A stretch of 64,000 bases of DNA from Patellaria atrata CBS 101060. Lineage: Eukaryota. This document shows, one piece after another, positions 1-64,000 of this stretch. The translations under genes were made by a program, and so were the position numbers. Below the pieces are notes generated by a model that had not been told where the DNA came from, searched no databases, and was given only the letters and a program-made list of their open reading frames with translations. The DNA lies in the NCBI GenBank assembly GCA_010093705.1, contig MU006101.1, positions 471,614 through 535,613 of the forward strand, in the 5' to 3' direction. Positions within the stretch are counted from its first letter, which is position 1, and every line of letters begins with the position of its first letter.

Positions 1-272
1 TTTCTTAGATGGTCATGGTATGAAAGCCTCGCTGTAATCGGTCGTAGTAGTTGGACTACCAAAGCTGAGGGGAAAACTGAATACAAAAAATAACATAGAT
101 GAATGATAATCATCACATGATATCTGTCTTCTGTCATAAATCTCAAAATTCTCGTACACGTGGGGTATCTCAGCGACTTTAAGAATCAAAATACCGCCAT
201 GTTCAGCTCGATACTTACGCCAACAGAAAATCAGTAGGAAATAGTCAGAATCGCATGCTCAGGAAGATAGTT

Positions 273-1573
273 TCACACGTCTTCCCGAATCTTCACCTCT
301 GCAATCTTGGCCTCCTCGAGCTCCTTTTCATGTAGGCAAATATTTGCATACCGTTGAGGTAAAATACACCCAGGATGCATGTAGTCGAAACAAAACATGA
401 ACAAAACGCCTGACAGCTGTAAGTCAGAAAGATTCAAAAACGTCTCCACAACCACTTACCAAGAATGGGGAGTACATCCAAAAACCAGAATGTCCACTCA
501 TGCGATACTAAATAGTGTCCACGATGAGCAATCGCAAAGTCTCTCTGGGACTTTGTCCATCCGTCCGAGTAATATATCATGCGGTATACTGTTTGAACCT
601 GCGGTGTAATGTTAAATAGATAACAGTTACAATTGGCTGAAGGAGATAGACATACCATAAGGAGGCACATAGAGACATTGCTCAACCAGAATACCCTACG
701 CCATCGTGCATCGTAAGTACATGTTGGTGATGAGCTATTAGTCCATCCTCTGCTGATCCAAGCAAACCTGATCGTAAGTGCAGCAATGATGAAAAACGTT
801 ATGAGTGGTAAGATGAGTCCAACGCTAATACAATGTGCCCCATGCCATAACGCATCCCACATTTGCCACGGTTCATCTATTGGCTTATCATAAGCTTCTT
901 TATAGCGCATAACACCTACGAACTGGCCAATGGATGATCCAATATATATCAATGCAACGGGGATCGTTGAGCGTTGGACAGGGAACCAGATGCAGCGGAC
1001 GTGGCGTAACTCGTTGGGCGTGATCCACCATACAAGACGACGGAATGTCTGGAAGCATGCTACGGAGAGGAACAACGGCGAAACCCTTGATTATTCTTTC
1101 AGATTTGGCACCAGCTTTTCGGGATATGGAGCTTACAGCAATGAAAATTCCGCGAACGAGATCAGTGATGTGCTTGCCCTTTTTTGACTTCTCACATAAA
1201 ACGCTCTCGCCAGCAGGCCCGCGAACTGGACTAACAAAATCTCAGTAACATACATTATCATATTGGATTGTCAGAACTTACATATAGCTGCACCGAGCAC
1301 TGTGTACAGAAACCATGCTCTGCGTTTAAGATATTTATATGTGCAGAGTAACAGGGCGACTCCGGTTACAACACTTCCAAATATTGCAATCGGTAGCGAT
1401 GGCTCATAGAGGAAGACTCCAATCATCGTCATCGCTGTATAGATACTTAGTTTTTCTTATTCCCAGTGATTAAGACTGAACGTACGATTAACTTTGACCG
1501 GAACACCACCATCAGACTTCGAAGCGTCTGAATCAGAAAGACTTAGACCGCCAGAACTCGAACTTCCCGACAT
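273..1573 (-). CDS. RTA1-like (lipid-translocating exporter family) multi-pass membrane protein, spliced
   Basis: ATG at 1573 (MSGSSSSGG...). An internal exon reads FLYEPSLPIAIFGSVVTGVALLLCTYKYLKRRAWFL. The C-terminal RTA1-type motif is VYRMIYY...GHYLVSHEWTFWFLDVLP, and the last exon ends at TGA 273-275. Several GT-AG introns; inner boundaries are approximate. Confidence 0.7.
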
Positions 1574-4500
1574 TGCGGCACTTGACAAACAGGATATCTA
1601 CTAAAGGAAATGAGGAAATCTTGATAGATAATATATTTCTCAGACTCGGAAAGTAAATAGGAACAGAACAGTAGATAAGATACTACGCGAGCATAGCAAA
1701 GAATTTAGAGACAACGGAAAGACTACTAAGATGTACCAAAATCTGGGGTCACCACGATGGTTATACCTTGAAGTCTAAATTCTCTTTAAAACCAAACTCA
1801 CTCTGGTATCAGATATCTCAAAGCCGAAGCAGAGAATTATTACCTATTCTGCAGGAAGGCTCTCCATGAAAGATAGACCTGCAACTGACTTGAGGTTTCA
1901 AGGAATGCAGGAGGTATGATCTTTAGCTGTGAAAGTTCTACATAACCCCTTCTCTGGAATCAAAAGAGTATCGCGAAGTAAGTCTCCGGTTCCTGCGCGA
2001 GGAGTTTGGTGCAAAACGCGCCTCAAAACATTTAGCAAAATTATCTGAAACGACGCTTAGGGTGACGGTGAATAACATGAGGCAGAAATCATTGGAAATG
2101 GACTAGTCAAACAAGTGATCGTTCAGTTTACAGGGGAAAATTGACGGCCAACTGAGATTTTGTTCTGCGCCGCTATCCATAGTTTTGCCCTTCTCGATAT
2201 GAGGTTTTGAGATGGAAGTATCGTCCTGTTTAATATTGACGGGAGGACTAGACGGGACGCTTGTGGTCCAAGCTCAAGAAGATCACCTCCACTCCACTTG
2301 ACCGGACGGGAAGATGATGACCAGATCAACTCTTTTCAACCTCAAATTTATCGACAGAACTGGACCAAGATAGACATATTTTAGATTAACAGCATATTAT
2401 GAAGGATAACCAAGTACCTAGAGTGTGGTGCATTTTTACCTGCAGAATCCCCCCTGAACCCAGCGGATGAGATGCTTCAATAACCCGGATCTGTTCAGGA
2501 CCTCCAGACAACCGTCAGAACACGACGTTTTGGATTACGTTCAATAGCGACCGACTTGGAGCTTAGCTGGCGTATGAGAAGGACGGAAGTAAGCCTATAT
2601 TGAAGATGTTGGGACATGTGCTCTCTGCCGCTTATCTGTTTCCAACGACATATTTCTCTATTCCGTTTGCCCAGTCCATACACCAATTACAGGAGCTCTG
2701 TTGGATTTCCCACCGTTTGTTCCTCCATGGCGTTCGTAGCACTTCACTAAGGTCTGCAACACTTTCCATTCAGTTGTTATTTCCTCGATCTCTTGATATC
2801 GGATCATTCATGCGCACCAATCGCTATTCAGCATTACATTTGCCGGTGCTATAAACAAGCACGTGAAATATGGCGCCGGAGGTACGGCTTGCTGGTACTA
2901 GATTGAGTCACTACACATCAAACTGCGCAGTCAATCAATAAGAGGGACGGTTTTCGTGTTAAAGATATTGTCTGGTTCTTTGCTTCCGAGGAAAACAGCG
3001 GTTGGTTCTCGTATTTTGCTTCCCGCAAATGGTCATCTTCAATTTGATCTAGAAGTCTATGAAGAGTTTCCTAGGACGGTATTCGGGATGCTCGCTGCAA
3101 CGCACTGCAACGACTACACGATCAATATTTCCCAATCCTCCATAGAAGCTTCTACGTTGATACATACGCTTTTCTTGAAGTATTGTAGGGAAAAGCGCGA
3201 TAGCATAGCAGTCAAAAAATGTTATGACAATATGTTCGGCTGTGGGTACTTCGAGGATTCGGTTTTGTGGATTGTTGAGTGACGTAAAGGTTATAGTTGT
3301 GTCCTGTAAGCCGTTATCAATCTCGCAGTCTCAATATTCACTTACTCAGAACTTAGGGATCATGCTCAACGCAGTTTGCCTTGAGCGTTGGATCCGGTAA
3401 GAATTGTGCATGACCCGACCGGGCATTCAATTTTTCAAAATGCTCGTACACTTCCTTTTTGTCGGCTATGGTTTCTACAGACATCATTGTTGCTTGTTGC
3501 TAATGTAGAACTAATCGCTAATAGAATTCCCGCTCCCTGAAAACTGGTATCTCTGCTGATCACACTTTCAGTGCGGCTTTTGAGTTGAAGCACTTGAAAA
3601 GTGAAAACATATGTTCCTGAACGGTCGGTTGCCGAAGTTCACAATCTCTACGTTGATGGCAGATATCAGTCATAACACTCGTTAGGTATTGTGTATACAC
3701 ACGCACAATTATTTACCCATAGAGCCTTGGAGACTGACCGAGGCGTGCCGGGGGGAGCAAAACCTCATCTACCGAGGGAGAACTTTTACTCGTTTGATAG
3801 GCATAGGATGAAGAATCTGGACAGTTGCTCTTTAGGCGAGGATGGTACCTCATTCAAACCTTTTCATACGGTAGCATGGCTGCGGAGATAAGATCGGGGT
3901 ATCGTAGGTCCCTTACCTTATTTATACACGTAGTTCCGCACATGAACTTCATACCTGGCTCAGCGAATCTCACTCCGCTCCATCCTTCTTCCTTCTCTTA
4001 AGTAATTGGGCACCGAGGTATCGTCCTCATATTCTTCTGGTTTATAATCGCGTTCTTAGCTAAGGTATGGTAGGTTCCGATCAACGGAGGTAATGGGTGG
4101 CAGCTGCTATCCTCCGGCATACTCGCTCTTACCTCACAACGAACAAGCAACCTTAGCTCGGACTTTACCACGAGCACGAGTCTTCATTACCAACCGTCGT
4201 CCAGGCGATATTACAACATGACAATCTGACGGTCGATAAAATTGGATCTGATGACCGTCCTCTTAAGATCGCAAGGTTCATATACACTCTGAACTGAAAT
4301 CCTCAGAGCTCAACCTTGAAGGTGATATGAGGTGTCCAGGTTGATGTATATGGCCCTCCTTCACCACCAAGTAATCAATTATCGATTTCTGTACATTCTG
4401 AACGCACTACACTAGTTTATCATGTAAAGCGGGGTCCCAGTTACTTTCTCGGCCGAAGTAAATGTTACGGCACGTGGAAAAGATCTCGGGCCAGAAAGTC

Positions 4501-4959
4501 GGCTGCCCCTTTCACAGAAATCACGCAAGAACGGCTTGCCCCGTAGACAAAATGGATAACCTCCTTCCTCCTTCAATTTTCATATCCACTTCTGGCCTTG
4601 AAGAGCCTCTTATCTTCGTCATTATCACATGCATGCAAAGCTTGCTACTACGGAGAGAAGATAAAACTTTTTCCTCCATAAGTTCTTCTTCACTCTTCCA
4701 CCTCTTTCCCCTCCAAACCTCTTCTTCATTGTTTCAGAACAACCCCGATATATTTTTCTGCTGTTAAAGAACAGTGTAACATTTCTGGTGTCTTCATCCC
4801 GATCTCGCTACCAATAGCAGCACGCTCATCGCAACGTTAGGTTGTGTTGTGCCGGGACATTGCGCTATCCGTCATTCACAACTCCATCCCAGAATCAATC
4901 ATTGTTCTATCGATAATCTACAACTCTCTCACTACTTAAGCCTCGAGGTTTGAGACACC

Positions 4960-6640
4960 ATGGGACAACTAAACTCAACCCTCATTGATTGTAAGCGATT
5001 CGAATATCATTCTTACAATCCCAATATTGACTGATATTTTCTCAATCATAGCATCATCCAACACCGAAACGTCCAAAGTGATCCATCACTTGGTCGATCA
5101 ATCTCTCTACGTCGACATGAAGTCATTAAGTCTTTATGCCGTCCTTCTTTTGATTCTTGCCAAAGTACTTGCAATTGCATATCACAAGATCAACCTCTCT
5201 TTGACTCGCCAAAAGATCATGACCGAACTCGGTTGCAAACCTATTCTTAGCACTTACCCGCTAAAGGATAGACTCTTCGGAATTGATTTTGTCATTGCAA
5301 ATGTGCGCGCTAGTCGGACTGGTCTCTACCTCGAGCACAGTCGCCAGCGCTTCAACTCTCTGGGAAAGACATGGAAGACGCGCATCTTCGGGAATACTCT
5401 TATCCAAACCATCGACCCCGAAAACCTGAAGGCAGTATACTCTACCCGTGTTGATGATTACGTCTTGGGAAACTTCCGCTCCGTTTCCTTCACGCCATTG
5501 TTGGGTAATGGCATCTTTACAATCGATGGCGAGGATTGGCGTCATTCTCGTACCCTTCTCCGCCCGGCTTTCACAAAGCAGCAGTATGCGAACTTCGATG
5601 TATACGAGCGACATTTCCAGGAATTGATCAAGCAGGTACCTTTGGATGGTAAGACGTCCATTGATCTTCAACCTCTGTTGTTCTGCCTGACTATGGACTC
5701 GTCGACCGAGATCATTTTTGGTAAATCGGTGAATAGTCTTATTGCGAAGCCGGACAATGATGAGAACGCCGCTTTCTCCGCTGCTTACGAAGTAGCTAAG
5801 ATGGAAACATTCATCAACGTCCAAATGTATCCATTCGGTCAGATGCGAAACTTGAAGGAGATGAACGCGGCAATCAAGACCGTCCATGCTTTCATTGATC
5901 GTTTCGTTCAAATGGCAATAGAGATGAAGCAGAAAGGAGACACTGGCAAGTCTGAGCTGAAGAAGTACAGTTTCATATATGACATTGCCAATTCTACAAA
6001 TGATGTTGTGAAGATTCGGTCTGAACTTCTTAGTCTACTGCTTGCTGGTCGCGACACAACGGCTGCCCTCATCTCGAACATGCTTTGGTTACTTGCTCGC
6101 CGCTCGGATGTATTCGACAAACTCAAGGGAGAGGTCAATACCCTCAACGGGGAAATGCCAACCTACCGTCAACTTGACGCCATGAAATATCTCAAGTGTT
6201 TCCAGAAGGAATCGCTTCGTGTTCATAGCGTAGTCCCTTTGAACACTCGTACAGCTCGTGTCGACACTCTCCTTCCTCGAGGTGGTGGGCCAAAAGGCAA
6301 AGATCCCGTTTTCGTCACTGCGGGAACTCAAATTGTTTCATCTTCCTTCGCACTCCACCGCGATAAGGACATCTATGGCGACGATGCTGAGGAGTTTCGA
6401 CCGGAGCGATGGGCGGATGACTTCAGGCCACTTTGGGGTTTCATGCCATTCCTTGGTGGTCCTCGTGTCTGTCCCGGTCAAGGTCTCGCTATGGCTGAAG
6501 CTTCTTATACTGTGGTTCGCTTCATGCAAACAATCAACCGTATGGAGCCTGGCGATGCATTGGATTCTACGATGTGGGCGGAGGATCTTGCCATCACTTG
6601 TTCTAACACTCATGGTTGCAAGGTTATATTGCATGCTTAG
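4960..6640 (+). CDS. Cytochrome P450, CYP52 clan (alkane/fatty-acid hydroxylase-like)
   Basis: ATG at 4960 and an in-frame intron 4991-5051 (GTAAGC...CTGAT...TAG); an alternative ATG lies at 5117. N-terminal TM anchor, then LLGNGIFTIDGEDWRHSRTLLRPAF, I-helix AGRDTT, ExxR (ESLR), PERW and heme loop FLGGPRVCPG. Confidence 0.93.
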
Positions 6641-7575
6641 TAGGATGATACCTTGTTGAAAGCCCTGATATGGGTCTCATATATCTCTTATTCTATGGAC
6701 TGCTCCCTTAATATCTTAATGCATGGGAACTTCCAGGAGGTGGTCTGATCGGGTCTGATATTCTTTACCCTGGTTCCCTATTTTCTTATATCATGCATTT
6801 CTTACGGTGGGCTTACCTCTCTCTAATTCAAAATGGGTTTACAAACGGATTTTTCCTGATATGCTAGATTTGTGCGCATGTGACAGCTGCTATGGCACTG
6901 ATAGCATCACCTTTTCGGTCTAGCCTGAGATGCTAAAAGATGGGAGAGGCTTTTGGCAGCATATGATCAATTAATATTCTCAATCAAACAAATCGATCTT
7001 AATTCTGCAATGGTGAACTGGGAGTCTTATGCGACTCGAGGAATTTAATTGTGCTGTTCCTGGATAAAATAGAAAAGGGAGGTAAAGAGGATTTCGTCCG
7101 TTCTAACAGACCACTACCGTGAACAATGCATAGCATCCCTTTGATATTAGCATTTATTTTACAATGTTGCACAGAACAACGCCAGTTCCTCCTTGTCGTT
7201 ACTTTTATTGGTTCTGGTAACCAATATACGCTATGGCAGAGCAGCTGATATAATGGTACTTTTCTCATCGACATGGTACTTCATTAGCGAAGGGCGCATA
7301 ATCTAGGGAGCCTAATCATAAAGAAGAGAGATCGAAGCGAGTGATACAGATTCCACTATCATATATGGCAGTTAAGCTATGCAAGAATCATGATTCTGTT
7401 GATGGATTTCCACTCCCGCCTTTCTTTAGTTTAGCTAATGCGAAAAGGAGAATATATCGCTACAATTAGTCTCATGATCCAGCATCAAGCACAGGCCGTT
7501 ACCCATTAGGTTCGTTACTATCATACAGACGTCTTTTGGGAGCTTGTGTTGCACGCATCAGACCGGTATTCCAAC

Positions 7576-8249
7576 TCAACTGATCTTCGCATTCGAGAAA
7601 TCCATTTCTATTCGGAGTTAGCGACATAGCACAGATGAGGTACATGTAGGTCAAGAGTACCTGGGTGTTGTGATTTAAATTTCTCTAAAATATCTAGTTT
7701 CTTCTGCTCATCGCTAGTAGGTAGCCCCATTTCCTTCTGTCGTTGGTCGAACATCATCTTTTCTACCATCTGCCGTGTTTCACCTTCGAGATCGCTCAGC
7801 TTGCTATTTTCAGGTTGTATCTTTGACGTGTCTATTGCTGGGGCAGATGTGATAACATGGGGCCACCACTCCATTTGGTTGACCTTGTCGAGATGTATGC
7901 TGACTTCTTTGCCGTCCTTAGTGGTCTCTAGTGTCCAAGTGGATTCATCGACGTGGATGGCCTTGGGAAGGTCGCCCTGAGGGGAAATAAGTCACAGTAC
8001 ACGATATCAGAAATTGAGGCTCACATCTATGATCGGCTCCTGACCTTTAATAGCCACTTTAAGTTTAGTTTTGGTCAACTTGACATCGAGATCTCTGCCC
8101 TTGATATTGGCGGGGACGGGAACCGTAACATCGACATCTTTGATAGTTTGCGTCCATTTGTAGGGGAGATTAGCTTGCTCTTCGGCCTCTTTGGCCTTGA
8201 GTTCCGCGTCAGCTTTTTCTCGCTCAGAGGGCGTTGGTGAAGAAGCCAT
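7576..8249 (-). CDS. nudC: Nuclear movement protein NudC (CS/p23 domain co-chaperone), 3 exons
   Basis: [18 protein letters not shown]...DESTWTL...[45 protein letters not shown]...[13 protein letters not shown]. Two introns; stop at 7576-7578. Confidence 0.95.
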
Positions 8250-8600
8250 AACTGTGTTGTTGTTCAATACTGTATACAGTACGTGGGTTATGAACTGACA
8301 AGAGAGCTGCGGTGGCTTGATGTTGTCCCTTCTTTAGTTCTACTGGAGGTCATCCCGGCAGATCGACATCGTCACCGACCTTCGAACTATCACCTACAAA
8401 AACACCTAGTCCGTTTATTTCCCCTGTAAGCCTATTAATGTTTATAACTCCAGCCTTTATATTGTTCACAAGACCCTCTTTTGAGCTCATTGGATGCTAT
8501 TCCGTCCGCACCATGGCATAGAAGCCCAGGAATTTACATAACCACGTCCCCGCAACAACTGCGCTTTGACTAGGGAGTATCCCGCAACTACTGGAAACAA

Positions 8601-10917
8601 ATGGCGAGCTCTTTTGAGAAATCCGTGAAGGGGGGAACAAAGATCAAGGTACTGTGTTATTCTAGCTATTGATTTACTAGTTCCGAGGGTTAAAATACCA
8701 CTGCATTAGCTAACAGGTTGTCACCCAGCTCGCAGCTCCAAAGTCCAAATACGTCGAGCATATCCTCATCGCGACACACGCGGGCGAAGCAGGCGTCGCG
8801 GAAATATTTCGAGCCCTTCAGAACCGCCTCCGTGATTCGACATGGACTATCGTCTTCAAGTCCCTCATAATCGTCCACTTTATGATTCGGGAAGGGGAGC
8901 CGGATGTAACATTGAAATACTTGGCCCAATCGCCGCATAGACGATTGGCAATCAACAATTTCACAGAGGGTATGTTCGGATCCATTCTTTACAGTTTACT
9001 CGTGAGGAGAATTTCCAAAGGTTCTAGGGATCAAATGCAAGGGTTTGAAACTCTCAACAATGTAATGGGGCGTATGAGAACAGTGTATCTTTAGAAACAC
9101 TACCTTCATATTTCGCGACATAAGCCGCCATAGGTGTACTCTTGGTGATATCATACCCATCAGGGAACCTCATAGATACCGTGCTGACGAAGCATGGCAA
9201 ACCAGTTCAGACGCAAGGCCGGAATATTCGAGCATACGCCGAGTACCTCGTTCAACGATCAGTCAGCTATGGGCAAACGAAAGTTGACTACGTACGAGAC
9301 GGAGAGAGACGTTTGAAGCGACTCACGATTGATAAGGGTCTTCTTAGGGAGACCGAGAGCATTCAAGATCAAATAAGAGCCCTTATACGATGTGATGTAT
9401 GAGTTCTGCATTTTACGCTGTTGTCACCACTAAACAATTGGCAGTTCCTCTCACAAGAGCCAGAGAACGAAATCACTCTCATGGCCTTCAGACTTCTGAC
9501 GATGGATTTGCTTGTCCTCTTTCACGTGATGAACGAGGGTACCATCAACGTTCTTGGTATGTGCCCCACAATGTTTGTCATATCGGGCTTTCTAACAACT
9601 CTAGAACATTACTTTGAGATGTCACACCCAGACGCAGAGAGGGCCTTGAAGATCTATCGTACTTTCGTCAAACAGACGGATCAGGTTGTACAGTACCTAA
9701 GCGTTGCGCGACATTATGAACATGCTACACGGCTAGAGATTCCCAAGATCAAGCATGCTCCGACGAGTTTATCTGCCTCCCTGGAAGAGTATCTCAATGA
9801 TAAAGACTTCGAGATCAACCGGCGCCAGTATCTAGCCCAACAGGAGGCAAAGAAAGCCGGTGGAAAATCCAATGGAACTAGTAAACTCTTTGGAGATATG
9901 AAACCTTCAGCGTCAAAATCTTCAATAACGCAGAGCTTTCCTTCACCTAAGCAGGCAAAAGCGGAACCGGCTAAAACTGAAGCGAAGGGTCCGGCACCAG
10001 ATCTAATCGACTTCTTCGAGTCGATAGAGCAGAATCAGCAGCCGATGGCTCAGCAGACACCGCAATTTCAGTATACGCAAAGCCAGCCGCAACAGCAGGT
10101 ATTCCAGCAAAACACTGGGTTTCAGCAGACACAACTTCCAAGTACAACGGGTCAATCTACCAACCCTTTTGCACCGCAGCAAGCCCAGGTACAGAGTAAC
10201 TTCACGGGGGCCGGCTTTGGTGGATATACCACGTTACCACAGCAGCAACAGCCCTTTAGTCCACAACTAACAAGCATACCACAAAATGGGATTCCAACCT
10301 TAAACTTCCAACAGCCACAGGCACAGCAGCCACTAAACTCTCCACCGGCTCAACTACAACCACAGCCCACAGCTACTAACCCTTTCCGCCAATCAATGAT
10401 GCCAAGTGTTACGGGCCTGTCATCCAATTCTATGATCCAGTCTCCTACTGGCCCTCAATCTCCTCCTTTCAGTGTTCAAAACACTGGAGCTACTAACCGC
10501 TCCGCTACAAATCCTTTCGCGAAACACGCCTCTCCCTCCCTCTCTAGCTCTCCTTTTCAGTCATCGCTTCCCCAAATTCAGGCTCCTCAACCTTCCCCCT
10601 TTCAACAACCCCTACCACAGCCGACTGGTACAAACCCATTCGCACGAAATACCTCCCCGTCGGCTGGTGCGGGCGCCTTTTCTCCTCAAAGCGCGCTGTC
10701 GCCGCAGAGCACGCTCGCGCCAAACGTTACCGGTAGTACCAATCCCTTCCGCCAGAGTACCTTCGTAAACCAAGCGACCGGACAGGGATGGCAGCAAGGC
10801 TCGCAAGGGACGATGGGCGGGTTAGAGCAGTTAGATACCGTGCCCATATTCCCAAGGCCGGGACAGCAGCAACAGTCTGGCCAGCACGGACAGGCTGGTC
10901 AAGGGCAAGGTTGGTAG
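8601..10917 (+). CDS. ANTH-domain clathrin assembly protein (AP180/Yap1801-like)
   Basis: Starts MASSFEKSVKGGTKIK|LAAPKSKYVEHILIATH. ANTH core includes HYFEMSHPDAERALKIY. A DLIDFF motif and five TNPF (EH-binding) motifs lie in the Q/P/S-rich tail. Multiple introns, including one at ~8970-9205. Confidence 0.92.
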
Positions 10918-10984
10918 TGAGCAGAGGTTGGTGAACTGAATGGCTGGGATACCTTTTTATCATAGGGAAAGCGAATGTGCTAAT

Positions 10985-12070
10985 AGAATTTCAGCGGTAG
11001 ACATCGCGGCACGGTGAGATTTACATTCAACTCTGGTGCATCGCCGTACTCTCTCAAATTTTTTTGATGTTAAAGAAGTTTTGCTATCTCTACCTGGACT
11101 CAGCGGGCGTACTGAACTTTTATCTGTATTGAACCTTCGATCTTGAGGTGGCCGCGAATGTAGCGCCCGGCTGTAAGATCGAGCTCTAATGTTTGAGTCT
11201 AGCAAGAGAAATATTCGAACTGTACTGATATCTGTATTCCATCTCTCTGCTGAAATAATCATACGGGTAGAAATAGTTATTCTGCAAGCTTACAGGGGTC
11301 GGGAAATGTCACCATGTCGGGAAAAAGTCACATCCGAAGTTGAGATGACCCTTTCTGAGTGTTCATTGGACCTTTCTAGCTTACGTTAACCCTCGATGTG
11401 AGAAGCGCGGTGACGTTGAAAAGCCACACGCCAAGACCTGGGCCACCATCCAATCCTTCATCACTTGAAGGTCTCATTTCTTGTTCGACATTGAAAGCGA
11501 CAATACTAGAGCAATTGAGCTCAGGGCACTTCCTGTCGGATTCAGACCGATACCCCAAATTAAATATCCAAAGGAGCAAGGTGTATCTCACATCATTTCG
11601 CTCGAAAGCGTGACATTCCCGAGTATCTGGCTGAAAACGGCGTCATGGATTCCATCAGCGATGAGATGGGGTAACGACAGCGGACGGATCAGTTCCTAAT
11701 AACTGCGAGAACTTATCTTCGGACGACCTTTGCCCTATTGCTCTGGTCCTCTATTCTTGACGATGAAGATGTTACGGCAGTTAGAGCGTCAAGCATCCCT
11801 CCAAGTTAGTTTTGGTCAGGAAGCGCCGGGTCATACGTTTTGATAGACTTAGATATCATGATATCATACTAACGGCTCTTAGGGATGATATGGACGGTCC
11901 CTGGCCTTCGAGAAGCTTCACGGCTGTGCCGACTCTGGCGGCTTCTTCTTCCCTAGAAGCCAGACCTCAATTAGGGAAGACAGAAGGTTATATCAGTGAA
12001 AGCTAGAAGTTGAGCGTGTACTAGGATAAGACGAAGATACGGCCATATACGGAGTTGACATAGCTGCATT
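10985..12070 (-). pseudogene. Possible degenerate protein-coding relic (F-box-like N-terminus)
   Basis: Protein-like fragments broken by stops and frameshifts: MQLCQLRIWPYLRLILV..., SLRAVSMIS*YLSLSKR..., LARLKH/LELDLTAGRYIRGHLKIE.... The resemblance to fungal F-box proteins is subjective. Confidence 0.22.
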
Positions 12071-12896
12071 GGACCTGTTTGGTTAGGGTTTTCTGACTAT
12101 AGGCCATGTTCTAGTCGCAGGACTTGCAACGAGAGATCTTTGTCGGACCACTTGGCCTTTCTCCTCGTCCGACAAAATTTACCGACTTGAATGATTCTGT
12201 CCCTGAACTTGAGAGCCTGATTATTAAGTTTATTTCGCCGTGCTCGATGAGAAGAGAGGGCGGAGGGTCGAGAACTGTACAAATTTCACTTCCTGGTTAT
12301 GAAAAATGTTTCGCACGCCGTCAGAAACCACGAGCTCATTGATTAGTGTATATTTCCTTTCGCTCCTATCTATCAATGCATGCATTGAAAATTAAAATGG
12401 AATTTCAATCACGTTGTGGCCACCTATTTCACGCTATAACAACTATAGTATTATATGCTTTAATAGTTCCGCTATCTGTGCGATTGCTGACTCCGTTTCT
12501 CAGATGATTTAATTTGCTATTTTGCTCATTGACCGTTATGCTATTGTTACAAAAATGAATAGTCGTCCGCGTGCGGCACGCGAGTCTGGAATGATTGTTT
12601 GCGTCACGACTTCTTTGTGTCGCTTTCATACGTCAGCATCGCTTTACACGTCGGTTTTTCTCGCCAGCGTTCTTGTGGAAATCTATTCTATTCTTTTCCA
12701 AGTTCCACTTCTTTCAATCGCGCAAATTTGTAGTACCCGTTGTTGTTACTACACTCTCGTATACTATGTAATCATAATTCCGGAGGAAAAGACATCGGGA
12801 TAACTTATAAGCTTTTTCAACTTGCTAAATCGTCGGGCTCGGATAAAGTTCAGAGCAGATTGAACTTTCTTCCCATTCGATACGTGTTTACTTACC

Positions 12897-14526
12897 ATGG
12901 CTACGAAGCGTTTTCCAAACCCTAGGAGCAGCTTTGGTCATTCCGACGAAGAAGGTTTTGGATCATTGCCGTATGTTGTATTAACTTCGTGTGATTAGGG
13001 GCCTACTAATGATTCTAGTCCTCCACTATTCCAAGAAACATCGTATATAATCCCAGGCTCAGCCGAAGATAGAAAGTCCAAAGAAAAGCGTGACGATGAA
13101 GGCGACTTGTGGAAGGCCGCTTGGGACGAGATCTGGTACAAGAAAATGGCTCCATTCTTCTCATTTGGTGAAACACATTATATGAGGAATTACCTAAGTC
13201 ACCAAGTTACGAATGACTTAGCCAAATTTGCGAGTAAGATTCTACCTTTCCCAACACTGTGTGCGGAACAAGTTGATCTCGGGACTAACAAAATTTCAGA
13301 AGAATTGCCTGAGCCGCCAACTGAGTTCGGACATGCGACCACTTCTCGTTTCACTCTCCCTCCCGCCAATGATCTCACACTCAGTGTTAAGAAACTTAGA
13401 GATCCCACCATTAGTTATCCGACGTCTATTAAATTGGACGATCCAAAGCTTGAGACCCTTTTTGCTAAACATATAGCACGTGCTCTTGCACCACTGCCCC
13501 CTCCCAAAGTTCCTAAAGCTACAGCTCTTAGAGGTAAAACCCTCAAAGAAACAGCGGATAATCGCCCTTGCCAGTCCTCTGCAAATAGCATTCACGAACT
13601 TGTCACTAAAGATGCCGAGAATGACCTCAATCGCAGTCAGTCTGTAGTTACGGAACCGTCCACTAACGATAGTGCAGATGAACCTATCGAGGAGATTTCC
13701 ACTCCATCACTTCGATCATCTCGCTATGGAACGACCACTGAAGCGAGGAAGTGGTCAGCAGAAAATGCCGCAAACGCTGAAGCTCAGCTCTTGCACGAGC
13801 AACTCGAGGCGCAAGTGAAGTCTATTGCCAAAGGAAGCAAGAAGTCTCCTGCACTTAGGAAGACACACGTCGAGATCCAAAACCCACGCTTCAGACCACT
13901 GACCGCAAAGATTAAGCTGCCACCACCGCCGAAAGGCCGCTCTCGAAAGTCTACCACCCCAGTAAACGCCCTTATCACTCCACCTACTACCACGTCTCCA
14001 AGGACCAAGACTCCCCATGCGAAGCAGCCAACCACTCCCGTCACCCATCATCACCGTCGCGGCTCGGTCTCCCTCAAGGACTATATTCCTCCGTCAACTC
14101 CAAAGGCGCCAAAACGCAAACGCGTTTCATCAGGCGAAAAGCCGTATGTGCCTCCTGCTAGTGAGGTGAGCCCGACAGAAGAACATGTCGCTGGAAAGCG
14201 AAAGAGGACCGAGGAAGTTGCGAAAGGGTTCAAGGTCCGAAGAGCTACCAGGGACGAAGATGGGCTGGTCTTGAATCCGGTGAAAAAAAAGACCAGCGGG
14301 CAGGCCAGCTAAAACTGACAAAGCCCCTACTGTAACAGAGCCACCAGCGAAGAAGAGGAAGAGTTCCGCTGTACCACCTAAGGTGATTGTACCAACGAAG
14401 AAGGCTTCGATCTCGAAGAGTAGAGCAGCTTCGGTGCCGGAGACGCCAAAGAGGGTAACCAGGAGTGGTAGTTTGGCGGAAAGAGGAAAGGGGGAAGAGG
14501 TAGATAGGCCATGGTACGCCTGGTAA
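12897..14526 (+). CDS. Orphan basic, Pro/Thr/Lys-rich disordered nuclear-type protein; frameshift at A8 (14283-14290)
   Basis: ATG 12897 and intron 12971-13018 (GTATGT...CTAAT...TAG) join in frame to ORF 13107-14312. NLS-like PKRKR and KRKR motifs. The +1 frame continues KRPAGRPAK...RPWYAW* to 14526. Confidence 0.7.
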
Positions 14527-15302
14527 GAAGAAGTTTGCCTTGAAAGTGATAAAAGTCCTACACTAGCTTGAGATCTAATAGCGAGATGGGGCCATTGAGC
14601 CAACTAAGATTGTTTGAAGGGGCCGTTGTTATTTGTTCAGATAGATGATTGTTCTACTTCGAATTTGGTCTTTTTGGCGTTACGGAATGGACTTTTAGTT
14701 TGAAATGGTGTCGTGAATCAAACACTCTAGAAAAGCTCAAGCTGAACGGTTAGGAACAGCGCGTATTCGATAATTCCCTTACAATTTAAGGGGTAATATG
14801 GAACTGGAACCCCCTCTGATGGTCAGCTAAGTATGAGTTCTTCATTTCATCTTACAGCTCAAATACTATTTCTCAATTCGCTCTTCTTCCTGAATCAAAG
14901 ATCGTCCATAAGGTATTCTATGCCCTGCCTTTGAGATAAATTCTTCCTTAGTCTATTGCCTTCCACAGGGCAGTCATGTGGACGGTCGCACCTGCCTTCG
15001 GTGGTTTTACCCCTCAAACCTCAATCTTAGCTTTGTTATGATTTTCCTTCGCGATCTCTCTATTTTTGTTGTTCTCCGCCTTGCGTTCTCCATCTTCTCT
15101 ACATTTCTGACAGACCAACTTTGGCCGAACAATGTGAGCAATTTCCTTTGCATATCGGCTCACCATACTGACTTTTATTCAGTGACAGAGAAGAAGCCTG
15201 ATAATAGGCATGAAAGAGCAAACAAATCATCGAGAAATAAACGTAGGTGTCTAAAGCGCGCTCATCTACAGTAACTGATCCATTATCCAGGCATCACCTA
15301 CA

Positions 15303-15875
15303 ATGCCGCCCGTACGACGTGGACGCGCTCCAAATGGAAGGTTCACAGTAAAATCTTCCTACAGAATGCGCTCGAGACAAATCGGCGCACCTCAAACACC
15401 ACCAGCGCTTCAAGTGCGCACACCTAGTTTGGAAGTGACAAGTCCAAACCAAAGCAACGCAGACGAAGAAGCAAACAGCAGGCCCAGCACTCCTCCTGTA
15501 CAGAAGGAGGAAGACACGACAAGGAATGAGCGGGAGGTCACGAACGGCCTCGAAACAATCAAGATCGAGGACGACTCCCCTATTCGCGTGCTCTCTCCAG
15601 CGTTTGGACAGGCGTTAATAGCAGACCAGGCCACGACTGTCCCAAGGAGCGAGGCCAGACCTTCCACAGGGGTTCAACGGGAGCCCACAGTCTCCGTCAC
15701 TGTGTCGGTTGAGGAAACTCAACATTCGTCCACCCTCACGTTAGATAAGAAATCTCTGGAGGATACCAAGATTGGTGACCTCCTGCCTCCGGTGGTTCGC
15801 CGCCAGTTGCTGGCGTCGGATCCCGAGGCCAAAATTGAGGTCCACATCGTGGTGAAGGAGATTAGGGAGGGATGA
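15303..15875 (+). CDS. Hypothetical low-complexity protein (190 aa)
   Basis: Uninterrupted ORF with good start context (TACAATGC). Basic N-terminus RRGRAPNGRF and S/T/P-rich body; no recognised family. Confidence 0.6.
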   Translation: MPPVRRGRAPNGRFTVKSSYRMRSRQIGAPQTPPALQVRTPSLEVTSPNQSNADEEANSRPSTPPVQKEEDTTRNEREVTNGLETIKIEDDSPIRVLSPAFGQALIADQATTVPRSEARPSTGVQREPTVSVTVSVEETQHSSTLTLDKKSLEDTKIGDLLPPVVRRQLLASDPEAKIEVHIVVKEIREG

Positions 15876-15950
15876 GTGCTTGTACATAGTAAGGTGAGAT
15901 ATAACCCCACGTTCACAGCACTATTGTCTTTTGTACCTATTCCCTTATCA

Positions 15951-16142
15951 TGACACTCCTGAGTTACTGTATCATCGCGTGGGAACTGATCTCCGACTCA
16001 ACTCTCCGCAAATAATGGAACTGTAAGAAAGAATTGAAACTGTACTACCTCATTTCCCTATATCTGCCTCACACCTATCGATTCTTCGGATTCAGGGATA
16101 TGGAAGCGGGTTTATAGTGAGCACAGTAACTCAGGAGTGCCA
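15951..16142. repeat. Inverted repeat pair (MITE-like, ~190 bp)
   Basis: CACTCCTGAGTTACTGT (15954-15970) is the exact reverse complement of ACAGTAACTCAGGAGTG (16123-16139). The match extends to 19/20 with TG...CA ends; no clear TSD. Confidence 0.6.
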
Positions 16143-16453
16143 ACCACAATACTCGCCGAGATTTTGTTTTATCGAACTATGTGCATGCACTAACTACCTC
16201 CCAGTAGTATCGAAGGATGGACGACATCAAATTCACTGGGCGATAATTTTTCTGGAACTAAAATGGTAGATGGACCGACCCCTTAGTACGATATATGGTG
16301 CAGCTCTGAAGAGGCCATGAATGGATTTTGCTCGGATTGTCAGGCTGGATTGGCTGGAAACTCCTCTTTGAATAGGTGTATCTTCTGTCTATATGCAAGC
16401 TGAATATGAAGAACTTCAGTTCAACCAAAAAAATCCTCCGCTGTGATACAACA

Positions 16454-19400
16454 TCAAGATGGCTTGGTAGTCTTCCCTCTACCTCTGCCTCTACTTGAGC
16501 CAGTTCTTGCTCCCTTTCTCGCCTTCTTAGGAGGCTCGTAGTCATCTCCATCCTCTGAAGACCCCTCTGCGTCCGCCGATGATACCGCGTCTTTCTTCGC
16601 TCTCTTACCTCTACTGACCCTCGTGGGCTGATCATACCCCATAACGATCTCCTCATCCAGCTTCCCACTCTCCCCATCCCTAACCCTCCGTTCCCCTGAC
16701 CCATTATCTCTTCTCACTGCACTCTCCCTAATCCTCCCCAACGCATTCTCCAACCTCTTACTCTTCCCTACCTCCCTCTTCCTCGGCGCAAACGCGCCCG
16801 CCCCCACAGTCCCACCTACGAAACTGGTGATATTACTCTGCGTGCCCTCGCGCTCCCGCCTATTCATATCTCTAATGACAGGCACGAGGACCTCATCCGT
16901 GCGCTCCCTGCTCCAACCCACGGAAGCCATAAGGAAGCGCCTCAGGGCGTCGAGGTCAGGGACGCCCCACCGGAACGGCTGCGCGTCGTCGTCGACCGCG
17001 GGGCGCAGATAAGCGTCCTCGACGCGGGGGTCGGGAAACGCGGTCGGGAGGAAGAGCTTGGTGGCGTTAGCCTTGCGGAACTTGCGACGAAAGGGGATGG
17101 GCTGGTCGTCTGCCTTGGGGCGACGGTTGGCCTGGACGTCGGCCCACCAGTCCCTGAACGCGGTGAGGTGGCCGAACTCGGATATTATTTCGAGGGCGGT
17201 GACGGGGCCGACGCCAGGGAGTCCTTCGGTGTAGTCTGAGCCGAGGAGTTGGGCGAGGGCGATGAGTTTAGAGCGTGTCAGGCCGAAGTCCTTCTCGAGG
17301 TCGGACGAGAGGTAGCATTCGACGAATTTGGCTTGGTTGAACATGTTCTTGTAGACTCTGGTGCCGCCGAAGAGGAAGGTGTCGCTGTCGTCGGTGACGA
17401 TGCCGTCGACGAGGCCGAGGCGGACGAGCTCGGCGCATTGCGCTTCTGCTTCCATGGGCGCCGTGATGTAGGGGAGCCCGAAGAGGGAAAGGAGGTGTTG
17501 GCATTCTTGGATCATGGAGGTTGTTACTTCATCTGCGTCGCGGCGGTCGCGCTTTTGTTGTGACAGCAGCACTTTGAGGTCGCGATTGTATTGTTCGGTG
17601 GATGTGGTGCTGGAGAGGGGGACGCGGTTATTGAGTTGGGAGGTGAAGCGTTCGTGTTCTTCGAATTCCTGGGCGAGTTGCTGGAGGATGGTGTCTTCTT
17701 CCGGGTCGGAGTCGAAGTATTCGGCTTCGGCTTCGACGTCAAGATCGAGAGGAAGGTTATCGTCGGCGAGGCCTGATGCGGGAATAACTGTGATGTCCAT
17801 CTCATCGACAGGCCGGAGGGATTCTTCTTCAGGTTCGGTAGGTTCGGTAGTGTTTGTTGGTTCCTTAATTAGAACGTCTTCAAACTCGTCTTCCTGTTCA
17901 GGAGATGGTGAGCTAATTTGTGCATTGTCTGGAGTAGCTATCTTATCAACCGTCGGACGGGACGTTTGATGTATCTCTTCCTGATCACTTTGTTCCCACT
18001 CCAAGGGTTCACCATCTGATTCTTCCAAGATGTTAGTTCGAGGAGATGGCAATCCTTCCTTTTCTTTAGCTGCTAGTGCTACTGAGGGCATTGGCTCATT
18101 TTGGGTTCTATTATCAGGAAGTGTCTCTGTTGAGGGAGGTGGCTCTGCCCTAACCTTATCCGCAATATCTCCCATTCTCAATTCGGGCTCATGAACAATG
18201 ACGTCCTCCATTTCCGCATATTCGTTCTTTTCGTCATCGTCATCGTCGGATTCAATAGCAATGACTTCCTTCTCCTTTTGTGATGATAAGTCCACATCAA
18301 TGGCCTCCTGAGTATCTTGAATTCGCGATTTCGGCCGTTCCTGGAACTGGAACAATTCCTCATCCGTCTTTCGATCCTTTCGGCGATCTTCAGCTTCGAT
18401 GGCCTTCTGAGCATTAAGATCTTCCTCGATATTACCTTTGAACCAAGGGGGAAGTGGTACCGCCTGTTTCTTTTCCTTCCTGTCTGTCTCTTTCTCGAAG
18501 CCGCCCGCAGTATTCTCTGATAACTTTTGCATTTTCTTTTTTCCGAGAAGCGAGCTTCCCAGATCAAGTTTCTCGAACGGAAGAGGACCATCAAATGGGC
18601 TAGCTTTCACTTGTTCTGTCACAGCAGCTTCAGACCGAGGCGGCGAGGGTTGCTTTACAGCTGGTATCCTGGGCGGGGGCAAAGACTTCCGTTTCGACTT
18701 CCTCGATTCTGCAAGCGCTGCTTGCAAATTCATATCATCGTCCTCACTATCCTCTTCTATGAATGTACGAGGCATTACCTTGGTAGCCCTGGCATTCGCA
18801 GCATGAGCTATAGACATGCCCTTTCCCTTAAAGAAAGGTTTGGGTTCTTCTGCTTTCTTCTGGTTTTGTTGAAAGACTTCCATGAAGTCGTCATGTTCGT
18901 CTTCACTCCCGCCTCGTTCTTCCTCTAGCGACATGGCAATTGCGCGTTGTAAGTCGGGGTCGTCCTCGTCTCGAAGTTGGATCGTTGATTGGTCTTCGAG
19001 ATCATCGTGGGTGTTCATGTCTACGTTTTCCCAGTCTTCTTCATCTTCATCCTCTGCTACGAAGAGGGAGTCTGGTTGGGGCACATTGCGCTTCGGTCGC
19101 TGCATATGATTCTTGGCCTGAATCTGGCCGGTATTACGTGGTGGATGAATGTTATTTCTACTGCTTCTAGAGGAAGGTTTCATCAAGCTTTTGGGTAGTC
19201 TATTTAGTCCTTCGATCGGAACGTCTTCGAATTCTTCGTCTTCCCATTCTTGATCCTCTTCTTGATTGGGCTGAGGGACCGGCTTGTCCAAATCTATAGG
19301 TTTATTTCTTTCGCCTTCATCCTTATTAACCACGACACCCAATGCCCAGCCACCTTCTACGCCGTCATTCTTGACTAGAACGTATTCGCGGTTGCGCGAG

Positions 19401-20317
19401 CTGGCCACCCTACCAGTAGATACGCCTGGTAAACTATCGTTCATGCCATTGATATTCATGAGACGCTGCGTTAACTCGTTCCTTTCCCTTACACGCTCGA
19501 TTTGGAATCTAGAAAACGCCATGCGATCTGGGAACATCGTGTCCAACTGCTCCTTTGACAAGCCCATCCTTAATCTACTCCTTAACCTTGCCGCGTTGAG
19601 GATATTATAGCGATCGCTGTCCGGTAGACTCATAAAGAACGGACTATCAAAGTCGATCTTCGAAAAGTCGTAGACATTGATATCCTCCCCCCGATCAAAC
19701 TGTCTCGCATAACGTTCCAACTCTTCTAAACTCATAATCCGGGGATCATTCTGTCCACCCATCTCCGAAATCGACACATCCAGATCAGGCAAATGATACG
19801 CATCACTCTTCCTAAACGTGCGATTCCTCTTCCGCTCTTCTTCCGTCATAAGCACCTCAGACGCGTACACCAAATTCTCCGGTATAGGTTCTTCCTCCCG
19901 GACATGGTGATTCGTGCCCCTTGCCCTCGCTTCCTCCTCCTTCCTCTTCCTCTCCTCCTCTTCCGCCGCCCTCTGCATCTGTAACGCCAACAGCTTCCCC
20001 GCCGTCCTCACCGCATCCTCGCGTCTGCCCTCTCTCCTCGCCTTCCTCCCACTGATCGTCTGTCGTTTCAATGCCGGCGCCCCTCCGTCAAACACAAACA
20101 CCGGCTTTATGCCGATGAAGAGGAGCTTGCAGATTCGACGGAAGAAACCGACGACGTGCGAGTTGCGCAATGCGTTGCCCTCTTTGTCCCGCACCGCTTT
20201 CAGGAATTGATAGATCCAGATTGAGGCGTCGACGGCGAGGCGTTTTTTGTTCAGCGTTTCGATCTTGATAGGGCGGGCGGAGGGTTGGAGGACGGTCCAG
20301 AGGCCGGTGACACCCAT
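16454..20317 (-). CDS. RAD2: DNA excision repair endonuclease Rad2/XPG (Rad13), intronless, 1287 aa
   Basis: XPG-N: MGVTGLW...LAVDASIWIYQFLKAVRD...VFVFDG. XPG-I: APMEAEAQCAEL...TDDSDTFLFGG, GSDYTEGLPGVGPVTA. PIP box QSNITSFV. UIM-like segments DLQRAIAMSLEE and NLQAALAESRK. Confidence 0.97.
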   Translation of the reverse strand: MGVTGLWTVLQPSARPIKIETLNKKRLAVDASIWIYQFLKAVRDKEGNALRNSHVVGFFRRICKLLFIGIKPVFVFDGGAPALKRQTISGRKARREGRREDAVRTAGKLLALQMQRAAEEEERKRKEEEARARGTNHHVREEEPIPENLVYASEVLMTEEERKRNRTFRKSDAYHLPDLDVSISEMGGQNDPRIMSLEELERYARQFDRGEDINVYDFSKIDFDSPFFMSLPDSDRYNILNAARLRSRLRMGLSKEQLDTMFPDRMAFSRFQIERVRERNELTQRLMNINGMNDSLPGVSTGRVASSRNREYVLVKNDGVEGGWALGVVVNKDEGERNKPIDLDKPVPQPNQEEDQEWEDEEFEDVPIEGLNRLPKSLMKPSSRSSRNNIHPPRNTGQIQAKNHMQRPKRNVPQPDSLFVAEDEDEEDWENVDMNTHDDLEDQSTIQLRDEDDPDLQRAIAMSLEEERGGSEDEHDDFMEVFQQNQKKAEEPKPFFKGKGMSIAHAANARATKVMPRTFIEEDSEDDDMNLQAALAESRKSKRKSLPPPRIPAVKQPSPPRSEAAVTEQVKASPFDGPLPFEKLDLGSSLLGKKKMQKLSENTAGGFEKETDRKEKKQAVPLPPWFKGNIEEDLNAQKAIEAEDRRKDRKTDEELFQFQERPKSRIQDTQEAIDVDLSSQKEKEVIAIESDDDDDEKNEYAEMEDVIVHEPELRMGDIADKVRAEPPPSTETLPDNRTQNEPMPSVALAAKEKEGLPSPRTNILEESDGEPLEWEQSDQEEIHQTSRPTVDKIATPDNAQISSPSPEQEDEFEDVLIKEPTNTTEPTEPEEESLRPVDEMDITVIPASGLADDNLPLDLDVEAEAEYFDSDPEEDTILQQLAQEFEEHERFTSQLNNRVPLSSTTSTEQYNRDLKVLLSQQKRDRRDADEVTTSMIQECQHLLSLFGLPYITAPMEAEAQCAELVRLGLVDGIVTDDSDTFLFGGTRVYKNMFNQAKFVECYLSSDLEKDFGLTRSKLIALAQLLGSDYTEGLPGVGPVTALEIISEFGHLTAFRDWWADVQANRRPKADDQPIPFRRKFRKANATKLFLPTAFPDPRVEDAYLRPAVDDDAQPFRWGVPDLDALRRFLMASVGWSRERTDEVLVPVIRDMNRREREGTQSNITSFVGGTVGAGAFAPRKREVGKSKRLENALGRIRESAVRRDNGSGERRVRDGESGKLDEEIVMGYDQPTRVSRGKRAKKDAVSSADAEGSSEDGDDYEPPKKARKGARTGSSRGRGRGKTTKPS

Positions 20318-22231
20318 GACGAGAAGGGCATGTGGGCGATATCAGCGCTTGTTTCGGATGTCTCGTATAGGGCTTTAAAACTCACGTCCGGAGATTGCGC
20401 GTTAGAATTGAAGTGGCGTGCGCGTTGATGATATTGTGTATGACAGACAGGATGCGACGGGAAGTTTGTTGCCTGATGACGCACAAGGGAAGCGAGACGT
20501 GTGGCGAGCAACGCGAAATCACCTGCGCACATCTTCAGACATGATTTCATGAAAGTTTTGATTCAGTATCTAACCCTCTATTTTTCATCAAGTTAAAGAC
20601 AATTCGACTTCCAAATATCTTTACCATCAGGTTCAGTTCCACCAGATGCAAGTTGAAGTTAAGTGTTTTGACCGCAAATTCAGGGCTCGATTGTTTAAGT
20701 ATCTTCATACCAGTCATACTGTAATGTGTATCTTGTAGTAATTTCAAAATCCTATGTTTCTTCTAGAGAAGAAATTATTTTCCTATATCAAAGTCACCAC
20801 CCCTTCGAAATACCTTCCAACAACCATCTCCAACCTACCTACGGATATAATCCCCATTTCAGGGGTTATACCCATACGTCCCCCCATCGACGATATCTTC
20901 ATTTCTCTTGCCCATTCCTTGATTTCTGCATCAAAATCCCGTATCTCCCTCCCATATGTACCATATGACCCTCTTCCATCAAACCAGTATCAAACCATCC
21001 CACGCCCTCATCCCACCTCATCCTAGCCCAACCCCTTGAAGTTAGCGATACCGGCTAAAATGGGTTCTGAACTAAGTCAAGAAACACCAACAAGTACCGT
21101 AACAGCGCAGAATACCGACAACCAGGTCATCCTCCCCCTCCCCTCCTTCACATGCCCACCGTAGTTCTACAGTGACGGCAAATTCTCCGATCTTCGTCTC
21201 ACAGACCATTCCTCCATCATTCAAAAAAAGCCCATGACGATATCCAGCAGTTTTCCACTTTCCATCCTCAAAAATCACCCAAGAAAACCGCGCCGCACCG
21301 GCTAAACCCGCAACGTATCTAACAAACCCAGGTACTTATCACACCCCCTCCTCTCTATCCGAGGGGGTCTCGACCTCACCTCCTGCACCGCCGGAGGGCC
21401 ATAACCGGCGGTGGGGACGTCCTTACGGCCCGATCAGGCCAACTGTGTGCCCAAAGAAGCATTCACCGTGTTTTCCCAGTTCTTGACTTACAGCCGCCAC
21501 AGCCGTGATGGGTGGGGATGTGCTTGGTACGGTATAAGGTACTTAAACTTGACACCCTCTTTACATCGCACATCGTACAGTATCTGGCAACCTATCCCAT
21601 CCGCCGCATCTGCAACGTGCTCCAAAACCCGGTTTAGAAAACACCACCGATACCTATATTACACCTGTCCATACACTATGTGTTTTATTCCCTTCTATAC
21701 CGCCCCGTAGTCCTCGTACCTCATTTCCCAGTCAACCAACCCAACATTTCACCCGCCCTACCCGACACAACTCCCGATCCCTTACTGCAAACATCCCACC
21801 CCTCCCCCAACACATATGCCCCTTGAAAATTGAAGCAAGTGAGGGTCCCTGAAGTGCACAGTAAGGTAAGGTAGCGGAGTGGTTGTTCATCCATAAAACC
21901 GGGTCCAAACCACCTCATCTGATACACATAGTGGCACAAACACCCACGACACCTTAGGGTACCCACCAGCACTTCACCAAGCCCTCAAACCACGGTTAAA
22001 ACAGGGCACATAAACCCTACAGGGGTAAGTCCCTAGGCGGTGAAGCCCGGCTTCTGTCCTCACTACTTCTCAGGAAGGGTGTGATGTGATGTGATGGAGG
22101 GGTTCGGGTTCGAGAGACTAAGAGTAGTGAGGGGCTTGATTTAAGCTACCTTACTTTTTAGCTTGGGATTGAGGAAACGGAACGTCGGACGGAGGGTGGG
22201 GACGGGCATTCGGGTCATGGGGCTGGATGTA

Positions 22232-22285
22232 TGTAGTGTGGTGTAGTGTGGTGTAGTGTGGTGTAGTGTAGTGTAGTGTAGTGTA
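22232..22285. repeat. Microsatellite (GTGTA/GTGTG)n
   Basis: tgtagtgtggtgtagtgtggtgtagtgtggtgtagtgtagtgtagtgtagtgta. Confidence 0.9.
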
Positions 22286-25200
22286 CATATCATATCATCT
22301 CTAGTAGAGGTACGGGTTGCGAAGAATGTGGTGGACGTGGAGGGGGTGGACGTCATTTTGGACACCAATGCTCAGTAGCAAGCTATCTACTATGTACAAT
22401 GGATGGTGTGGGCTTTTCATGTTTTCATGTTTGGAATGATTGAGTTACTGGTGGTGCGAAATGGGAGGCGCCATTTCTCTCAAAAACTACCGTACCGTGG
22501 CTTTGGATTCTCGGAGCGGCCGCTTTGAGTGCTGCTATACTAATTGTAGTAGTGCTGCTCGGTTGTACGGGACACAGCTCATGATATCGGTACCTTCGCT
22601 ATTTGGCTACTATCACTACTGCCATCGCCGGGGCCTGGAGACTTTCGATTTGAGATGGGAATGGATCCATATATTCACCTGCAGCGGTGAGGGGTAGAAA
22701 TGCATCCATTATAGATCTGAGATGGAAATGAGAGTTATGGGAGAACGAAGGTAAAAAGGAAGAAGAAGCCGCGGATCTTCTTCGCGATAGGCTCGGAACC
22801 GACACAAAGAGAAGAAAAGGATACAGATGGAAGTTCACCTACATGGTGTGCAAGTTCCGAGTATCTTCTCTATTGTACGGAGGTCAACGTTCTTGCACTT
22901 CTATTTCCATTATCTTCTCAGCCATCTGTATATTCCAGTTGTATGAGTAGCCGACTTGACTGAATCTTCTCGCCGAAGTTGTGATCATTAATCGGCATAC
23001 CGAAGCGGGTGCGGTACGATGCGGAGCCGGCCGTTAAAGCTGGTGGGCTAGGTTTGGTCAGAACCAGCAGAGAGCTTGACGGACGGAGTGGGGGTGAAGA
23101 CAAAACAAAGTGGCGTGGTGCTCTCCGTAAGTCCATCTATCCCATTGACCCCGTTGACCGGTGAGAGTTTGATGTACAGTATAGAGGGGCAGGGCATCGA
23201 AACCTGACAGTGCCACCTTGATCCGGGGGCCGAATTGGCGTTTCCTCTCTCCTGTCGTGTCACCGGAAAGTCCAACGGCCAGGAGTGTAGGCCTATCGTT
23301 AGGATGAGGTGGTTTCTTGAAGGTTTTGAAGAGGGGGTAAGCAGTGCAGGCCTTGCGGGGATGTGTGGGGAAGGATTCTCGCAGGGATGTTCAGAAGCTT
23401 GAATCCTTTCGCATCCGGTATTCGCGCTTACTACGGTACCGTTCGGAGGGAAAGGAAACCGGAGAACCTTGTTGTAAGGTGTTGTGAGAGCAATTGAACA
23501 TCTTACTGGATCTACTTTGCGTCGTCAGCGTAGTCAGGTATGGAGTACGGCGGACGTTGAAGCTTTCAGGAACCCATGGTTTGTGAACGTTTCGGTCTTA
23601 TAGTGGCCATCTAGCGTGAGGTGTTTCTTGAGACATAGGGTTGTTATTCGTACATACAGATTATGTACCGTGATTCATGCATATGTATGTGTGGCTCGCA
23701 GGAGTACGTGTCCAGGAGTGGCCTTACATGATGTATGGAAGGAGTTTATGGAGACTTCTGTTCCTGTTAGAGTTACTTTATTTGGTCAAGCTAGTTGAAT
23801 TCTGAAGTAACGTAGTGTTAGCATTGAACGGGTTCCTACATTATGTATCCATACCGTGGTATACCAATCTCCATATTCCTCGATCGAACGATAATGACTT
23901 CATCCCGAAGCGGTTACTGACGAAACTTTTCATAGTATAGTTGGAATTAGGTGGGCTTTGGATGCCTAAATTTCTAAAAACACGCGTTCGCAGGTTTTGC
24001 TAAAACAGGATCAGTTTGAACGACAGTTGAAACGATACGACCGAATGTTACGAAAGAATTGAGCAGGATTGAGCGACTATATTGTACTGTAAAGTCACTC
24101 TCGCAGTGAGCAGATTTCATCCTTTTCCGTAACGATCGCTAATAGTCAGAGACGGCCATAGGAAGAAGATAGATCCATTATACTCCGTAAAAGAGGGCTC
24201 GTTCAGCTGAGAGTCGCTAAGATACTCCACGAACGTATCGTCCAATGTGGTATGATTATAGGATGGTGTTTCCCCACTCCCATAGTCCAAGATTTTACAC
24301 CTCGGATGAAGCATAACAAAAGATCTCCCAGGTCAGATCAGTCTTAGTAGAAGAATCTGGACATAGATATGTAGAACTACTCAAGAATCTGAGTGAATTC
24401 TGAAGAAGTGAAGCGTGCAGTGTGGTGGTCACAAAGCTATCAATGCAGCTGTTCCACTTAACCGTTCCGATCTCCCTCAGAGGATGTCAATACCAGATCT
24501 GCCATTACTCCGAGATGGAACCGTATGAGACCTTTAGCTGATGCGAGATGAGACCACAGGCCCGTAGTTGACCCTTAAGAAACAATGGTATGGTGCAATG
24601 CAAGGCTGCCTGAGCGGCAAGTGGTTCTTCCTGCGCTGACACATAACTATAGACTATGTCTTGCATGCTATAAGCGATGTGACAGTCCTTATAGCCGAAT
24701 GAACTACTGTGCCGTACAGTATCATCCGAATAGCTTTGTGTTCTTAGTGTGAGGCTAAGTCTCTTGATAATGCATTTTGGTACCGCTATAGGGACGCTCG
24801 CTCTCGATCCAAGATTCGAAGATCTCCAGCAATACGAAGGTCATTAGACCCGGGATTCATTTCGCGGCATCGAGGCGATCTCGTATGAGAGATGCGTAAG
24901 AGAAAGTTAAAAGAAATCTAAAGAGTTAGGGACGGATAGGGGACGGCCGTGGCTTTGGGTGTTTACGGCTTGCAGCTTGGCTGAATATACTTCAGCCATC
25001 TTTATGTTCAAGACCACTTCCAGTAGTGAGTATGATGCTGTCACCGCTTACCTCCTTCCTCATATAGAATGTGGTTGAACTCCGGGCCACCAAGTACAGT
25101 ACAAGTCAAAAGGAATCAGGTTGAACTATAACGTTGATTAGACAATTGCTACGATGATATCCATGGTTCCCTGTTAAATAGGTAGGTAGAAGATATGAAA

Positions 25201-26777
25201 TCTGATGGTGCTCTTAAAATTGGGAATAAACTTTCCACTTCAGACTCCAATTGACGGACCGTCATGTACGGGCCGAGGGAAGAAGCTTCGTACTTCCATA
25301 AACGGCCCGTTCCAGAATTGAAATTTTAATAATAGTACGTAGATCACTGACGGGAATTTGCCGCAATCTGCGAAGTCAAAGAGTCGTCGCTTGCTGAGCT
25401 GTAACATGACTAGTGTTAGAGTTGCTAGTAGTGGACAAGTAAAACGGTAGGTAGCCTCACAGAAGTGTTTCTGACAATGCATGACGTTGTGAACTTGATC
25501 TTTAGCCCCAGAACTACCGTTCTCATGTCGCCGCTAAGAAGGCACGTGGGGTATACTCCTTAAATGGCGGTGGAGGATTCGAAAAGTAATTCGATAACAA
25601 GTATATCGATCTGCAATTTTTTTGCTATTATTCTGCGGCAGAAGCGTCAAGAGGGGAAAAAATACTACATAAGGTTTATACGAATCCTGAGGTAAGATCA
25701 AGGCAATCACACTTCACAATAATGGTCAATATATAGAGATAATAGGTCCGATGGATCAAATGTCGCGTATAAACATTACTAGGGTATATAATAATGGAAA
25801 AGTGTGACAAAAATAGCAGACCATAAACGAGGTCGCTGGGGTATATCCCACATGGTGTAGAAACCCGTCTCCCAAGAACTCCAAGACAGACCGTGAGCGA
25901 TGTCGCGAAGACCCATGCTCATGTAACCCCCTTCCAATGTCGCGCCACTGATGCAAATCATACAAAAACTAGTAGGGATGAGGGTGTAAAGTGTTTGGTG
26001 TGAAGAAGGTTCATGCATCAAATACTGTATGAGTGAATCGTGGCGCGGCGATGAAGGGGAAAACGCTGAAAATTAAAAGACGTGTAACTACTGAATCCAC
26101 GAAAACCGAACCAGCGGCCGCAGAAAAGTATGTGAGACAAGTATCGGGAGAGAGGATGTAGAAGATGTTGATAAGGTAGAGTAAGATATCATGGTCGGCG
26201 ATATGTGATGTTGAACGTGAGACGCGAAGTGGTCGAGATGATGTTCGGGAGTTCGGGTTCGTAGTATGGTAATGCGGTGTGTAATATATTCAGGTGAGAT
26301 GTGTCGATGAATTGCTGCAAGAACTTCCAGGAATGCGACCCGTGACCGGTGACGAAACGTGGATTACGAGACAGATGGCCAATGAGAAGTGGGCAAGATC
26401 GATCTCACATGCAATGCAATGCAATGCACAGAAGAAGCGCGCAATGAGACGAACGTCTTCTTTAATTTCCAGGGAGCACTTCCTCATTCAGATTGATTGG
26501 CGAGTCATTGGTCTTCGTGATAGGTGCGGCGTTGTCATACAAGTCTGAAGACAAGGCTCCAGGTCCTGAAGGATTTGAAGTGTCATGGTTGTTCTGACAG
26601 ATGCGGAGAACCGAGAGAATCACCCGCCAAGGGTACGTATATAGTAGTTATATGTCGAATTTAGGTTGGCGAAGTCCGAAAGCAATTGTAGCATAGAGAA
26701 ATATGCCGGTGGTCGATTGTCTGATATCGATGGAGTACTACTGAAATGGAGTGATGAAGTCGACGTGGCGTACTCAT

Positions 26778-26855
26778 CTATTTGCTAGGGACCGGAGGAA
26801 GAGGTCTACTCGGGGGAGGACCGGGGCAAGGAGGAAAGCTCGTGAGTGCAGGCAT
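26778..26855 (-). CDS. Candidate 25-aa proline-rich microprotein MPALTSFPPCPGPPPSRPLPPVPSK
   Basis: First ATG downstream of a TATA-like CATAAATA (27107-27114, minus strand), after a ~250-nt ATG-free C/A/T-rich leader. Start context CCACAATGC; 11/25 residues are Pro; contains RPLPPVP (class I SH3 ligand). Confidence 0.6.
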   Translation of the reverse strand: MPALTSFPPCPGPPPSRPLPPVPSK

Positions 26856-29800
26856 TGTGGTTTGTCTTGTGTGGGATGGTATCTTGAAAGATATCCGATT
26901 ACTGATGCAAAGCAACAGTGATAATAGTCCTAAACAGAGGGAAGCTGAAGTTGCTGTGTGAAAGTTGATTGAGTATAAAGCTCTAGCGAAGTAAATGCCA
27001 ATTGATTCTTTCTAGTTTCGGCTGATAGGAGGACAATTGTTCAGACTGTTTGATGCTGAGGGAGAAGAAACAAAAAAGGTTGTCAAGTGGTGGGGGGAAT
27101 GGGTGGTATTTATGGTATGGGCCAAAGGGGGAAGGCTATACAAGCACAAAGTACACAGTCACAGCTCTACTTTACCCTGGTCCAAGTCATGGTGTAATAA
27201 TAAAATCAATCGGCTAGGGTTATAGGTATTTGCCCAGGAGTCGTGGCCTTTCTGTTCGATGATGATGAGCCTGATGGGTGTCATTTTGGTCAAAGCTCAA
27301 CAGCGGTGAGCTGAAGCGGTTCCGAAGGTAGAAAGGCTCAGGGAAGTCTTGCTGGGAATTGATGGCCCTTGATGAGCGAGCCTTGGGGCTTGGCTTGCAT
27401 CTGGTGGGCATGACAAGGCTGAAGGAATAGGAGTGGCACCGAGTGGGTGCGGAGGGAGGGCATTCTGAACCGTGCATCAGCCAAATTCACCATTCTTGAC
27501 CTTCTTGTTCATCACGCATCGCTCATCCCGGTAATATTTCAGGAAGAAACACGGAGGCGAGCACTCGTTCGGCCTTGTTTCATCGTCCTCGTGATGTACA
27601 TCCTGGCAGAACTGGCGCACACAAATTATTGCCATGAACAAAAAATCCCCCTCAGTATTTCCTTATCCATCACCTTGATCGACCGATTGAGCAACAGACG
27701 GGACTCACGGGAGATACGGTACCTGTCTATCTGAACTCAGCAAGCAAGAAGCCTGGTATTTTGCTTTATCAGCTTGACAAGACCGCATCATTGATAGTCA
27801 GCAGTAGTAAGGAGCGTTTCAGCAACATGGAATAATCCGTAAAACTTAGTTCTAAGGAGATATCGTCAGGCCATTATTTTTTTCCAGATAGACGATACTG
27901 CCGAAGCTATGTTAAAGCCGCGATGAGAGAAAAAGGGTGGGGAGCCTAAGGAGGGATAGTAAGCGAAATTTTCTCATAAACCGTACCTTAAGCCAAGCGT
28001 CATATCAGACAGGAACAGGCACATCAAAAAGCAGAAGGCACGATCTCCTGTCTCAAAAAGATGCATCATGAGGTGGTATGAAAGGTAAGGTATGGTAGGT
28101 TGGTGTGAGAGGCGGTGGAACCAAAGCCCAAGCCCAAGCCCGAGCCACACCCAAAAAACTTCCATCCAGGCACCGAAAAGCTCATTCAGCAGCAGGTGCA
28201 GCACACAGGCCACTCCACTCTTTCTAGCTGCCTTCTAGTCAAATTAATTGTGACGCAACCCTCATTTCTTCTCTCCTTTATCGAAGAGACAACCTGACTC
28301 TTTCAAGCTGCAAATTTCAATACAGTTTTCGGCAGTAATCAAAAACAGAAAGCTGTGGGTGGGCCCAGATGAGTGCGCTCAGATATCGCCTTCTCATCCC
28401 GCCTTCTACTTCGCTTCTCCCGTCGTTCTAAAAGCAGACACGAGCTGATTGCTACTTTTGGTGATAAGGAAGCGGAAAAGTTGGCAGTAAGTGGGATAGA
28501 TGCATGCCGTAACTTGCTGACGCTGTTGCACAATGTGCCGGTTCGACCGGAAGCATCGCAATCAAAAGAATGTCAGATGGCATTCTTGGTAGGATGAAGC
28601 GGAGGCCTACGTACTTCTTTTGTGCCGATGATGGGTGATACAGCCTGTGAAGGTGCAGTATCGCCAGCCCGTTTTCCCTATCAGTAACATCGTATCCCGT
28701 CCCGCTTTCAATTGTTCCTTTTGGGGTCTGAAGGCTGAAGATGTTGGGCAGTACAGTTATACCGATAAGTGTTATGGTATGCATCTTTCTTGTTCTCCAG
28801 TTCTCGAGTCCGCCGTTTCCCGGTTGTTTGACCAACCAGATCCTGCGTTCTACTACTGTACGGAAATGCGTCAGATTCTGCCACTTGTTACCGTTTGCAC
28901 CGACAATCAGTTTTGACAGCTTTAGCCGTCTACCTAGCATCAACACTGCATATGTCGGTGGAGCCTTTCTCATTTTACTTCTGTGATGCCGTCTTTATCT
29001 CTTTGCGATCGAAGATTTGCTACTGTCAAGCTCTTTTACAGACTGCATACGGAGTAGAGGCCAAGGCAGCGGCAATTGGTGGCCAGATGACAAGATCTAT
29101 CTTGATCCCAAGGAAAAGGTTCGATTTTTCTCAAATTACCATGCCTGCTGCACGCCTTCTCCTGGTCCTTGTCCTCGTCCTTGTCCAAATGTCCAAGCAA
29201 AGTCCATCTGTATAACGCTCTAGCCGCAGACTTGAACTTGCCATCCATGCGAACCCGAGGGAGCGAAACTACACACGTGGAAGCAAGGATGCGAAAAGGA
29301 GATCTGACGCCACAAGAAGTGCGATTTTCCTCACCGCCTTGAGCTGCCATCATCAGTACTTCAGGGTGATCTGTACTACTGTACCCGTATGCCGGAGTTT
29401 CGACCTATGCAGCATATCCCTTTTACATGCAGCACATTGATTGAAGCGTCTTCATTCCATCGTCCAAATGGGTTAAGGGACATGAACGTACATGCAGATA
29501 TAATTTCAACTCCGGTGCATGGAAGGCCGGCTCGTCAGTGCCGGTACGGTATTTCTTTCGGTTTTTTTTTTTTTCGTTTTTCGAAGCCCACATGACTTCT
29601 GTACCTGCAGTAGCAAAGTCTGGGCTGACGGGGGATCAGCACAGCCAAAGCGGCAGATTTTCAGGGGGTTGAGAAAGAAAATTCCTGAGACCTGAAACAT
29701 TCGCAAAATTCGTCAGCTGTGGTTGAGGTTTCAGACTTTCCTTCACCGCACCCTCATACCTCGGTCGAAGCACCGATGATTTTCCACCGAATTTTCATTT

Positions 29801-31194
29801 ATTCAGAAGCTCTCTCTTTTGCCTGGAAAGGACTTTCAATTTTAAAATTTTATTCAAGAGGCAAAAGGTTCTTCGTATCCCGGCTGTCGCGACGATAAAG
29901 GTAATGGCTCATAAGTTTAGTGGCGTTGCATTAATAACCCTGAAGAGTTCGAATCGTCGGACAGTTCGCCTACGAGGTTGCATATCGTGCGTCGACTCTT
30001 TCTGCAAGTCATAGTTACTCCGCATAATGCCCCTGCCAGTTTGTCGTACAGAAGCTCATCAAAGTCCTTCAAATCCCAAATTGATTTCTTTCTAAAAGTC
30101 CGCGATGCAAAGCATCAAATATACTTTGCATGTGAAACCATCCTCTTTGATTTTTTGCTGCAAGATTGCTAAGCTACATGTCGCACAACCCTCTTCGAAG
30201 ATGGGAATTTGCCATTTTTACTTTTTCTTTCAAAGCAGCCCAAGTGCGTAACCTTCTGCTTTCAGTTTCTCCCTTGCATGCCAACTGATCTCTCTAACCT
30301 TTTGCTGCTTGCCCAATTTTCATTATCTTTGCTTCTACCGGGGCTATTTGATTCTAGATCTGTCCGTGCAGGAGCCACCGGCAACCGAGCCTTCCGTCAT
30401 CTTCGTTCAGCTTGTCAGTTCCGAACTTGAGTTCAAGCTTGTCCGTGGCTGGTTGCATTCCTTCGGACCGTTTTGTGGTGGATGAACTGCCCGTCACGCG
30501 TTCGGAGAATCCGACGGACTGTGAAGCCACGGCGTACCTTTAAGATTGCGACTCTTCTCTTCGGCAAGAAGTGCCACGAGAGCTGTCTGCCTCTCCTGGA
30601 CCGTGCCGCCACGTGGATAGGTCGGGTCCTGATGAGTAGTGTTAAATCCTTAGATTTCATCGTGGCTTGACCAACCTGCTGGATGCCGGGGTACTCAGTA
30701 CTGTACACTGTGCAAGATGGTCCTTGTGATCGGCTTTGGGGTTTGGGGAATTTGGAGGTACTGTTCTTGATCTCCACAGAGCTGCAACATCTCTCGTGAT
30801 CTTGATACCACAAGATTCGATATGAGTGACCCTAGATGTCGCCATGAGCAGCGCACTTGGCCGATTGGGGATGGTAACACGCTGGTTTTCGTACGACGTG
30901 AGAAAATGATGATCCGGAAACAGTAAAGTCGAAAATGTTTATTTCTGCAAACTCGATGCGCGCCAATAGCAAAAAAGGTAGGTACGCTCGTAGGAGTAAT
31001 CGCATCCCATGCAATTTCCTAATGTGCACCATCGTACATGGATGGGAGTACAAATGATACCGTAGCCATGCGAATGAGGAATGCGCGCCAATCATTGTTT
31101 TCTTTTTTTTTTGTTTCGGCAAGGTAACTCAGGTTCAGTCAGATCCAGAGGAACGCCAGTTCTGTAAGGTATGATGGCATACCTATCCAGCTCA

Positions 31195-32101
31195 TCATCC
31201 ATCATCCTCATCATCGTCTCCCTGATCTTGCGCAGCCTGCGTCGACACCCAATTCTCTAACATCTGCTGCGAGGATTCCGGCGCCTTCCCACTCGCAGCA
31301 GTACTTTTCTGCCCTCTCCTCTTGACAACCAGACACAGAATCCTGCCGTAGATGCTGAAGCCATCGTACGACGTATTGAGCGCGAGTTTCTTCTTCTCCT
31401 CGCCCCTTTCGACATCTCCATCCCCATCTCCGTCTTGTGCGTGCTTCTTCCGTTTGTGACGTCGTGATCCGTGTGTCTGATCCTCCACATCCGAACCGGT
31501 GGACGAGTCGACAAAAAGCCCATCATCCTCATCCCCAGTATCTCTTCGCGGACGCTTTCCCCGTGAGGATCCAACCTCAGGTATATCCCCCAGCGCAACC
31601 TCAGCCCCCTCACCCTCATCCTCCTCCCTCACCACCACCGTCTCATCAGTTATCTCCACCGGCACATCCCCGGTTCCCCTCGTCAACCACCCGGTCAACT
31701 TCCCCGCATTACCCCTCATCCTCTCCCCCTTCTCGCGGAAAATCTTCTGCTTCGTCAACAGCGCATGCCCCGCCGAGCGCTCGGTCAGGAAAACAGAGAC
31801 CTCGAAATCATCTGTGGGGCAAGTTGTCAGTCGGGTTTTCCGCCAGATGACACCCCAACTCACCGCCAACAACGACATCCCTAACCCTCCCCCTTCCCTT
31901 CCCCTTCCCCTTCCCAACCGCGCGCTCGTTCTCCTCCCGCAGTTTCGGCAACACGAGTCCCCGCACCGCCTGCACGATCCGCGGCAAAGCCTCGGCGCCG
32001 GGCCGTAGGAGCCATGTCAACTGGGAGGGGTCGTCGAGGTAGATGCGCGTTTCGAGGACGGTGTGTTTGGTTAGGCGGAGGTAGCGGCGGGTTGGTGGCA
32101 T
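31195..32101 (-). CDS. Conserved fungal hypothetical protein, 2 exons
   Basis: MPPTRRYLRLTKHTVLETRIYLDDP...VLPKLREENER is joined by intron 31812-31863 (GTGAGT...CTGAC...CAG) to DDFEVSVFL...YDGFSIYGRILCLVVKRRG...MLENWVSTQA. Confidence 0.8.
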
Positions 32102-32764
32102 GTGTGTGGTTTTGGGGTTGAGGGGGGCTTTTTTTTTTGGGTGGGAAGGGGGATTAAAGGCAGGGAGGCGGTAAGGGCAGGGAGGACGTGGGGGTGTATA
32201 AGGTAAGATAGACCGTGGTGGAGAGAATCCGTGGGGTATAGTATCGTGAGGTGGGTGGTCAAGGGTTGGAGGGGGAAAAAAAGGGCATGGTGATGATAAC
32301 CTGAGGATTTGTGCTGATTTTAGGGAGCTTGTTGTAGCTACCTATTGTCGGGTGTGGTGGTCTAAGGGTGGAACCTAGGGCTTGGCGGGCGGGATTCCGC
32401 CATCTCTACCCAAACGTCAATCCAACTGGACAAACGGTGCTACGCATAAGGGAATATTCGGGGAATAATGCATCGGTGGTAGGATACGGTACGAGAAGTA
32501 AAGCTCGGTTCTAGTCAACTTGAAACTGATCCCCTCCGTACGGACTTTTGACATCGTACTGTAATCCTACAAACCTTCTAATGGGTATATGGTAAAAGCA
32601 TAGCATACGGCGATGGACCTCACTTTAAGATAGCAATCGAAATCGTACCAAAGTAGATTTGCAAATATAGCATTTTTGGGCTAACTACCTGCCTACCCTC
32701 ACCTTTTTAAAGTCCATGATACTATACAAATCCATCCGCCAATGACGGGAAATTCACGCCTCCT

Positions 32765-34256
32765 TCATTTGAGGCCTAACAAGGCCTTCCTCTTGCGCTC
32801 AGTTTCCTGAGCTAATCGACCCGCTGCGAGCACCACTTCAGGGAGCTGACCCGGATCCCGATGGCTGTAGTGGCAGCCATACCCATTTGAACAGCCGTCG
32901 GCGTACAAAAAGTACGCCAGACACGGCTCTTGAGGGGCCGGAGCCCTATTCCTCCCGGCGTACGGCACCGAAGCCGTAGCGGCCGGAGCCACTCGTTTTG
33001 GCCCGGGGAGGGCGGCTTGAGCCGTTGGGGAACGGCCCCGTTTCCTTCCTGCTATACAAGACGTCAGTGATGCTAATAATTGTAGATGTGAGCAAACGTA
33101 CCTCGACCGTCAAGAGCCCAAACGCGGATGGTTGGCGGATCAGGACAGATAGGCAGCTGTATAGATTAGCTTGACGGTACAATAATGCATCCGTATGAAT
33201 AACGAACCTTCATTCCGTCGTAATGGTTGATAAATCGAACCATATTCCTTTGGTGGAAGAATGTCAGCTCGGCTACTTTGCTACCCTCGATGGTATGAAC
33301 GATGACGATGGGATCTGCAACGGCCTTCCGTACAATGAATGTAGAGCGGATTTTATGTACGTCGAAGCTTGATGGTAGTCCAGATAACCTTACACGATAC
33401 TCTCCATTCACGGTATTCAATGAACGGTCGAACACTTCTCTAAATCCCCATCGATTGTTAATTTTTTCAAGATCACGGATAATTGGATGAGTGGCTGTGT
33501 CCGAGCGTGTGGGTCCTTGATAACGCTGTTCTCTAGACCTGTTCTGTCGTACCACCAGGGCGCGATTCAAATTCTGTGGTGGTGCTTTAGTTGGTGAGGA
33601 TGATTGATGAGTGGAATGTGGCTGAGAAGCAAGTAAAGCCCGTATTGGCTTCAGGAAAGGATTGGTGCCGACACTGGGGACCTCTTTGCGAGGTTGCGGA
33701 GCTGCTAGGGTGGATGTTGACGACATCTGATGAGATGTTGCTTGCCTTATCCATGGGCCACTCTGGAGATGAGAAGATAGATGCCGTGGAGTGGCGTGAA
33801 TTGGCAAAATCTGACCCAATCTGGGCTCTGGGCCATCTGTTAGCTCGCTGCTGGGAGGGCTGGATGGCCCAACTGCAGCCTCTTCAGCAGGCTGGGAATC
33901 GGTGGTGATTTTGACTATAGGTTTAAGCTGATACCCATCGATCTATAAGATAGAAGAGACAGTTAGCGAATGAGCTTTCTATTGTATACATACCTTATAT
34001 ACAGGCATCCGTTTGATCCATCTCATTCGGTGTCTTGGTGACTCACTGTGGTTTCTCTGACGCGTAAAATAAGCTCCGCGGCTTGGGCGGCAATCCAAGT
34101 GTTCACTTCTGCCTTGCGGGGAGCGTTATGTTGACCTGGAGGGATGACTGCAACGTCAACAACACTCCAGTCAACGGAAGGGAAAACTTTCTCCAACTGC
34201 CCCAGGGAGAAGCCCGGAGGCAGATTGAAGATAGTCACCGTGTGCATTGAACGCAT
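32765..34256 (-). CDS. Putative RNA-binding protein: two RRM-like domains plus C-terminal CCCH zinc finger, 4 exons
   Basis: RNP2-like TVTIFNLP and VRLSGLP; RNP1-like AELTF. Manual splicing keeps frame into C-x9-C-x5-C-x3-H (CLAYFLYADGCSNGYGCHYSH). Confidence 0.65.
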
Positions 34257-36143
34257 CGTGGGAATCGCGGTGCGTGTTGATGCGGTGATGATGGAAGAAG
34301 GAAAAGAAGAAAAGAAGAAGTCGAGCTCAAGCTTTTCGAACCAGAATAAATACCTTAAAACAAAATTGAAACAGGCAAAGTCAACCGAGGTGACGTACAC
34401 ACCGAAAAAGTAAGTTATAAACTACCCAAGTACAAACACCCACCTCCCTCGTGCCTTCCTTATCTGACCGATGACTGAAACTCTTGGCACGCACCTCCTT
34501 ACCCTTACCAATGACCGTTCATGAAGGGGCAGTAGGGGGCTTTTACGACGCAACAGGCCAGCTCTCTATACATTCCATTCCCTTCTATGGAGCACTTTGG
34601 GCAGGTGTACACAACCTGAACTGTCCGGATTGTACAGAAGGTGGTAATTTCTACCAACGCCTATATCGTACATTTCTCACAGCTGTGTTGTCCTTTCCGC
34701 GAAATCTCCGCCTACTCTATGGTCACTCCCAAAGGAGTATCTAATTTTTCTCTCCGTGATAGCCTAAAACGTAAGGACCCCGAACGTAGGTAGGGCTTGA
34801 TTGTCCCGATACCAAAAGTCTGTTCGTACAGTACATTTGACGTACACTAAACGTAGACTATACGAGGGGAATATTGATTCTTTCATCCGATGTTGTGTTA
34901 TGAGTATACTGAAAGTGTAAAGCGACCGAGAAGGTCTACGGTGACAAGACAACAAATAAGAGTTTCGGTACAATATTTTACTTCCCGCTAACTTCTTGAT
35001 TCGCTCCAAGTTGAGGGTGGTTACAAACTGCTAGTATGAGGAAATACATAGTATCGTGCTAAAGTCAATCGTATACATAGAGGACGAGAAGAAGAAGGCA
35101 TATCGGAAACAATGTAGGCTATAATCCATTTTCGGAAGAAACAGGATTGTAAGAGATCTTTGATTGTGTTCAGATTGCAGCTAAGGGTAACTTGTATGAT
35201 ATATAGCCATGTTTGAATTAGTGACTCAATAGAATAACTGGATAAGATGGAACAGGACGCATATTCGACAGGAATAAAACTTAGGCTTATGAGTCGGGCA
35301 AGGTAACGTCTATCAAAGGGACAACAGACTAAAATGCTCCATCAACTATACGAGAGGATTCATGAGCTAAGCTGTACCGTGTCATTCTCTCTTGTCCCAA
35401 GTAGCCATTCCACACGCTTGAAATTGTTCCTATCATCCATTGTCAATATCGAGACCAAAATCCCTGTCTACACAACTGGCGTTTGTTTGGGATTGAATGA
35501 AAGCAGCGTGTTCAGCTCTGGGAACTTCAAAACCCATCAAGTTGCCTTCGACCTTTTGGATTCAGCTTATATATCACCAGTTAAAGGAAATTGTTCTTGA
35601 ATGAAGTGAAATTCTTAACAATACGACAGAAGTCTCGAAACCCACTAGTATTGTTGACCTTCCAACCAGTTCTGGCGCGGTACACGTATTCAGTTATCGC
35701 CCAAAGTGATTCAGTCTAAAATATACTTTCAAAGACTGCCCTGCCGGACGAAGAAGTCAATTTGCAAGAGTTTTGTTCATTCGATATGGGATGGCGTCTG
35801 AACTGGGTTTCCGTGGTGTGCACGGACCCACTGAAACTAGCCCCTTTCAACCCTTTCTACAGTCAATGAGGATACAGTAACTGCGTTTCGCAAACAAAGT
35901 CTTCCACAATATAGCTTACTTGATGCTTGCTTTGAGGGATTACTGGTGCACTTATTAAGAGGTGGATGTGTCTAAACCAATGCGGAACAGGGTAAGCTAG
36001 AGAGGGTGTTCAGTTATAAGAATATCATTGATAAAACAAAAACACTCCTCAATAATTACACATGGAGGAAATACACCTATTACCCATATTCCTTTTGGCT
36101 TAATGATATCTTAAATGCTCATATACTCCCTCTCTTGCTAGCC

Positions 36144-38368
36144 TTACGTAGCCTTCGGCACCTCTGGTTTCGCTGGGAGCACTCTTGCATTATCTCTCGG
36201 CCTGCTCGCACCTCTCTCGACTCTATAATGGCCTCTCCCGCTTTGTAACGTTCCTGGTTTCAGTAGATTTTTCTTCTTCTTCGGCGGGACATCGCACTTC
36301 CGGTACCACGGATTGCAGTAGCCGGTCTTGCATGCTCTTTGCATTCGGCACTCGTCTCCTATGCAACCTTCCGTACACGGTTTGCAGGTGTAGTTAGAGC
36401 ACTCCTCATCCAAGTTACAGTCAGTAGCTTTCATGCAAGGGCGAGGAGCGCAATTATCCATGGTACGTGGATCACACGTGAGGAACATGATAGGAGTGTT
36501 GGGACATGTGTGTTCCGTTGTACAGAATTGGTGAGGCGAGTCTTTGGGTAAAGTCAGTTTGGTCTTCTTACAGATCCCCTTTACGCATTTAAGTCCGGGT
36601 TGGCAGAAAGCGTTTCTATTGCACATCATGTCCTCACAACCAAGGACACACTGCTGGCAGACGTTATTCTTGCATATAAGACCCTCATGGCAATCATCGT
36701 TAGCGGAACATAGATGGTTTTCCCGGCCTAAGATTGTCTGGCCCTCGATTGGAAGGTAAGGGTTCGGATGCACATATTTGTAGACCGTGTTATTTCTTTG
36801 GTGCTTCGTGAAAGGAGATTGCTTCAAGTATTTATTCCAATCCCACTCGCTTGGTGCAGAATTGGCCTGTCCTATCAGGTCACCGAGTCGCTTCATCTCT
36901 GTGGAGTCGTGAACGTCGATTTCAACATCGCGCACATCTGGATTTTGGCTCGTGCTTGCGAATAACTGAGGAGAGATTAGCTTGGATACGCCCAGGATTT
37001 GAAAGACGTACCCAAGGTACACCACGGAGATTGATTGCGTTCGCTTGCTCCCAGATATCTGCGAATTTGCCGCTGATTCCCTTTTCACCAATGATGTAGG
37101 TAAGCGCTTCAACTAGAATGAGCTTAGTTCCTCTCGCCTTGAATGAAGTCTGACTCTGGGGACTGAGTAGGTTTGCCTTCCTAATAATTAGACGTTTTCA
37201 CTATTTCACGTGAGATTGACTCACCCAAAGTGTTCCAGCGGGCGTTTCACTCGTCGAAGGCCAGTATCTTAATCAGAGTTAGACCATTCACGGTAGGGGG
37301 TTTGCAAGATTGATGACTTACCCGTGAATACCAATAACATCAATGGCATCGCATTCTAAGAGCTGCTGAGGGAAGTTTTCATGACCACCAGGGCTGACGG
37401 GACTCGATATACCACCTGTGATGACCGCAATATTGCTTTCACCAAGGCCAGTGGAAATCTTGAGGTGCTCTGCAATATCACAAAACCAAGACATACCCAC
37501 AGGGATTGGCCATACACCTTGGAAAGGTTCGTTCTGCAAATCCACTCCCTAGAGAATATTAAAATGAGACTCTCTTTCACCGGAATAGTGGAGAATCCTT
37601 AGGATACACTGTACGTACCAGGATAGTTTCATTTAAAGTTCTCCATTTACGACCATTGAAGTTTTTCGACTCATATCCAAAAAACATAATAGTTAGACGA
37701 AGTCTATACCACTCTCGGACTATGTAGTGGTTAGTCAACGACAACATAGAGTGTCTTGGTTGATGTACTTGTCTCATTGGTGTAAAAGTCCAACCATGGT
37801 TCCCCGACAGTTTGACAGTAGACGTCGCATTTTGCGTTATTCGTTCCACGAAGTGCATGAACATCATGCGGCGCAATTATGACCTTCGTTTTCCCTGGGA
37901 GAAGTTAGACTAATTCATGGAACATTGACCATCGATATGACATACCTTTACTGATCCGGTGAATGGCTGCTAGGGTATCGTCAAAGCGATCTAGAGATAC
38001 CTGATCGAAGGTATGTAGGTAAAATTCGGGCTACCTTCGATTAGTATGGCCATCATACTATCAGATCTTTATGCAAACCCACATCAGGATATTTTTCATT
38101 TCCAGTTACTTCATGTTGAAAAAGCACTATTAGTAGTGATGGTTGACCGCCAGACATGTCAGGACTAACTCATTAATCGTATTACGCTGACATTTGCATT
38201 CACAAGCTCTGTAATGGTAGCATCGCGTTCTGTAGGTTCTAGAAACGGTAGACTGAAGTGATTTACACCTGCGAATGAATGATGGGGCGCAGACTTTGAA
38301 AGTGCATGGATTTTAAGCGTAAAACTTAAAATTGAAATGATAATAAAAAAAACGGAATTTGAAAACAT
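36144..38368 (-). CDS. Secreted GH5-like (clan A TIM-barrel) protein with C-terminal cysteine-rich repeats, multi-exon
   Basis: Signal peptide MFSNSVFFIIISILSFTLKIHA. Motifs SFAGVN, VIRL, KVIIAPHD, GVDLQNEPF (acid/base Glu), DVIGIHGY and KLILVEAL. About 7 short introns splice in frame. The tail is CxxxxxCxxGLxCxxxxC repeats. Confidence 0.8.
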
Positions 38369-38938
38369 GACGAATACTCTCGGGACTATGGAACAATCAA
38401 AAGATTGTATGTCAAAAGTCCGCCTGGGGATTATATATGGATGGTTTAAATCGAAGCCATAGTCAATGGACACGCTTTCCGATAATAAGGCTACGTGTTC
38501 GAGCATTGTTCTCCATGGAACACAAAATATATTAAAGACCCGTGACTTCTGGAGAAGATCAATTTGCTAAAAGACAGGAACCGGGTCGGTCATGTTCGAT
38601 TTTAATTAATACATCTGGGCATTCAGGCAATAACACACTACATTTCATCACAGAAACATCTCTCACGAGGAAAAAACGCTAGAACTCGGAGATAGAGAGT
38701 ATTATAATACTGAAGAGAGTGTATATAGGACAGAAAAACTTTAAACATATCCACCATCAGGAGAAGAGGAGAGTGATAATATAGAAGTGTGGTTAGGGTT
38801 TGAGGATTTGATGGAAAGGGAAACCTCTACGGCGGACTATAACAACCAAAAGCTCTAGAATTGTTCACATCTCATCTAGACATTAGCTTTGCAACTTTAG
38901 TGTTTGTAGAGATTCGTGAAATACTTACTATCTGATCA

Positions 38939-40511
38939 ATGGTTCTAGAGCTCCATATATGGGGTCCAGCATTCGGCCTCCCCTCCATTGACCCCGAATG
39001 CACCGCTACAGTTGCATACCTCAAACACTGTCTTCCAGAGGAACAATGGATACTTATAGCAGACCACGATCCTTCCGTATCTCCAAATAGTAAGACTCAG
39101 ATAGGATACAGAGAAGGAGAAGGAGAAATAGTCTGACGTATTTGCTCTTCTAGGAGAATTCCCCGCCCTCCTCCACAATTCCACCTGGATAGCTGGCTTC
39201 CACACCATAACTCGATACCTGCGCCAGCAGCTATATCGTGACATAGACGCAAGACTAAGCTCTCAACAGCGTGCAGACTCTATTGCGTAGGTTACAAAAT
39301 GTCGTGTCAAATTGGATCAATGTTACTAAGAGGTTCTATATAGTTTTTCGACCCTTCTTAGTCACTCCGCTCTTCCTCTCCTATCCCTATCCCTCTATAC
39401 CTCCTTCCAGAACTACTACCATATCACTCGACCTGCATTCACCTCAATACTGCCATGGCACGCCAACTATTCTGTACCTCCAGCTCGCCGTGAAGTTGCA
39501 AAAGCTGTGACTCAGCACTTTGGTTTCTCAGGCCTAGATATTGACGACGTTCACGAGTCTACTCTCGCTGGTGGAAACACTAGTATTAGCGGGAGTTATG
39601 AATCAGCGAAAGCAGTGGCGGGTATACCAACCGGTAACGGTACTAATTCTAGACCGAATGTGTTACCATTAGGATTCAATAAATCCATCAAAAAAATTCT
39701 AAACAAGCCGGAGTATGCTGCAAGGTTCCGCCTCGATGCACTCACAAAAGAGTGCCTACAACCCTTGGATGATCTACTGGGAGAGAAAAGTTACCTCCTC
39801 ACAGATGGTGCCAAGGGACCTTCCAGTCTAGATTGTCTAGCTTTTGGATACCTTAGCCTAATGCTCTACCCTGACTTCCCTCAGGCATGGCTCAGAGAAG
39901 GCTTCGATAAATATCCTCGCCTCCAAGACTACGTCCACAGAATGCGAGATGAACTCGTTGGCGGCAACACTGTAGTTGCAGATGTCATGGCTCTACAACA
40001 CTCCACTTCTCCAGAATCTCACAACCTGAACCTCCCATGGCACCCACGGGTACCTGAACACCCAATAGGCGTCGCTCAAAACGTCGCCACTTCCATCCTT
40101 TCTGCCCTTCCGCTGACTTCTCACTTCGCTCGACCCTCTATCATTCCTGGCATTGATGTTCCCGAAACCTCAACTGACGCTATGCGGGCCAACACTCCTT
40201 CCAGCCCTCTCCTTACCCCTTTCCTTGCACTCTCTACAATTCTGCTCGCTTTTGTTAGCAGCATATCATACCTTTCTCTCAACAGAGATCCCCGTTCTGA
40301 AGATGACTACGTCTTCTTCTCCAATACAGAAGCAGCGCGGCGAAATCGCGCGCAGAGCTTTGGCGAGGCTGGTGGATTCATGGCTGCGTTGGGAAATCAG
40401 ATGAGAGTGAATTCGGGGTTGGTTGGGGACCAGGGGCGAGAACAGGAGCGAGTAGGTGGAGCCCCGGTTGTGGAGGTTGATGTTGAGGTTAGGGAGAAGC
40501 CGGGACTGTAG
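38939..40511 (+). CDS. SAM37: Mitochondrial outer-membrane SAM complex subunit Sam37/metaxin
   Basis: Tom37/metaxin N-terminus MVLELHIWGPAFGLPSIDPECTATVAYL; GST-C-like PSSLDCLAFGYLSLML; C-terminal TM. Two introns splice in frame. Confidence 0.88.
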
Positions 40512-41018
40512 AACGGCTTCGGACTATGCGAATCACGAAATACTTCTGGACTATAAAGCTCAGAAGATCAGAAAGTAGGATCCGTATTGCTTTTTGTGTT
40601 GATTTGTTTGTAGATATGTTGTCTCTGGATACTCCTGTAAAAGTAGGGATTTCTCCTTGATTATGACATAATGAGCCACATATCATAAATTTTTGCCACT
40701 TATCCCTCCCCTTCTTCCTTGTGAATCCCTTTTCCTAGTCCAGTCTTAAGCATGAGAGTAATTGTGTGGACTTTACTTATTCTTTTGCAACTCTATATTC
40801 TCCAGTAGTTAGGTAGAAAATACATCACATTGACACTGAGTGTTAGCACTCGATCCGCTTCTGTTAGTCAAAACAACAAATCTCAACGACCTCGCAAGAG
40901 ATACATGGGTAGATGACAAAAAAATAATAACCCCATCCAGCCCTTGCAGCAAGTGAAGAATCAAAAGATAATAAAGTGGAAAACTAAATCGAGCAAGAAT
41001 AAATAAAAAAAAAAAAAG

Positions 41019-41195
41019 AAAAAAAGAGGCAAAACAGTTCCTACCCACTCCCCACGGGAAACCCCCATGGAGCGTTGGGGTACTTCTCTGCTTGAGGCAT
41101 TATCCCCCTTCTAAGGTTCGACCTCTGGACCAGTTGGCTCTAGCCTGATCGGTGTGGTAGGGATTTCCTACCACTAGGCCATAGATCACTGGGAT
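41019..41195 (-). ncRNA. Candidate structured non-coding RNA with Pol III-type signals (family not recognised)
   Basis: A-box TGGCCTAGTGG (41171-41181), B-box-like GGTCGAACC (41115-41123), upstream AATAAAT, and downstream T4/T7/T13 runs. Stems: CCAGT/ACTGG, GATC/GATC, GTGGTAGG/CCTACCAC, GGC-TAGA-GCC, and a long 3' hairpin (41042-41082) with G-U pairs on the minus strand. Confidence 0.55.
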
Positions 41196-41546
41196 ATAGA
41201 AAGAAGTCACAGTTCATTTATTGATACGCTGTAAATGGAAGGAACGTGTTTAGGGGGTAGCTTGGCGGAGTATATGTATCTTTTTTGTCCGTTTGACTGA
41301 AAGGACGTCATGTGGAAGCTTCTATTGGGGGACGAGACTCGATAGATTTGGTATTCAGGCTACGAAATAAGGGAAATCTTATTCATGGGAGATCTGGGTC
41401 TTTTATTTCTATGTCACTTGGGAGTCATGAACAAGTAATGTGTCTTATTTATTAACGTATGTCTTACAAAGTCCATCTCAGCGTCTGCATTTATATCCTA
41501 CATATGATACACAAGGAAGAGAAACCTTGTATCTAATCAGTCCATC

Positions 41547-44500
41547 CTATTCCATATCCTTAACTACCTCCTCACACCTTCCACACAGCGTCTCCTTCTT
41601 CTGCGCAACACGTCTCCAACACCTTGGACACTTCTCACCATGTGCCCGCATCACAACCACCACTCCATGTACTCCATTTACGACGAATTCCTTTTCGTAA
41701 TTCCAGAGGGGGATTCTCCTCCCCACACATTCTGACCCCGTCACGACCTGAACTGCACTGACAACAAAGATGCCCGCTAACTCTTCCTCCATGCGCTTGC
41801 ATAGCACCTCGGCCACTACCTCGCTTTCCTTCATTCTCGGTAGGAGGATCAAAACATCACTCTCCAACCCCCCACCCAACCCGTTCTCCGCTCTCGCCTC
41901 TTCCTGCAGCGCCTTGATCACTTTATCAACTTTCAACACAACATCTAACCTCTGTAGCACACTCTCTCCACCGTACTCAAAAGGGCGCCAGATGCTTCTC
42001 ATAGGATTCCACTCCTCTCCCTCTTCACTCTTCCTAGATACTTTGAGCTGCGGAGAGGCATGCTCCCACACCTCTTCGATGAGCAGAGGACACACGGGCG
42101 CGAGCATCTGAAGTAATTCGGTGAATACATGATAGAGAACGGTTTGTGCGGCAAGGCGGTCGGAAGTGGAACCAGTGTAGAGTCGGTCTTTTGCGGACTC
42201 GAAGTAGAATGCGGAAAGGGGACCTGCGAGGTATTTCTGCAGAGTCGTCGTGACTGTGGGGAAATTGTATGATTGATATGCTATATGGGTCGCTTGGGAT
42301 GCGTAGGCGAGCTGGGCGAGAGCGAGACGGTCGATGAGGAGTTTGGGCTCGGGGATGGAGGAAGATCCGAATGGCGATAGAGGGGCGTAGTCTGAAAGCA
42401 CTCCGAGGAGCCATTTGAAGGTGACGCGGTATTTGTGAAGAGCAGTATTGACGGCCTGGAGGACAGGTTGGCCGATTGCGACGTCGCGCGTGTAGTCGCT
42501 AGATGCGACCCAGAGACGCAGAGCATCTGCACCCATGGCATCGTAGACAGGTTTATTAGGATCGGCAGCGGGGGGTTTCCTTTTCCCTTTGCGTTCTTCG
42601 GTTTTGAGGGGTGGGAGTAAAGTTCCATTTATGATTTCATGGGGTGCGATTACGTTTCCCAAACTTTTGCTCATTTTGCGACCGTCTTGGTCGAGAGTGA
42701 AGCCGTGCGTAATGAGTGTTTTGAAAGGCGCTTTCATGGGCCCGCATGCTTTCGTTGTAGCTGCTTGATGCGCTATATGCGTCAATAACGATGACTGGAA
42801 CCAACCTCTATGCTGATCAGTCCCCTCAAGATAGACGTCCGCAAGTGCAGTGTCTTGCCTCTTTTCAAGGCCGGTCCAGCTCGTGCCGCTATCAAACCAT
42901 ACATCCATAGTATCTTTGCCACGAACATACGTTCCCTCCAAACCGGGAGCAACCCATGCGGGATCATCTTCGGCATCGGTCCACCAAGCATTGATTCCTC
43001 GCTCTTCGACCACTTTCATAACATGACTGATTGTATCAGCAGTCATGACAGCTTGGGGGCATTTAGTGTCGGTTCGATACAGCGCAGGAATAGGGACGCC
43101 CCAAGCTCTTTGACGAGAAACGCACCACTGACTCCGCGCTTGGATAAAGCTCTCTAACCTCGACCTACCAGTTTCAGGGATAAATGTTACATCTTCGAGT
43201 GCGTTCAATGCGTCATCTTTGATGGACTCAACGTCAGCAAACCACTGCTCTGTTGCTCTGACGATAACGGGCTGCTTAGTCCGCCAATCAACTGGGTATT
43301 TATGGGTGACTTCGTGGATATGGACAACTTGGTCCTCTAGACGATCTAGTACGGCTTTCGACCCATCTGTCTGAACGGATAAGCCTTTCAGTAGGTCTGG
43401 CTCATCAGGAAGAGCTAGTTCAGTAAAACAACCTTGGTCATCTACTGGAGCGAACGCAGGTATAGATAGCTTTGTACAGACGTTATAATCGTCCATGCCA
43501 TGCCCTGGTGCAAAGTGTACCAGTCCTGATCCTGAAGCGGACGACACAAAGTCCGCATGGATGATGGGCTGAGGGGTAGCAGATCTACCTTGAAGAGGAT
43601 TGATATACTTCGATTTTCCAGTTAGCAAGGATCCCGAAAATTCACCATGAACAACTCTGACGCTATCTTCCCCAAGGAGAGATCTCAGGTGTCCTATGCG
43701 TGAAGTAGCGACAATGACGTTTCTCTTTGGCCATCGCGCGGTTCTTCCTAATTTAAGGGTAACAATAGTATAGCTCATCGATTCATGAACAGCAATAGCT
43801 TTATTGGCTGGTAAAGTCCATGGCGTCGTCGTCCAGATGAGAGCAGACAGTGAGCCATCAGTATCCCCTTTGGTGATTGTTTCCGGCCACTCTGTCAACT
43901 CAAAGCTCACAAAAGCGGCAGTACTCTTGTGATTTTCATCGTACTCGAGCTCTGCCTCTGCAAGCGCCGTACCGGAAGACGGTGACCAGTATACCGGCTT
44001 ATACTGTCGGTATATCAAACCTGTAATCCATCAGTCTCTCTACAAAAGCCCCTTATAGTACCGTCGGACGAACCGCACCCTTCGCAACCATCTCTCTGAA
44101 GACTCCCAACTGCCTCATCTCAAACCCCTTCTCCATAGTCCTATACGCATTATCCCAGTCCCCAATAATGCCCCATTCCCTAAACCCCCTCTTCTGACTC
44201 TCCACCGTCTCCGCCGCCAATCGTCCCGCAGCCTCTCTAATCCTGACCGCTCTCTCCCTCCCGCTCTGGTCATCCAGCGCCTCTGTCAGCTTTCCCTCCT
44301 CCTTCATCTTTTGCACCGCCTTCACCTCAATAGGTAATCCATGGCAATCCCACCCAGGTACATACTCCACTCTCTTCCCCTGTCCCATCCAAAACCGACA
44401 CACCAAATCTTTCAGCACCTTATTCATCGCATGTCCAATGTGGAGTGGTCCATTGGCATACGGCGGGCCATCGTGCAGGACAAATTTCTCGGCATCGCGA

Positions 44501-44649
44501 CGATGGGTGTGTTGCCAAGCGTAGAGCTCGTCGGTGCATCGGTGGAGGAGCGGTGGATTGGGGAAAGAGGGCCGCGGGGGAAAGGAGGATTTGGGGAGCT
44601 TCAGGGTGCTAGAGTAGAGCGCGCGGAGGGGTAGGGAGGGTCGAGGCAT
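41547..44649 (-). CDS. ISM1: Mitochondrial isoleucyl-tRNA synthetase (bacterial type), 2 exons
   Basis: LHDGPPYANGPLHIGH, GWDCHGLPIE, WTTTPWTLP, EGTDQHRGWFQSSLL, KMSKS and the C-terminal zinc knuckle CPRCW...CGRC. Intron 44021-44078. Confidence 0.95.
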
Positions 44650-45090
44650 GCTATCATCGTGTGAATTGAATGGGGTATGGGTTTGGGCATTCAAGGGGAT
44701 TGTTTTTAGAGATGGAAATAGCAAAGAGCTTGGACTTTGAATGAATCGCGGAATTTGGCCGTCCGCCTTTCTGCTCGTAGGGTAACCGTCACCACAGTGC
44801 TATATGCGAAACCCGCGTAATGCAAACTGATAGCAGAGTTGTAGAACTAGATATTAGGTTTCCGCCTTATCATTTTTGATATAGTCGGAATTTCGAAACA
44901 TGGCCATTGTAATCTGATTTATAAGAAACATGTTCAACTGCTATCTTGGTTCAAAATTATTAAGCAGATTGAGATATGCTACCAAAAAGTCCTTTCTATA
45001 TGCGAGAGTAAAATGAAACTGGGTATATCACATACATGAAGCCACGACGAACTCCATCCTAATATAAAGAAAACAGGTACGCAGTGGACA

Positions 45091-46706
45091 TCAGTAAATC
45101 GTCAACCTACTAACCGCACCGTTCTTCATAACCTCAAAAACCATACCAGGAAACCCGAACAGTTCCGTATTGCCCAGGCCATGCTCCGTAGGATTCATTG
45201 CCTTCTTCTGCTCGCTGACATGCTCCTCGAACCCACCGAGCAATTCACAGCTGCTCCCTGGGCTATCACCCCACCCACGATTTACGACCATACCTCTTTG
45301 TAGCGATCGTTCTTCTTCTTCGCTGCCGTAGGTATGTTTATACACTTCTTTCAATCGCCCTGATATTTCGGTCCACGACATTTCACTAGTCAGAGGCTCG
45401 TTGTGTGGACCCGAGGGGACGTGCTCGAGTGTCCATCTGCATCTCCTATGTCTGTTAAATGGGTATGATCCAGGGATGTTTCCATGTAATATCACTTTGG
45501 TTACGGCGTGGAGGGCTTCGGACGGAACCCATGCTGGGTCATCCCACTCTCTTCTTGGAGCTGTTGGTGATTGAAGTGATGGAGGAGTTGCGTTTGAAAT
45601 TAAAAGATCAAAGCCGTGGTAGTAGTAGCAGTAGAAGTATTCATATGGCCCACCATTGACCCTTTCTCCCTCTTCCTCATCTGAGAGGTCCGTCCCGGTG
45701 TTTACCGAGGAGCTGTCAGTATCCGTGAAGTTATCTGGTACTATGGGATATCCGGTACTGTCCGAGCGCGTTCTCGATAACCCATTTGGCCGCTGACCTT
45801 TGTGGATCGTTAAACGCCTATCGGTCTTTCTGTGAATCGCATCTGGAGGACCAATGTCGAAGAGCAGGTCTTGCGTAGTCGTTCGACTTAAAAGTATCCA
45901 GACCGGGGGTGCATCTGGTCTCCTTAAAAGTTCGATATCTCCTGCACCATGAATCCTAACTAACTCTATCTCCTCTGGCTCTCTATCTCTACCTTTTTCG
46001 ATAATTGCGAGTGATCGAGGGTTTATAGGAGGATCCGTAAAGAGTGTTTCTCGAGCTAGTGGCCATGACTTTCCGTGGAAGACTGCCATTGCTGAAGCGG
46101 GTGAAGCTGCAGATGAAGATAGTAATGACACGAAATCTACCTTTGGTGACCACGCAGATGCCAATAGGGGAAAGCGGAAAGCGACGCCAGGGTACGAAAG
46201 AACATAGGTTCCTTTTGACTGGTCGGCGTCTTGCGAAGATGGTGGAATGAATTCCCCTGCGTATGTTACGCCCATAAGCTTGTAGTAAACATGCTTGAAG
46301 TTGGGTCCAGCGGTAGAGGATGCTTTTCCTAAGTGCTCATCCGCTGGATGTGGTGGTTTTGTGATCTCCATATCCTCGTGCTTCAAATATATCTTTGTGA
46401 AATCCATAACTTCAATAAGGCGTAACCTCTGATCAGGCCCATCGAAACGCAGTCGTAGGCCATTTCTAGGTAGGTTGACGCATATGGGAGTAGAGATAGG
46501 GGAGATATGATCATACAAGAGGCCTATAGAAGGATACGTGCGCGAGTCTTCTTTGATACGGGTAATGATTTCATGCAACGATGCACCAAGGACTAGATTT
46601 GTACATATCAGCGTACATCCGAACATATGGTATATAACTTACCCATGAAGCCTAAGCCTCTCCCGGGATATACTACAGTTGCCTCTTGTTCCATGACAAC
46701 AGCCAT
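45091..46706 (-). CDS. UPF0183/PHAF1 (C16orf70-like) protein
   Basis: VYPGRGLGFM|VLGASLHEII, NGLRLRFDGPDQRLRLIEV, YVLSYPGVAF, KVILHGNIPGSYPFNRHRRCRW, FGFPGMVFEVMKNG. Intron 46593-46642; start at 46706 or 46694. Confidence 0.85.
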
Positions 46707-47236
46707 CTAAACATAAGGTGGTAGGGAGGAAGGAAGAACAGGACAATATTGCCTAGTAAGCATAGGATCATATAAGTAGTCCGAGAGTGACCAAGTCCAC
46801 GGGACATGGGCACGAGGACTCAAAGTCCCGCGCCAGCTTAGGGCTTTCTCGTATTACAAGTTCGATAGCAATAAGGGCTTTGTATATAGTTTCAAGAAGA
46901 GTTACAGATTTTGTTGGAGATCTAAGTCATAAATACGTGCTAGATGTAAAGAAAGAGAGCGAGAAGGAGTTTTGGCGCTTTGATGATACCTCAGGCGCGT
47001 GGTATCTGACTGATATGGAGGTACCCCTCTGGAGGGGTGGTGGAAGCTTCACCTCAGCCGATAAGCGTGGCGTACCTTAGTGGCGTAGTGGCTCATCCCG
47101 GCTAGCTTCCGCTCGGTTCGGTTAGTGTTTGTTTACATTTGTCCACCCAACTATCAACAACACGAACCTTCTTCAGCTATACTATTGTCGCAACTCCCAC
47201 CAAGTTATTGTTTTCTTTTCATTTTTGGTTTTCATA

Positions 47237-50200
47237 ATGGCAAATAATTCCAGATCCGGATATCCACCTAAGAGGACGACATCTTCAATGCGACCCCCAG
47301 CAATGCGTCCACCAAATTCCCGCGCCCAAACCGCTACTCCCACGCTTAATGGTCGAACATCACCTACAGAGTCAATAATTTCTAGCGCTTCAAGATTACG
47401 ATCCCCAGCTTCGACTATTGGAGGAATAAAGAGAAAACAGCGGGATTTCGAGAATGATAGCGGTGTGGAAACCAATATCAATGTTGTGGTACGGTGTAGA
47501 GGTCGCAATGAGCGTGAAGTACGAGAAAACAGCGGCGTTGTTGTATCGACAAATGGTGTCAGAGGGGATCGTGTCGACTTATCAATGGGACCCAGTGCGC
47601 TAAGCAACAAGTCTTATAACTTCGACAAAGTCTTCTCTCCAGCAGCAGATCAGGGCATGATCTTCGACGAAGTCGTAGCGCCAATACTGGATGAGGTGAT
47701 ATCTTTCATACTAGCTCTCGATTTTGATCTGACAGATAATATAGGTCCTTGCGGGTTTCAACTGCACTATTTTCGCTTACGGACAGACTGGTACAGGAAA
47801 GACGTATACGATGTCAGGCGATATATCAGATAAACTACCGCTTTCTGACGCTGCTGGTATCATTCCTCGAGTGCTCCACTCGTTATTTACCAAGCTTGAG
47901 AACGACGAGAACGCAGAGAATTCGGTGAAATGCTCGTTCATTGAACTATACAATGAAGAATTACGGGATCTTCTGTCCCAAGACGATAATGTCAAGCTGA
48001 AAATATTTGACGACAATAGCCGAAGAGGCCACAGCACAACGATGGTCCAAGGAATGGAAGAATCACATATAAAGAACGCGTCAAAAGGGATTGAATTGCT
48101 TCGACTAGGAAGTCACAAGCGTCAGGTTGCCGCTACGAAATGTAACGACCTAAGCTCCCGAAGTCATACTGTTTTCACAGTTACTGTCTATACCAAACGG
48201 ACCTCAGATACCGGAGAGGATTTTGTGAGCGCTGGAAAACTAAATCTGGTGGATTTGGCCGGCAGCGAGAATATCCAGCGTAGTGGGGCAGAGAATAAAC
48301 GGGCAGCAGAAGCTGGGCTTATTAATAAGAGTTTACTTACTTTAGGTCGTGTTATCAACGCTCTTGTTGAGCGTGGGTCTCATATCCCTTACAGAGAATC
48401 GAAATTAACCCGGCTATTGCAGGACTCACTAGGTGGCCAGACGAAAACCTGTATTATTGCTACGTTATCTCCGGCGAAGAGCAATCTTGAGGAGACCATT
48501 TCAACGCTTGATTATGCATTTCGAGCGAAAAATATCCGGAATAAGCCACAGGTCAACCAAATGGTTTCGAAGAAAACGTTACTCAAGGAATTCACGGCTG
48601 AAATCGAGAAGCTCAAGAGCGAGCTCATTGCGACTCGACAGAGGAATGGCGTGTATTTGACACAAGAAAGTTACGAAGAGATTACTACTGAAAGCGAGTC
48701 ACGGCGCATCTTGAGTGAAGAGCAGAAGGATAAAATCGATACCATGGAGGTCAACCTACGGAATAAAGTAGAAGAGCTATTTTCTCTGACTTCGAACTTT
48801 AACACTTTGAAGAAGGACAACGAGGCCATAAAAGTCATGCTAGACGGTACGAAGAGTATCCTAGAGAAAACAGAGATACTTTTAGCGCATACCCGGAAGA
48901 ACTTGGCCGAGGAGACTGTGCTTCGAAAGGCCCATGAAAAGACGGAGGGGGAGCTGATCAATGTTGGTCATGATCTGATATCAACTTTAGGAAAGACGAC
49001 CTCAGACCTTGGCGGTTTACATTCAAAGTTGCGGCGCAGGTCTGATCTTCAATCGGTGAACCGACAACATTGGACGTCCTCGCAAACTCAGGTTTCCGAT
49101 GCTACCAACCTGGTCGAACGTCGTCTCGATAGCTTCAGAACCCAACAAGAAGAACTGATGGCAAATCTTTCAAATCGTATGCAAGCTTTTGTGCACGACG
49201 AATTGCAAAAGCTTGGGTCAAGCCAATCCTTCCTCCAAGAGAAAGCTGAAGCTTTTGAAGTGTCTGAGAAGGAAATTAACGCACAGACTACCCAGTCACA
49301 TGACAAGATGAACGAAGTCCTCGAAGAGATCAAGTCTTTAAGAGAAGATGTCAAACAGAAAGTCGGTGCTGGTTTAAATGACCTTTCTGCTGCTGCTCGG
49401 CGGATCTCAGCTGGAATCATTACCGAACTCGATTCTTTCCACACGCAGGTTCACTCATCTTACGCCTCCTTAGGGAAGGAGTTCCGTACCACCTTTGATG
49501 ATCTTACAAAAAAGCTGAACGAGCAACAATCTGAGGTAGAAAGACTGCGGCGAAACATTGTGAGTGCGGATCAGAATTTGATTGGTGCCACACAGTCTGC
49601 ATCTGAACGGCTTAAGGTCGTAGTTGAGGAGGAGAGAAAGAGAGCGGCGGATGAGCGTGTCACTCTGCTCCAACAGATCACGTCTCTTGTCAACGGTTCA
49701 GCGGAAGTTCAAGAGCAGAGACTAGCGAACAGTATCTCCGGCATCAGCCAAGAAGTTGTTGGTGCTACTGCATTATATAACGTCGAGCATGAGGCGTACA
49801 ACCATGACATGGACTCATGGACGGAAAAGTCCAAGGAAATTCTACAGGGAGTTTCAAACTCAAGGGACAATGTCAAGACTAAGATCAAAGCTGACTTCGC
49901 TGTACGTATCGCCGACTCTTATACATATCCGTAATTACTAACTTCCATAGGCGGCGAACGATCACACAACGTCTCTCAGAAATACGACAACCTCTGTCCA
50001 CGATGAGACGGTCAAAATCGTGTCAGAGCAGATGGCACACATGGACACGCAACTGCACTCTCTCGATGAGATTGTCTCTCGTGTGCGTGCTCAAAACGAA
50101 GCTCACCATGAAGCTCACACGAAGTCTCTCTCCGCTATGTCTGCGAATGTCCAGGCCTCCTACACAAGCATTGGTGATCACTTCTCGACATCATTTAAGC

Positions 50201-50841
50201 GGGTACAAGATCTCGACTCAGACATGACCTCCCGAACAGCAGAGCTCAAAGCCACACTCCCGAACCTAGGCGCCGACTCAGAAATCCGGGAACCACTCCG
50301 CAGTCTCCGCGAAGAGATCGAATCCCGCAATCTGGTCGAATACGCCCCTACAGGCGAAACACCTCAACGCGTCCAATACTCCTTCCCGACTACCCTTCCC
50401 CGCACAGAAGGCCACGACATCATCATCTCTAAGATGCGCGACCGCGCTCTCTCCTCTTCAGACAACATGCCCAGCCCCAGCAAATCGCCCAGCAAATCAC
50501 GCATCTTCACAGACGTGAAGTCGGATGATGAGGTTAGCCTCGTCAGACCGCGTCCTGGGAGTGCGGGCAGCGCTCCCTCCACTAGTCTGCGTGAGCTGGA
50601 TGCTAATGCGACTGCAGGTGCGCTTAACGATTCGGTGATGATGATGATGCCGCCGATGAAGAGGCAGAATACGGTCGGTGTTGGGATGGAGAAGGTGGAG
50701 AGTAAGCTCCCGATGAAGAAGGGGAGGATGACGGTTGCGGGATTGGGGGGACTTGGGGATAGGGAGAATTTGACGCCGAATTTTAGTGCCAGTGTGGGTC
50801 CTGGGACGGGGAGATCTTTGAGGAGTGGGAGGAGCCCTTGA
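47237..50841 (+). CDS. bimC: Kinesin-5 (BimC/Eg5/Cut7) mitotic motor, 3 exons
   Basis: NINVVVRCRGR, FAYGQTGTGKT (P-loop), NDLSSRSH, LNLVDLAGSE, HIPYRESKLTRLLQDSLGG, coiled-coil stalk and BimC box PTGETPQR. Introns ~47696-47743 and ~49902-49950. Confidence 0.96.
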
Positions 50842-51391
50842 GTATGGTTCTATCCCCTTTGCTGAGATGAGATTGTTGTGTGCTTTTGGTGTTTGTGGTT
50901 CATCTATTGCTACCTTATTGATCGGTGAGGGTTTGGTCGGCGCAGTTTTATACCTTATTTGTACTTGGTTTTGAGCGTGGGATGTATTTCCTCTTTGTCT
51001 TTATGGAGTGTCTTAGCACAATATATTTTGTTCTATTTCAACTCCGTTACTTCTCGAGTGGGATGGACAAGGAGCGTACCTTCCATGGTATCATTCGAAG
51101 CTAACTCAACTAACACCTCCAAAGATCTCGCAATGTCGTTTTACTGGATCAATATCCACTGGCACTTATATGAACTAAAGCCGAGAAGTCTCGATGGGAT
51201 CCGTTGACAGCTTTGACAGCATCTGTTACATTTGTCACAGCCCAGCGTTTACATCCACTGCAGCGGAAAATACATGTAATGTAGAGCCATAAGTACCTAC
51301 CGGCTCCTTTTGTCTTTGCTGTACAATACCTGAGGCCCTCCAAACTCGCACAGCTCCCCGCAAGCTATTCCCAGTGTACTCACCAAGCTGC

Positions 51392-51503
51392 CGTACTGTA
51401 CTGTGCCGTACTGTGCTGTACTGTGCTGTACTGTGCTGTACTGTGCTGTACTGTGCTGTACTGTGCTGTGCTGTGTGCTGTACTGTGCTGTGCTGTACTG
51501 TAC
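51392..51503. repeat. Microsatellite (TACTG/TGCTG)n, 10-bp unit TACTGTGCTG
   Basis: About 110 bp of tandem gtactgtgct units. Confidence 0.92.
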
Positions 51504-52362
51504 CTGTTCATGTGCACGCTCAGCATATCCATCAACCTGAGTCCTGCAAATAACAACTTTCAGATTCACTAATAAATGCCATCAGTTCCCAAATCCATGG
51601 CGGGGTACTCGGCAGCGCCTTTCGACCCACCAATCGATAAGCTCCTTTACCCACGTTGGCAGGAGACACAGAAGCAGAAGCTTCCCTGCTCCTGCACATC
51701 AGACGGGAGAATGCTTAACGGCATCCGTCCATCGAATATAAACCTTTGTATCTCCGCATCTCGGTGATTTTCAGGCACGGGTAGTGAAGATGCGATATCA
51801 TTTGCCCGCCCGTCCATGTCCGTATAGCTGTGTGTACATAACGAAATAGATGAAGCTCACGCCATGCTACATAGCATATACAAGGTCTTCCGCGATTGTT
51901 GAGCAATTCTCTGTATAGCGGAAAGCCCATCACAACCCCATTTACCCCAAGAAGCTAGCACCGGCTTTCCAGGTCCCTAGATAAGCCAACCCGGGTCTTG
52001 GCTATGATGCAGTGGATTTGAACTGCGGAAGCTCCCCTGTAGCTCTAGCTTCGAGAGCTCTTATCGTCCCATGTTGCGCAGTGAGCCCTTGTTTTTGGAT
52101 CATTTTGCTTCGCCAGTCCGGCTGAAGGAGCTGGGAGAAGAAGAGCCTGCAAGTATAAAGGTAGCTATGAGTCCGTCATGCAGGCCTCCTGGAGCTTCTC
52201 TTTTTGCCTGCCTTCGTTGTCGTGCGCTCGTGTGAGATTGCTGCGTTGCTTACCTGTTGTTCTGTTGAGCAGCCGTGTGACGGTTAACACAGCGCATTCG
52301 CTCTGTGCCTAGACGGTGACTTCCTTGTCAAGAGCTCGGGTTCTCGGTCGAAGCTTCCAATC

Positions 52363-53599
52363 ATGGCTGTATTTTCGTTTAACCCAATTGGGGGTCTGGT
52401 GAACATGTTGGTTGCTGTGGGCTTCGTCGGTGTCGCTTCATACCCTATCCCATACAATGATTTGAGCGGAAGGGTGGAGGTACAGTCGCATCGTGGTGGT
52501 ATTGGTTTGAGGAATGAGGAGAGCCTATGGGTGAGTTCTACTTAGCAACTAAAGTTCAATTAGATGAGAAGTAGCTGATCTCTTGTCAATAGGCTTTCGC
52601 ATACTCCCTTGAGATCGGAGCAGACACCTTGGAAATGGATACAGTCTTCACTCAGGATGGAATACCAGTTATTTGGCACGATGTAAGCATGATTAAGGGC
52701 CCTCGACCTCAGTAAGGAAAGATGATCGAACAGAAACAGCATTACATCCAAGAAACGAAATGCACGGGCGAATACGTCGGTCAATACATCGCAAATCTAA
52801 CCTTAGCCCAAGTCAAAACACTGGACTGCAGCGTCCCACTCCTCCCCCAATATCCTCAACAAGAGAGTGAGTCCATCCAAGTCCCTCTATTCCCACCTAA
52901 CTCATACCTACCCCTCCCCCAGTTCACCTCAACACCAAAATCGCGACTCTCGAGGAGGTCCTCGAACTCATCACCTGCTACGGCGACAAAGGCGTAACAA
53001 TCAACCTCGAAACCAAACTCGACCCAAACGCGCCGAACGAAACCTGGCCCTACGAGAAATACGTCACGGACCTCGTCCCGCTCCTCGCCAAGCACGGCTA
53101 CGCCTCCCGCACCACGATCCAGTCCTTCGACTGGCGCACCCTCATCGGCGTCAAAGAGACCTTCCCGGACACCGTCACCGTCGCCCTCCTGGACGACACG
53201 ACGGTCGTCCCCGACGACGCCGGCGCCTTCCCCTGGCTCGGCGGCATCGACCTCGACGCCGATTTTGGGGGTGACTGGGTCGCGGCTGCTGCGTCTATCG
53301 GCGCCGCCGTCGTGAGTCCCGTCCACGGCGTCCCGAGCAACGAGACGGTTAATACACCAGGCTATGTGCCGTTTGTGACGAGGGAGAATACCCAGGCGGC
53401 GCATGAGAGGGGGATGAAGATGGTGCCGTGGACGGTAGATTATGAGGTTACGATTAGTAAGTTGTTTGATGATGGCGTTGATGCTATTATTAGTAATTAT
53501 CCGGAGAGAGTGTTTGCGGTGGGTAGGCAGAGGGGGTTGAGTGTGGGGAGGGCGAGGAATCCGAGTAGGCCGGAGTGCTTGGTTAATGCGTCTGGGTGA
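52363..53599 (+). CDS. Secreted glycerophosphodiester phosphodiesterase (GDPD, PLC-like fold), 4 exons
   Basis: Hydrophobic N-terminus, QSHRGG, LEMDTVFTQDGIPVIWHD, NLETK, IQSFDW, MVPWTVD, GVDAIISNYPE. Three introns splice in frame. Confidence 0.92.
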
Positions 53600-54295
53600 G
53601 AGGGTGGGAGGGTGTATATAGCTGAAAGGGATGGTAATGTGTCATGAGTAACGTATATGTTTAAGCATCTGTACATAGGTATCGAGGTATATGGGAATAG
53701 TTGAACGGGTTTGGTAAACCCGCCTTGGTGGTAATGAGAAGTATGATATCTTACTCCATGTCGCATAACCTGCTATCTCCTTCCCCTAAATCAAACTTTT
53801 CACCTATTCCTTAGGCATAAACCAAATATCATTCCTCCGCTTACCTCCACTCCACTCTCTCCATATCCCGTCACCCTCTTGCGCCTCCTTTAAGCTAGAC
53901 GTAATGACCGTATCCCTTCCCCCCACTCTAGAAGAAAAGAAAAAAATCACACGTATTCCCGCGTCTAACTCACCGCTCCCCTCCAACCTGTCCATTTAAT
54001 CCCCCCCCTCCCTCCTCTCTTCTCCCAGCAGTATCCTCCAAACAGTTTAACTACAGGACAACCGAAATGACCGATTGTGGAGAAGAGACTCCAATCTCTC
54101 GTGTGATCGATTCTGTGTCCGGGAACGACTTTTGGACGAAAGCTTTCTACATTGTGCTAGGGTTTGGGGTTTGGGGGTTGGTGGTCTTCGAAAGTAAGAA
54201 GGATAGATTGGTACGGTAAACCGTGTCGGACGTCAGAACCCTGCGGACTCCATCGATTGCTGGATTTGGGAGTCTGCGGAGATGTGACTTGGTTT

Positions 54296-54340
54296 GGGGG
54301 GGGGGGGGGGGTTTGTTTTGGGGGGGGGGGGGGGGGGGGG
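54296..54340 (+). repeat. Poly-G tracts G16-TTTGTTTT-G21
   Basis: Directly visible homopolymers. Confidence 0.9.
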
Positions 54341-55574
54341 AAGTGCTAAAGTGTAAAAGAGGGGCTCCTTTTTTTTTCTTTTAGAGAGGTGATGATGGGA
54401 GGGTGAAGTGGTGATAAGGAGGATAGAGTGCAGTAGTGATGATCCTCAGCGATATTTAAAGGGGGAATGGCCACTGGGGTGAAAGTGAAGCCTTAGGGTA
54501 TGAAGACAGTGAGGATAGTGAGGATAATTGAGGTTACTACCAATTGCGTCAATTTCCGTGTATCGCGCGGAATAGAATCAGAAGGGTAAGAGGGCTCGTG
54601 AAGGAAGCCCAGGGCGGCGGACAATAGTCTTCTTTTCCTTCCAAGTGGTTTTTCAGGGCATGTTCACTCCTTCCCGTGGTAACTGGGTAGAGTTCGTGGT
54701 GTTGGAAGGGAGGTTAAGGTTGTGCATAGTGGGGAGGGGAGGGATATACATACGCTTAATGATTGAGATGATAGAGGGTGGGTCTGTGATATTGGGCCAT
54801 CAGTTGCTTCTTGTCTTGTGGATATTGCCTCACTTCAGTCATCACTCATCAGTCGCTATTAATCACACTCAGTCATCAAACTTCCCAACCGCACCCACAC
54901 GACCACCCCTTTTGCCTGCTGTCCACCCATCACACTCCTCATCCACCCTCCCCTCCCCTCACCGCTCCTTCACCCCAGCTACATAACCGCTTCCTCTCAT
55001 CCAATCTACTCTTCGAAAAGCAACAACAGCAACAACAGAAACGATTCCGTTTCCAGTCCTATACATATCTTTCCAATCAGATTTGGGGTTGCACAGTCCT
55101 GCGGTATAAATCAAAGATGAAAGTGTCCAATTGGGCCTGAAAAAGAAAGCGTAAGATCGGAGGAGGTCGGAGAGCCGACGTAATGAACATTTGGAAAGGG
55201 GGATAGGGAGAGATGGTAAGAGGGGGCTTGTTTTTCTTTTTTCTGGGGGGAAAGGGGAAGGGAAGGAGAGAGCGGTGATGAAGTTTATCATTCTCCGGGT
55301 GAGGTTGATTGTCGTTATGTGTGTTTGAATAGATGGTATTGAGAGTGGAAGATACGGAGGAGATTGGCTGATTGAGTCACTAGAAGACGCATGGACAGGA
55401 ATGGACATGCATGTTGGCAGAAGAACACGCGCAAATCCCAATGGGCACCGATTGTCAATATCTTCGCACTAATTCCCGAATCTGCTTGGAAGATTTTTTC
55501 TCTCTTCCCTTCCGTTGTGAGAGGTGTATAAATATGGAGTAGGGGAAGAAAAACAGCCTTATATCTCTTGTCTT

Positions 55575-55606
55575 GTGAGTTATGAGTTATGAGTTATGAG
55601 ATGAGT
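55575..55606. repeat. Short tandem repeat (GAGTTAT)n
   Basis: gtgagttatgagttatgagttatgagatgagt. Confidence 0.8.
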
Positions 55607-57289
55607 GAACTGCACGTCTGATACTTGCACCTACACCTGCATCTATACCTGCGACTGCACCGTCAATATAATATCACAAGTCCCATCAACGTGAATCATA
55701 CCACCAGATCAAAGAGCTACAGACTTACAGCCTCTCCGATAGCACGAGGGGTCAGATATATAACTCCCCTCTTTCTCCCATAGGAATATCCTTCTCTAGT
55801 AACAGGAAAGAGAACGAAAGTAGGGAGGGGCAAAAGTAGCTTTACACATTCAGACTTCCTTAAAGGACACAAAGACCATATCGTTTTGGGTTGGTGGATG
55901 CTTAAAGAACATATACGAAAATTGGGATGGGCTGGTAGTCGAGGATATGAGATTTGGGGAAGTAAAATAAAGGGATATGGGGATGTAGGGGTCGATAGTG
56001 ATGGTCGGTGATGGTGATGAGGTTCCCCGGTGTTAGGAGTGGTGAGGAGTATTATCGTAAAATAATAAGTAATCGGGATATGGGGTATTAAACGAGAAGT
56101 GAACAGTGCTTCCGGGTGTCAGAGTCGGGAGGGAAATGTACTGTATAAAAGGAACCGAAGGGGACGCGGGGAGAAGTCCAGAGGGATATTTCTAAGTACG
56201 AATGCTTCCAGTCTTCTAGATATTCGGTATGTTGTTTCTTGTAGAAGAAGATAGACTGTTCATTTTGGTATTTGGAGGTCTAGAAGGAAATGCTCAAAGT
56301 GGGGGTAACATGTGGTATAGCGGCATGACTTATCATTTAAACCACCACATGCTACTTTAACCTGACTTCCTCGGGTTGACTAGTTCTCTACCATCTCCCC
56401 CTTCTAAACGTTCTCTAACGAATCCCGAAGCCAATCAATTCTGTCCCCCGAAAAAATTTTGAGGTTTAACTTCTCGTTTGGATGCTTTATGTAAAGAGAA
56501 GATAATATGGAAATCGTCCCATTGGTTTTGGTTTTGGGTGGGCTACTGTGTTGGGGGTAAAGTTGGAGATTAGGGCCTCGAGAGGGAAGAAGAAAGGAGA
56601 GAGAGAAGGGATATGTGGGAAGTGACCGTAGTTGAGGGTTAAGAGTTAAAGGTGCGGTGATAATATTCGGTAGCAATTTGGAGAACTGAAGAGTATCATG
56701 GTGCGAAATATGATTAAAGGAGGATCCATAGAAAGAGGTGGCTACACCGGAGAATGGGCAGAACAAACAGCGCTGGAAAATCCAGTGCCTCTGGGTTGAC
56801 GGGCGCTTACTTACTATCTTCTAGCGTGTAGTTATTAGGAGAAGATAACTTTTCTGTCCTTCCAATTCAAGCTATCGTGGAGAATACCTAGTTGTTGGAA
56901 ACTACAACTTGTGACTCTATCACCATTCCCTTCCCTTTCTGGTCTCTCTATACTCCCTCTTCGTAAGCCACCCTTCTTCTCTAACAGATACAACGACAGC
57001 GGCAGTTCTCTATTCTCCTAGTTCTCTGAAGGGGACGAGAAAAATAGACTGTTGCTTGGTTTGAATCCCCTATGCAAAACTCTGGAATTGTCATTGCATT
57101 CCTGGCTGCCGGAGCGGGAGATAAGGCAGGCATTGAGAGTGAGGTTACGGGATTAGGGTGGAGAAGAGCAAGGAAGCAGGGCGTGACAGCTGTCTCAAGG
57201 AGGAAAGGGGTGATGAAATACATGGGTAGGGATGATGATGAGTTTTAGGGGGATTTAATGTTGGTAGGGATTATCATCCTTAATAACAA

Positions 57290-60037
57290 TTATAAATAAG
57301 ATCAAGTAAGGGAAGAGTGTTAAGTATTTTGAGTGAGAGGAAGGGAGCTTTTCGAAAGACCAGATACGGAAAACACTCTATCATAAAGTTGTTCAGGTAT
57401 TGTGACGCTGATACAAGTAATCGCAGTCTGCCCATTTTGGCTAACGCATGGATCCAAGTTTGGATGCACGGTGTTTGCAAAAATCTTAAGACAGCCGGGA
57501 GCAAACCTTACGATCCCGGATCTGCGAGACACAGATGTACAAACCAGTAGCTTGCAGCGTAGTCCAGAAGATCCGGTTCCTGGTTGCGATTCATTTGATC
57601 CACAGCCTAGGGTCTATAAGACAGAGTATACATTTCTGAAGTAACAACTCATTGGCTGAATGCATGTTAATACTGAAGGACTGATTGAGATTATTGAACA
57701 GATATTCCTTTGCAGTCTGATGAATAAGCGCGACTTTACCTTCAATATCAATCACAGCGAAGCCTCCACACAAAGTACCAATTGAAAGTTGAAAATCCGG
57801 TGGAACATCTTGAATGAGGGTACTAGAGAGTTCGGCGACCGTTATCAAGCGTCAAGCGCATGTAGCCTAAGCTAGAATGTCATGTGCTAGTTGCTTCGCA
57901 TTCCTATTAGGATTTTCTGCGATCGTGCAAGCCATACGATTGTAGAGCGCTTCCATACTTGATGGTAGTTGGTCGATCGCGTCCTTGACATCCTTTTGAG
58001 TAATGCATTTGTTGATCCTCTGAATAGCAAGGTAGATCCATAGAAAATTGCCTGAGGATCGTTCTAAAATGAGTGAAGTGATATTCGATTTATAGGAGGC
58101 GCTTCCAGCTACATCATCCATTTCCTGCTCAATGAACCACCGGAAATCATCTAAGTTACTTTCCGTTCGAATATGGTCCATCTTGACAACCTCTGAAAGT
58201 TTTTGCAACGCAGAAGAGATCTCTTGAGTCTTGCGACTTGTAAGTAGTACACGAACTGGAACCGAATACGAAGATAAGTCGGATAAGAGCTTGATCAGAC
58301 TCCGAAGATTGTCTGATTCATCCACTCCATCAAAGACCGAATAAAGTGGGCGTCTCAAGTTGTATGGCGAAAATGCCAGACCGATACAGCCATTGCCAAA
58401 TATTTCGTACGTCTGCTGTCTTCAAGTCCGCAGCTTTTGCAGCTAGCTTCATAATTTTAGCACTCTAAGCTTGATTAACGCGTGCAACCTGGGAGGTAAT
58501 AGACCACAGTAAGGTGTGCAGAGACCGCTTATGCTGGTCGCCAAATCGAATGAAAAGTATTGGCACTGTCTGCCTTCTCTAATAAGGTAATCGATGATGG
58601 AGGAGAGAACGGACTTTCCACTGGCAGCACTGCCATGAATCCAGAGTAAGCGGGTTTCTGGATGAGTGTCTTCGAACCAGTTGATGAACGTATCATGCTT
58701 CAGTATCCATTGGCATGTACCAGGAGCCCAGCGATCACGGAAGAAGGTATAATCTGTATCCGGCGGCTCGTAGGATGAGCATAATTCTTAAACTTGCGGT
58801 TCCTGTATTTGCTTTCTTGTTAGAGTTGCTGCGATTCCTAAGCAAATTAGTCATTTATATCGACCACAATTGGCAAACTTACCTGCATCCGGACTGGTCG
58901 GTAGTTTGTTTATTAGCGACTTAAGTACGTTGCGCACGGTGATGTAGAGGGTATCTTCTCGTCACTCGTATTTGGACATGCCGTGATGATCAGCATCAAG
59001 TGGTTTAGATAGTTCTCCAGGGTATTCAAGAACCGATGAGTCCTTTTCTAGTACCAGCTATACAGGTTAAGGTAAGGGTCTAATTGAGAGCGCGATCCCG
59101 AAGGTTTACGAGCCCTCGCACTACTTACAATCCAATCATTCTTAAAGCCCACCGAAGTAGGACGCGTTTCATAAAGGGACACAATATTAAGCTTATTTGC
59201 GATGTGTCAAAATTTCTCATTAAGCTTTTGCAGAGTATCTGAGTTTCTGGTTAACTCTGCGATGTACTGCTTAGGAGCTGCTACGAGAGAAACCTGAAGA
59301 ATGCGGTTGAGGGGGTCTCTGTCACGGGTTAGACCCGATAGGTATAAGTGCCTTGAATGATCCAGCGGCTTAGTCATACTGTACTTTAACAGAACAGCAT
59401 ATGCTGTCTCAACACTTTCTTTCCTTAAGTTTAAGCTTCATGTACATACAGCAATATACCTTTCAGCTCTCATCTGAGGTTGAGCCTTGACAGTCTCAGC
59501 AAGGTCGGTCCCGCGGTGGGGCGAGGAGAGAAAGATGATAGCAGAGATTGCTTTCACAATCAGCTCATAATCAGGATCATATCGTCCTTGTAAATAGCCC
59601 TGGTTGAGCATTTCAGTATGGTGTAGCGCATGGGATTAGATTCTCACCTCTTTTATAATGAGTCCACCCATTGAATGAACGACAAAGATAATAGGCTCCT
59701 GCAGTCATTCATTCATGTCATTATGAAGTTCAATGCCCGAATATTCTCAAGTCTCAAGCTCCTACCTTTCCCATCTCAAGATTGCTAAGCTCGTCATCAT
59801 GTTCGTCTTTCGCAAATTTCATTTCGAACAACGGATCTTTCGCCAATTCTAGAATGGTTATAATACTCTTGTTGCTTCCAGGACGGGGGTTCGCGTCGTA
59901 GCCAAAAGTAAGAATCCTGGCTTGATTGATATCTGGCTCTATAGGTAAGAATTTCTGCGGCCAGAAAAGGTTCAAGTCTTTGTGCTTCGACCATGTCAAG
60001 CGACTTGTGCCACCAAGGCCATGGACAAACACAATGT
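57290..60037 (-). pseudogene. Disrupted fungal NLR-like gene: SesB/PGAP1-like alpha/beta hydrolase + NACHT + winged helix; no repeat sensor domain
   Basis: IVFVHGLGG...WPQKFLP...RILTFGYDA, IIFVVHSMGGL, PGTCQWIL, Walker A LWIHGSAASGKS, Walker B FDGVDES, SSGNFLW. In-frame stops (TAG 57867-57869, then TGA), frameshifts and an LTR insertion; both ends truncated. Confidence 0.88.
59320..59492. mobile_element. Solo LTR (173 bp) with 5-bp TSD GTCTC
   Basis: Ends TGTCA...TGACA. GTCTC occurs at 59315-59319 and 59493-59497. It interrupts the NLR exon at HRGTDLAET/LNRILQVS. Confidence 0.9.
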
Positions 60038-60305
60038 TTCCTGGCCATAAGAACATCTTTGGGAATGACATAGCAGACAAGCTGGCTAAAAAGGGACTGG
60101 GCCGCAAGCCTATGGACACTTCATTCACATCACTTAGTTCTATCAAACGAAAATGCAAGGAAAAGATCTTATCTAATTGAAAACAAAGCTGGGAAGCTAA
60201 TAGTAAGAGACAAGGCAAACATTACACACGTATTTGCAAAGATCTTGTGCGGTTCTCACTCGATATACCGAAATCTAATGTCCAGAAAAGATCCAAGCAG
60301 CATAC
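60038..60305 (+). mobile_element. Non-LTR retrotransposon (Tad1/I-like LINE) fragment, RNase H C-terminus
   Basis: PGHKNIFGNDIADKLAK matches the RNase H W-V-P-G-H-x-x-I-x-G-N-E-x-A-D-x-L-A-K motif. It continues with an in-frame stop to ...GKHY...IQAAY and is cut off by the second LTR. Confidence 0.8.
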
Positions 60306-60585
60306 CGTCAAGGCTCAACCTCAGATGGAAGCTGAAAGGTATATTGCTACATGTACATGAAGCTTAAACTTGAGGAAAGAAAGTAAAAGAGAGTGTCAGA
60401 ACAGCGTGAGCTGTTCTATTAAAGTACAATATGACTAAGCTACTGGATTATCCATGAAGCTTAAACCTAAGGAAAGAAAGTAAAAGAAACTGCCAGAACA
60501 GCGTGAGCTGTTCTACTGAAGTATAGCATAGCTAAGCCGCTGGATCATGCAAGGCACTTATGCCTATTGGGTCTAGCCCGTGACA
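60306..60585. mobile_element. Second copy of the same LTR family, inverted, with an internal ~95-bp tandem duplication and no TSD
   Basis: Reverse-complement match to 59320-59492 (CGTCAAGGCTCAACCTCAGATG...GGGTCTAGCCCGTGACA). The CATGAAGCTTAAAC...GGAT block is present twice. Flanks CATAC and GTTGT differ. Confidence 0.88.
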
Positions 60586-60962
60586 GTTGTCATGGGGAGC
60601 CTAGAAGGTCTACAAACTCTTAGCTCGTTCCTACTAAGGACAGCAACGGAGTTATTTCGAAGTAATGCAATGGTAGTACTATAGTCAAGGTAGACGATAT
60701 CCTTCCTATAACCATAATAGTACGTTCTAGAACAGAGAGCTTAGGTAGTCCAGCAATTCCTCGGAGTCATCTTCAATCATGCGTCACTATGCACCCATCC
60801 CTCCTTGACCCCATCCAATTAATCTATTTGACACCTAATAATTTCTACATAAGTCTCCCTGTGGGAGATGGTCTAGATTGCTGTCTGCTGCGACTTGACC
60901 AAATCATAGCAGCGCAACGCAGCCCGCGAGTTTCTCACCCAACCAAACTATCAACATTGTAA

Positions 60963-62197
60963 CTAGTGATTATCGTTGATGTTCATATGCTCCCCGGTGA
61001 CTTGCGGGTCCTTTTGTGGATCGTATGTGTCCAACCCTTCCAAAGGACTGTAAACCTCGCTCAGATAACACATGTCATTGTAGGTACTGTATAATCCCAT
61101 CAGTACGGTAAAAAACCGAGATTTGTAGCAGGTTCTTACGTCTGACGCGCCACACCTTCTGAATGCTCAGCTGAATAATTGAGATTGTATTTTAGGCTAT
61201 AAAGCTTATTTCGGTCATCGAACTCTTTCACTGGCTCAGACGGTTGGATTTTCCGCAGATAGTGACGGGTGTAGATTTTCGCTCGATCCCGCGTCGACCT
61301 CCGCATTCCCAGTTCCATCTCGTTGTGGGCATAATAAGCACTGGGATTAAAGAAAATGATCTTACCAGGTTTTGAATCCGTACCTACGTTCCCTTTTTTC
61401 AGGTCTCCATGGATAAGACTTGGATTAATCTGGCGGCCGTCCGATTTAAGATGCCCAAAGAGACGAGGGACAACCTTATTTATAATATATACAGTTGCTG
61501 CCTCTAACCCCGGGTGTCTGCCATTCGCTTCAAGGTTCAAACTTGCTACTCCGCTCAATAATTTTGAGAATAGATTTTCCCAGCTATCTTCCCAAGCGAT
61601 GTTATGAGCTATCCTTCCGTCACAGGTGGTGGCATGAAATCCAAACTTCGCCTTTGGTGAGACACTCTTTGAGTATAATTTGGAGAGTTGGGCGGCAAAT
61701 TGAATTGGTTAGAGAGCGCCGATGATATCCGTCTCCATGAATTCGGAAAGGTAGAAGTAGGTGGGAGGATTGTTGACCTTGAACCTTCCCCACGCCCGAG
61801 GTACAGGCAAAAGTCCTAGAGTTACTTTCTCAATTTCGGTGGCGGATGCATATTCTCTATGCATCATGATGCGGCCATGCCCGTCACGAGCACACTGCTA
61901 GATAGCTCAGATACTTGTGAAGTTTACGAGTAGAATAATCAGGATGCATACTTTCATGAGATACTCCTTGCTTGTCCCGTCAAACTGCATTGTTGAGATG
62001 TGAGTCCACCCAGATATTGCATAATTCCCAACCGATAGTATCTGTGTAAATAGGGGCAGTGCTTACATATGTCAGCCTTGGTACCTAGTGTGTCAGAGTT
62101 CATCGGTCTTACCTTCGATCACAGTGTCGTCCAGGGGAAAAGCTCCCTTCACTACTTGCAATGAATAGCGACGATTCTTCGCCTCTCCACTGTCCAT
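60963..62197 (-). pseudogene. Fructosamine/ribulosamine-3-kinase family pseudogene
   Basis: PVPRAWG, YFYLSEFME, SPKAKFGFHATTCDG, PSLIHGDL, YYAHNEMELG. In-frame TAA at 61709-61711; degenerate HGDLKKGN and FFNP in place of HGDLWxGN and FDP/FDA. Confidence 0.82.
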
Positions 62198-62734
62198 GCG
62201 CTCTCCCTCGAATCGTCGAAGTAAACGTTGAAAGCTCTCTTTCGCCGCTAGTAGAGGTATAACCTTCTATTTCACTTAGTACGGCTAGTTATTGAGTCGG
62301 CTGGAATCGGATTAGAGGGTATCCCCCTTAGAAGCGCGGCCGCGAATGAGGTGAGAGCAAAGCATTAGCGAATGGGGTCTAGGAATGTGTAATGTAGATC
62401 TGTAACCGAACCATACTTCCCTGGGTAGGAGACTTTATTCTCGTACGCAATAGGGGAGTTGAAGGCTATTACAAGGATATTTGAGAGTTCATGCTTCGAA
62501 TTCCGCTGGATTCTCGATACCAAATTTTGAATATCTGATCCCTTGATATTGTAGGGACTCTGTGCTATTGTATGTGATGAGTTGAATGCAATTAAGAAGA
62601 ACGGATGTTCTACCTCCGTTCCTTTGCCGCCATATGTGAGGTACAGGAAGGTACGGGTCATCGCTCGATCACAGGGCCGCATCGTAATGAACGTAATCTC
62701 TACGCTTCGGATGTACTGGAGACAGTCTATCCTA

Positions 62735-63978
62735 TTATGTCTGAGGAAAATAATCTATAACCTCGTCTTCCATGTCCTTCAAACTTGCAATGAAATGGAA
62801 TTCTTCCGCCGTGACGCGACTGACGCTCAATCGCGCTTTGCTGAAAAGTTCCATCCGACTTAAGGTATCGTGCTTACGAAGCTCATGAAGTGAGATGATG
62901 CGTGGGAATCTCTCTCGGAATGTAACGCTTACGCAGTACCATGCGGGCTTCTCGCGCTTGGATTTCGGATCATAATAAGGATTTTCGGGATCGAACGCGG
63001 TCTCTGTAAAAGACGTGGTCAGTAACAGGACGACTTTATTATACGACAGCACAGCGACTTCATATGTTATCAATCAGTTGGTTTTTCTATCTCGAATATC
63101 CATCCCGTACATAGGGTAAGGAAGATCCCAGCCGCTCACCGTTCCTCTCCATGTACACTTCATACCAGTATAGTCGCTTAATAGTGGACAAGTGCTAGAT
63201 CTGAAGGTGAGTCCAGAAATGAAGATTGGCAAGTTCACGTGCTGGGGTTTGTTATTTCGTGAAGGAAAGCGCATAATAAGGTACGGTACGGTCGTTCCAA
63301 GGGAAACAATTTAGGAACAGTTTATAAAAAGTTCAAGCTTACTGTCAATAGTTGCCTCCTCGACAATCTCCATAATCCCAGCAACTCCGGGCACTTTAGT
63401 GTTGGAATGGTAGAAGAGCGCAAGCTCACCCTTTTTCATCGCTTGCATGTTATTTCTAGCTGTGAGATAGTGTAGTGGTTAGCAATAACCCATCTCTTAG
63501 AAACTGGTCCATCTACCTGCATAATTCCGGACACCTGTTGAGGTTTAGCAGGTCAATATAAAGGTCAACGTTGATCGGTCGGTCGTTCATTCTCTGAACA
63601 AACGGGGCACATACCGGTCCATGGTTCTGGCTCTTTCGCATTTTCCAGATCTGTGATTGAAAATTTGACATCTTTCCCATCCACAATCCGTGAGTCGGGC
63701 TCAGATTTCATAAGCCAATAATTGGAGTCGCTGATCACCGCACCATGTGGGATTGCATCTCGCGTAAGCCTTTCAACCTCCTTAGACGCCTTTTTGGGTT
63801 TCCCGGATTTTGTCTCTGGAGTGGTGACAGCTGCACCTGATCCGTCACCGAATCGGTTCCTTTCCGATCGCCGTCTGTTGCTGCGCGTATCGATTTGAGT
63901 TGTTGAATGACGTGTGCGCTTTTGAACAGGGGCAGCTGGTGTTGAAATGCTTTCCGTCACTTTGCGTTTTAGCACCAT
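62735..63978 (-). CDS. EVE-domain protein (Thy28/THYN1-like), 4 exons
   Basis: YWLMKSEPDSR...KFSITDL...PWT|GVRNYA|ARNNMQAMKKGELALFYHSN|...AFDPENPYYDPKS...RLSVSRVT. Includes a micro-exon and a ~335-nt intron. Confidence 0.92.
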
Positions 63979-64000
63979 CCTACTGCCCTTTTCCTCGTGT

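Follow-up and report, generated by a model that had tools for sequence, protein, structure and literature searches.

The window analysed here is a stretch of 64,000 nucleotides from contig MU006101.1 of Patellaria atrata CBS 101060 (assembly GCA_010093705.1). Between positions 20342 and 31194 the window is gene-poor, and within this interval the minus strand carries a short open reading frame (sORF) of 25 codons. The neighbour gene at 31195–32341, which has neither a Pfam nor an Atlas match, is located on the same strand with the sORF downstream of it, and XPG lies 6.5 kb downstream of the sORF. The sORF opens in the context ACAAACCACAATG. No ATG occurs from 27114 down to 26856, and the nearest one upstream starts at 27190, leaving an ATG-free run of 335 nt that extends up to 27189: as the leader is devoid of upstream AUGs, the sORF start is the first AUG. 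Such a run directly 5' of the start is present in all eight sequences compared (194–335 nt), in which only 0.6–4.4% of ATG-to-ATG gaps are comparably long. The features of the locus are collected in Table 1. The reading frame, its coordinates, the TATA-like box, the ATG-free stretch and the start context had all been described in an earlier note on this DNA and were confirmed in the sequence.

Table 1. Features at the sORF locus, in window coordinates, listed in the direction of the minus strand
Feature	Position	Strand	Basis
Conserved block, putative upstream activating region	27516..27594	minus	blastn against L004, L009 and L001; alignment A3
TCACGAGG in the upstream block	27594->27587	minus	invariant in alignment A3
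TGAAAC ([A/G]TGAAAC) in the upstream block	27582->27577	minus	alignment A3
TATA-like box CATAAATA	27114->27107	minus	alignment A5
TTTGTTTC block, ~40 nt downstream of the TATA-like box	27067..27074	minus	alignment A5
G-poor leader without ATG, putative 5' UTR	26856..27066	minus	ATG-free run
sORF, 25 codons + TAG, MPALTSFPPCPGPPPSRPLPPVPSK	26855->26778	minus	sequence, orthologues, codon pattern, control
Conserved core FPPCPGPPPSRPLPPVP	26837->26787	minus	within the sORF
Short conserved block CCATCGATAT, ~45 nt past the stop, presumed 3' UTR	26724..26733	minus	alignment A1

The gene-poor interval harbours 106 ATG-initiated ORFs of at least 25 codons. The proline fraction of the sORF, 0.44, is the highest among them (the runner-up reaches 0.22), and an SH3 class I or class II consensus is present in three of the 106. 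When scored against the codon usage of the window's own genes, the sORF performs poorly (rank 94 of 106), as is expected for a peptide with 11 prolines; the score lends no support. The GC skew amounts to +0.318 at 26001–27000. Given a C-rich strand and 106 comparable ORFs, the sORF could, judged from the window alone, be a by-product of strand composition. The surroundings had previously been described as an 11-kb gene desert, and this claim holds across the portion covered by searches: tblastx of 20001–31194 against 13 related loci disclosed nothing conserved besides the sORF, the two longest ORFs of the interval (158 and 180 aa) have no Pfam match, Rfam returned a single sub-threshold match (HIV-1_SL3, at 19.4 bits where the gathering score is 33) and no tRNA was found across the whole window. 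The interval was also considered as a transposon relic, a candidate rejected on the test of its repeats, which consist only of one 10-nt tandem array and one weak pair.

The comparison set comprises 13 related metagenomic fungal loci. In seven of these (L001, L003, L004, L005, L006, L009 and L012) an orthologous sORF is found on the same strand downstream of the neighbour gene, at a distance of 1648–3273 nt as against 4361 nt in the window. The six loci in which none was seen include five whose flank is shorter than 1.2 kb and one, L007, with a flank of 2.4 kb. XPG was not found in the flanks of any of the 13. The orthologues were recovered by blastn, by pattern search and by tblastn with composition correction switched off; a default tblastn search with the 25-aa peptide missed all of them. 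As a control, the 106 ORFs of the interval were run by tblastn against the 13 loci: only the sORF matches seven loci with E <= 1e-8, and the three other ORFs that match are its own antisense overlap and two marginal cases (E 0.002–0.006). Together, the relatives and this control indicate that the sORF is more than a product of chance. The spacing in the relatives bears on a further suggestion of the earlier note, that extensive non-coding surroundings are the mark of a developmental gene under tight regulation. With only 1.6–3.3 kb between the sORF and its upstream neighbour in the relatives, the 11-kb desert characterises this genome rather than the gene, and the suggestion is not supported.

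The pattern of substitution is that of a protein-coding sequence. Across the 17 core codons, variable columns number 3, 4 and 15 (each out of 17) at codon positions one, two and three, respectively. In all ten pairs among five lineages pN/pS is 0–0.26, with pS of 0.28–0.75, and the sORF flanks do not align except in short blocks. A true stop is present in eight of eight sequences, with TAA, TAG and TGA all in use; it follows the same residue in seven of them, L009 being two codons longer, and the in-frame continuation past the stop is not conserved among the loci. The first ATG stands in an ACAATG context in five of the eight. Neighbour-gene proteins of the sampled lineages share only 39–51% identity. 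These observations weigh heavily against the view that the sORF arose by chance, or that it is a DNA or RNA element conserved without coding and open only by accident. Such a view can appeal to the C-rich strand, the poor codon-usage score and the abundance of comparable ORFs in the interval, but it is at odds with the three-base periodicity of substitutions and their saturation at synonymous sites, with a stop kept in place by three different codons, and with conservation in seven loci for just one ORF in 106; moreover, a reading on the opposite strand would put the variable sites at first codon positions. It is strongly disfavoured and scarcely credible on the sequences compared. The saturated synonymous differences likewise disfavour the notion that the relatives are contaminants or copies of one another. 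It is therefore highly likely that the sORF is genuinely translated and under selection, and, from the same comparisons, the gene is judged to have been conserved since before the split of the sampled lineages. The earlier note had set as the test of its proposal that the peptide, start and stop be conserved, that synteny be kept and that substitutions favour synonymous sites, and all of this was found.

Hidden coding regions near the sORF were sought by a periodicity scan of three close pairs, a method that is blind to an ORF of 75 nt. The neighbour gene served as positive control and was recovered in L001/L003 (4 of 47 windows) and in L006/L012 (10 of 40), every such window falling inside the gene; nothing outside it was detected in these two pairs. 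The third pair, L004/L005, yielded 0 of 67 windows and has no power, as the two loci are ~97% identical.

The family extends beyond these loci. An exhaustive profile search of 1,835,955,588 proteins at E <= 1e-3, which included proteins of 22–41 aa, returned 15 matches (best E 1.2e-8), in all of which the motif lies 0–3 residues from the C-terminus. Fourteen contain the core with its cysteine, and two of these are predicted as proteins of 35–36 aa; the 14 look like the sORF read through from upstream junk. The sources of ten matches were checked, and none of the nine sORF-type ones stems from an annotated NCBI genome. The core consensus is PPCPGPPP-[TS]-[RK]-PLP-[PAQ]-[VI]-P-x-K-stop, preceded by a variable N-terminus of M-x5-6 or by ~10 additional residues. 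In the 22 family sequences PPCPG, PLP, a valine or isoleucine at position 14 and P15 are invariant. Position 9 is R or K in 19 of the 22 and position 17 is K or R in 17, with at least one of the two basic in every sequence. Searches for known counterparts were negative within their scope: no Pfam family at E <= 10 for the peptides of the window and of L001 or for P0004 and P0007, no PDB structure matching the peptide at E <= 10, and no usable Atlas match for it. No paper was found that contains the core sequence or any of five sub-strings of it, and no such peptide occurs among the matches listed for literature on small ORFs, fungi, proline-rich sequences and SH3. A metagenome scan with the 77-aa stop-to-stop frame produced 593 pattern matches, of which none was confirmed.

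The sORF would appear to possess a TATA-type promoter of its own. The TATA-like box reported in the earlier note retains its position in four further aligned loci, the same column block of alignment A5 reading CATAAAGA in L001, CATAAGTA in L003, CATAAATA in L004 and CATAAATG in L009; the corresponding sequence is TATATAAT in L006 and CATAAAGT in L012. Downstream of the box, TTTGTTTC(A/T)TC is common to the window, L001, L003, L004 and L009, and this block is a candidate transcription start region. The putative upstream activating region matches by blastn at equivalent upstream positions in L004, L009 and L001, and TCACGAGG.CG.TGAAAC is invariant in the six sequences of alignment A3. The extended form TGAAACA, the Ste12 element, is present in three of the six (the window and the near-identical L004 and L005). 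In L006 and L012 the upstream region is missing as a block, and TGAAAC alone is found at -333 and -318, respectively. On the other side of the sORF, the window, L001, L003 and L009 each carry CATCGAT, +102 to +118 from the core.

One rival reading is a regulatory sORF acting in cis. Ribosomes would stall on the nascent polyproline, which would control either a downstream ORF or how stable the sORF's RNA is, and the peptide itself, once released, would be without function. Translation of PPP, PPG-like and GPP runs requires eIF5A, and a frame of ~25 codons that begins at the first AUG after an ATG-free leader, with a 17-residue core whose invariance is typical of conserved arrest peptides, fits this picture; in L012, moreover, the start of an Ile-tRNA synthetase gene lies on the same strand, ~0.8 kb downstream of the sORF. 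Against this, the defining mark of a conserved-peptide uORF, a conserved main ORF downstream, is absent: downstream neighbours differ, no downstream ORF is conserved between lineages and tblastx of the region downstream of the sORF gave no cross-lineage match. The Ile-tRNA synthetase of the window lies elsewhere (41547–44799) and has no such sORF before it, 7–12 ATGs opening short ORFs intervene within 1.2 kb past the stop (L001, L003, L004/5, L009 and the window), and downstream ORFs of at least 120 aa in L004 are broken in the ~97% identical L005, and the reverse. Regulation in cis is unlikely, and the sORF is probably a stand-alone gene rather than a regulatory uORF. Nor does the sORF behave as the first or last coding exon of a longer spliced gene. 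The frame is open for a further 14–100 codons upstream, depending on the locus, and metagenome gene models of 103–432 aa end in the peptide; yet the upstream in-frame parts contain no peptide conserved between lineages, an ATG stands 6–7 codons ahead of the core in 21 of 22 family sequences, and the stop follows directly after the core, with no GT donor before it. There were also no matches among 5.8 billion proteins (42–135 aa or 71–2000 aa): the 77-aa frame gave three candidates in the former range and a 40-aa piece gave four in the latter, none of which scored. An exon is thus very improbable, and the earlier note's treatment of the sORF as independent of any longer protein is supported, since no annotated or predicted longer protein with the peptide as an exon was found and the stop is true in all eight sequences.

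It is also improbable that the sORF product is a precursor that undergoes processing, modification or export in the manner of a RiPP or pheromone. Its size is typical of fungal peptide precursors and an invariant cysteine and glycine sit inside the proline run, and a similar core occurs twice, behind a signal peptide apparent by eye and with KR between the copies, in the Elsinoe fawcettii protein KAF4549943.1 (P0005). If P0005 were homologous, its signal peptide would suit a peptide that is secreted rather than an SH3 ligand in the cytosol. The sORF itself, in contrast, lacks a signal peptide, a C-terminal CaaX box and any dibasic site ahead of the core, no biosynthetic genes are conserved beside it, and P0005 is an uncertain homologue (44 bits, cysteine replaced by alanine or threonine). 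The sORF products, 24–36 aa long, hold one core each and have neither a hydrophobic N-terminus nor a KR ahead of the core, unlike Kex2-processed or secreted RiPP precursors; all 22 end in P-x-K or similar and have their sole cysteine internally, unlike a-factor-like CaaX peptides.

With no conserved main ORF downstream, a stand-alone microprotein is the best reading. We put at roughly 0.6 the probability that the locus holds a real, unannotated, stand-alone gene of 24–36 codons whose product is a proline-rich microprotein. The sORF very probably yields a tiny proline-rich protein, seemingly built for SH3-type docking. SH3 ligands conform to the consensus +xΦPxΦP (class I) or ΦPxΦPx+ (class II), and the RPLPPxP-type motif singled out in the earlier note is borne out to the extent that [RK]PLPxΦP belongs to the invariant core. 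The stretch [RK]PLPxΦPxK would be readable as a ligand of either class: all 22 family sequences carry at least one of the two basic positions, and three lack a basic residue at the class I position. The peptide would form a polyproline-II helix that docks with an SH3 domain or with a different domain that recognises proline; as the peptide has no other domain, it would act by occupying or bridging its partner, as a competitive ligand or mini-adaptor. The ORFs scanned yielded no SH3 domain. For an SH3 core, ~7 residues suffice, so the invariance of PPCPGPPP, cysteine and glycine included, is left unexplained by docking, and we hold SH3 binding as the mode of action tentatively, at somewhat below even odds. 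A more specific version is quite unlikely: a Ste12-controlled feedback peptide, a Pbs2-like SH3 ligand acting in trans that filamentous ascomycetes would encode as a separate gene. Such a peptide would plug or bridge the SH3 domain of a Sho1- or Bem1-type membrane or polarity scaffold, tuning MAP-kinase or polarity signalling, and PPCPGPPP would offer a second contact, for example with a tandem SH3. Two leads for this version may be recorded, namely the agreement of [RK]PLPPΦP with the Pbs2 motif and the invariant [A/G]TGAAAC upstream. Taken as a whole, the interpretation in the earlier note is partly supported.

Fungal annotation pipelines discard genes of this length, and proline-rich sORFs escape both codon-usage scoring and default, composition-corrected tblastn. 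A 25-residue product that has remained invariant while the neighbour protein fell to about 45–50% identity must do something specific. Consisting almost purely of a docking motif, the peptide would provide an unusually clean handle on an SH3-type interaction in Dothideomycetes, a class with many plant-associated fungi. Should the peptide prove to be a free SH3 ligand, signalling or cytoskeletal wiring would be regulated by a genetically separate linear motif.

Several known systems invite comparison. The motif VNKPLPPLPVAG of S. cerevisiae Pbs2 binds the Sho1 SH3 domain as a class I ligand according to PMC4904012, in which the structure 2VKN is named. On the motif as given there, the core [RK]-P-L-P-P-[VI]-P agrees with K-P-L-P-P-L-P at six of seven positions, the seventh being conservative, and both conform to +xΦPxΦP. 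The differences are that the Pbs2 motif makes up only a small part of a large MAP kinase kinase, whereas the sORF motif is nearly the whole product, that Pbs2 lacks the invariant PPCPGPPP of the sORF core, and that the sORF motif is followed by a basic residue which also allows class II binding. A Pbs2 homologue without the Sho1-binding motif is stated for Wallemia in the literature; no source was found for a loss of this motif from Pbs2 of filamentous ascomycetes generally. The arginine attenuator peptide of arg-2/CPA1 exemplifies the fungal conserved-peptide uORF and ribosome arrest peptide. The sORF resembles uORFs of this type in its ~24–25 codons, in being the first AUG of the leader and in conservation at the amino-acid level, but what defines these is a main ORF conserved downstream, and the sORF has none. 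Described microProtein decoys usually keep a folded interaction domain: the sORF shares with them a tiny, independent, unannotated ORF and a presumed binding to a larger protein with neither fold nor catalysis, and differs in that its product would be a linear proline motif only. P0005 resembles the sORF core in that it contains QLPP[AT]PGPPP[TS]R[SP]LPP twice, with the same spacing of proline, glycine and arginine and one copy at the C-terminus. It differs in its length of 108 aa, its apparent signal peptide, the KR between the copies and their lack of cysteine, and its likeness to the sORF core may reflect either homology or convergence.

The coordinates and letters that the earlier note had given for the 25-codon minus-strand ORF (sORF) and its leader all proved correct on re-reading of the window. 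The strand is ATG-free from the TATA-like box to 26856, and the next ATG upstream lies at 27190. The window by itself makes a weak case for the ORF as a gene. In the surrounding gene-poor stretch, or desert (20342-31194), 106 ATG-initiated ORFs reach 25 codons, the strand is rich in C (GC skew +0.318 over 26001-27000) and codon usage is poor relative to the window's own long genes (rank 94 of 106). A pyrimidine tract readily yields Pro, Ser and Leu in one of its three frames. The proline fraction of the sORF, 0.44, is the highest among the 106 ORFs (runner-up 0.22), three of which contain an SH3 consensus.

Searches with the window reading frame gave no match among proteins of 42-135 aa, proteins of 71-2000 aa or metagenome contigs. 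The neighbouring gene Y, used as a synteny anchor, led to 13 metagenomic fungal loci (numbered with L, as in L001) at 39-51% protein identity, several of which lie on long contigs. When the desert was compared with these loci by blastn, the sole match apart from gene Y was to window 26779-26836; there L001, L004 and L005 show 74-83% identity, each time ∼3 kb downstream of gene Y. A tblastn search with default settings and the 25-aa peptide as query missed the orthologues in the 13 loci, presumably owing to composition correction, as tblastn without it finds every copy. A six-frame pattern search and uncorrected tblastn located the sORF in seven of the 13 loci, always on gene Y's strand and 1648-3273 nt past the gene Y match (4361 nt in the window); the synteny that the earlier note had proposed to test is present. 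Of the six remaining loci, five extend just 331-1172 nt past gene Y, and the last, L007, extends 2439 nt. By peptide sequence, five lineages are represented: the window, L001/L003, L004/L005, L006/L012 and L009.

The peptide contains a conserved 17-codon core, in which variable columns number 3, 4 and 15 at codon positions 1, 2 and 3 (each of 17), a bias with a binomial P of ∼9e-4 that is rough since the sequences are related. The ratio pN/pS is 0-0.26 in all ten pairs of the five lineages, with pS at 0.28-0.75, near saturation; the synonymous-biased substitution that the earlier note had proposed to test is present. In the nucleotide alignment the pattern of two conserved positions followed by a variable one is confined to the core. 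The selected frame is that of the minus strand, since on the other strand the variable sites would fall at first codon positions. The stop follows the same residue in seven of eight sequences, with TAA, TAG and TGA all in use, and falls two codons later in L009. The in-frame continuation past it is not conserved and no GT precedes it, so that the stop marks the true C-terminus.

Features around the frame are conserved as well. The first ATG stands within ACAATG in five of eight sequences and is preceded in all eight by an ATG-free run of 194-335 nt. Just 0.6-4.4% of the intervals between ATGs in these eight sequences are of such length, which is partly due to G-poor composition (12-19% G). The TATA-like element has aligned counterparts in four loci and, together with the TTTGTTTC(A/T)TC block, makes up a putative TATA box and start region in the expected layout. 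The conserved upstream block, whose invariant heart is TCACGAGG-N-CG-[A/G]TGAAAC, lies at -590 to -470 in L001, L003, L004, L005 and L009, and is absent in L006 and L012. The decamer CCATCGATAT occurs ∼45 nt after the stop in four sequences. A 38-codon ORF (26661-26777, minus strand) begins with an ATG right after the sORF TAG, in frame (K-TAG-ATG); its single marginal tblastn match, in L009 (41% over 29 aa, E 0.006), probably reflects the conserved decamer block, and the in-frame stretch after the sORF stop is not conserved in the remaining loci. Further downstream, three loci share a non-coding block, not found in the window, which contains CACGCTGG, CTTGTAAT, a T-run and GCATCAGTTGGCGC, has indels that are not multiples of three, and may either mark where the sORF transcript ends (3') or be the promoter that follows. 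Taken at the level of sequence, the comparisons show a conserved, selected, first-AUG ORF with promoter-like elements.

Coordinates and sequences of features in the window and in related loci
Feature	Position	Strand	Remarks
Conserved upstream block, ∼80 nt	27594->27516	minus	
TATA-like box CATAAATA	27114->27107	minus	read in window
TATA-like counterparts			L001 CATAAAGA; L003 CATAAGTA; L004 CATAAATA; L009 CATAAATG; alignment
Block TTTGTTTC(A/T)TC	27074->27067	minus	∼40 nt downstream of TATA-like box; alignment
sORF start context ...CCACAATG	at the sORF start	minus	read in window
sORF MPALTSFPPCPGPPPSRPLPPVPSK-TAG	26855->26778	minus	read in window
sORF peptide, L001			MAALTYDESNMASQNLPPCPGPPPTRPLPPVPSK
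sORF peptide, L003			L001 peptide with two changes
sORF peptide, L004 and L005			MMSTANLPPCPGPPPTRPLPPVPTK
sORF peptide, L006 and L012			MPGIKYPPCPGPPPTKPLPPIPKK
sORF peptide, L009			MAILCNELNMSTQNLPPCPGPPPTRPLPQIPCQTK
Conserved non-coding block	L001 5760-5990; L003 13990-14220; L009 6900-7110		540-700 nt downstream of sORF
XPG/Rad2 nuclease, intron-less	16457-20317	minus	Pfam
Tandem array, 10-nt unit TGTAGTGTGG	22232-22281		four overlapping 20-nt copies, inside gene-poor stretch
Gene Y, acidic C-terminus	31195-32341	minus	conserved gene
Ile-tRNA synthetase, window homologue	41547-44799	minus	15 kb away, other side of gene Y
Ile-tRNA synthetase, mitochondrial-type	L012 13714-17073		tRNA-synt_1, Anticodon_1, zf-FPG_IleRS; directly downstream of sORF

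A profile of the eight peptides, run against 1,835,955,588 representative proteins at E <= 1e-3, returned 15 hits (best 1.2e-8), in all of which the match lies 0-3 residues from the protein C-terminus. The Cys-containing core is found in 14: two are predicted proteins of 35 and 36 aa, and twelve are models of 103-432 aa with unrelated low-complexity upstream parts, three of them beginning with V. A prokaryotic gene caller yields long models of this kind from a leader with few stops. Nine of ten hits looked up derive from ENA, JGI/IMG or Logan assemblies and are unnamed or 'hypothetical protein'. The tenth, P0005, is the one NCBI entry and comes from Elsinoe fawcettii (KAF4549943.1; Dothideomycetes), an annotated hypothetical protein of 108 aa in which an apparent signal peptide precedes two core-like copies that lack Cys (residues ∼31-108), QLPP[AT]PGPPP[TS]R[SP]LPP twice with KR between. 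It looks like a Kex2-processed repeat precursor, and its resemblance to the core may reflect either kinship, as a secreted form, or convergence among proline-rich peptides. With P0005 set aside, residues were counted in 22 sequences, some identical to one another: PPCPG, PLP and the final P are invariant, position 8 is T, S or N, position 9 is R (17), K (2), C (1) or G (2), position 13 P (16), A (5) or Q (1), position 14 V (12) or I (10), and position 17 K (16), R (1) or others (5). An ATG stands 6-7 codons ahead of the core in 21 of the 22. The peptides fall into two length classes, 24-26 aa and 34-36 aa, the latter with an added MA-x-L... head whose start the window's MPALTSF resembles.

The 11-kb gene-poor surroundings are peculiar to this genome, as relatives show ordinary spacing of 2-3 kb around the sORF. 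In seven loci (L001, L003, L004, L005, L007, L009, L010) a divergent Tom37/GST_C_6 gene lies ∼0.7-1 kb from gene Y; the window homologue (38939-40511) is ∼6.6 kb away, with two Pfam-less ORFs between (33166-33942 and 36144-37112). Intergenic spacing is generally expanded in this genome. The two longest desert ORFs, 23048-23524 (158 aa) and 28452-28994 (180 aa), both on the minus strand, match neither Pfam nor the related loci and have codon-usage scores near zero (+0.02 and -0.03 per codon). Probably neither of them is coding, although they may alternatively be lineage-specific genes. There is no tRNA in the whole window, no credible Rfam match over 20000-32000 and no repeat family in the desert except the tandem array. 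Gene Y itself has no Pfam or Atlas assignment. The best named relatives of XPG/Rad2 share 54-62% identity, the top one being Rhizodiscina lignyota (62%), placed in Dothideomycetes by taxonomy look-up; the window thus seems to come from a Dothideomycete that has no near sequenced relative in the database searched.

That the sORF arose by chance is extremely improbable: when the 106 desert ORFs were compared with the 13 loci, it alone matched seven at E <= 1e-8, and the three further ORFs with any match at E <= 0.01 comprise one antisense overlap of the sORF and two marginal cases. An exon of a longer gene is also disfavoured and very improbable, since the upstream frame, although open for 14-100 codons, gives translations unrelated between lineages, and the lack of a GT ahead of the stop argues the same way. 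A stand-alone gene is favoured over a uORF on several grounds. No downstream ORF is conserved, tblastx between lineages having found nothing within up to 7 kb of the sORF; every sequence has many ATGs after the stop, opening ORFs of 1-80 codons; and the neighbours differ. XPG, 6.5 kb from the sORF in the window, is absent from all 13 loci, and the Ile-tRNA synthetase that follows the sORF in L012 has no such sORF ahead of it in the window, its position indicating local rearrangement between lineages. The ORFs of at least 120 aa that closely follow the sORF in L004 are not intact in L005, although the two loci are ∼97% identical, and those of L005 are likewise disrupted in L004. A cis-regulatory arrest sORF, in which ribosome stalling on proline runs could constrain the invariant PPCPGPPP, is confronted with the same want of a conserved downstream ORF and appears unlikely.

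The C-terminal half of the peptide reads [RK]-P-L-P-x-[VI]-P-x-K and so satisfies the SH3 ligand consensus of class I (+xΦPxΦP) as well as that of class II (ΦPxΦPx+); all 22 sequences keep one or both of the basic residues on its flanks. This half is identical at six of seven core positions to VNKPLPPLPVAG, the yeast Pbs2 motif described as binding Sho1 (PMC4904012). The peptide, too short to fold and with proline at 11 of its 25 positions, would form a polyproline-II rod. Given the consensus fit and the Pbs2-like core, the simplest mechanism is that the free peptide would compete for, or serve as a small adaptor on, an SH3 domain or a related domain that recognises proline, by occupying it. 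A probability of roughly 0.45 is assigned to this SH3-ligand function, which the earlier note had put forward. Against it, the seven-residue core leaves the equally invariant PPCPGPPP unexplained, which suggests a second contact or another constraint such as stalling on proline runs, and the class I basic residue is missing in three of the 22 sequences. If the Elsinoe form is homologous, it hints at a site outside the cell and would favour a processed or exported peptide, a reading that is nevertheless improbable.

At the invariant [A/G]TGAAAC site of the upstream block, the window, L004 and L005 (the last two near-identical) have TGAAACA, and L001, L003 and L009 have TGAAACG; TGAAACA is described as bound by Ste12 in yeast and filamentous ascomycetes (PMC10789715). 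This site and the Pbs2-like core allow a model whereby a MAP-kinase-driven transcription factor would induce a free peptide that binds an SH3 scaffold belonging to that pathway, a conjecture drawn from two short motifs.

The sORF peptides match no Pfam family and nothing in the PDB sequence set at E <= 10, the protein Atlas holds no usable match, and the core string and five sub-strings occur in no paper of the non-subscription literature searched. Small ORF-encoded proteins are a known kind; to our knowledge, one that comprises little beyond a conserved docking motif of SH3 type, has a promoter of its own and is conserved class-wide would be an undescribed form among them.

Follow-up and report, generated by a model that had tools for sequence, protein, structure and literature searches.

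A dispersed family of predicted RNA polymerase III genes of tRNA origin in Patellaria atrata, with one branch carried by a MITE

The locus and the window copy of the element

The window analysed here is a stretch of 64,000 nt from Patellaria atrata CBS 101060 (contig MU006101.1, assembly GCA_010093705.1), and all coordinates are positions in it. The element lies between two convergent genes, one for a SAM37/metaxin-like protein and one for a class I (I/L/M/V) aminoacyl-tRNA synthetase, presumably ISM1-like, as it had been labelled in a sequence-only reading of this DNA (Table 1). The stop of the synthetase gene is located 350 nt upstream of the predicted RNA, on the same strand. A functional tie to this neighbour was considered, and the proximity is likely due to chance, since the sister locus L018 has unrelated neighbours; it shares no coding sequence with the window. 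Elsewhere in the window, the minus strand contains a cysteine-rich open frame of 250 aa at 36144-36896 with no Pfam match, and two motifs resembling branch points and 3' splice sites at 40870-40836, just outside the segment that L018 also has; no reading frame is obvious there, and the motifs may come from a spliced non-coding or 3' UTR transcript.

Table 1. Coordinates of the features at the locus; helices are given as paired strands
Feature	Position	Strand	Remark
SAM37/metaxin-like gene	38939..40511	+	PF10568 (E 1.7e-10) and PF17171 (E 3.1e-14), Tom37 and GST_C; neighbour, outside the element
Segment of ~450 bp	40881..41330	-	outer flanks common to the window and resident locus L018 (G000:C11)
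Part resembling MITE-borne copies	41003..41282	-	identity to L003 0.75-0.93 per 40-nt bin
Upstream box containing CACGT	41241..41255	-	also in MITE-borne copies
TATA-like site	41216..41226	-	~30 nt upstream of predicted start
AATAAAT	41222-41216	-	
Predicted Pol III transcript, 167 nt	41031..41197	-	from family alignment; ends at first T4
5' rod	41128..41192	-	nested helices P1, P2 and P3
A box	41171..41181	-	doubles as 5' strands of P2 and P3
Helix P2	41181-41176/41146-41141	-	
Helix P3	41174-41167/41161-41154	-	bulge 41153-41147 beside it
B box	41114..41124	-	variant typical of MITE-borne copies
Optional middle hairpin P4a	41094..41108	-	weak in window copy
3' domain	41032..41093	-	basal helix (pair probabilities 0.72-0.99), internal loop, extended apical stem
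Basal helix of 3' domain	41093-41088/41037-41032	-	
Loop-E-like internal loop	AGUA 41084-41081, GAA 41040-41038	-	2-nt insertion disturbs register
TTTTGC terminator	41029..41034	-	contains T4 (41034-41031); backup runs T7 (41025-41019) and T13 (41017-41005) behind
Class I (I/L/M/V) aminoacyl-tRNA synthetase gene	41547..44649	-	PF00133, PF08264, ORFs

Pol III promoter and terminator architecture had been proposed for the minus strand of a GC-rich island at this site. The motifs named (AATAAAT, the A box, the B-box-like sequence and the three T runs) are where they had been placed, and GC content is 0.51-0.57 inside the island and 0.28-0.45 in adjacent bins. The minus strand is also preferred by folding energy (MFE -66.8 vs -55.7 for the reverse complement), in agreement with the boxes and T runs. 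In Pol III genes generally, TFIIIC binds the A and B boxes and TFIIIB assembles on a TATA-like site. In the window copy, the A box, B box and oligo-T follow one another in order, with the qualification that the B box is a variant form, and the feature has, by sequence, the layout of a type 2 Pol III gene. The transcript start was placed 16 nt 5' of the A box, and a conserved pyrimidine run and then CATA precede helix P1. The predicted RNA was taken to run from 41197 to 41031 because TTTT followed by G is the stop form common after this genome's own tRNA genes; among 30 of these, 19 have a first T run of exactly four, and in 23 that run is followed by G. These runs are shorter than in budding yeast, which has five to six T.

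The long 3' hairpin that had been drawn by eye is well supported by the folding ensemble, with pair probabilities mostly 0.9-1.0, a low end of ~0.72-0.76 and one closing pair at 0.42. The 5' three-way junction drawn with it did not hold up, since its first GAUC is present in only 2/21 aligned copies, its GGC-UAGA-GCC hairpin is unconserved, and the ensemble predicts for this part nested helices that form a rod. P1 is reduced to 4-5 bp in the window copy vs 8 bp in resident copies, P3 bears one compensatory pair (G-C to A-U), and a second optional hairpin, P4b, is missing. Overall, the A box of the window copy is perfect, and its terminator, TATA-like site and three helices (P2, P3 and the basal one of the 3' domain) are preserved; the damage consists of the variant B box, the eroded P1 and the 2-nt insertion beside the loop motif. 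Its folding energy was mildly unusual relative to shuffles (z -1.5 and z -2.05 in two tests), and because the fold beats shuffles so modestly, the single copy is insufficient as a case. Reads over 39000-44400 from two runs of one sample had flat depth and zero intron joints, indicating that the runs are DNA, possibly the assembly's own source, with no bearing on expression.

A dispersed family and its tRNA-derived head

When the genome was searched with DNA queries, as had been proposed, the element, until then treated as one locus, proved to be multi-copy, with at least 45 dispersed loci. The first search returned 22 dispersed matches, including the window copy, at 70-88% identity; one further copy was located beside a transposon end, and searches with divergent copies brought in 14, 2 and 6 more loci. 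The family was mapped with DNA queries alone and every new divergent query gained loci, so that 45 is a lower bound and the search is unsaturated. A covariance model built from 21 of the 45 loci that it scores gave scores at E 0.1 to 45/45 loci and to 0/10 control loci, which were 5S, tRNA, cargo-free MITEs and one metagenome match. This last was the only match in an exact-match scan of metagenome contigs with a narrow pattern; by eye it lies inside a bacterial hydrolase frame, and the family model gave it no score. A scan of viral contigs with one narrow exact-match pattern returned 0 matches.

In a tree of 40 full-length copies, we found a group C (n=8, support 100/99), a loose group A (n=12), and a group B (n=20) that contains the window copy and has support of 84/70 in the 40-row tree and 99/95 in a 34-row tree. 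Partial copies (L044, L090, L097, L100 and L102) were excluded from the trees and from motif counts. Truncation or deletion affects four of the transposon-free copies (L090, L097, L100 and L102), of which two, L097 and L100, are 5'-truncated. Short T-rich units in tandem directly follow the terminator in L011, L014, L016 and L112, and L016 also has a long G-rich insertion within the middle hairpin.

The sequence-only reading found by eye no match to a tRNA cloverleaf, 5S, U1-U6, SRP, RNase P/MRP or a C/D snoRNA, and database scans agreed. No family reached the gathering threshold of Rfam 15 in the whole 64-kb window, a permissive Rfam scan of 40500-41600 gave chance matches only (E 5.7 and 9.9), as did scans of 12 further copies (best E 2.4), and neither ARAGORN (0 genes in the window, tRNA in 0/16 other copies) nor the Rfam tRNA model detected a cloverleaf. 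In literature listings, no description of the RNA family was found, and the supplement alignments of PMC8216456 lay outside that comparison. It is very improbable, in our estimate, that the family is a diverged known RNA (5S, SRP, U6, vault, Y or 7SK) or a published fungal motif missing from the catalogues, such as 'intergenic structure 2'. There is a superficial likeness to 5S loop E and to the SRP B-box region, but canonical 5S (13 matches), SRP (1) and U6 (2) sequences are present elsewhere in the genome. Intergenic structure 2 is described as 144 nt long, Pezizomycotina-wide and of unassigned role (Gao et al., PMC8216456), and the 223 sequences from 207 species reported there amount to about one per genome, which sets it apart from the present family by description only. 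Mimicry of 5S and ancestry from SRP were examined separately in 14 copies and rejected (5S similarity z ≤ 3.1, SRP z ≤ 2.2).

All groups have in common a TATA-like site ~45 nt upstream of the A box, the A and B boxes, and a 3' end of TTTT, mostly followed by G. In 14 transposon-free copies, positions -45..-41 relative to the A box have an A+T fraction of 0.89. CACGT was found in 12/25 family upstream regions, compared with 1/30 tRNA genes and 64/720 background pieces, counts that could be explained by the shared ancestry of the copies. In place of a cloverleaf, the head has a rod closed by P1, in which the 5' end is paired with the old T-stem strand. One or two GC-rich optional hairpins, gained and lost as whole units, lie 3' of the B box, and these are followed by a near-invariant 3' domain. 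From its base, this domain comprises a helix of 5 bp, a 5x3 internal loop in which AUGUA or AAGUA faces GAA, and a short apical stem; we take the loop to be a loop-E/bulged-G motif.

A tRNA origin of the head had been among the earlier suggestions, and it is supported by a profile of 14 resident (transposon-free) copies, which matched one of the genome's own tRNA genes, L073, at 19.9 bits, with 8.6 for the next best and at most 0.2 for shuffled controls, in a comparison that took in 30 of the 39 own tRNA matches. By eye, L073 is an intron-containing Ala(AGC) gene with a G3.U70 pair, although ARAGORN labelled it as Ser; by eye, group C heads also resemble Gly and Lys genes.

The same anatomy bears on the earlier suggestion of a milRNA precursor, in which a tRNA-like leader and a hairpin would be cut by RNase Z and Dicer into microRNA-like RNAs. 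Pol III is reported to make the main Neurospora milRNAs, and milR-4 to arise through RNase Z from the precursor of a tRNA-Ala (PMC3547838); in P. atrata, resident copies differ fairly little in the 3' arm of their last hairpin, and the stem of the window copy is long. However, milR-4 as described there keeps an intact tRNA, whereas this family offers RNase Z no cloverleaf and its P1 sequesters the T-stem strand. In addition, the resident 3' stem is ~15 bp around the 5x3 loop, and its apical half varies, with compensation, while the internal-loop motif is kept, unlike a guide whose function depends on sequence. We consider this origin a poor fit and unlikely.

Conservation of structure and carriage by a MITE

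Of the 325 cells scored over 14 transposon-free copies, 93.5% are paired. P1 is paired in 109/112 cells, with changes that step via G.U intermediates, the basal 3' helix in 70/70, and the next four pairs in 50/56. In the MAFFT alignment, double-sided changes were found in 6/24 pairs, a number equalled in 0/500 shuffles and compared with 0-2 in slid registers. Neutral simulation on the tree, from which the misaligned copy L094 was omitted, gave 48.3±8.5 broken cells vs 9/208 observed, and 3.3 compensatory cells vs 8 observed (P 0.04); the simulation uses one rate and branch lengths that include indel-rich columns, and so overstates neutral breakage. Several compensatory changes are unique to single copies (L099, L092 and L094), and helix P3 has 0 compensatory cells in 9 rows. 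Part of the conservation reflects promoter constraint, because P1, P2 and P3 overlap promoter boxes, and the recovery of copies by sequence similarity biases the set to conserved ones.

The covariation signal is limited to the transposon-free copies. A first alignment of 21 copies, mostly MITE-borne, had 8 covarying pairs vs 6-10 in slid controls, and covariation tests of group B gave no signal. The MITE-borne copies also fall under simulated breakage (38/402 vs 57.9±11.8, P 0.04), so that group B has a mild deficit of breaks only (P 0.02-0.04). The two sets also differ in motifs, using motif patterns that were picked after the sequences had been viewed. The A box is intact in 19/20 transposon-free vs 6/14 MITE-borne copies, and the same numbers hold for a 3' end with intact T4; the cUNCGg loop that caps the apical stem is present in 14/20 vs 0/14, and the B box is of canonical type in 19/20 transposon-free copies and of variant type in 11/14 MITE-borne copies. 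Despite their better-kept motifs, the end branches of transposon-free copies are equal or longer. We conclude that the structure appears to be under selection in transposon-free copies, and that MITE-borne copies are decaying; the window copy sits in the decaying clade, among its more eroded members.

Another explanation of this conservation is that the DNA matters and not the RNA, with the copies serving as TFIIIC/Pol III chromatin barriers or organisers, or being tolerated Pol III repeats with a structure that protects the RNA from decay. The best-kept parts are indeed the promoter boxes and terminator, and the middle of the RNA is modular. A and B boxes alone would suffice for TFIIIC binding, but the 3' hairpin lies outside the promoter and is nevertheless near invariant, with RNA-specific tetraloops and compensatory pairs, and we give this explanation a low probability.

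Among the first 22 copies, 14 have at least one inverted-repeat arm, and all 14 belong to group B; in five copies both arms are present, at a distance of 322-368 bp. The terminal inverted-repeat motif had 26 genome matches vs 0 for a control, and 11 of the 12 best adjoin RNA copies. The genome also contains a cargo-free MITE family of 455-962 bp (L033, L035, L036, L040, L045, L047 and L048) with nearly the same inverted repeats. These sisters have target duplications of 8-9 bp, matching at 7/8 or better in 5/7, with one at 9/9, and among the RNA-bearing elements with two arms, 1/5 has a duplication of 7/8 and another has an offset repeat. The group B copy L021 is preceded by a degenerate transposon arm, and a separate MITE free of cargo is inserted just downstream of it. 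MITEs and Pack-type DNA transposons are short non-coding elements with terminal inverted repeats that can carry host fragments. The present elements are like them in their inverted repeats and in having, in the same genome, cargo-free sisters with 8-9 bp target duplications, and differ in that a whole Pol III gene plus its upstream promoter is carried and that the window copy has no inverted repeats. In literature listings, no MITE that had taken up an entire Pol III gene was found.

The mode of spread bears on the suggestion of a SINE head, which was right about the tRNA origin. On a SINE reading, the family would be an ancient SINE of tRNA origin that ends in a T-rich tail, its 3' hairpin would be a handle for a LINE reverse transcriptase, its structure would be kept in source copies only, and one copy would later have been captured by the MITE. 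The tRNA head, unrelated body and T-rich, sometimes tandem tail are of this type, two copies are 5'-truncated, and the genome contains 2 non-LTR-type endonuclease matches, at G000:C1:2767841 and C20:20977. Furthermore, tRNA-derived SINE RNAs typically refold to stem-loops (PMC2408557, as reported there), and fungal tRNA SINEs of 140-493 bp and low copy number are on record (PMC5063351). However, homology does not run from transcription start to tail, as it would in a SINE: copy pairs share flanks upstream to -141 and downstream to +143, on both sides of the unit, with the TATA-like site at a fixed distance. A direct repeat of at least 8 nt surrounds the RNA unit in 1/23 copies only, and the 22/23 without one are a weak argument, as old duplications could have decayed. 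The DNA upstream of the two truncated copies contains, by eye, host genes and no reverse transcriptase, queries with the 3' domain had no family match at either endonuclease locus, and the single-copy compensatory changes would be unexpected in dead SINE copies. Because flanks are shared beyond both start and terminator, we favour duplication of gene plus promoter at the DNA level over retroposition, and regard a SINE, although the main rival, as rather doubtful.

The window copy is a mosaic, in which an RNA of the MITE-borne type stands between flanks of the resident type. The central part is similar to MITE-borne copies, with an identity of 0.45-0.57 to L018 in its 3' half, and the outer flanks are shared with L018 on both sides (Table 1); no MITE inverted repeats were found within 1.5 kb with up to 4 substitutions allowed. 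The locus may have been the donor of the MITE cargo, or a resident locus overwritten by gene conversion, and we judge these to be about evenly balanced. A long end branch and unstarred support for the surrounding subgroup suit the donor reading, and the nested position of the copy in the tree suits conversion. A second possible mosaic is L095, which is transposon-free with resident-type upstream DNA, yet nests among MITE-borne copies. By eye, a pogo/Fot1-like transposase fragment (L085) lies upstream of L018 and a short-chain dehydrogenase-like gene downstream.

Proposed explanation and relation to known systems

Of the three identities suggested earlier, a novel Pol III RNA fits best, as a family of dozens of loci and not as one tied to SAM37 and ISM1. 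The family is real, uncatalogued and bigger than first seen, and appears to belong to the tRNA-derived Pol III RNAs. The explanation that we prefer, with slightly better than even confidence, is a host-selected family of Pol III RNAs with a putative protein-binding hairpin at the 3' end, one member of which was captured by a DNA transposon. In this explanation, the family would have been born from a tRNA gene and would now be held by selection as structured RNAs, with Pol III making an RNA of 150-180 nt that ends in UUU-OH. The 5' rod would house the promoter and mask the tRNA shape from processing enzymes, and the putative binding site would be the 3' hairpin together with the loop-E-like motif and the U tail. 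Since conservation lies in a loop of 3D type and in helix geometry, and not in a long pairing sequence, the RNA would probably act by binding protein rather than by base-pairing; as a guess, the partner would most plausibly be a La/LARP7-type or double-stranded-RNA-binding protein, giving an abundant scaffold or decoy RNP. The genes would have multiplied as DNA segments including their flanks, and one member, with ~60-80 bp of upstream DNA, would have been captured by the MITE, which would have carried it to 14 sites or more; there it would be decaying.

We hold more tentatively a stronger version, which we think possible but clearly short of even: that these RNAs form a new abundant class of Pol III RNA, tRNA-born, with dozens of dispersed genes and selected subfamilies, and with a dedicated RNP via the loop-E-like hairpin. 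Such RNAs might exert control of translation or RNA silencing in the manner of 7SK, BC1 or snaR, and the transposon may have gained from capturing one.

In rodent BC1 and the herpesvirus tRNA-miRNA RNAs, which are made by Pol III, hairpins and a U-tail come after a 5' part of tRNA origin. BC1 has one master gene, whose middle is A-rich, and the viral RNAs retain a cloverleaf that can be cleaved, a structure lacking in the present family. In its predicted working, the family is closest to snaR, RUF70 and the GC-rich RNAs of Plasmodium, which are lineage-specific multi-copy Pol III RNAs. The snaR genes of great apes are described as lineage-restricted, multi-copy and of SINE-type ancestry, having spread mostly by DNA duplication, and their RNAs bind the protein NF90 and ribosomes (PMC3045588); by that account snaR derives from Alu/7SL, whereas the present family is tRNA-derived and fungal, with far more diverged copies and one branch in a MITE. 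RUF70 of Yarrowia lipolytica is reported to have no promoter of its own and to be cut from an intact tRNA-Trp (PMC2566860), unlike the tRNA part here, which is refolded, has ceased to be a tRNA and remains attached to the body. As described in PMC5175341, the GC-rich ncRNA of Plasmodium falciparum resembles the family in being dispersed and GC-rich with A and B boxes, a conserved stem, a variable head and structural classes, a likeness by description only; it is tied to var gene clusters, and the tRNA remnant and transposon carriage found here are not part of the description drawn on. AfuSINE2, MgSINE and plant SB1 also have, in the accounts used, a tRNA head with A and B boxes, an unrelated body, stem-loop refolding and tens of copies, and SB1 RNA binds a protein of the La/LARP7 or double-stranded-RNA-binding kind (PMC5063351, PMC2408557); in contrast to these SINEs, the present family has a direct repeat of at least 8 nt around the RNA unit in 1/23 copies only, flanks shared on both sides, a retained TATA-like site and structure apparently selected per locus. 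The family is a member of none of the three systems that it most resembles.

The usual list of fungal Pol III genes comprises tRNA, 5S, U6, SRP and few others. Quick searches of this genome returned at least 39 tRNA and at least 13 5S matches, compared with at least 45 copies of the family, ~20 of them apparently intact. If structure is selected copy by copy, a family of this size would be a major unannotated Pol III product, and would provide a natural experiment in which selected resident genes can be compared with transposon-borne, decaying copies of the same RNA. Such families would be missed by repeat-masking or single-copy screens, and others may hide in fungal genomes.

Other Pol III genes were observed in the course of these searches. 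The 5S genes (13 matches) are dispersed and of more than one sequence type (L049-L054), and L049 and L052 share flanks, indicating a recent duplication. One U6 match, L104 (G000:C1:639983), is full-length and looks degenerate around the ACAGAGA box; the other (G000:C1:675328) spans model positions 1-63 only, and may be an intron-split gene.
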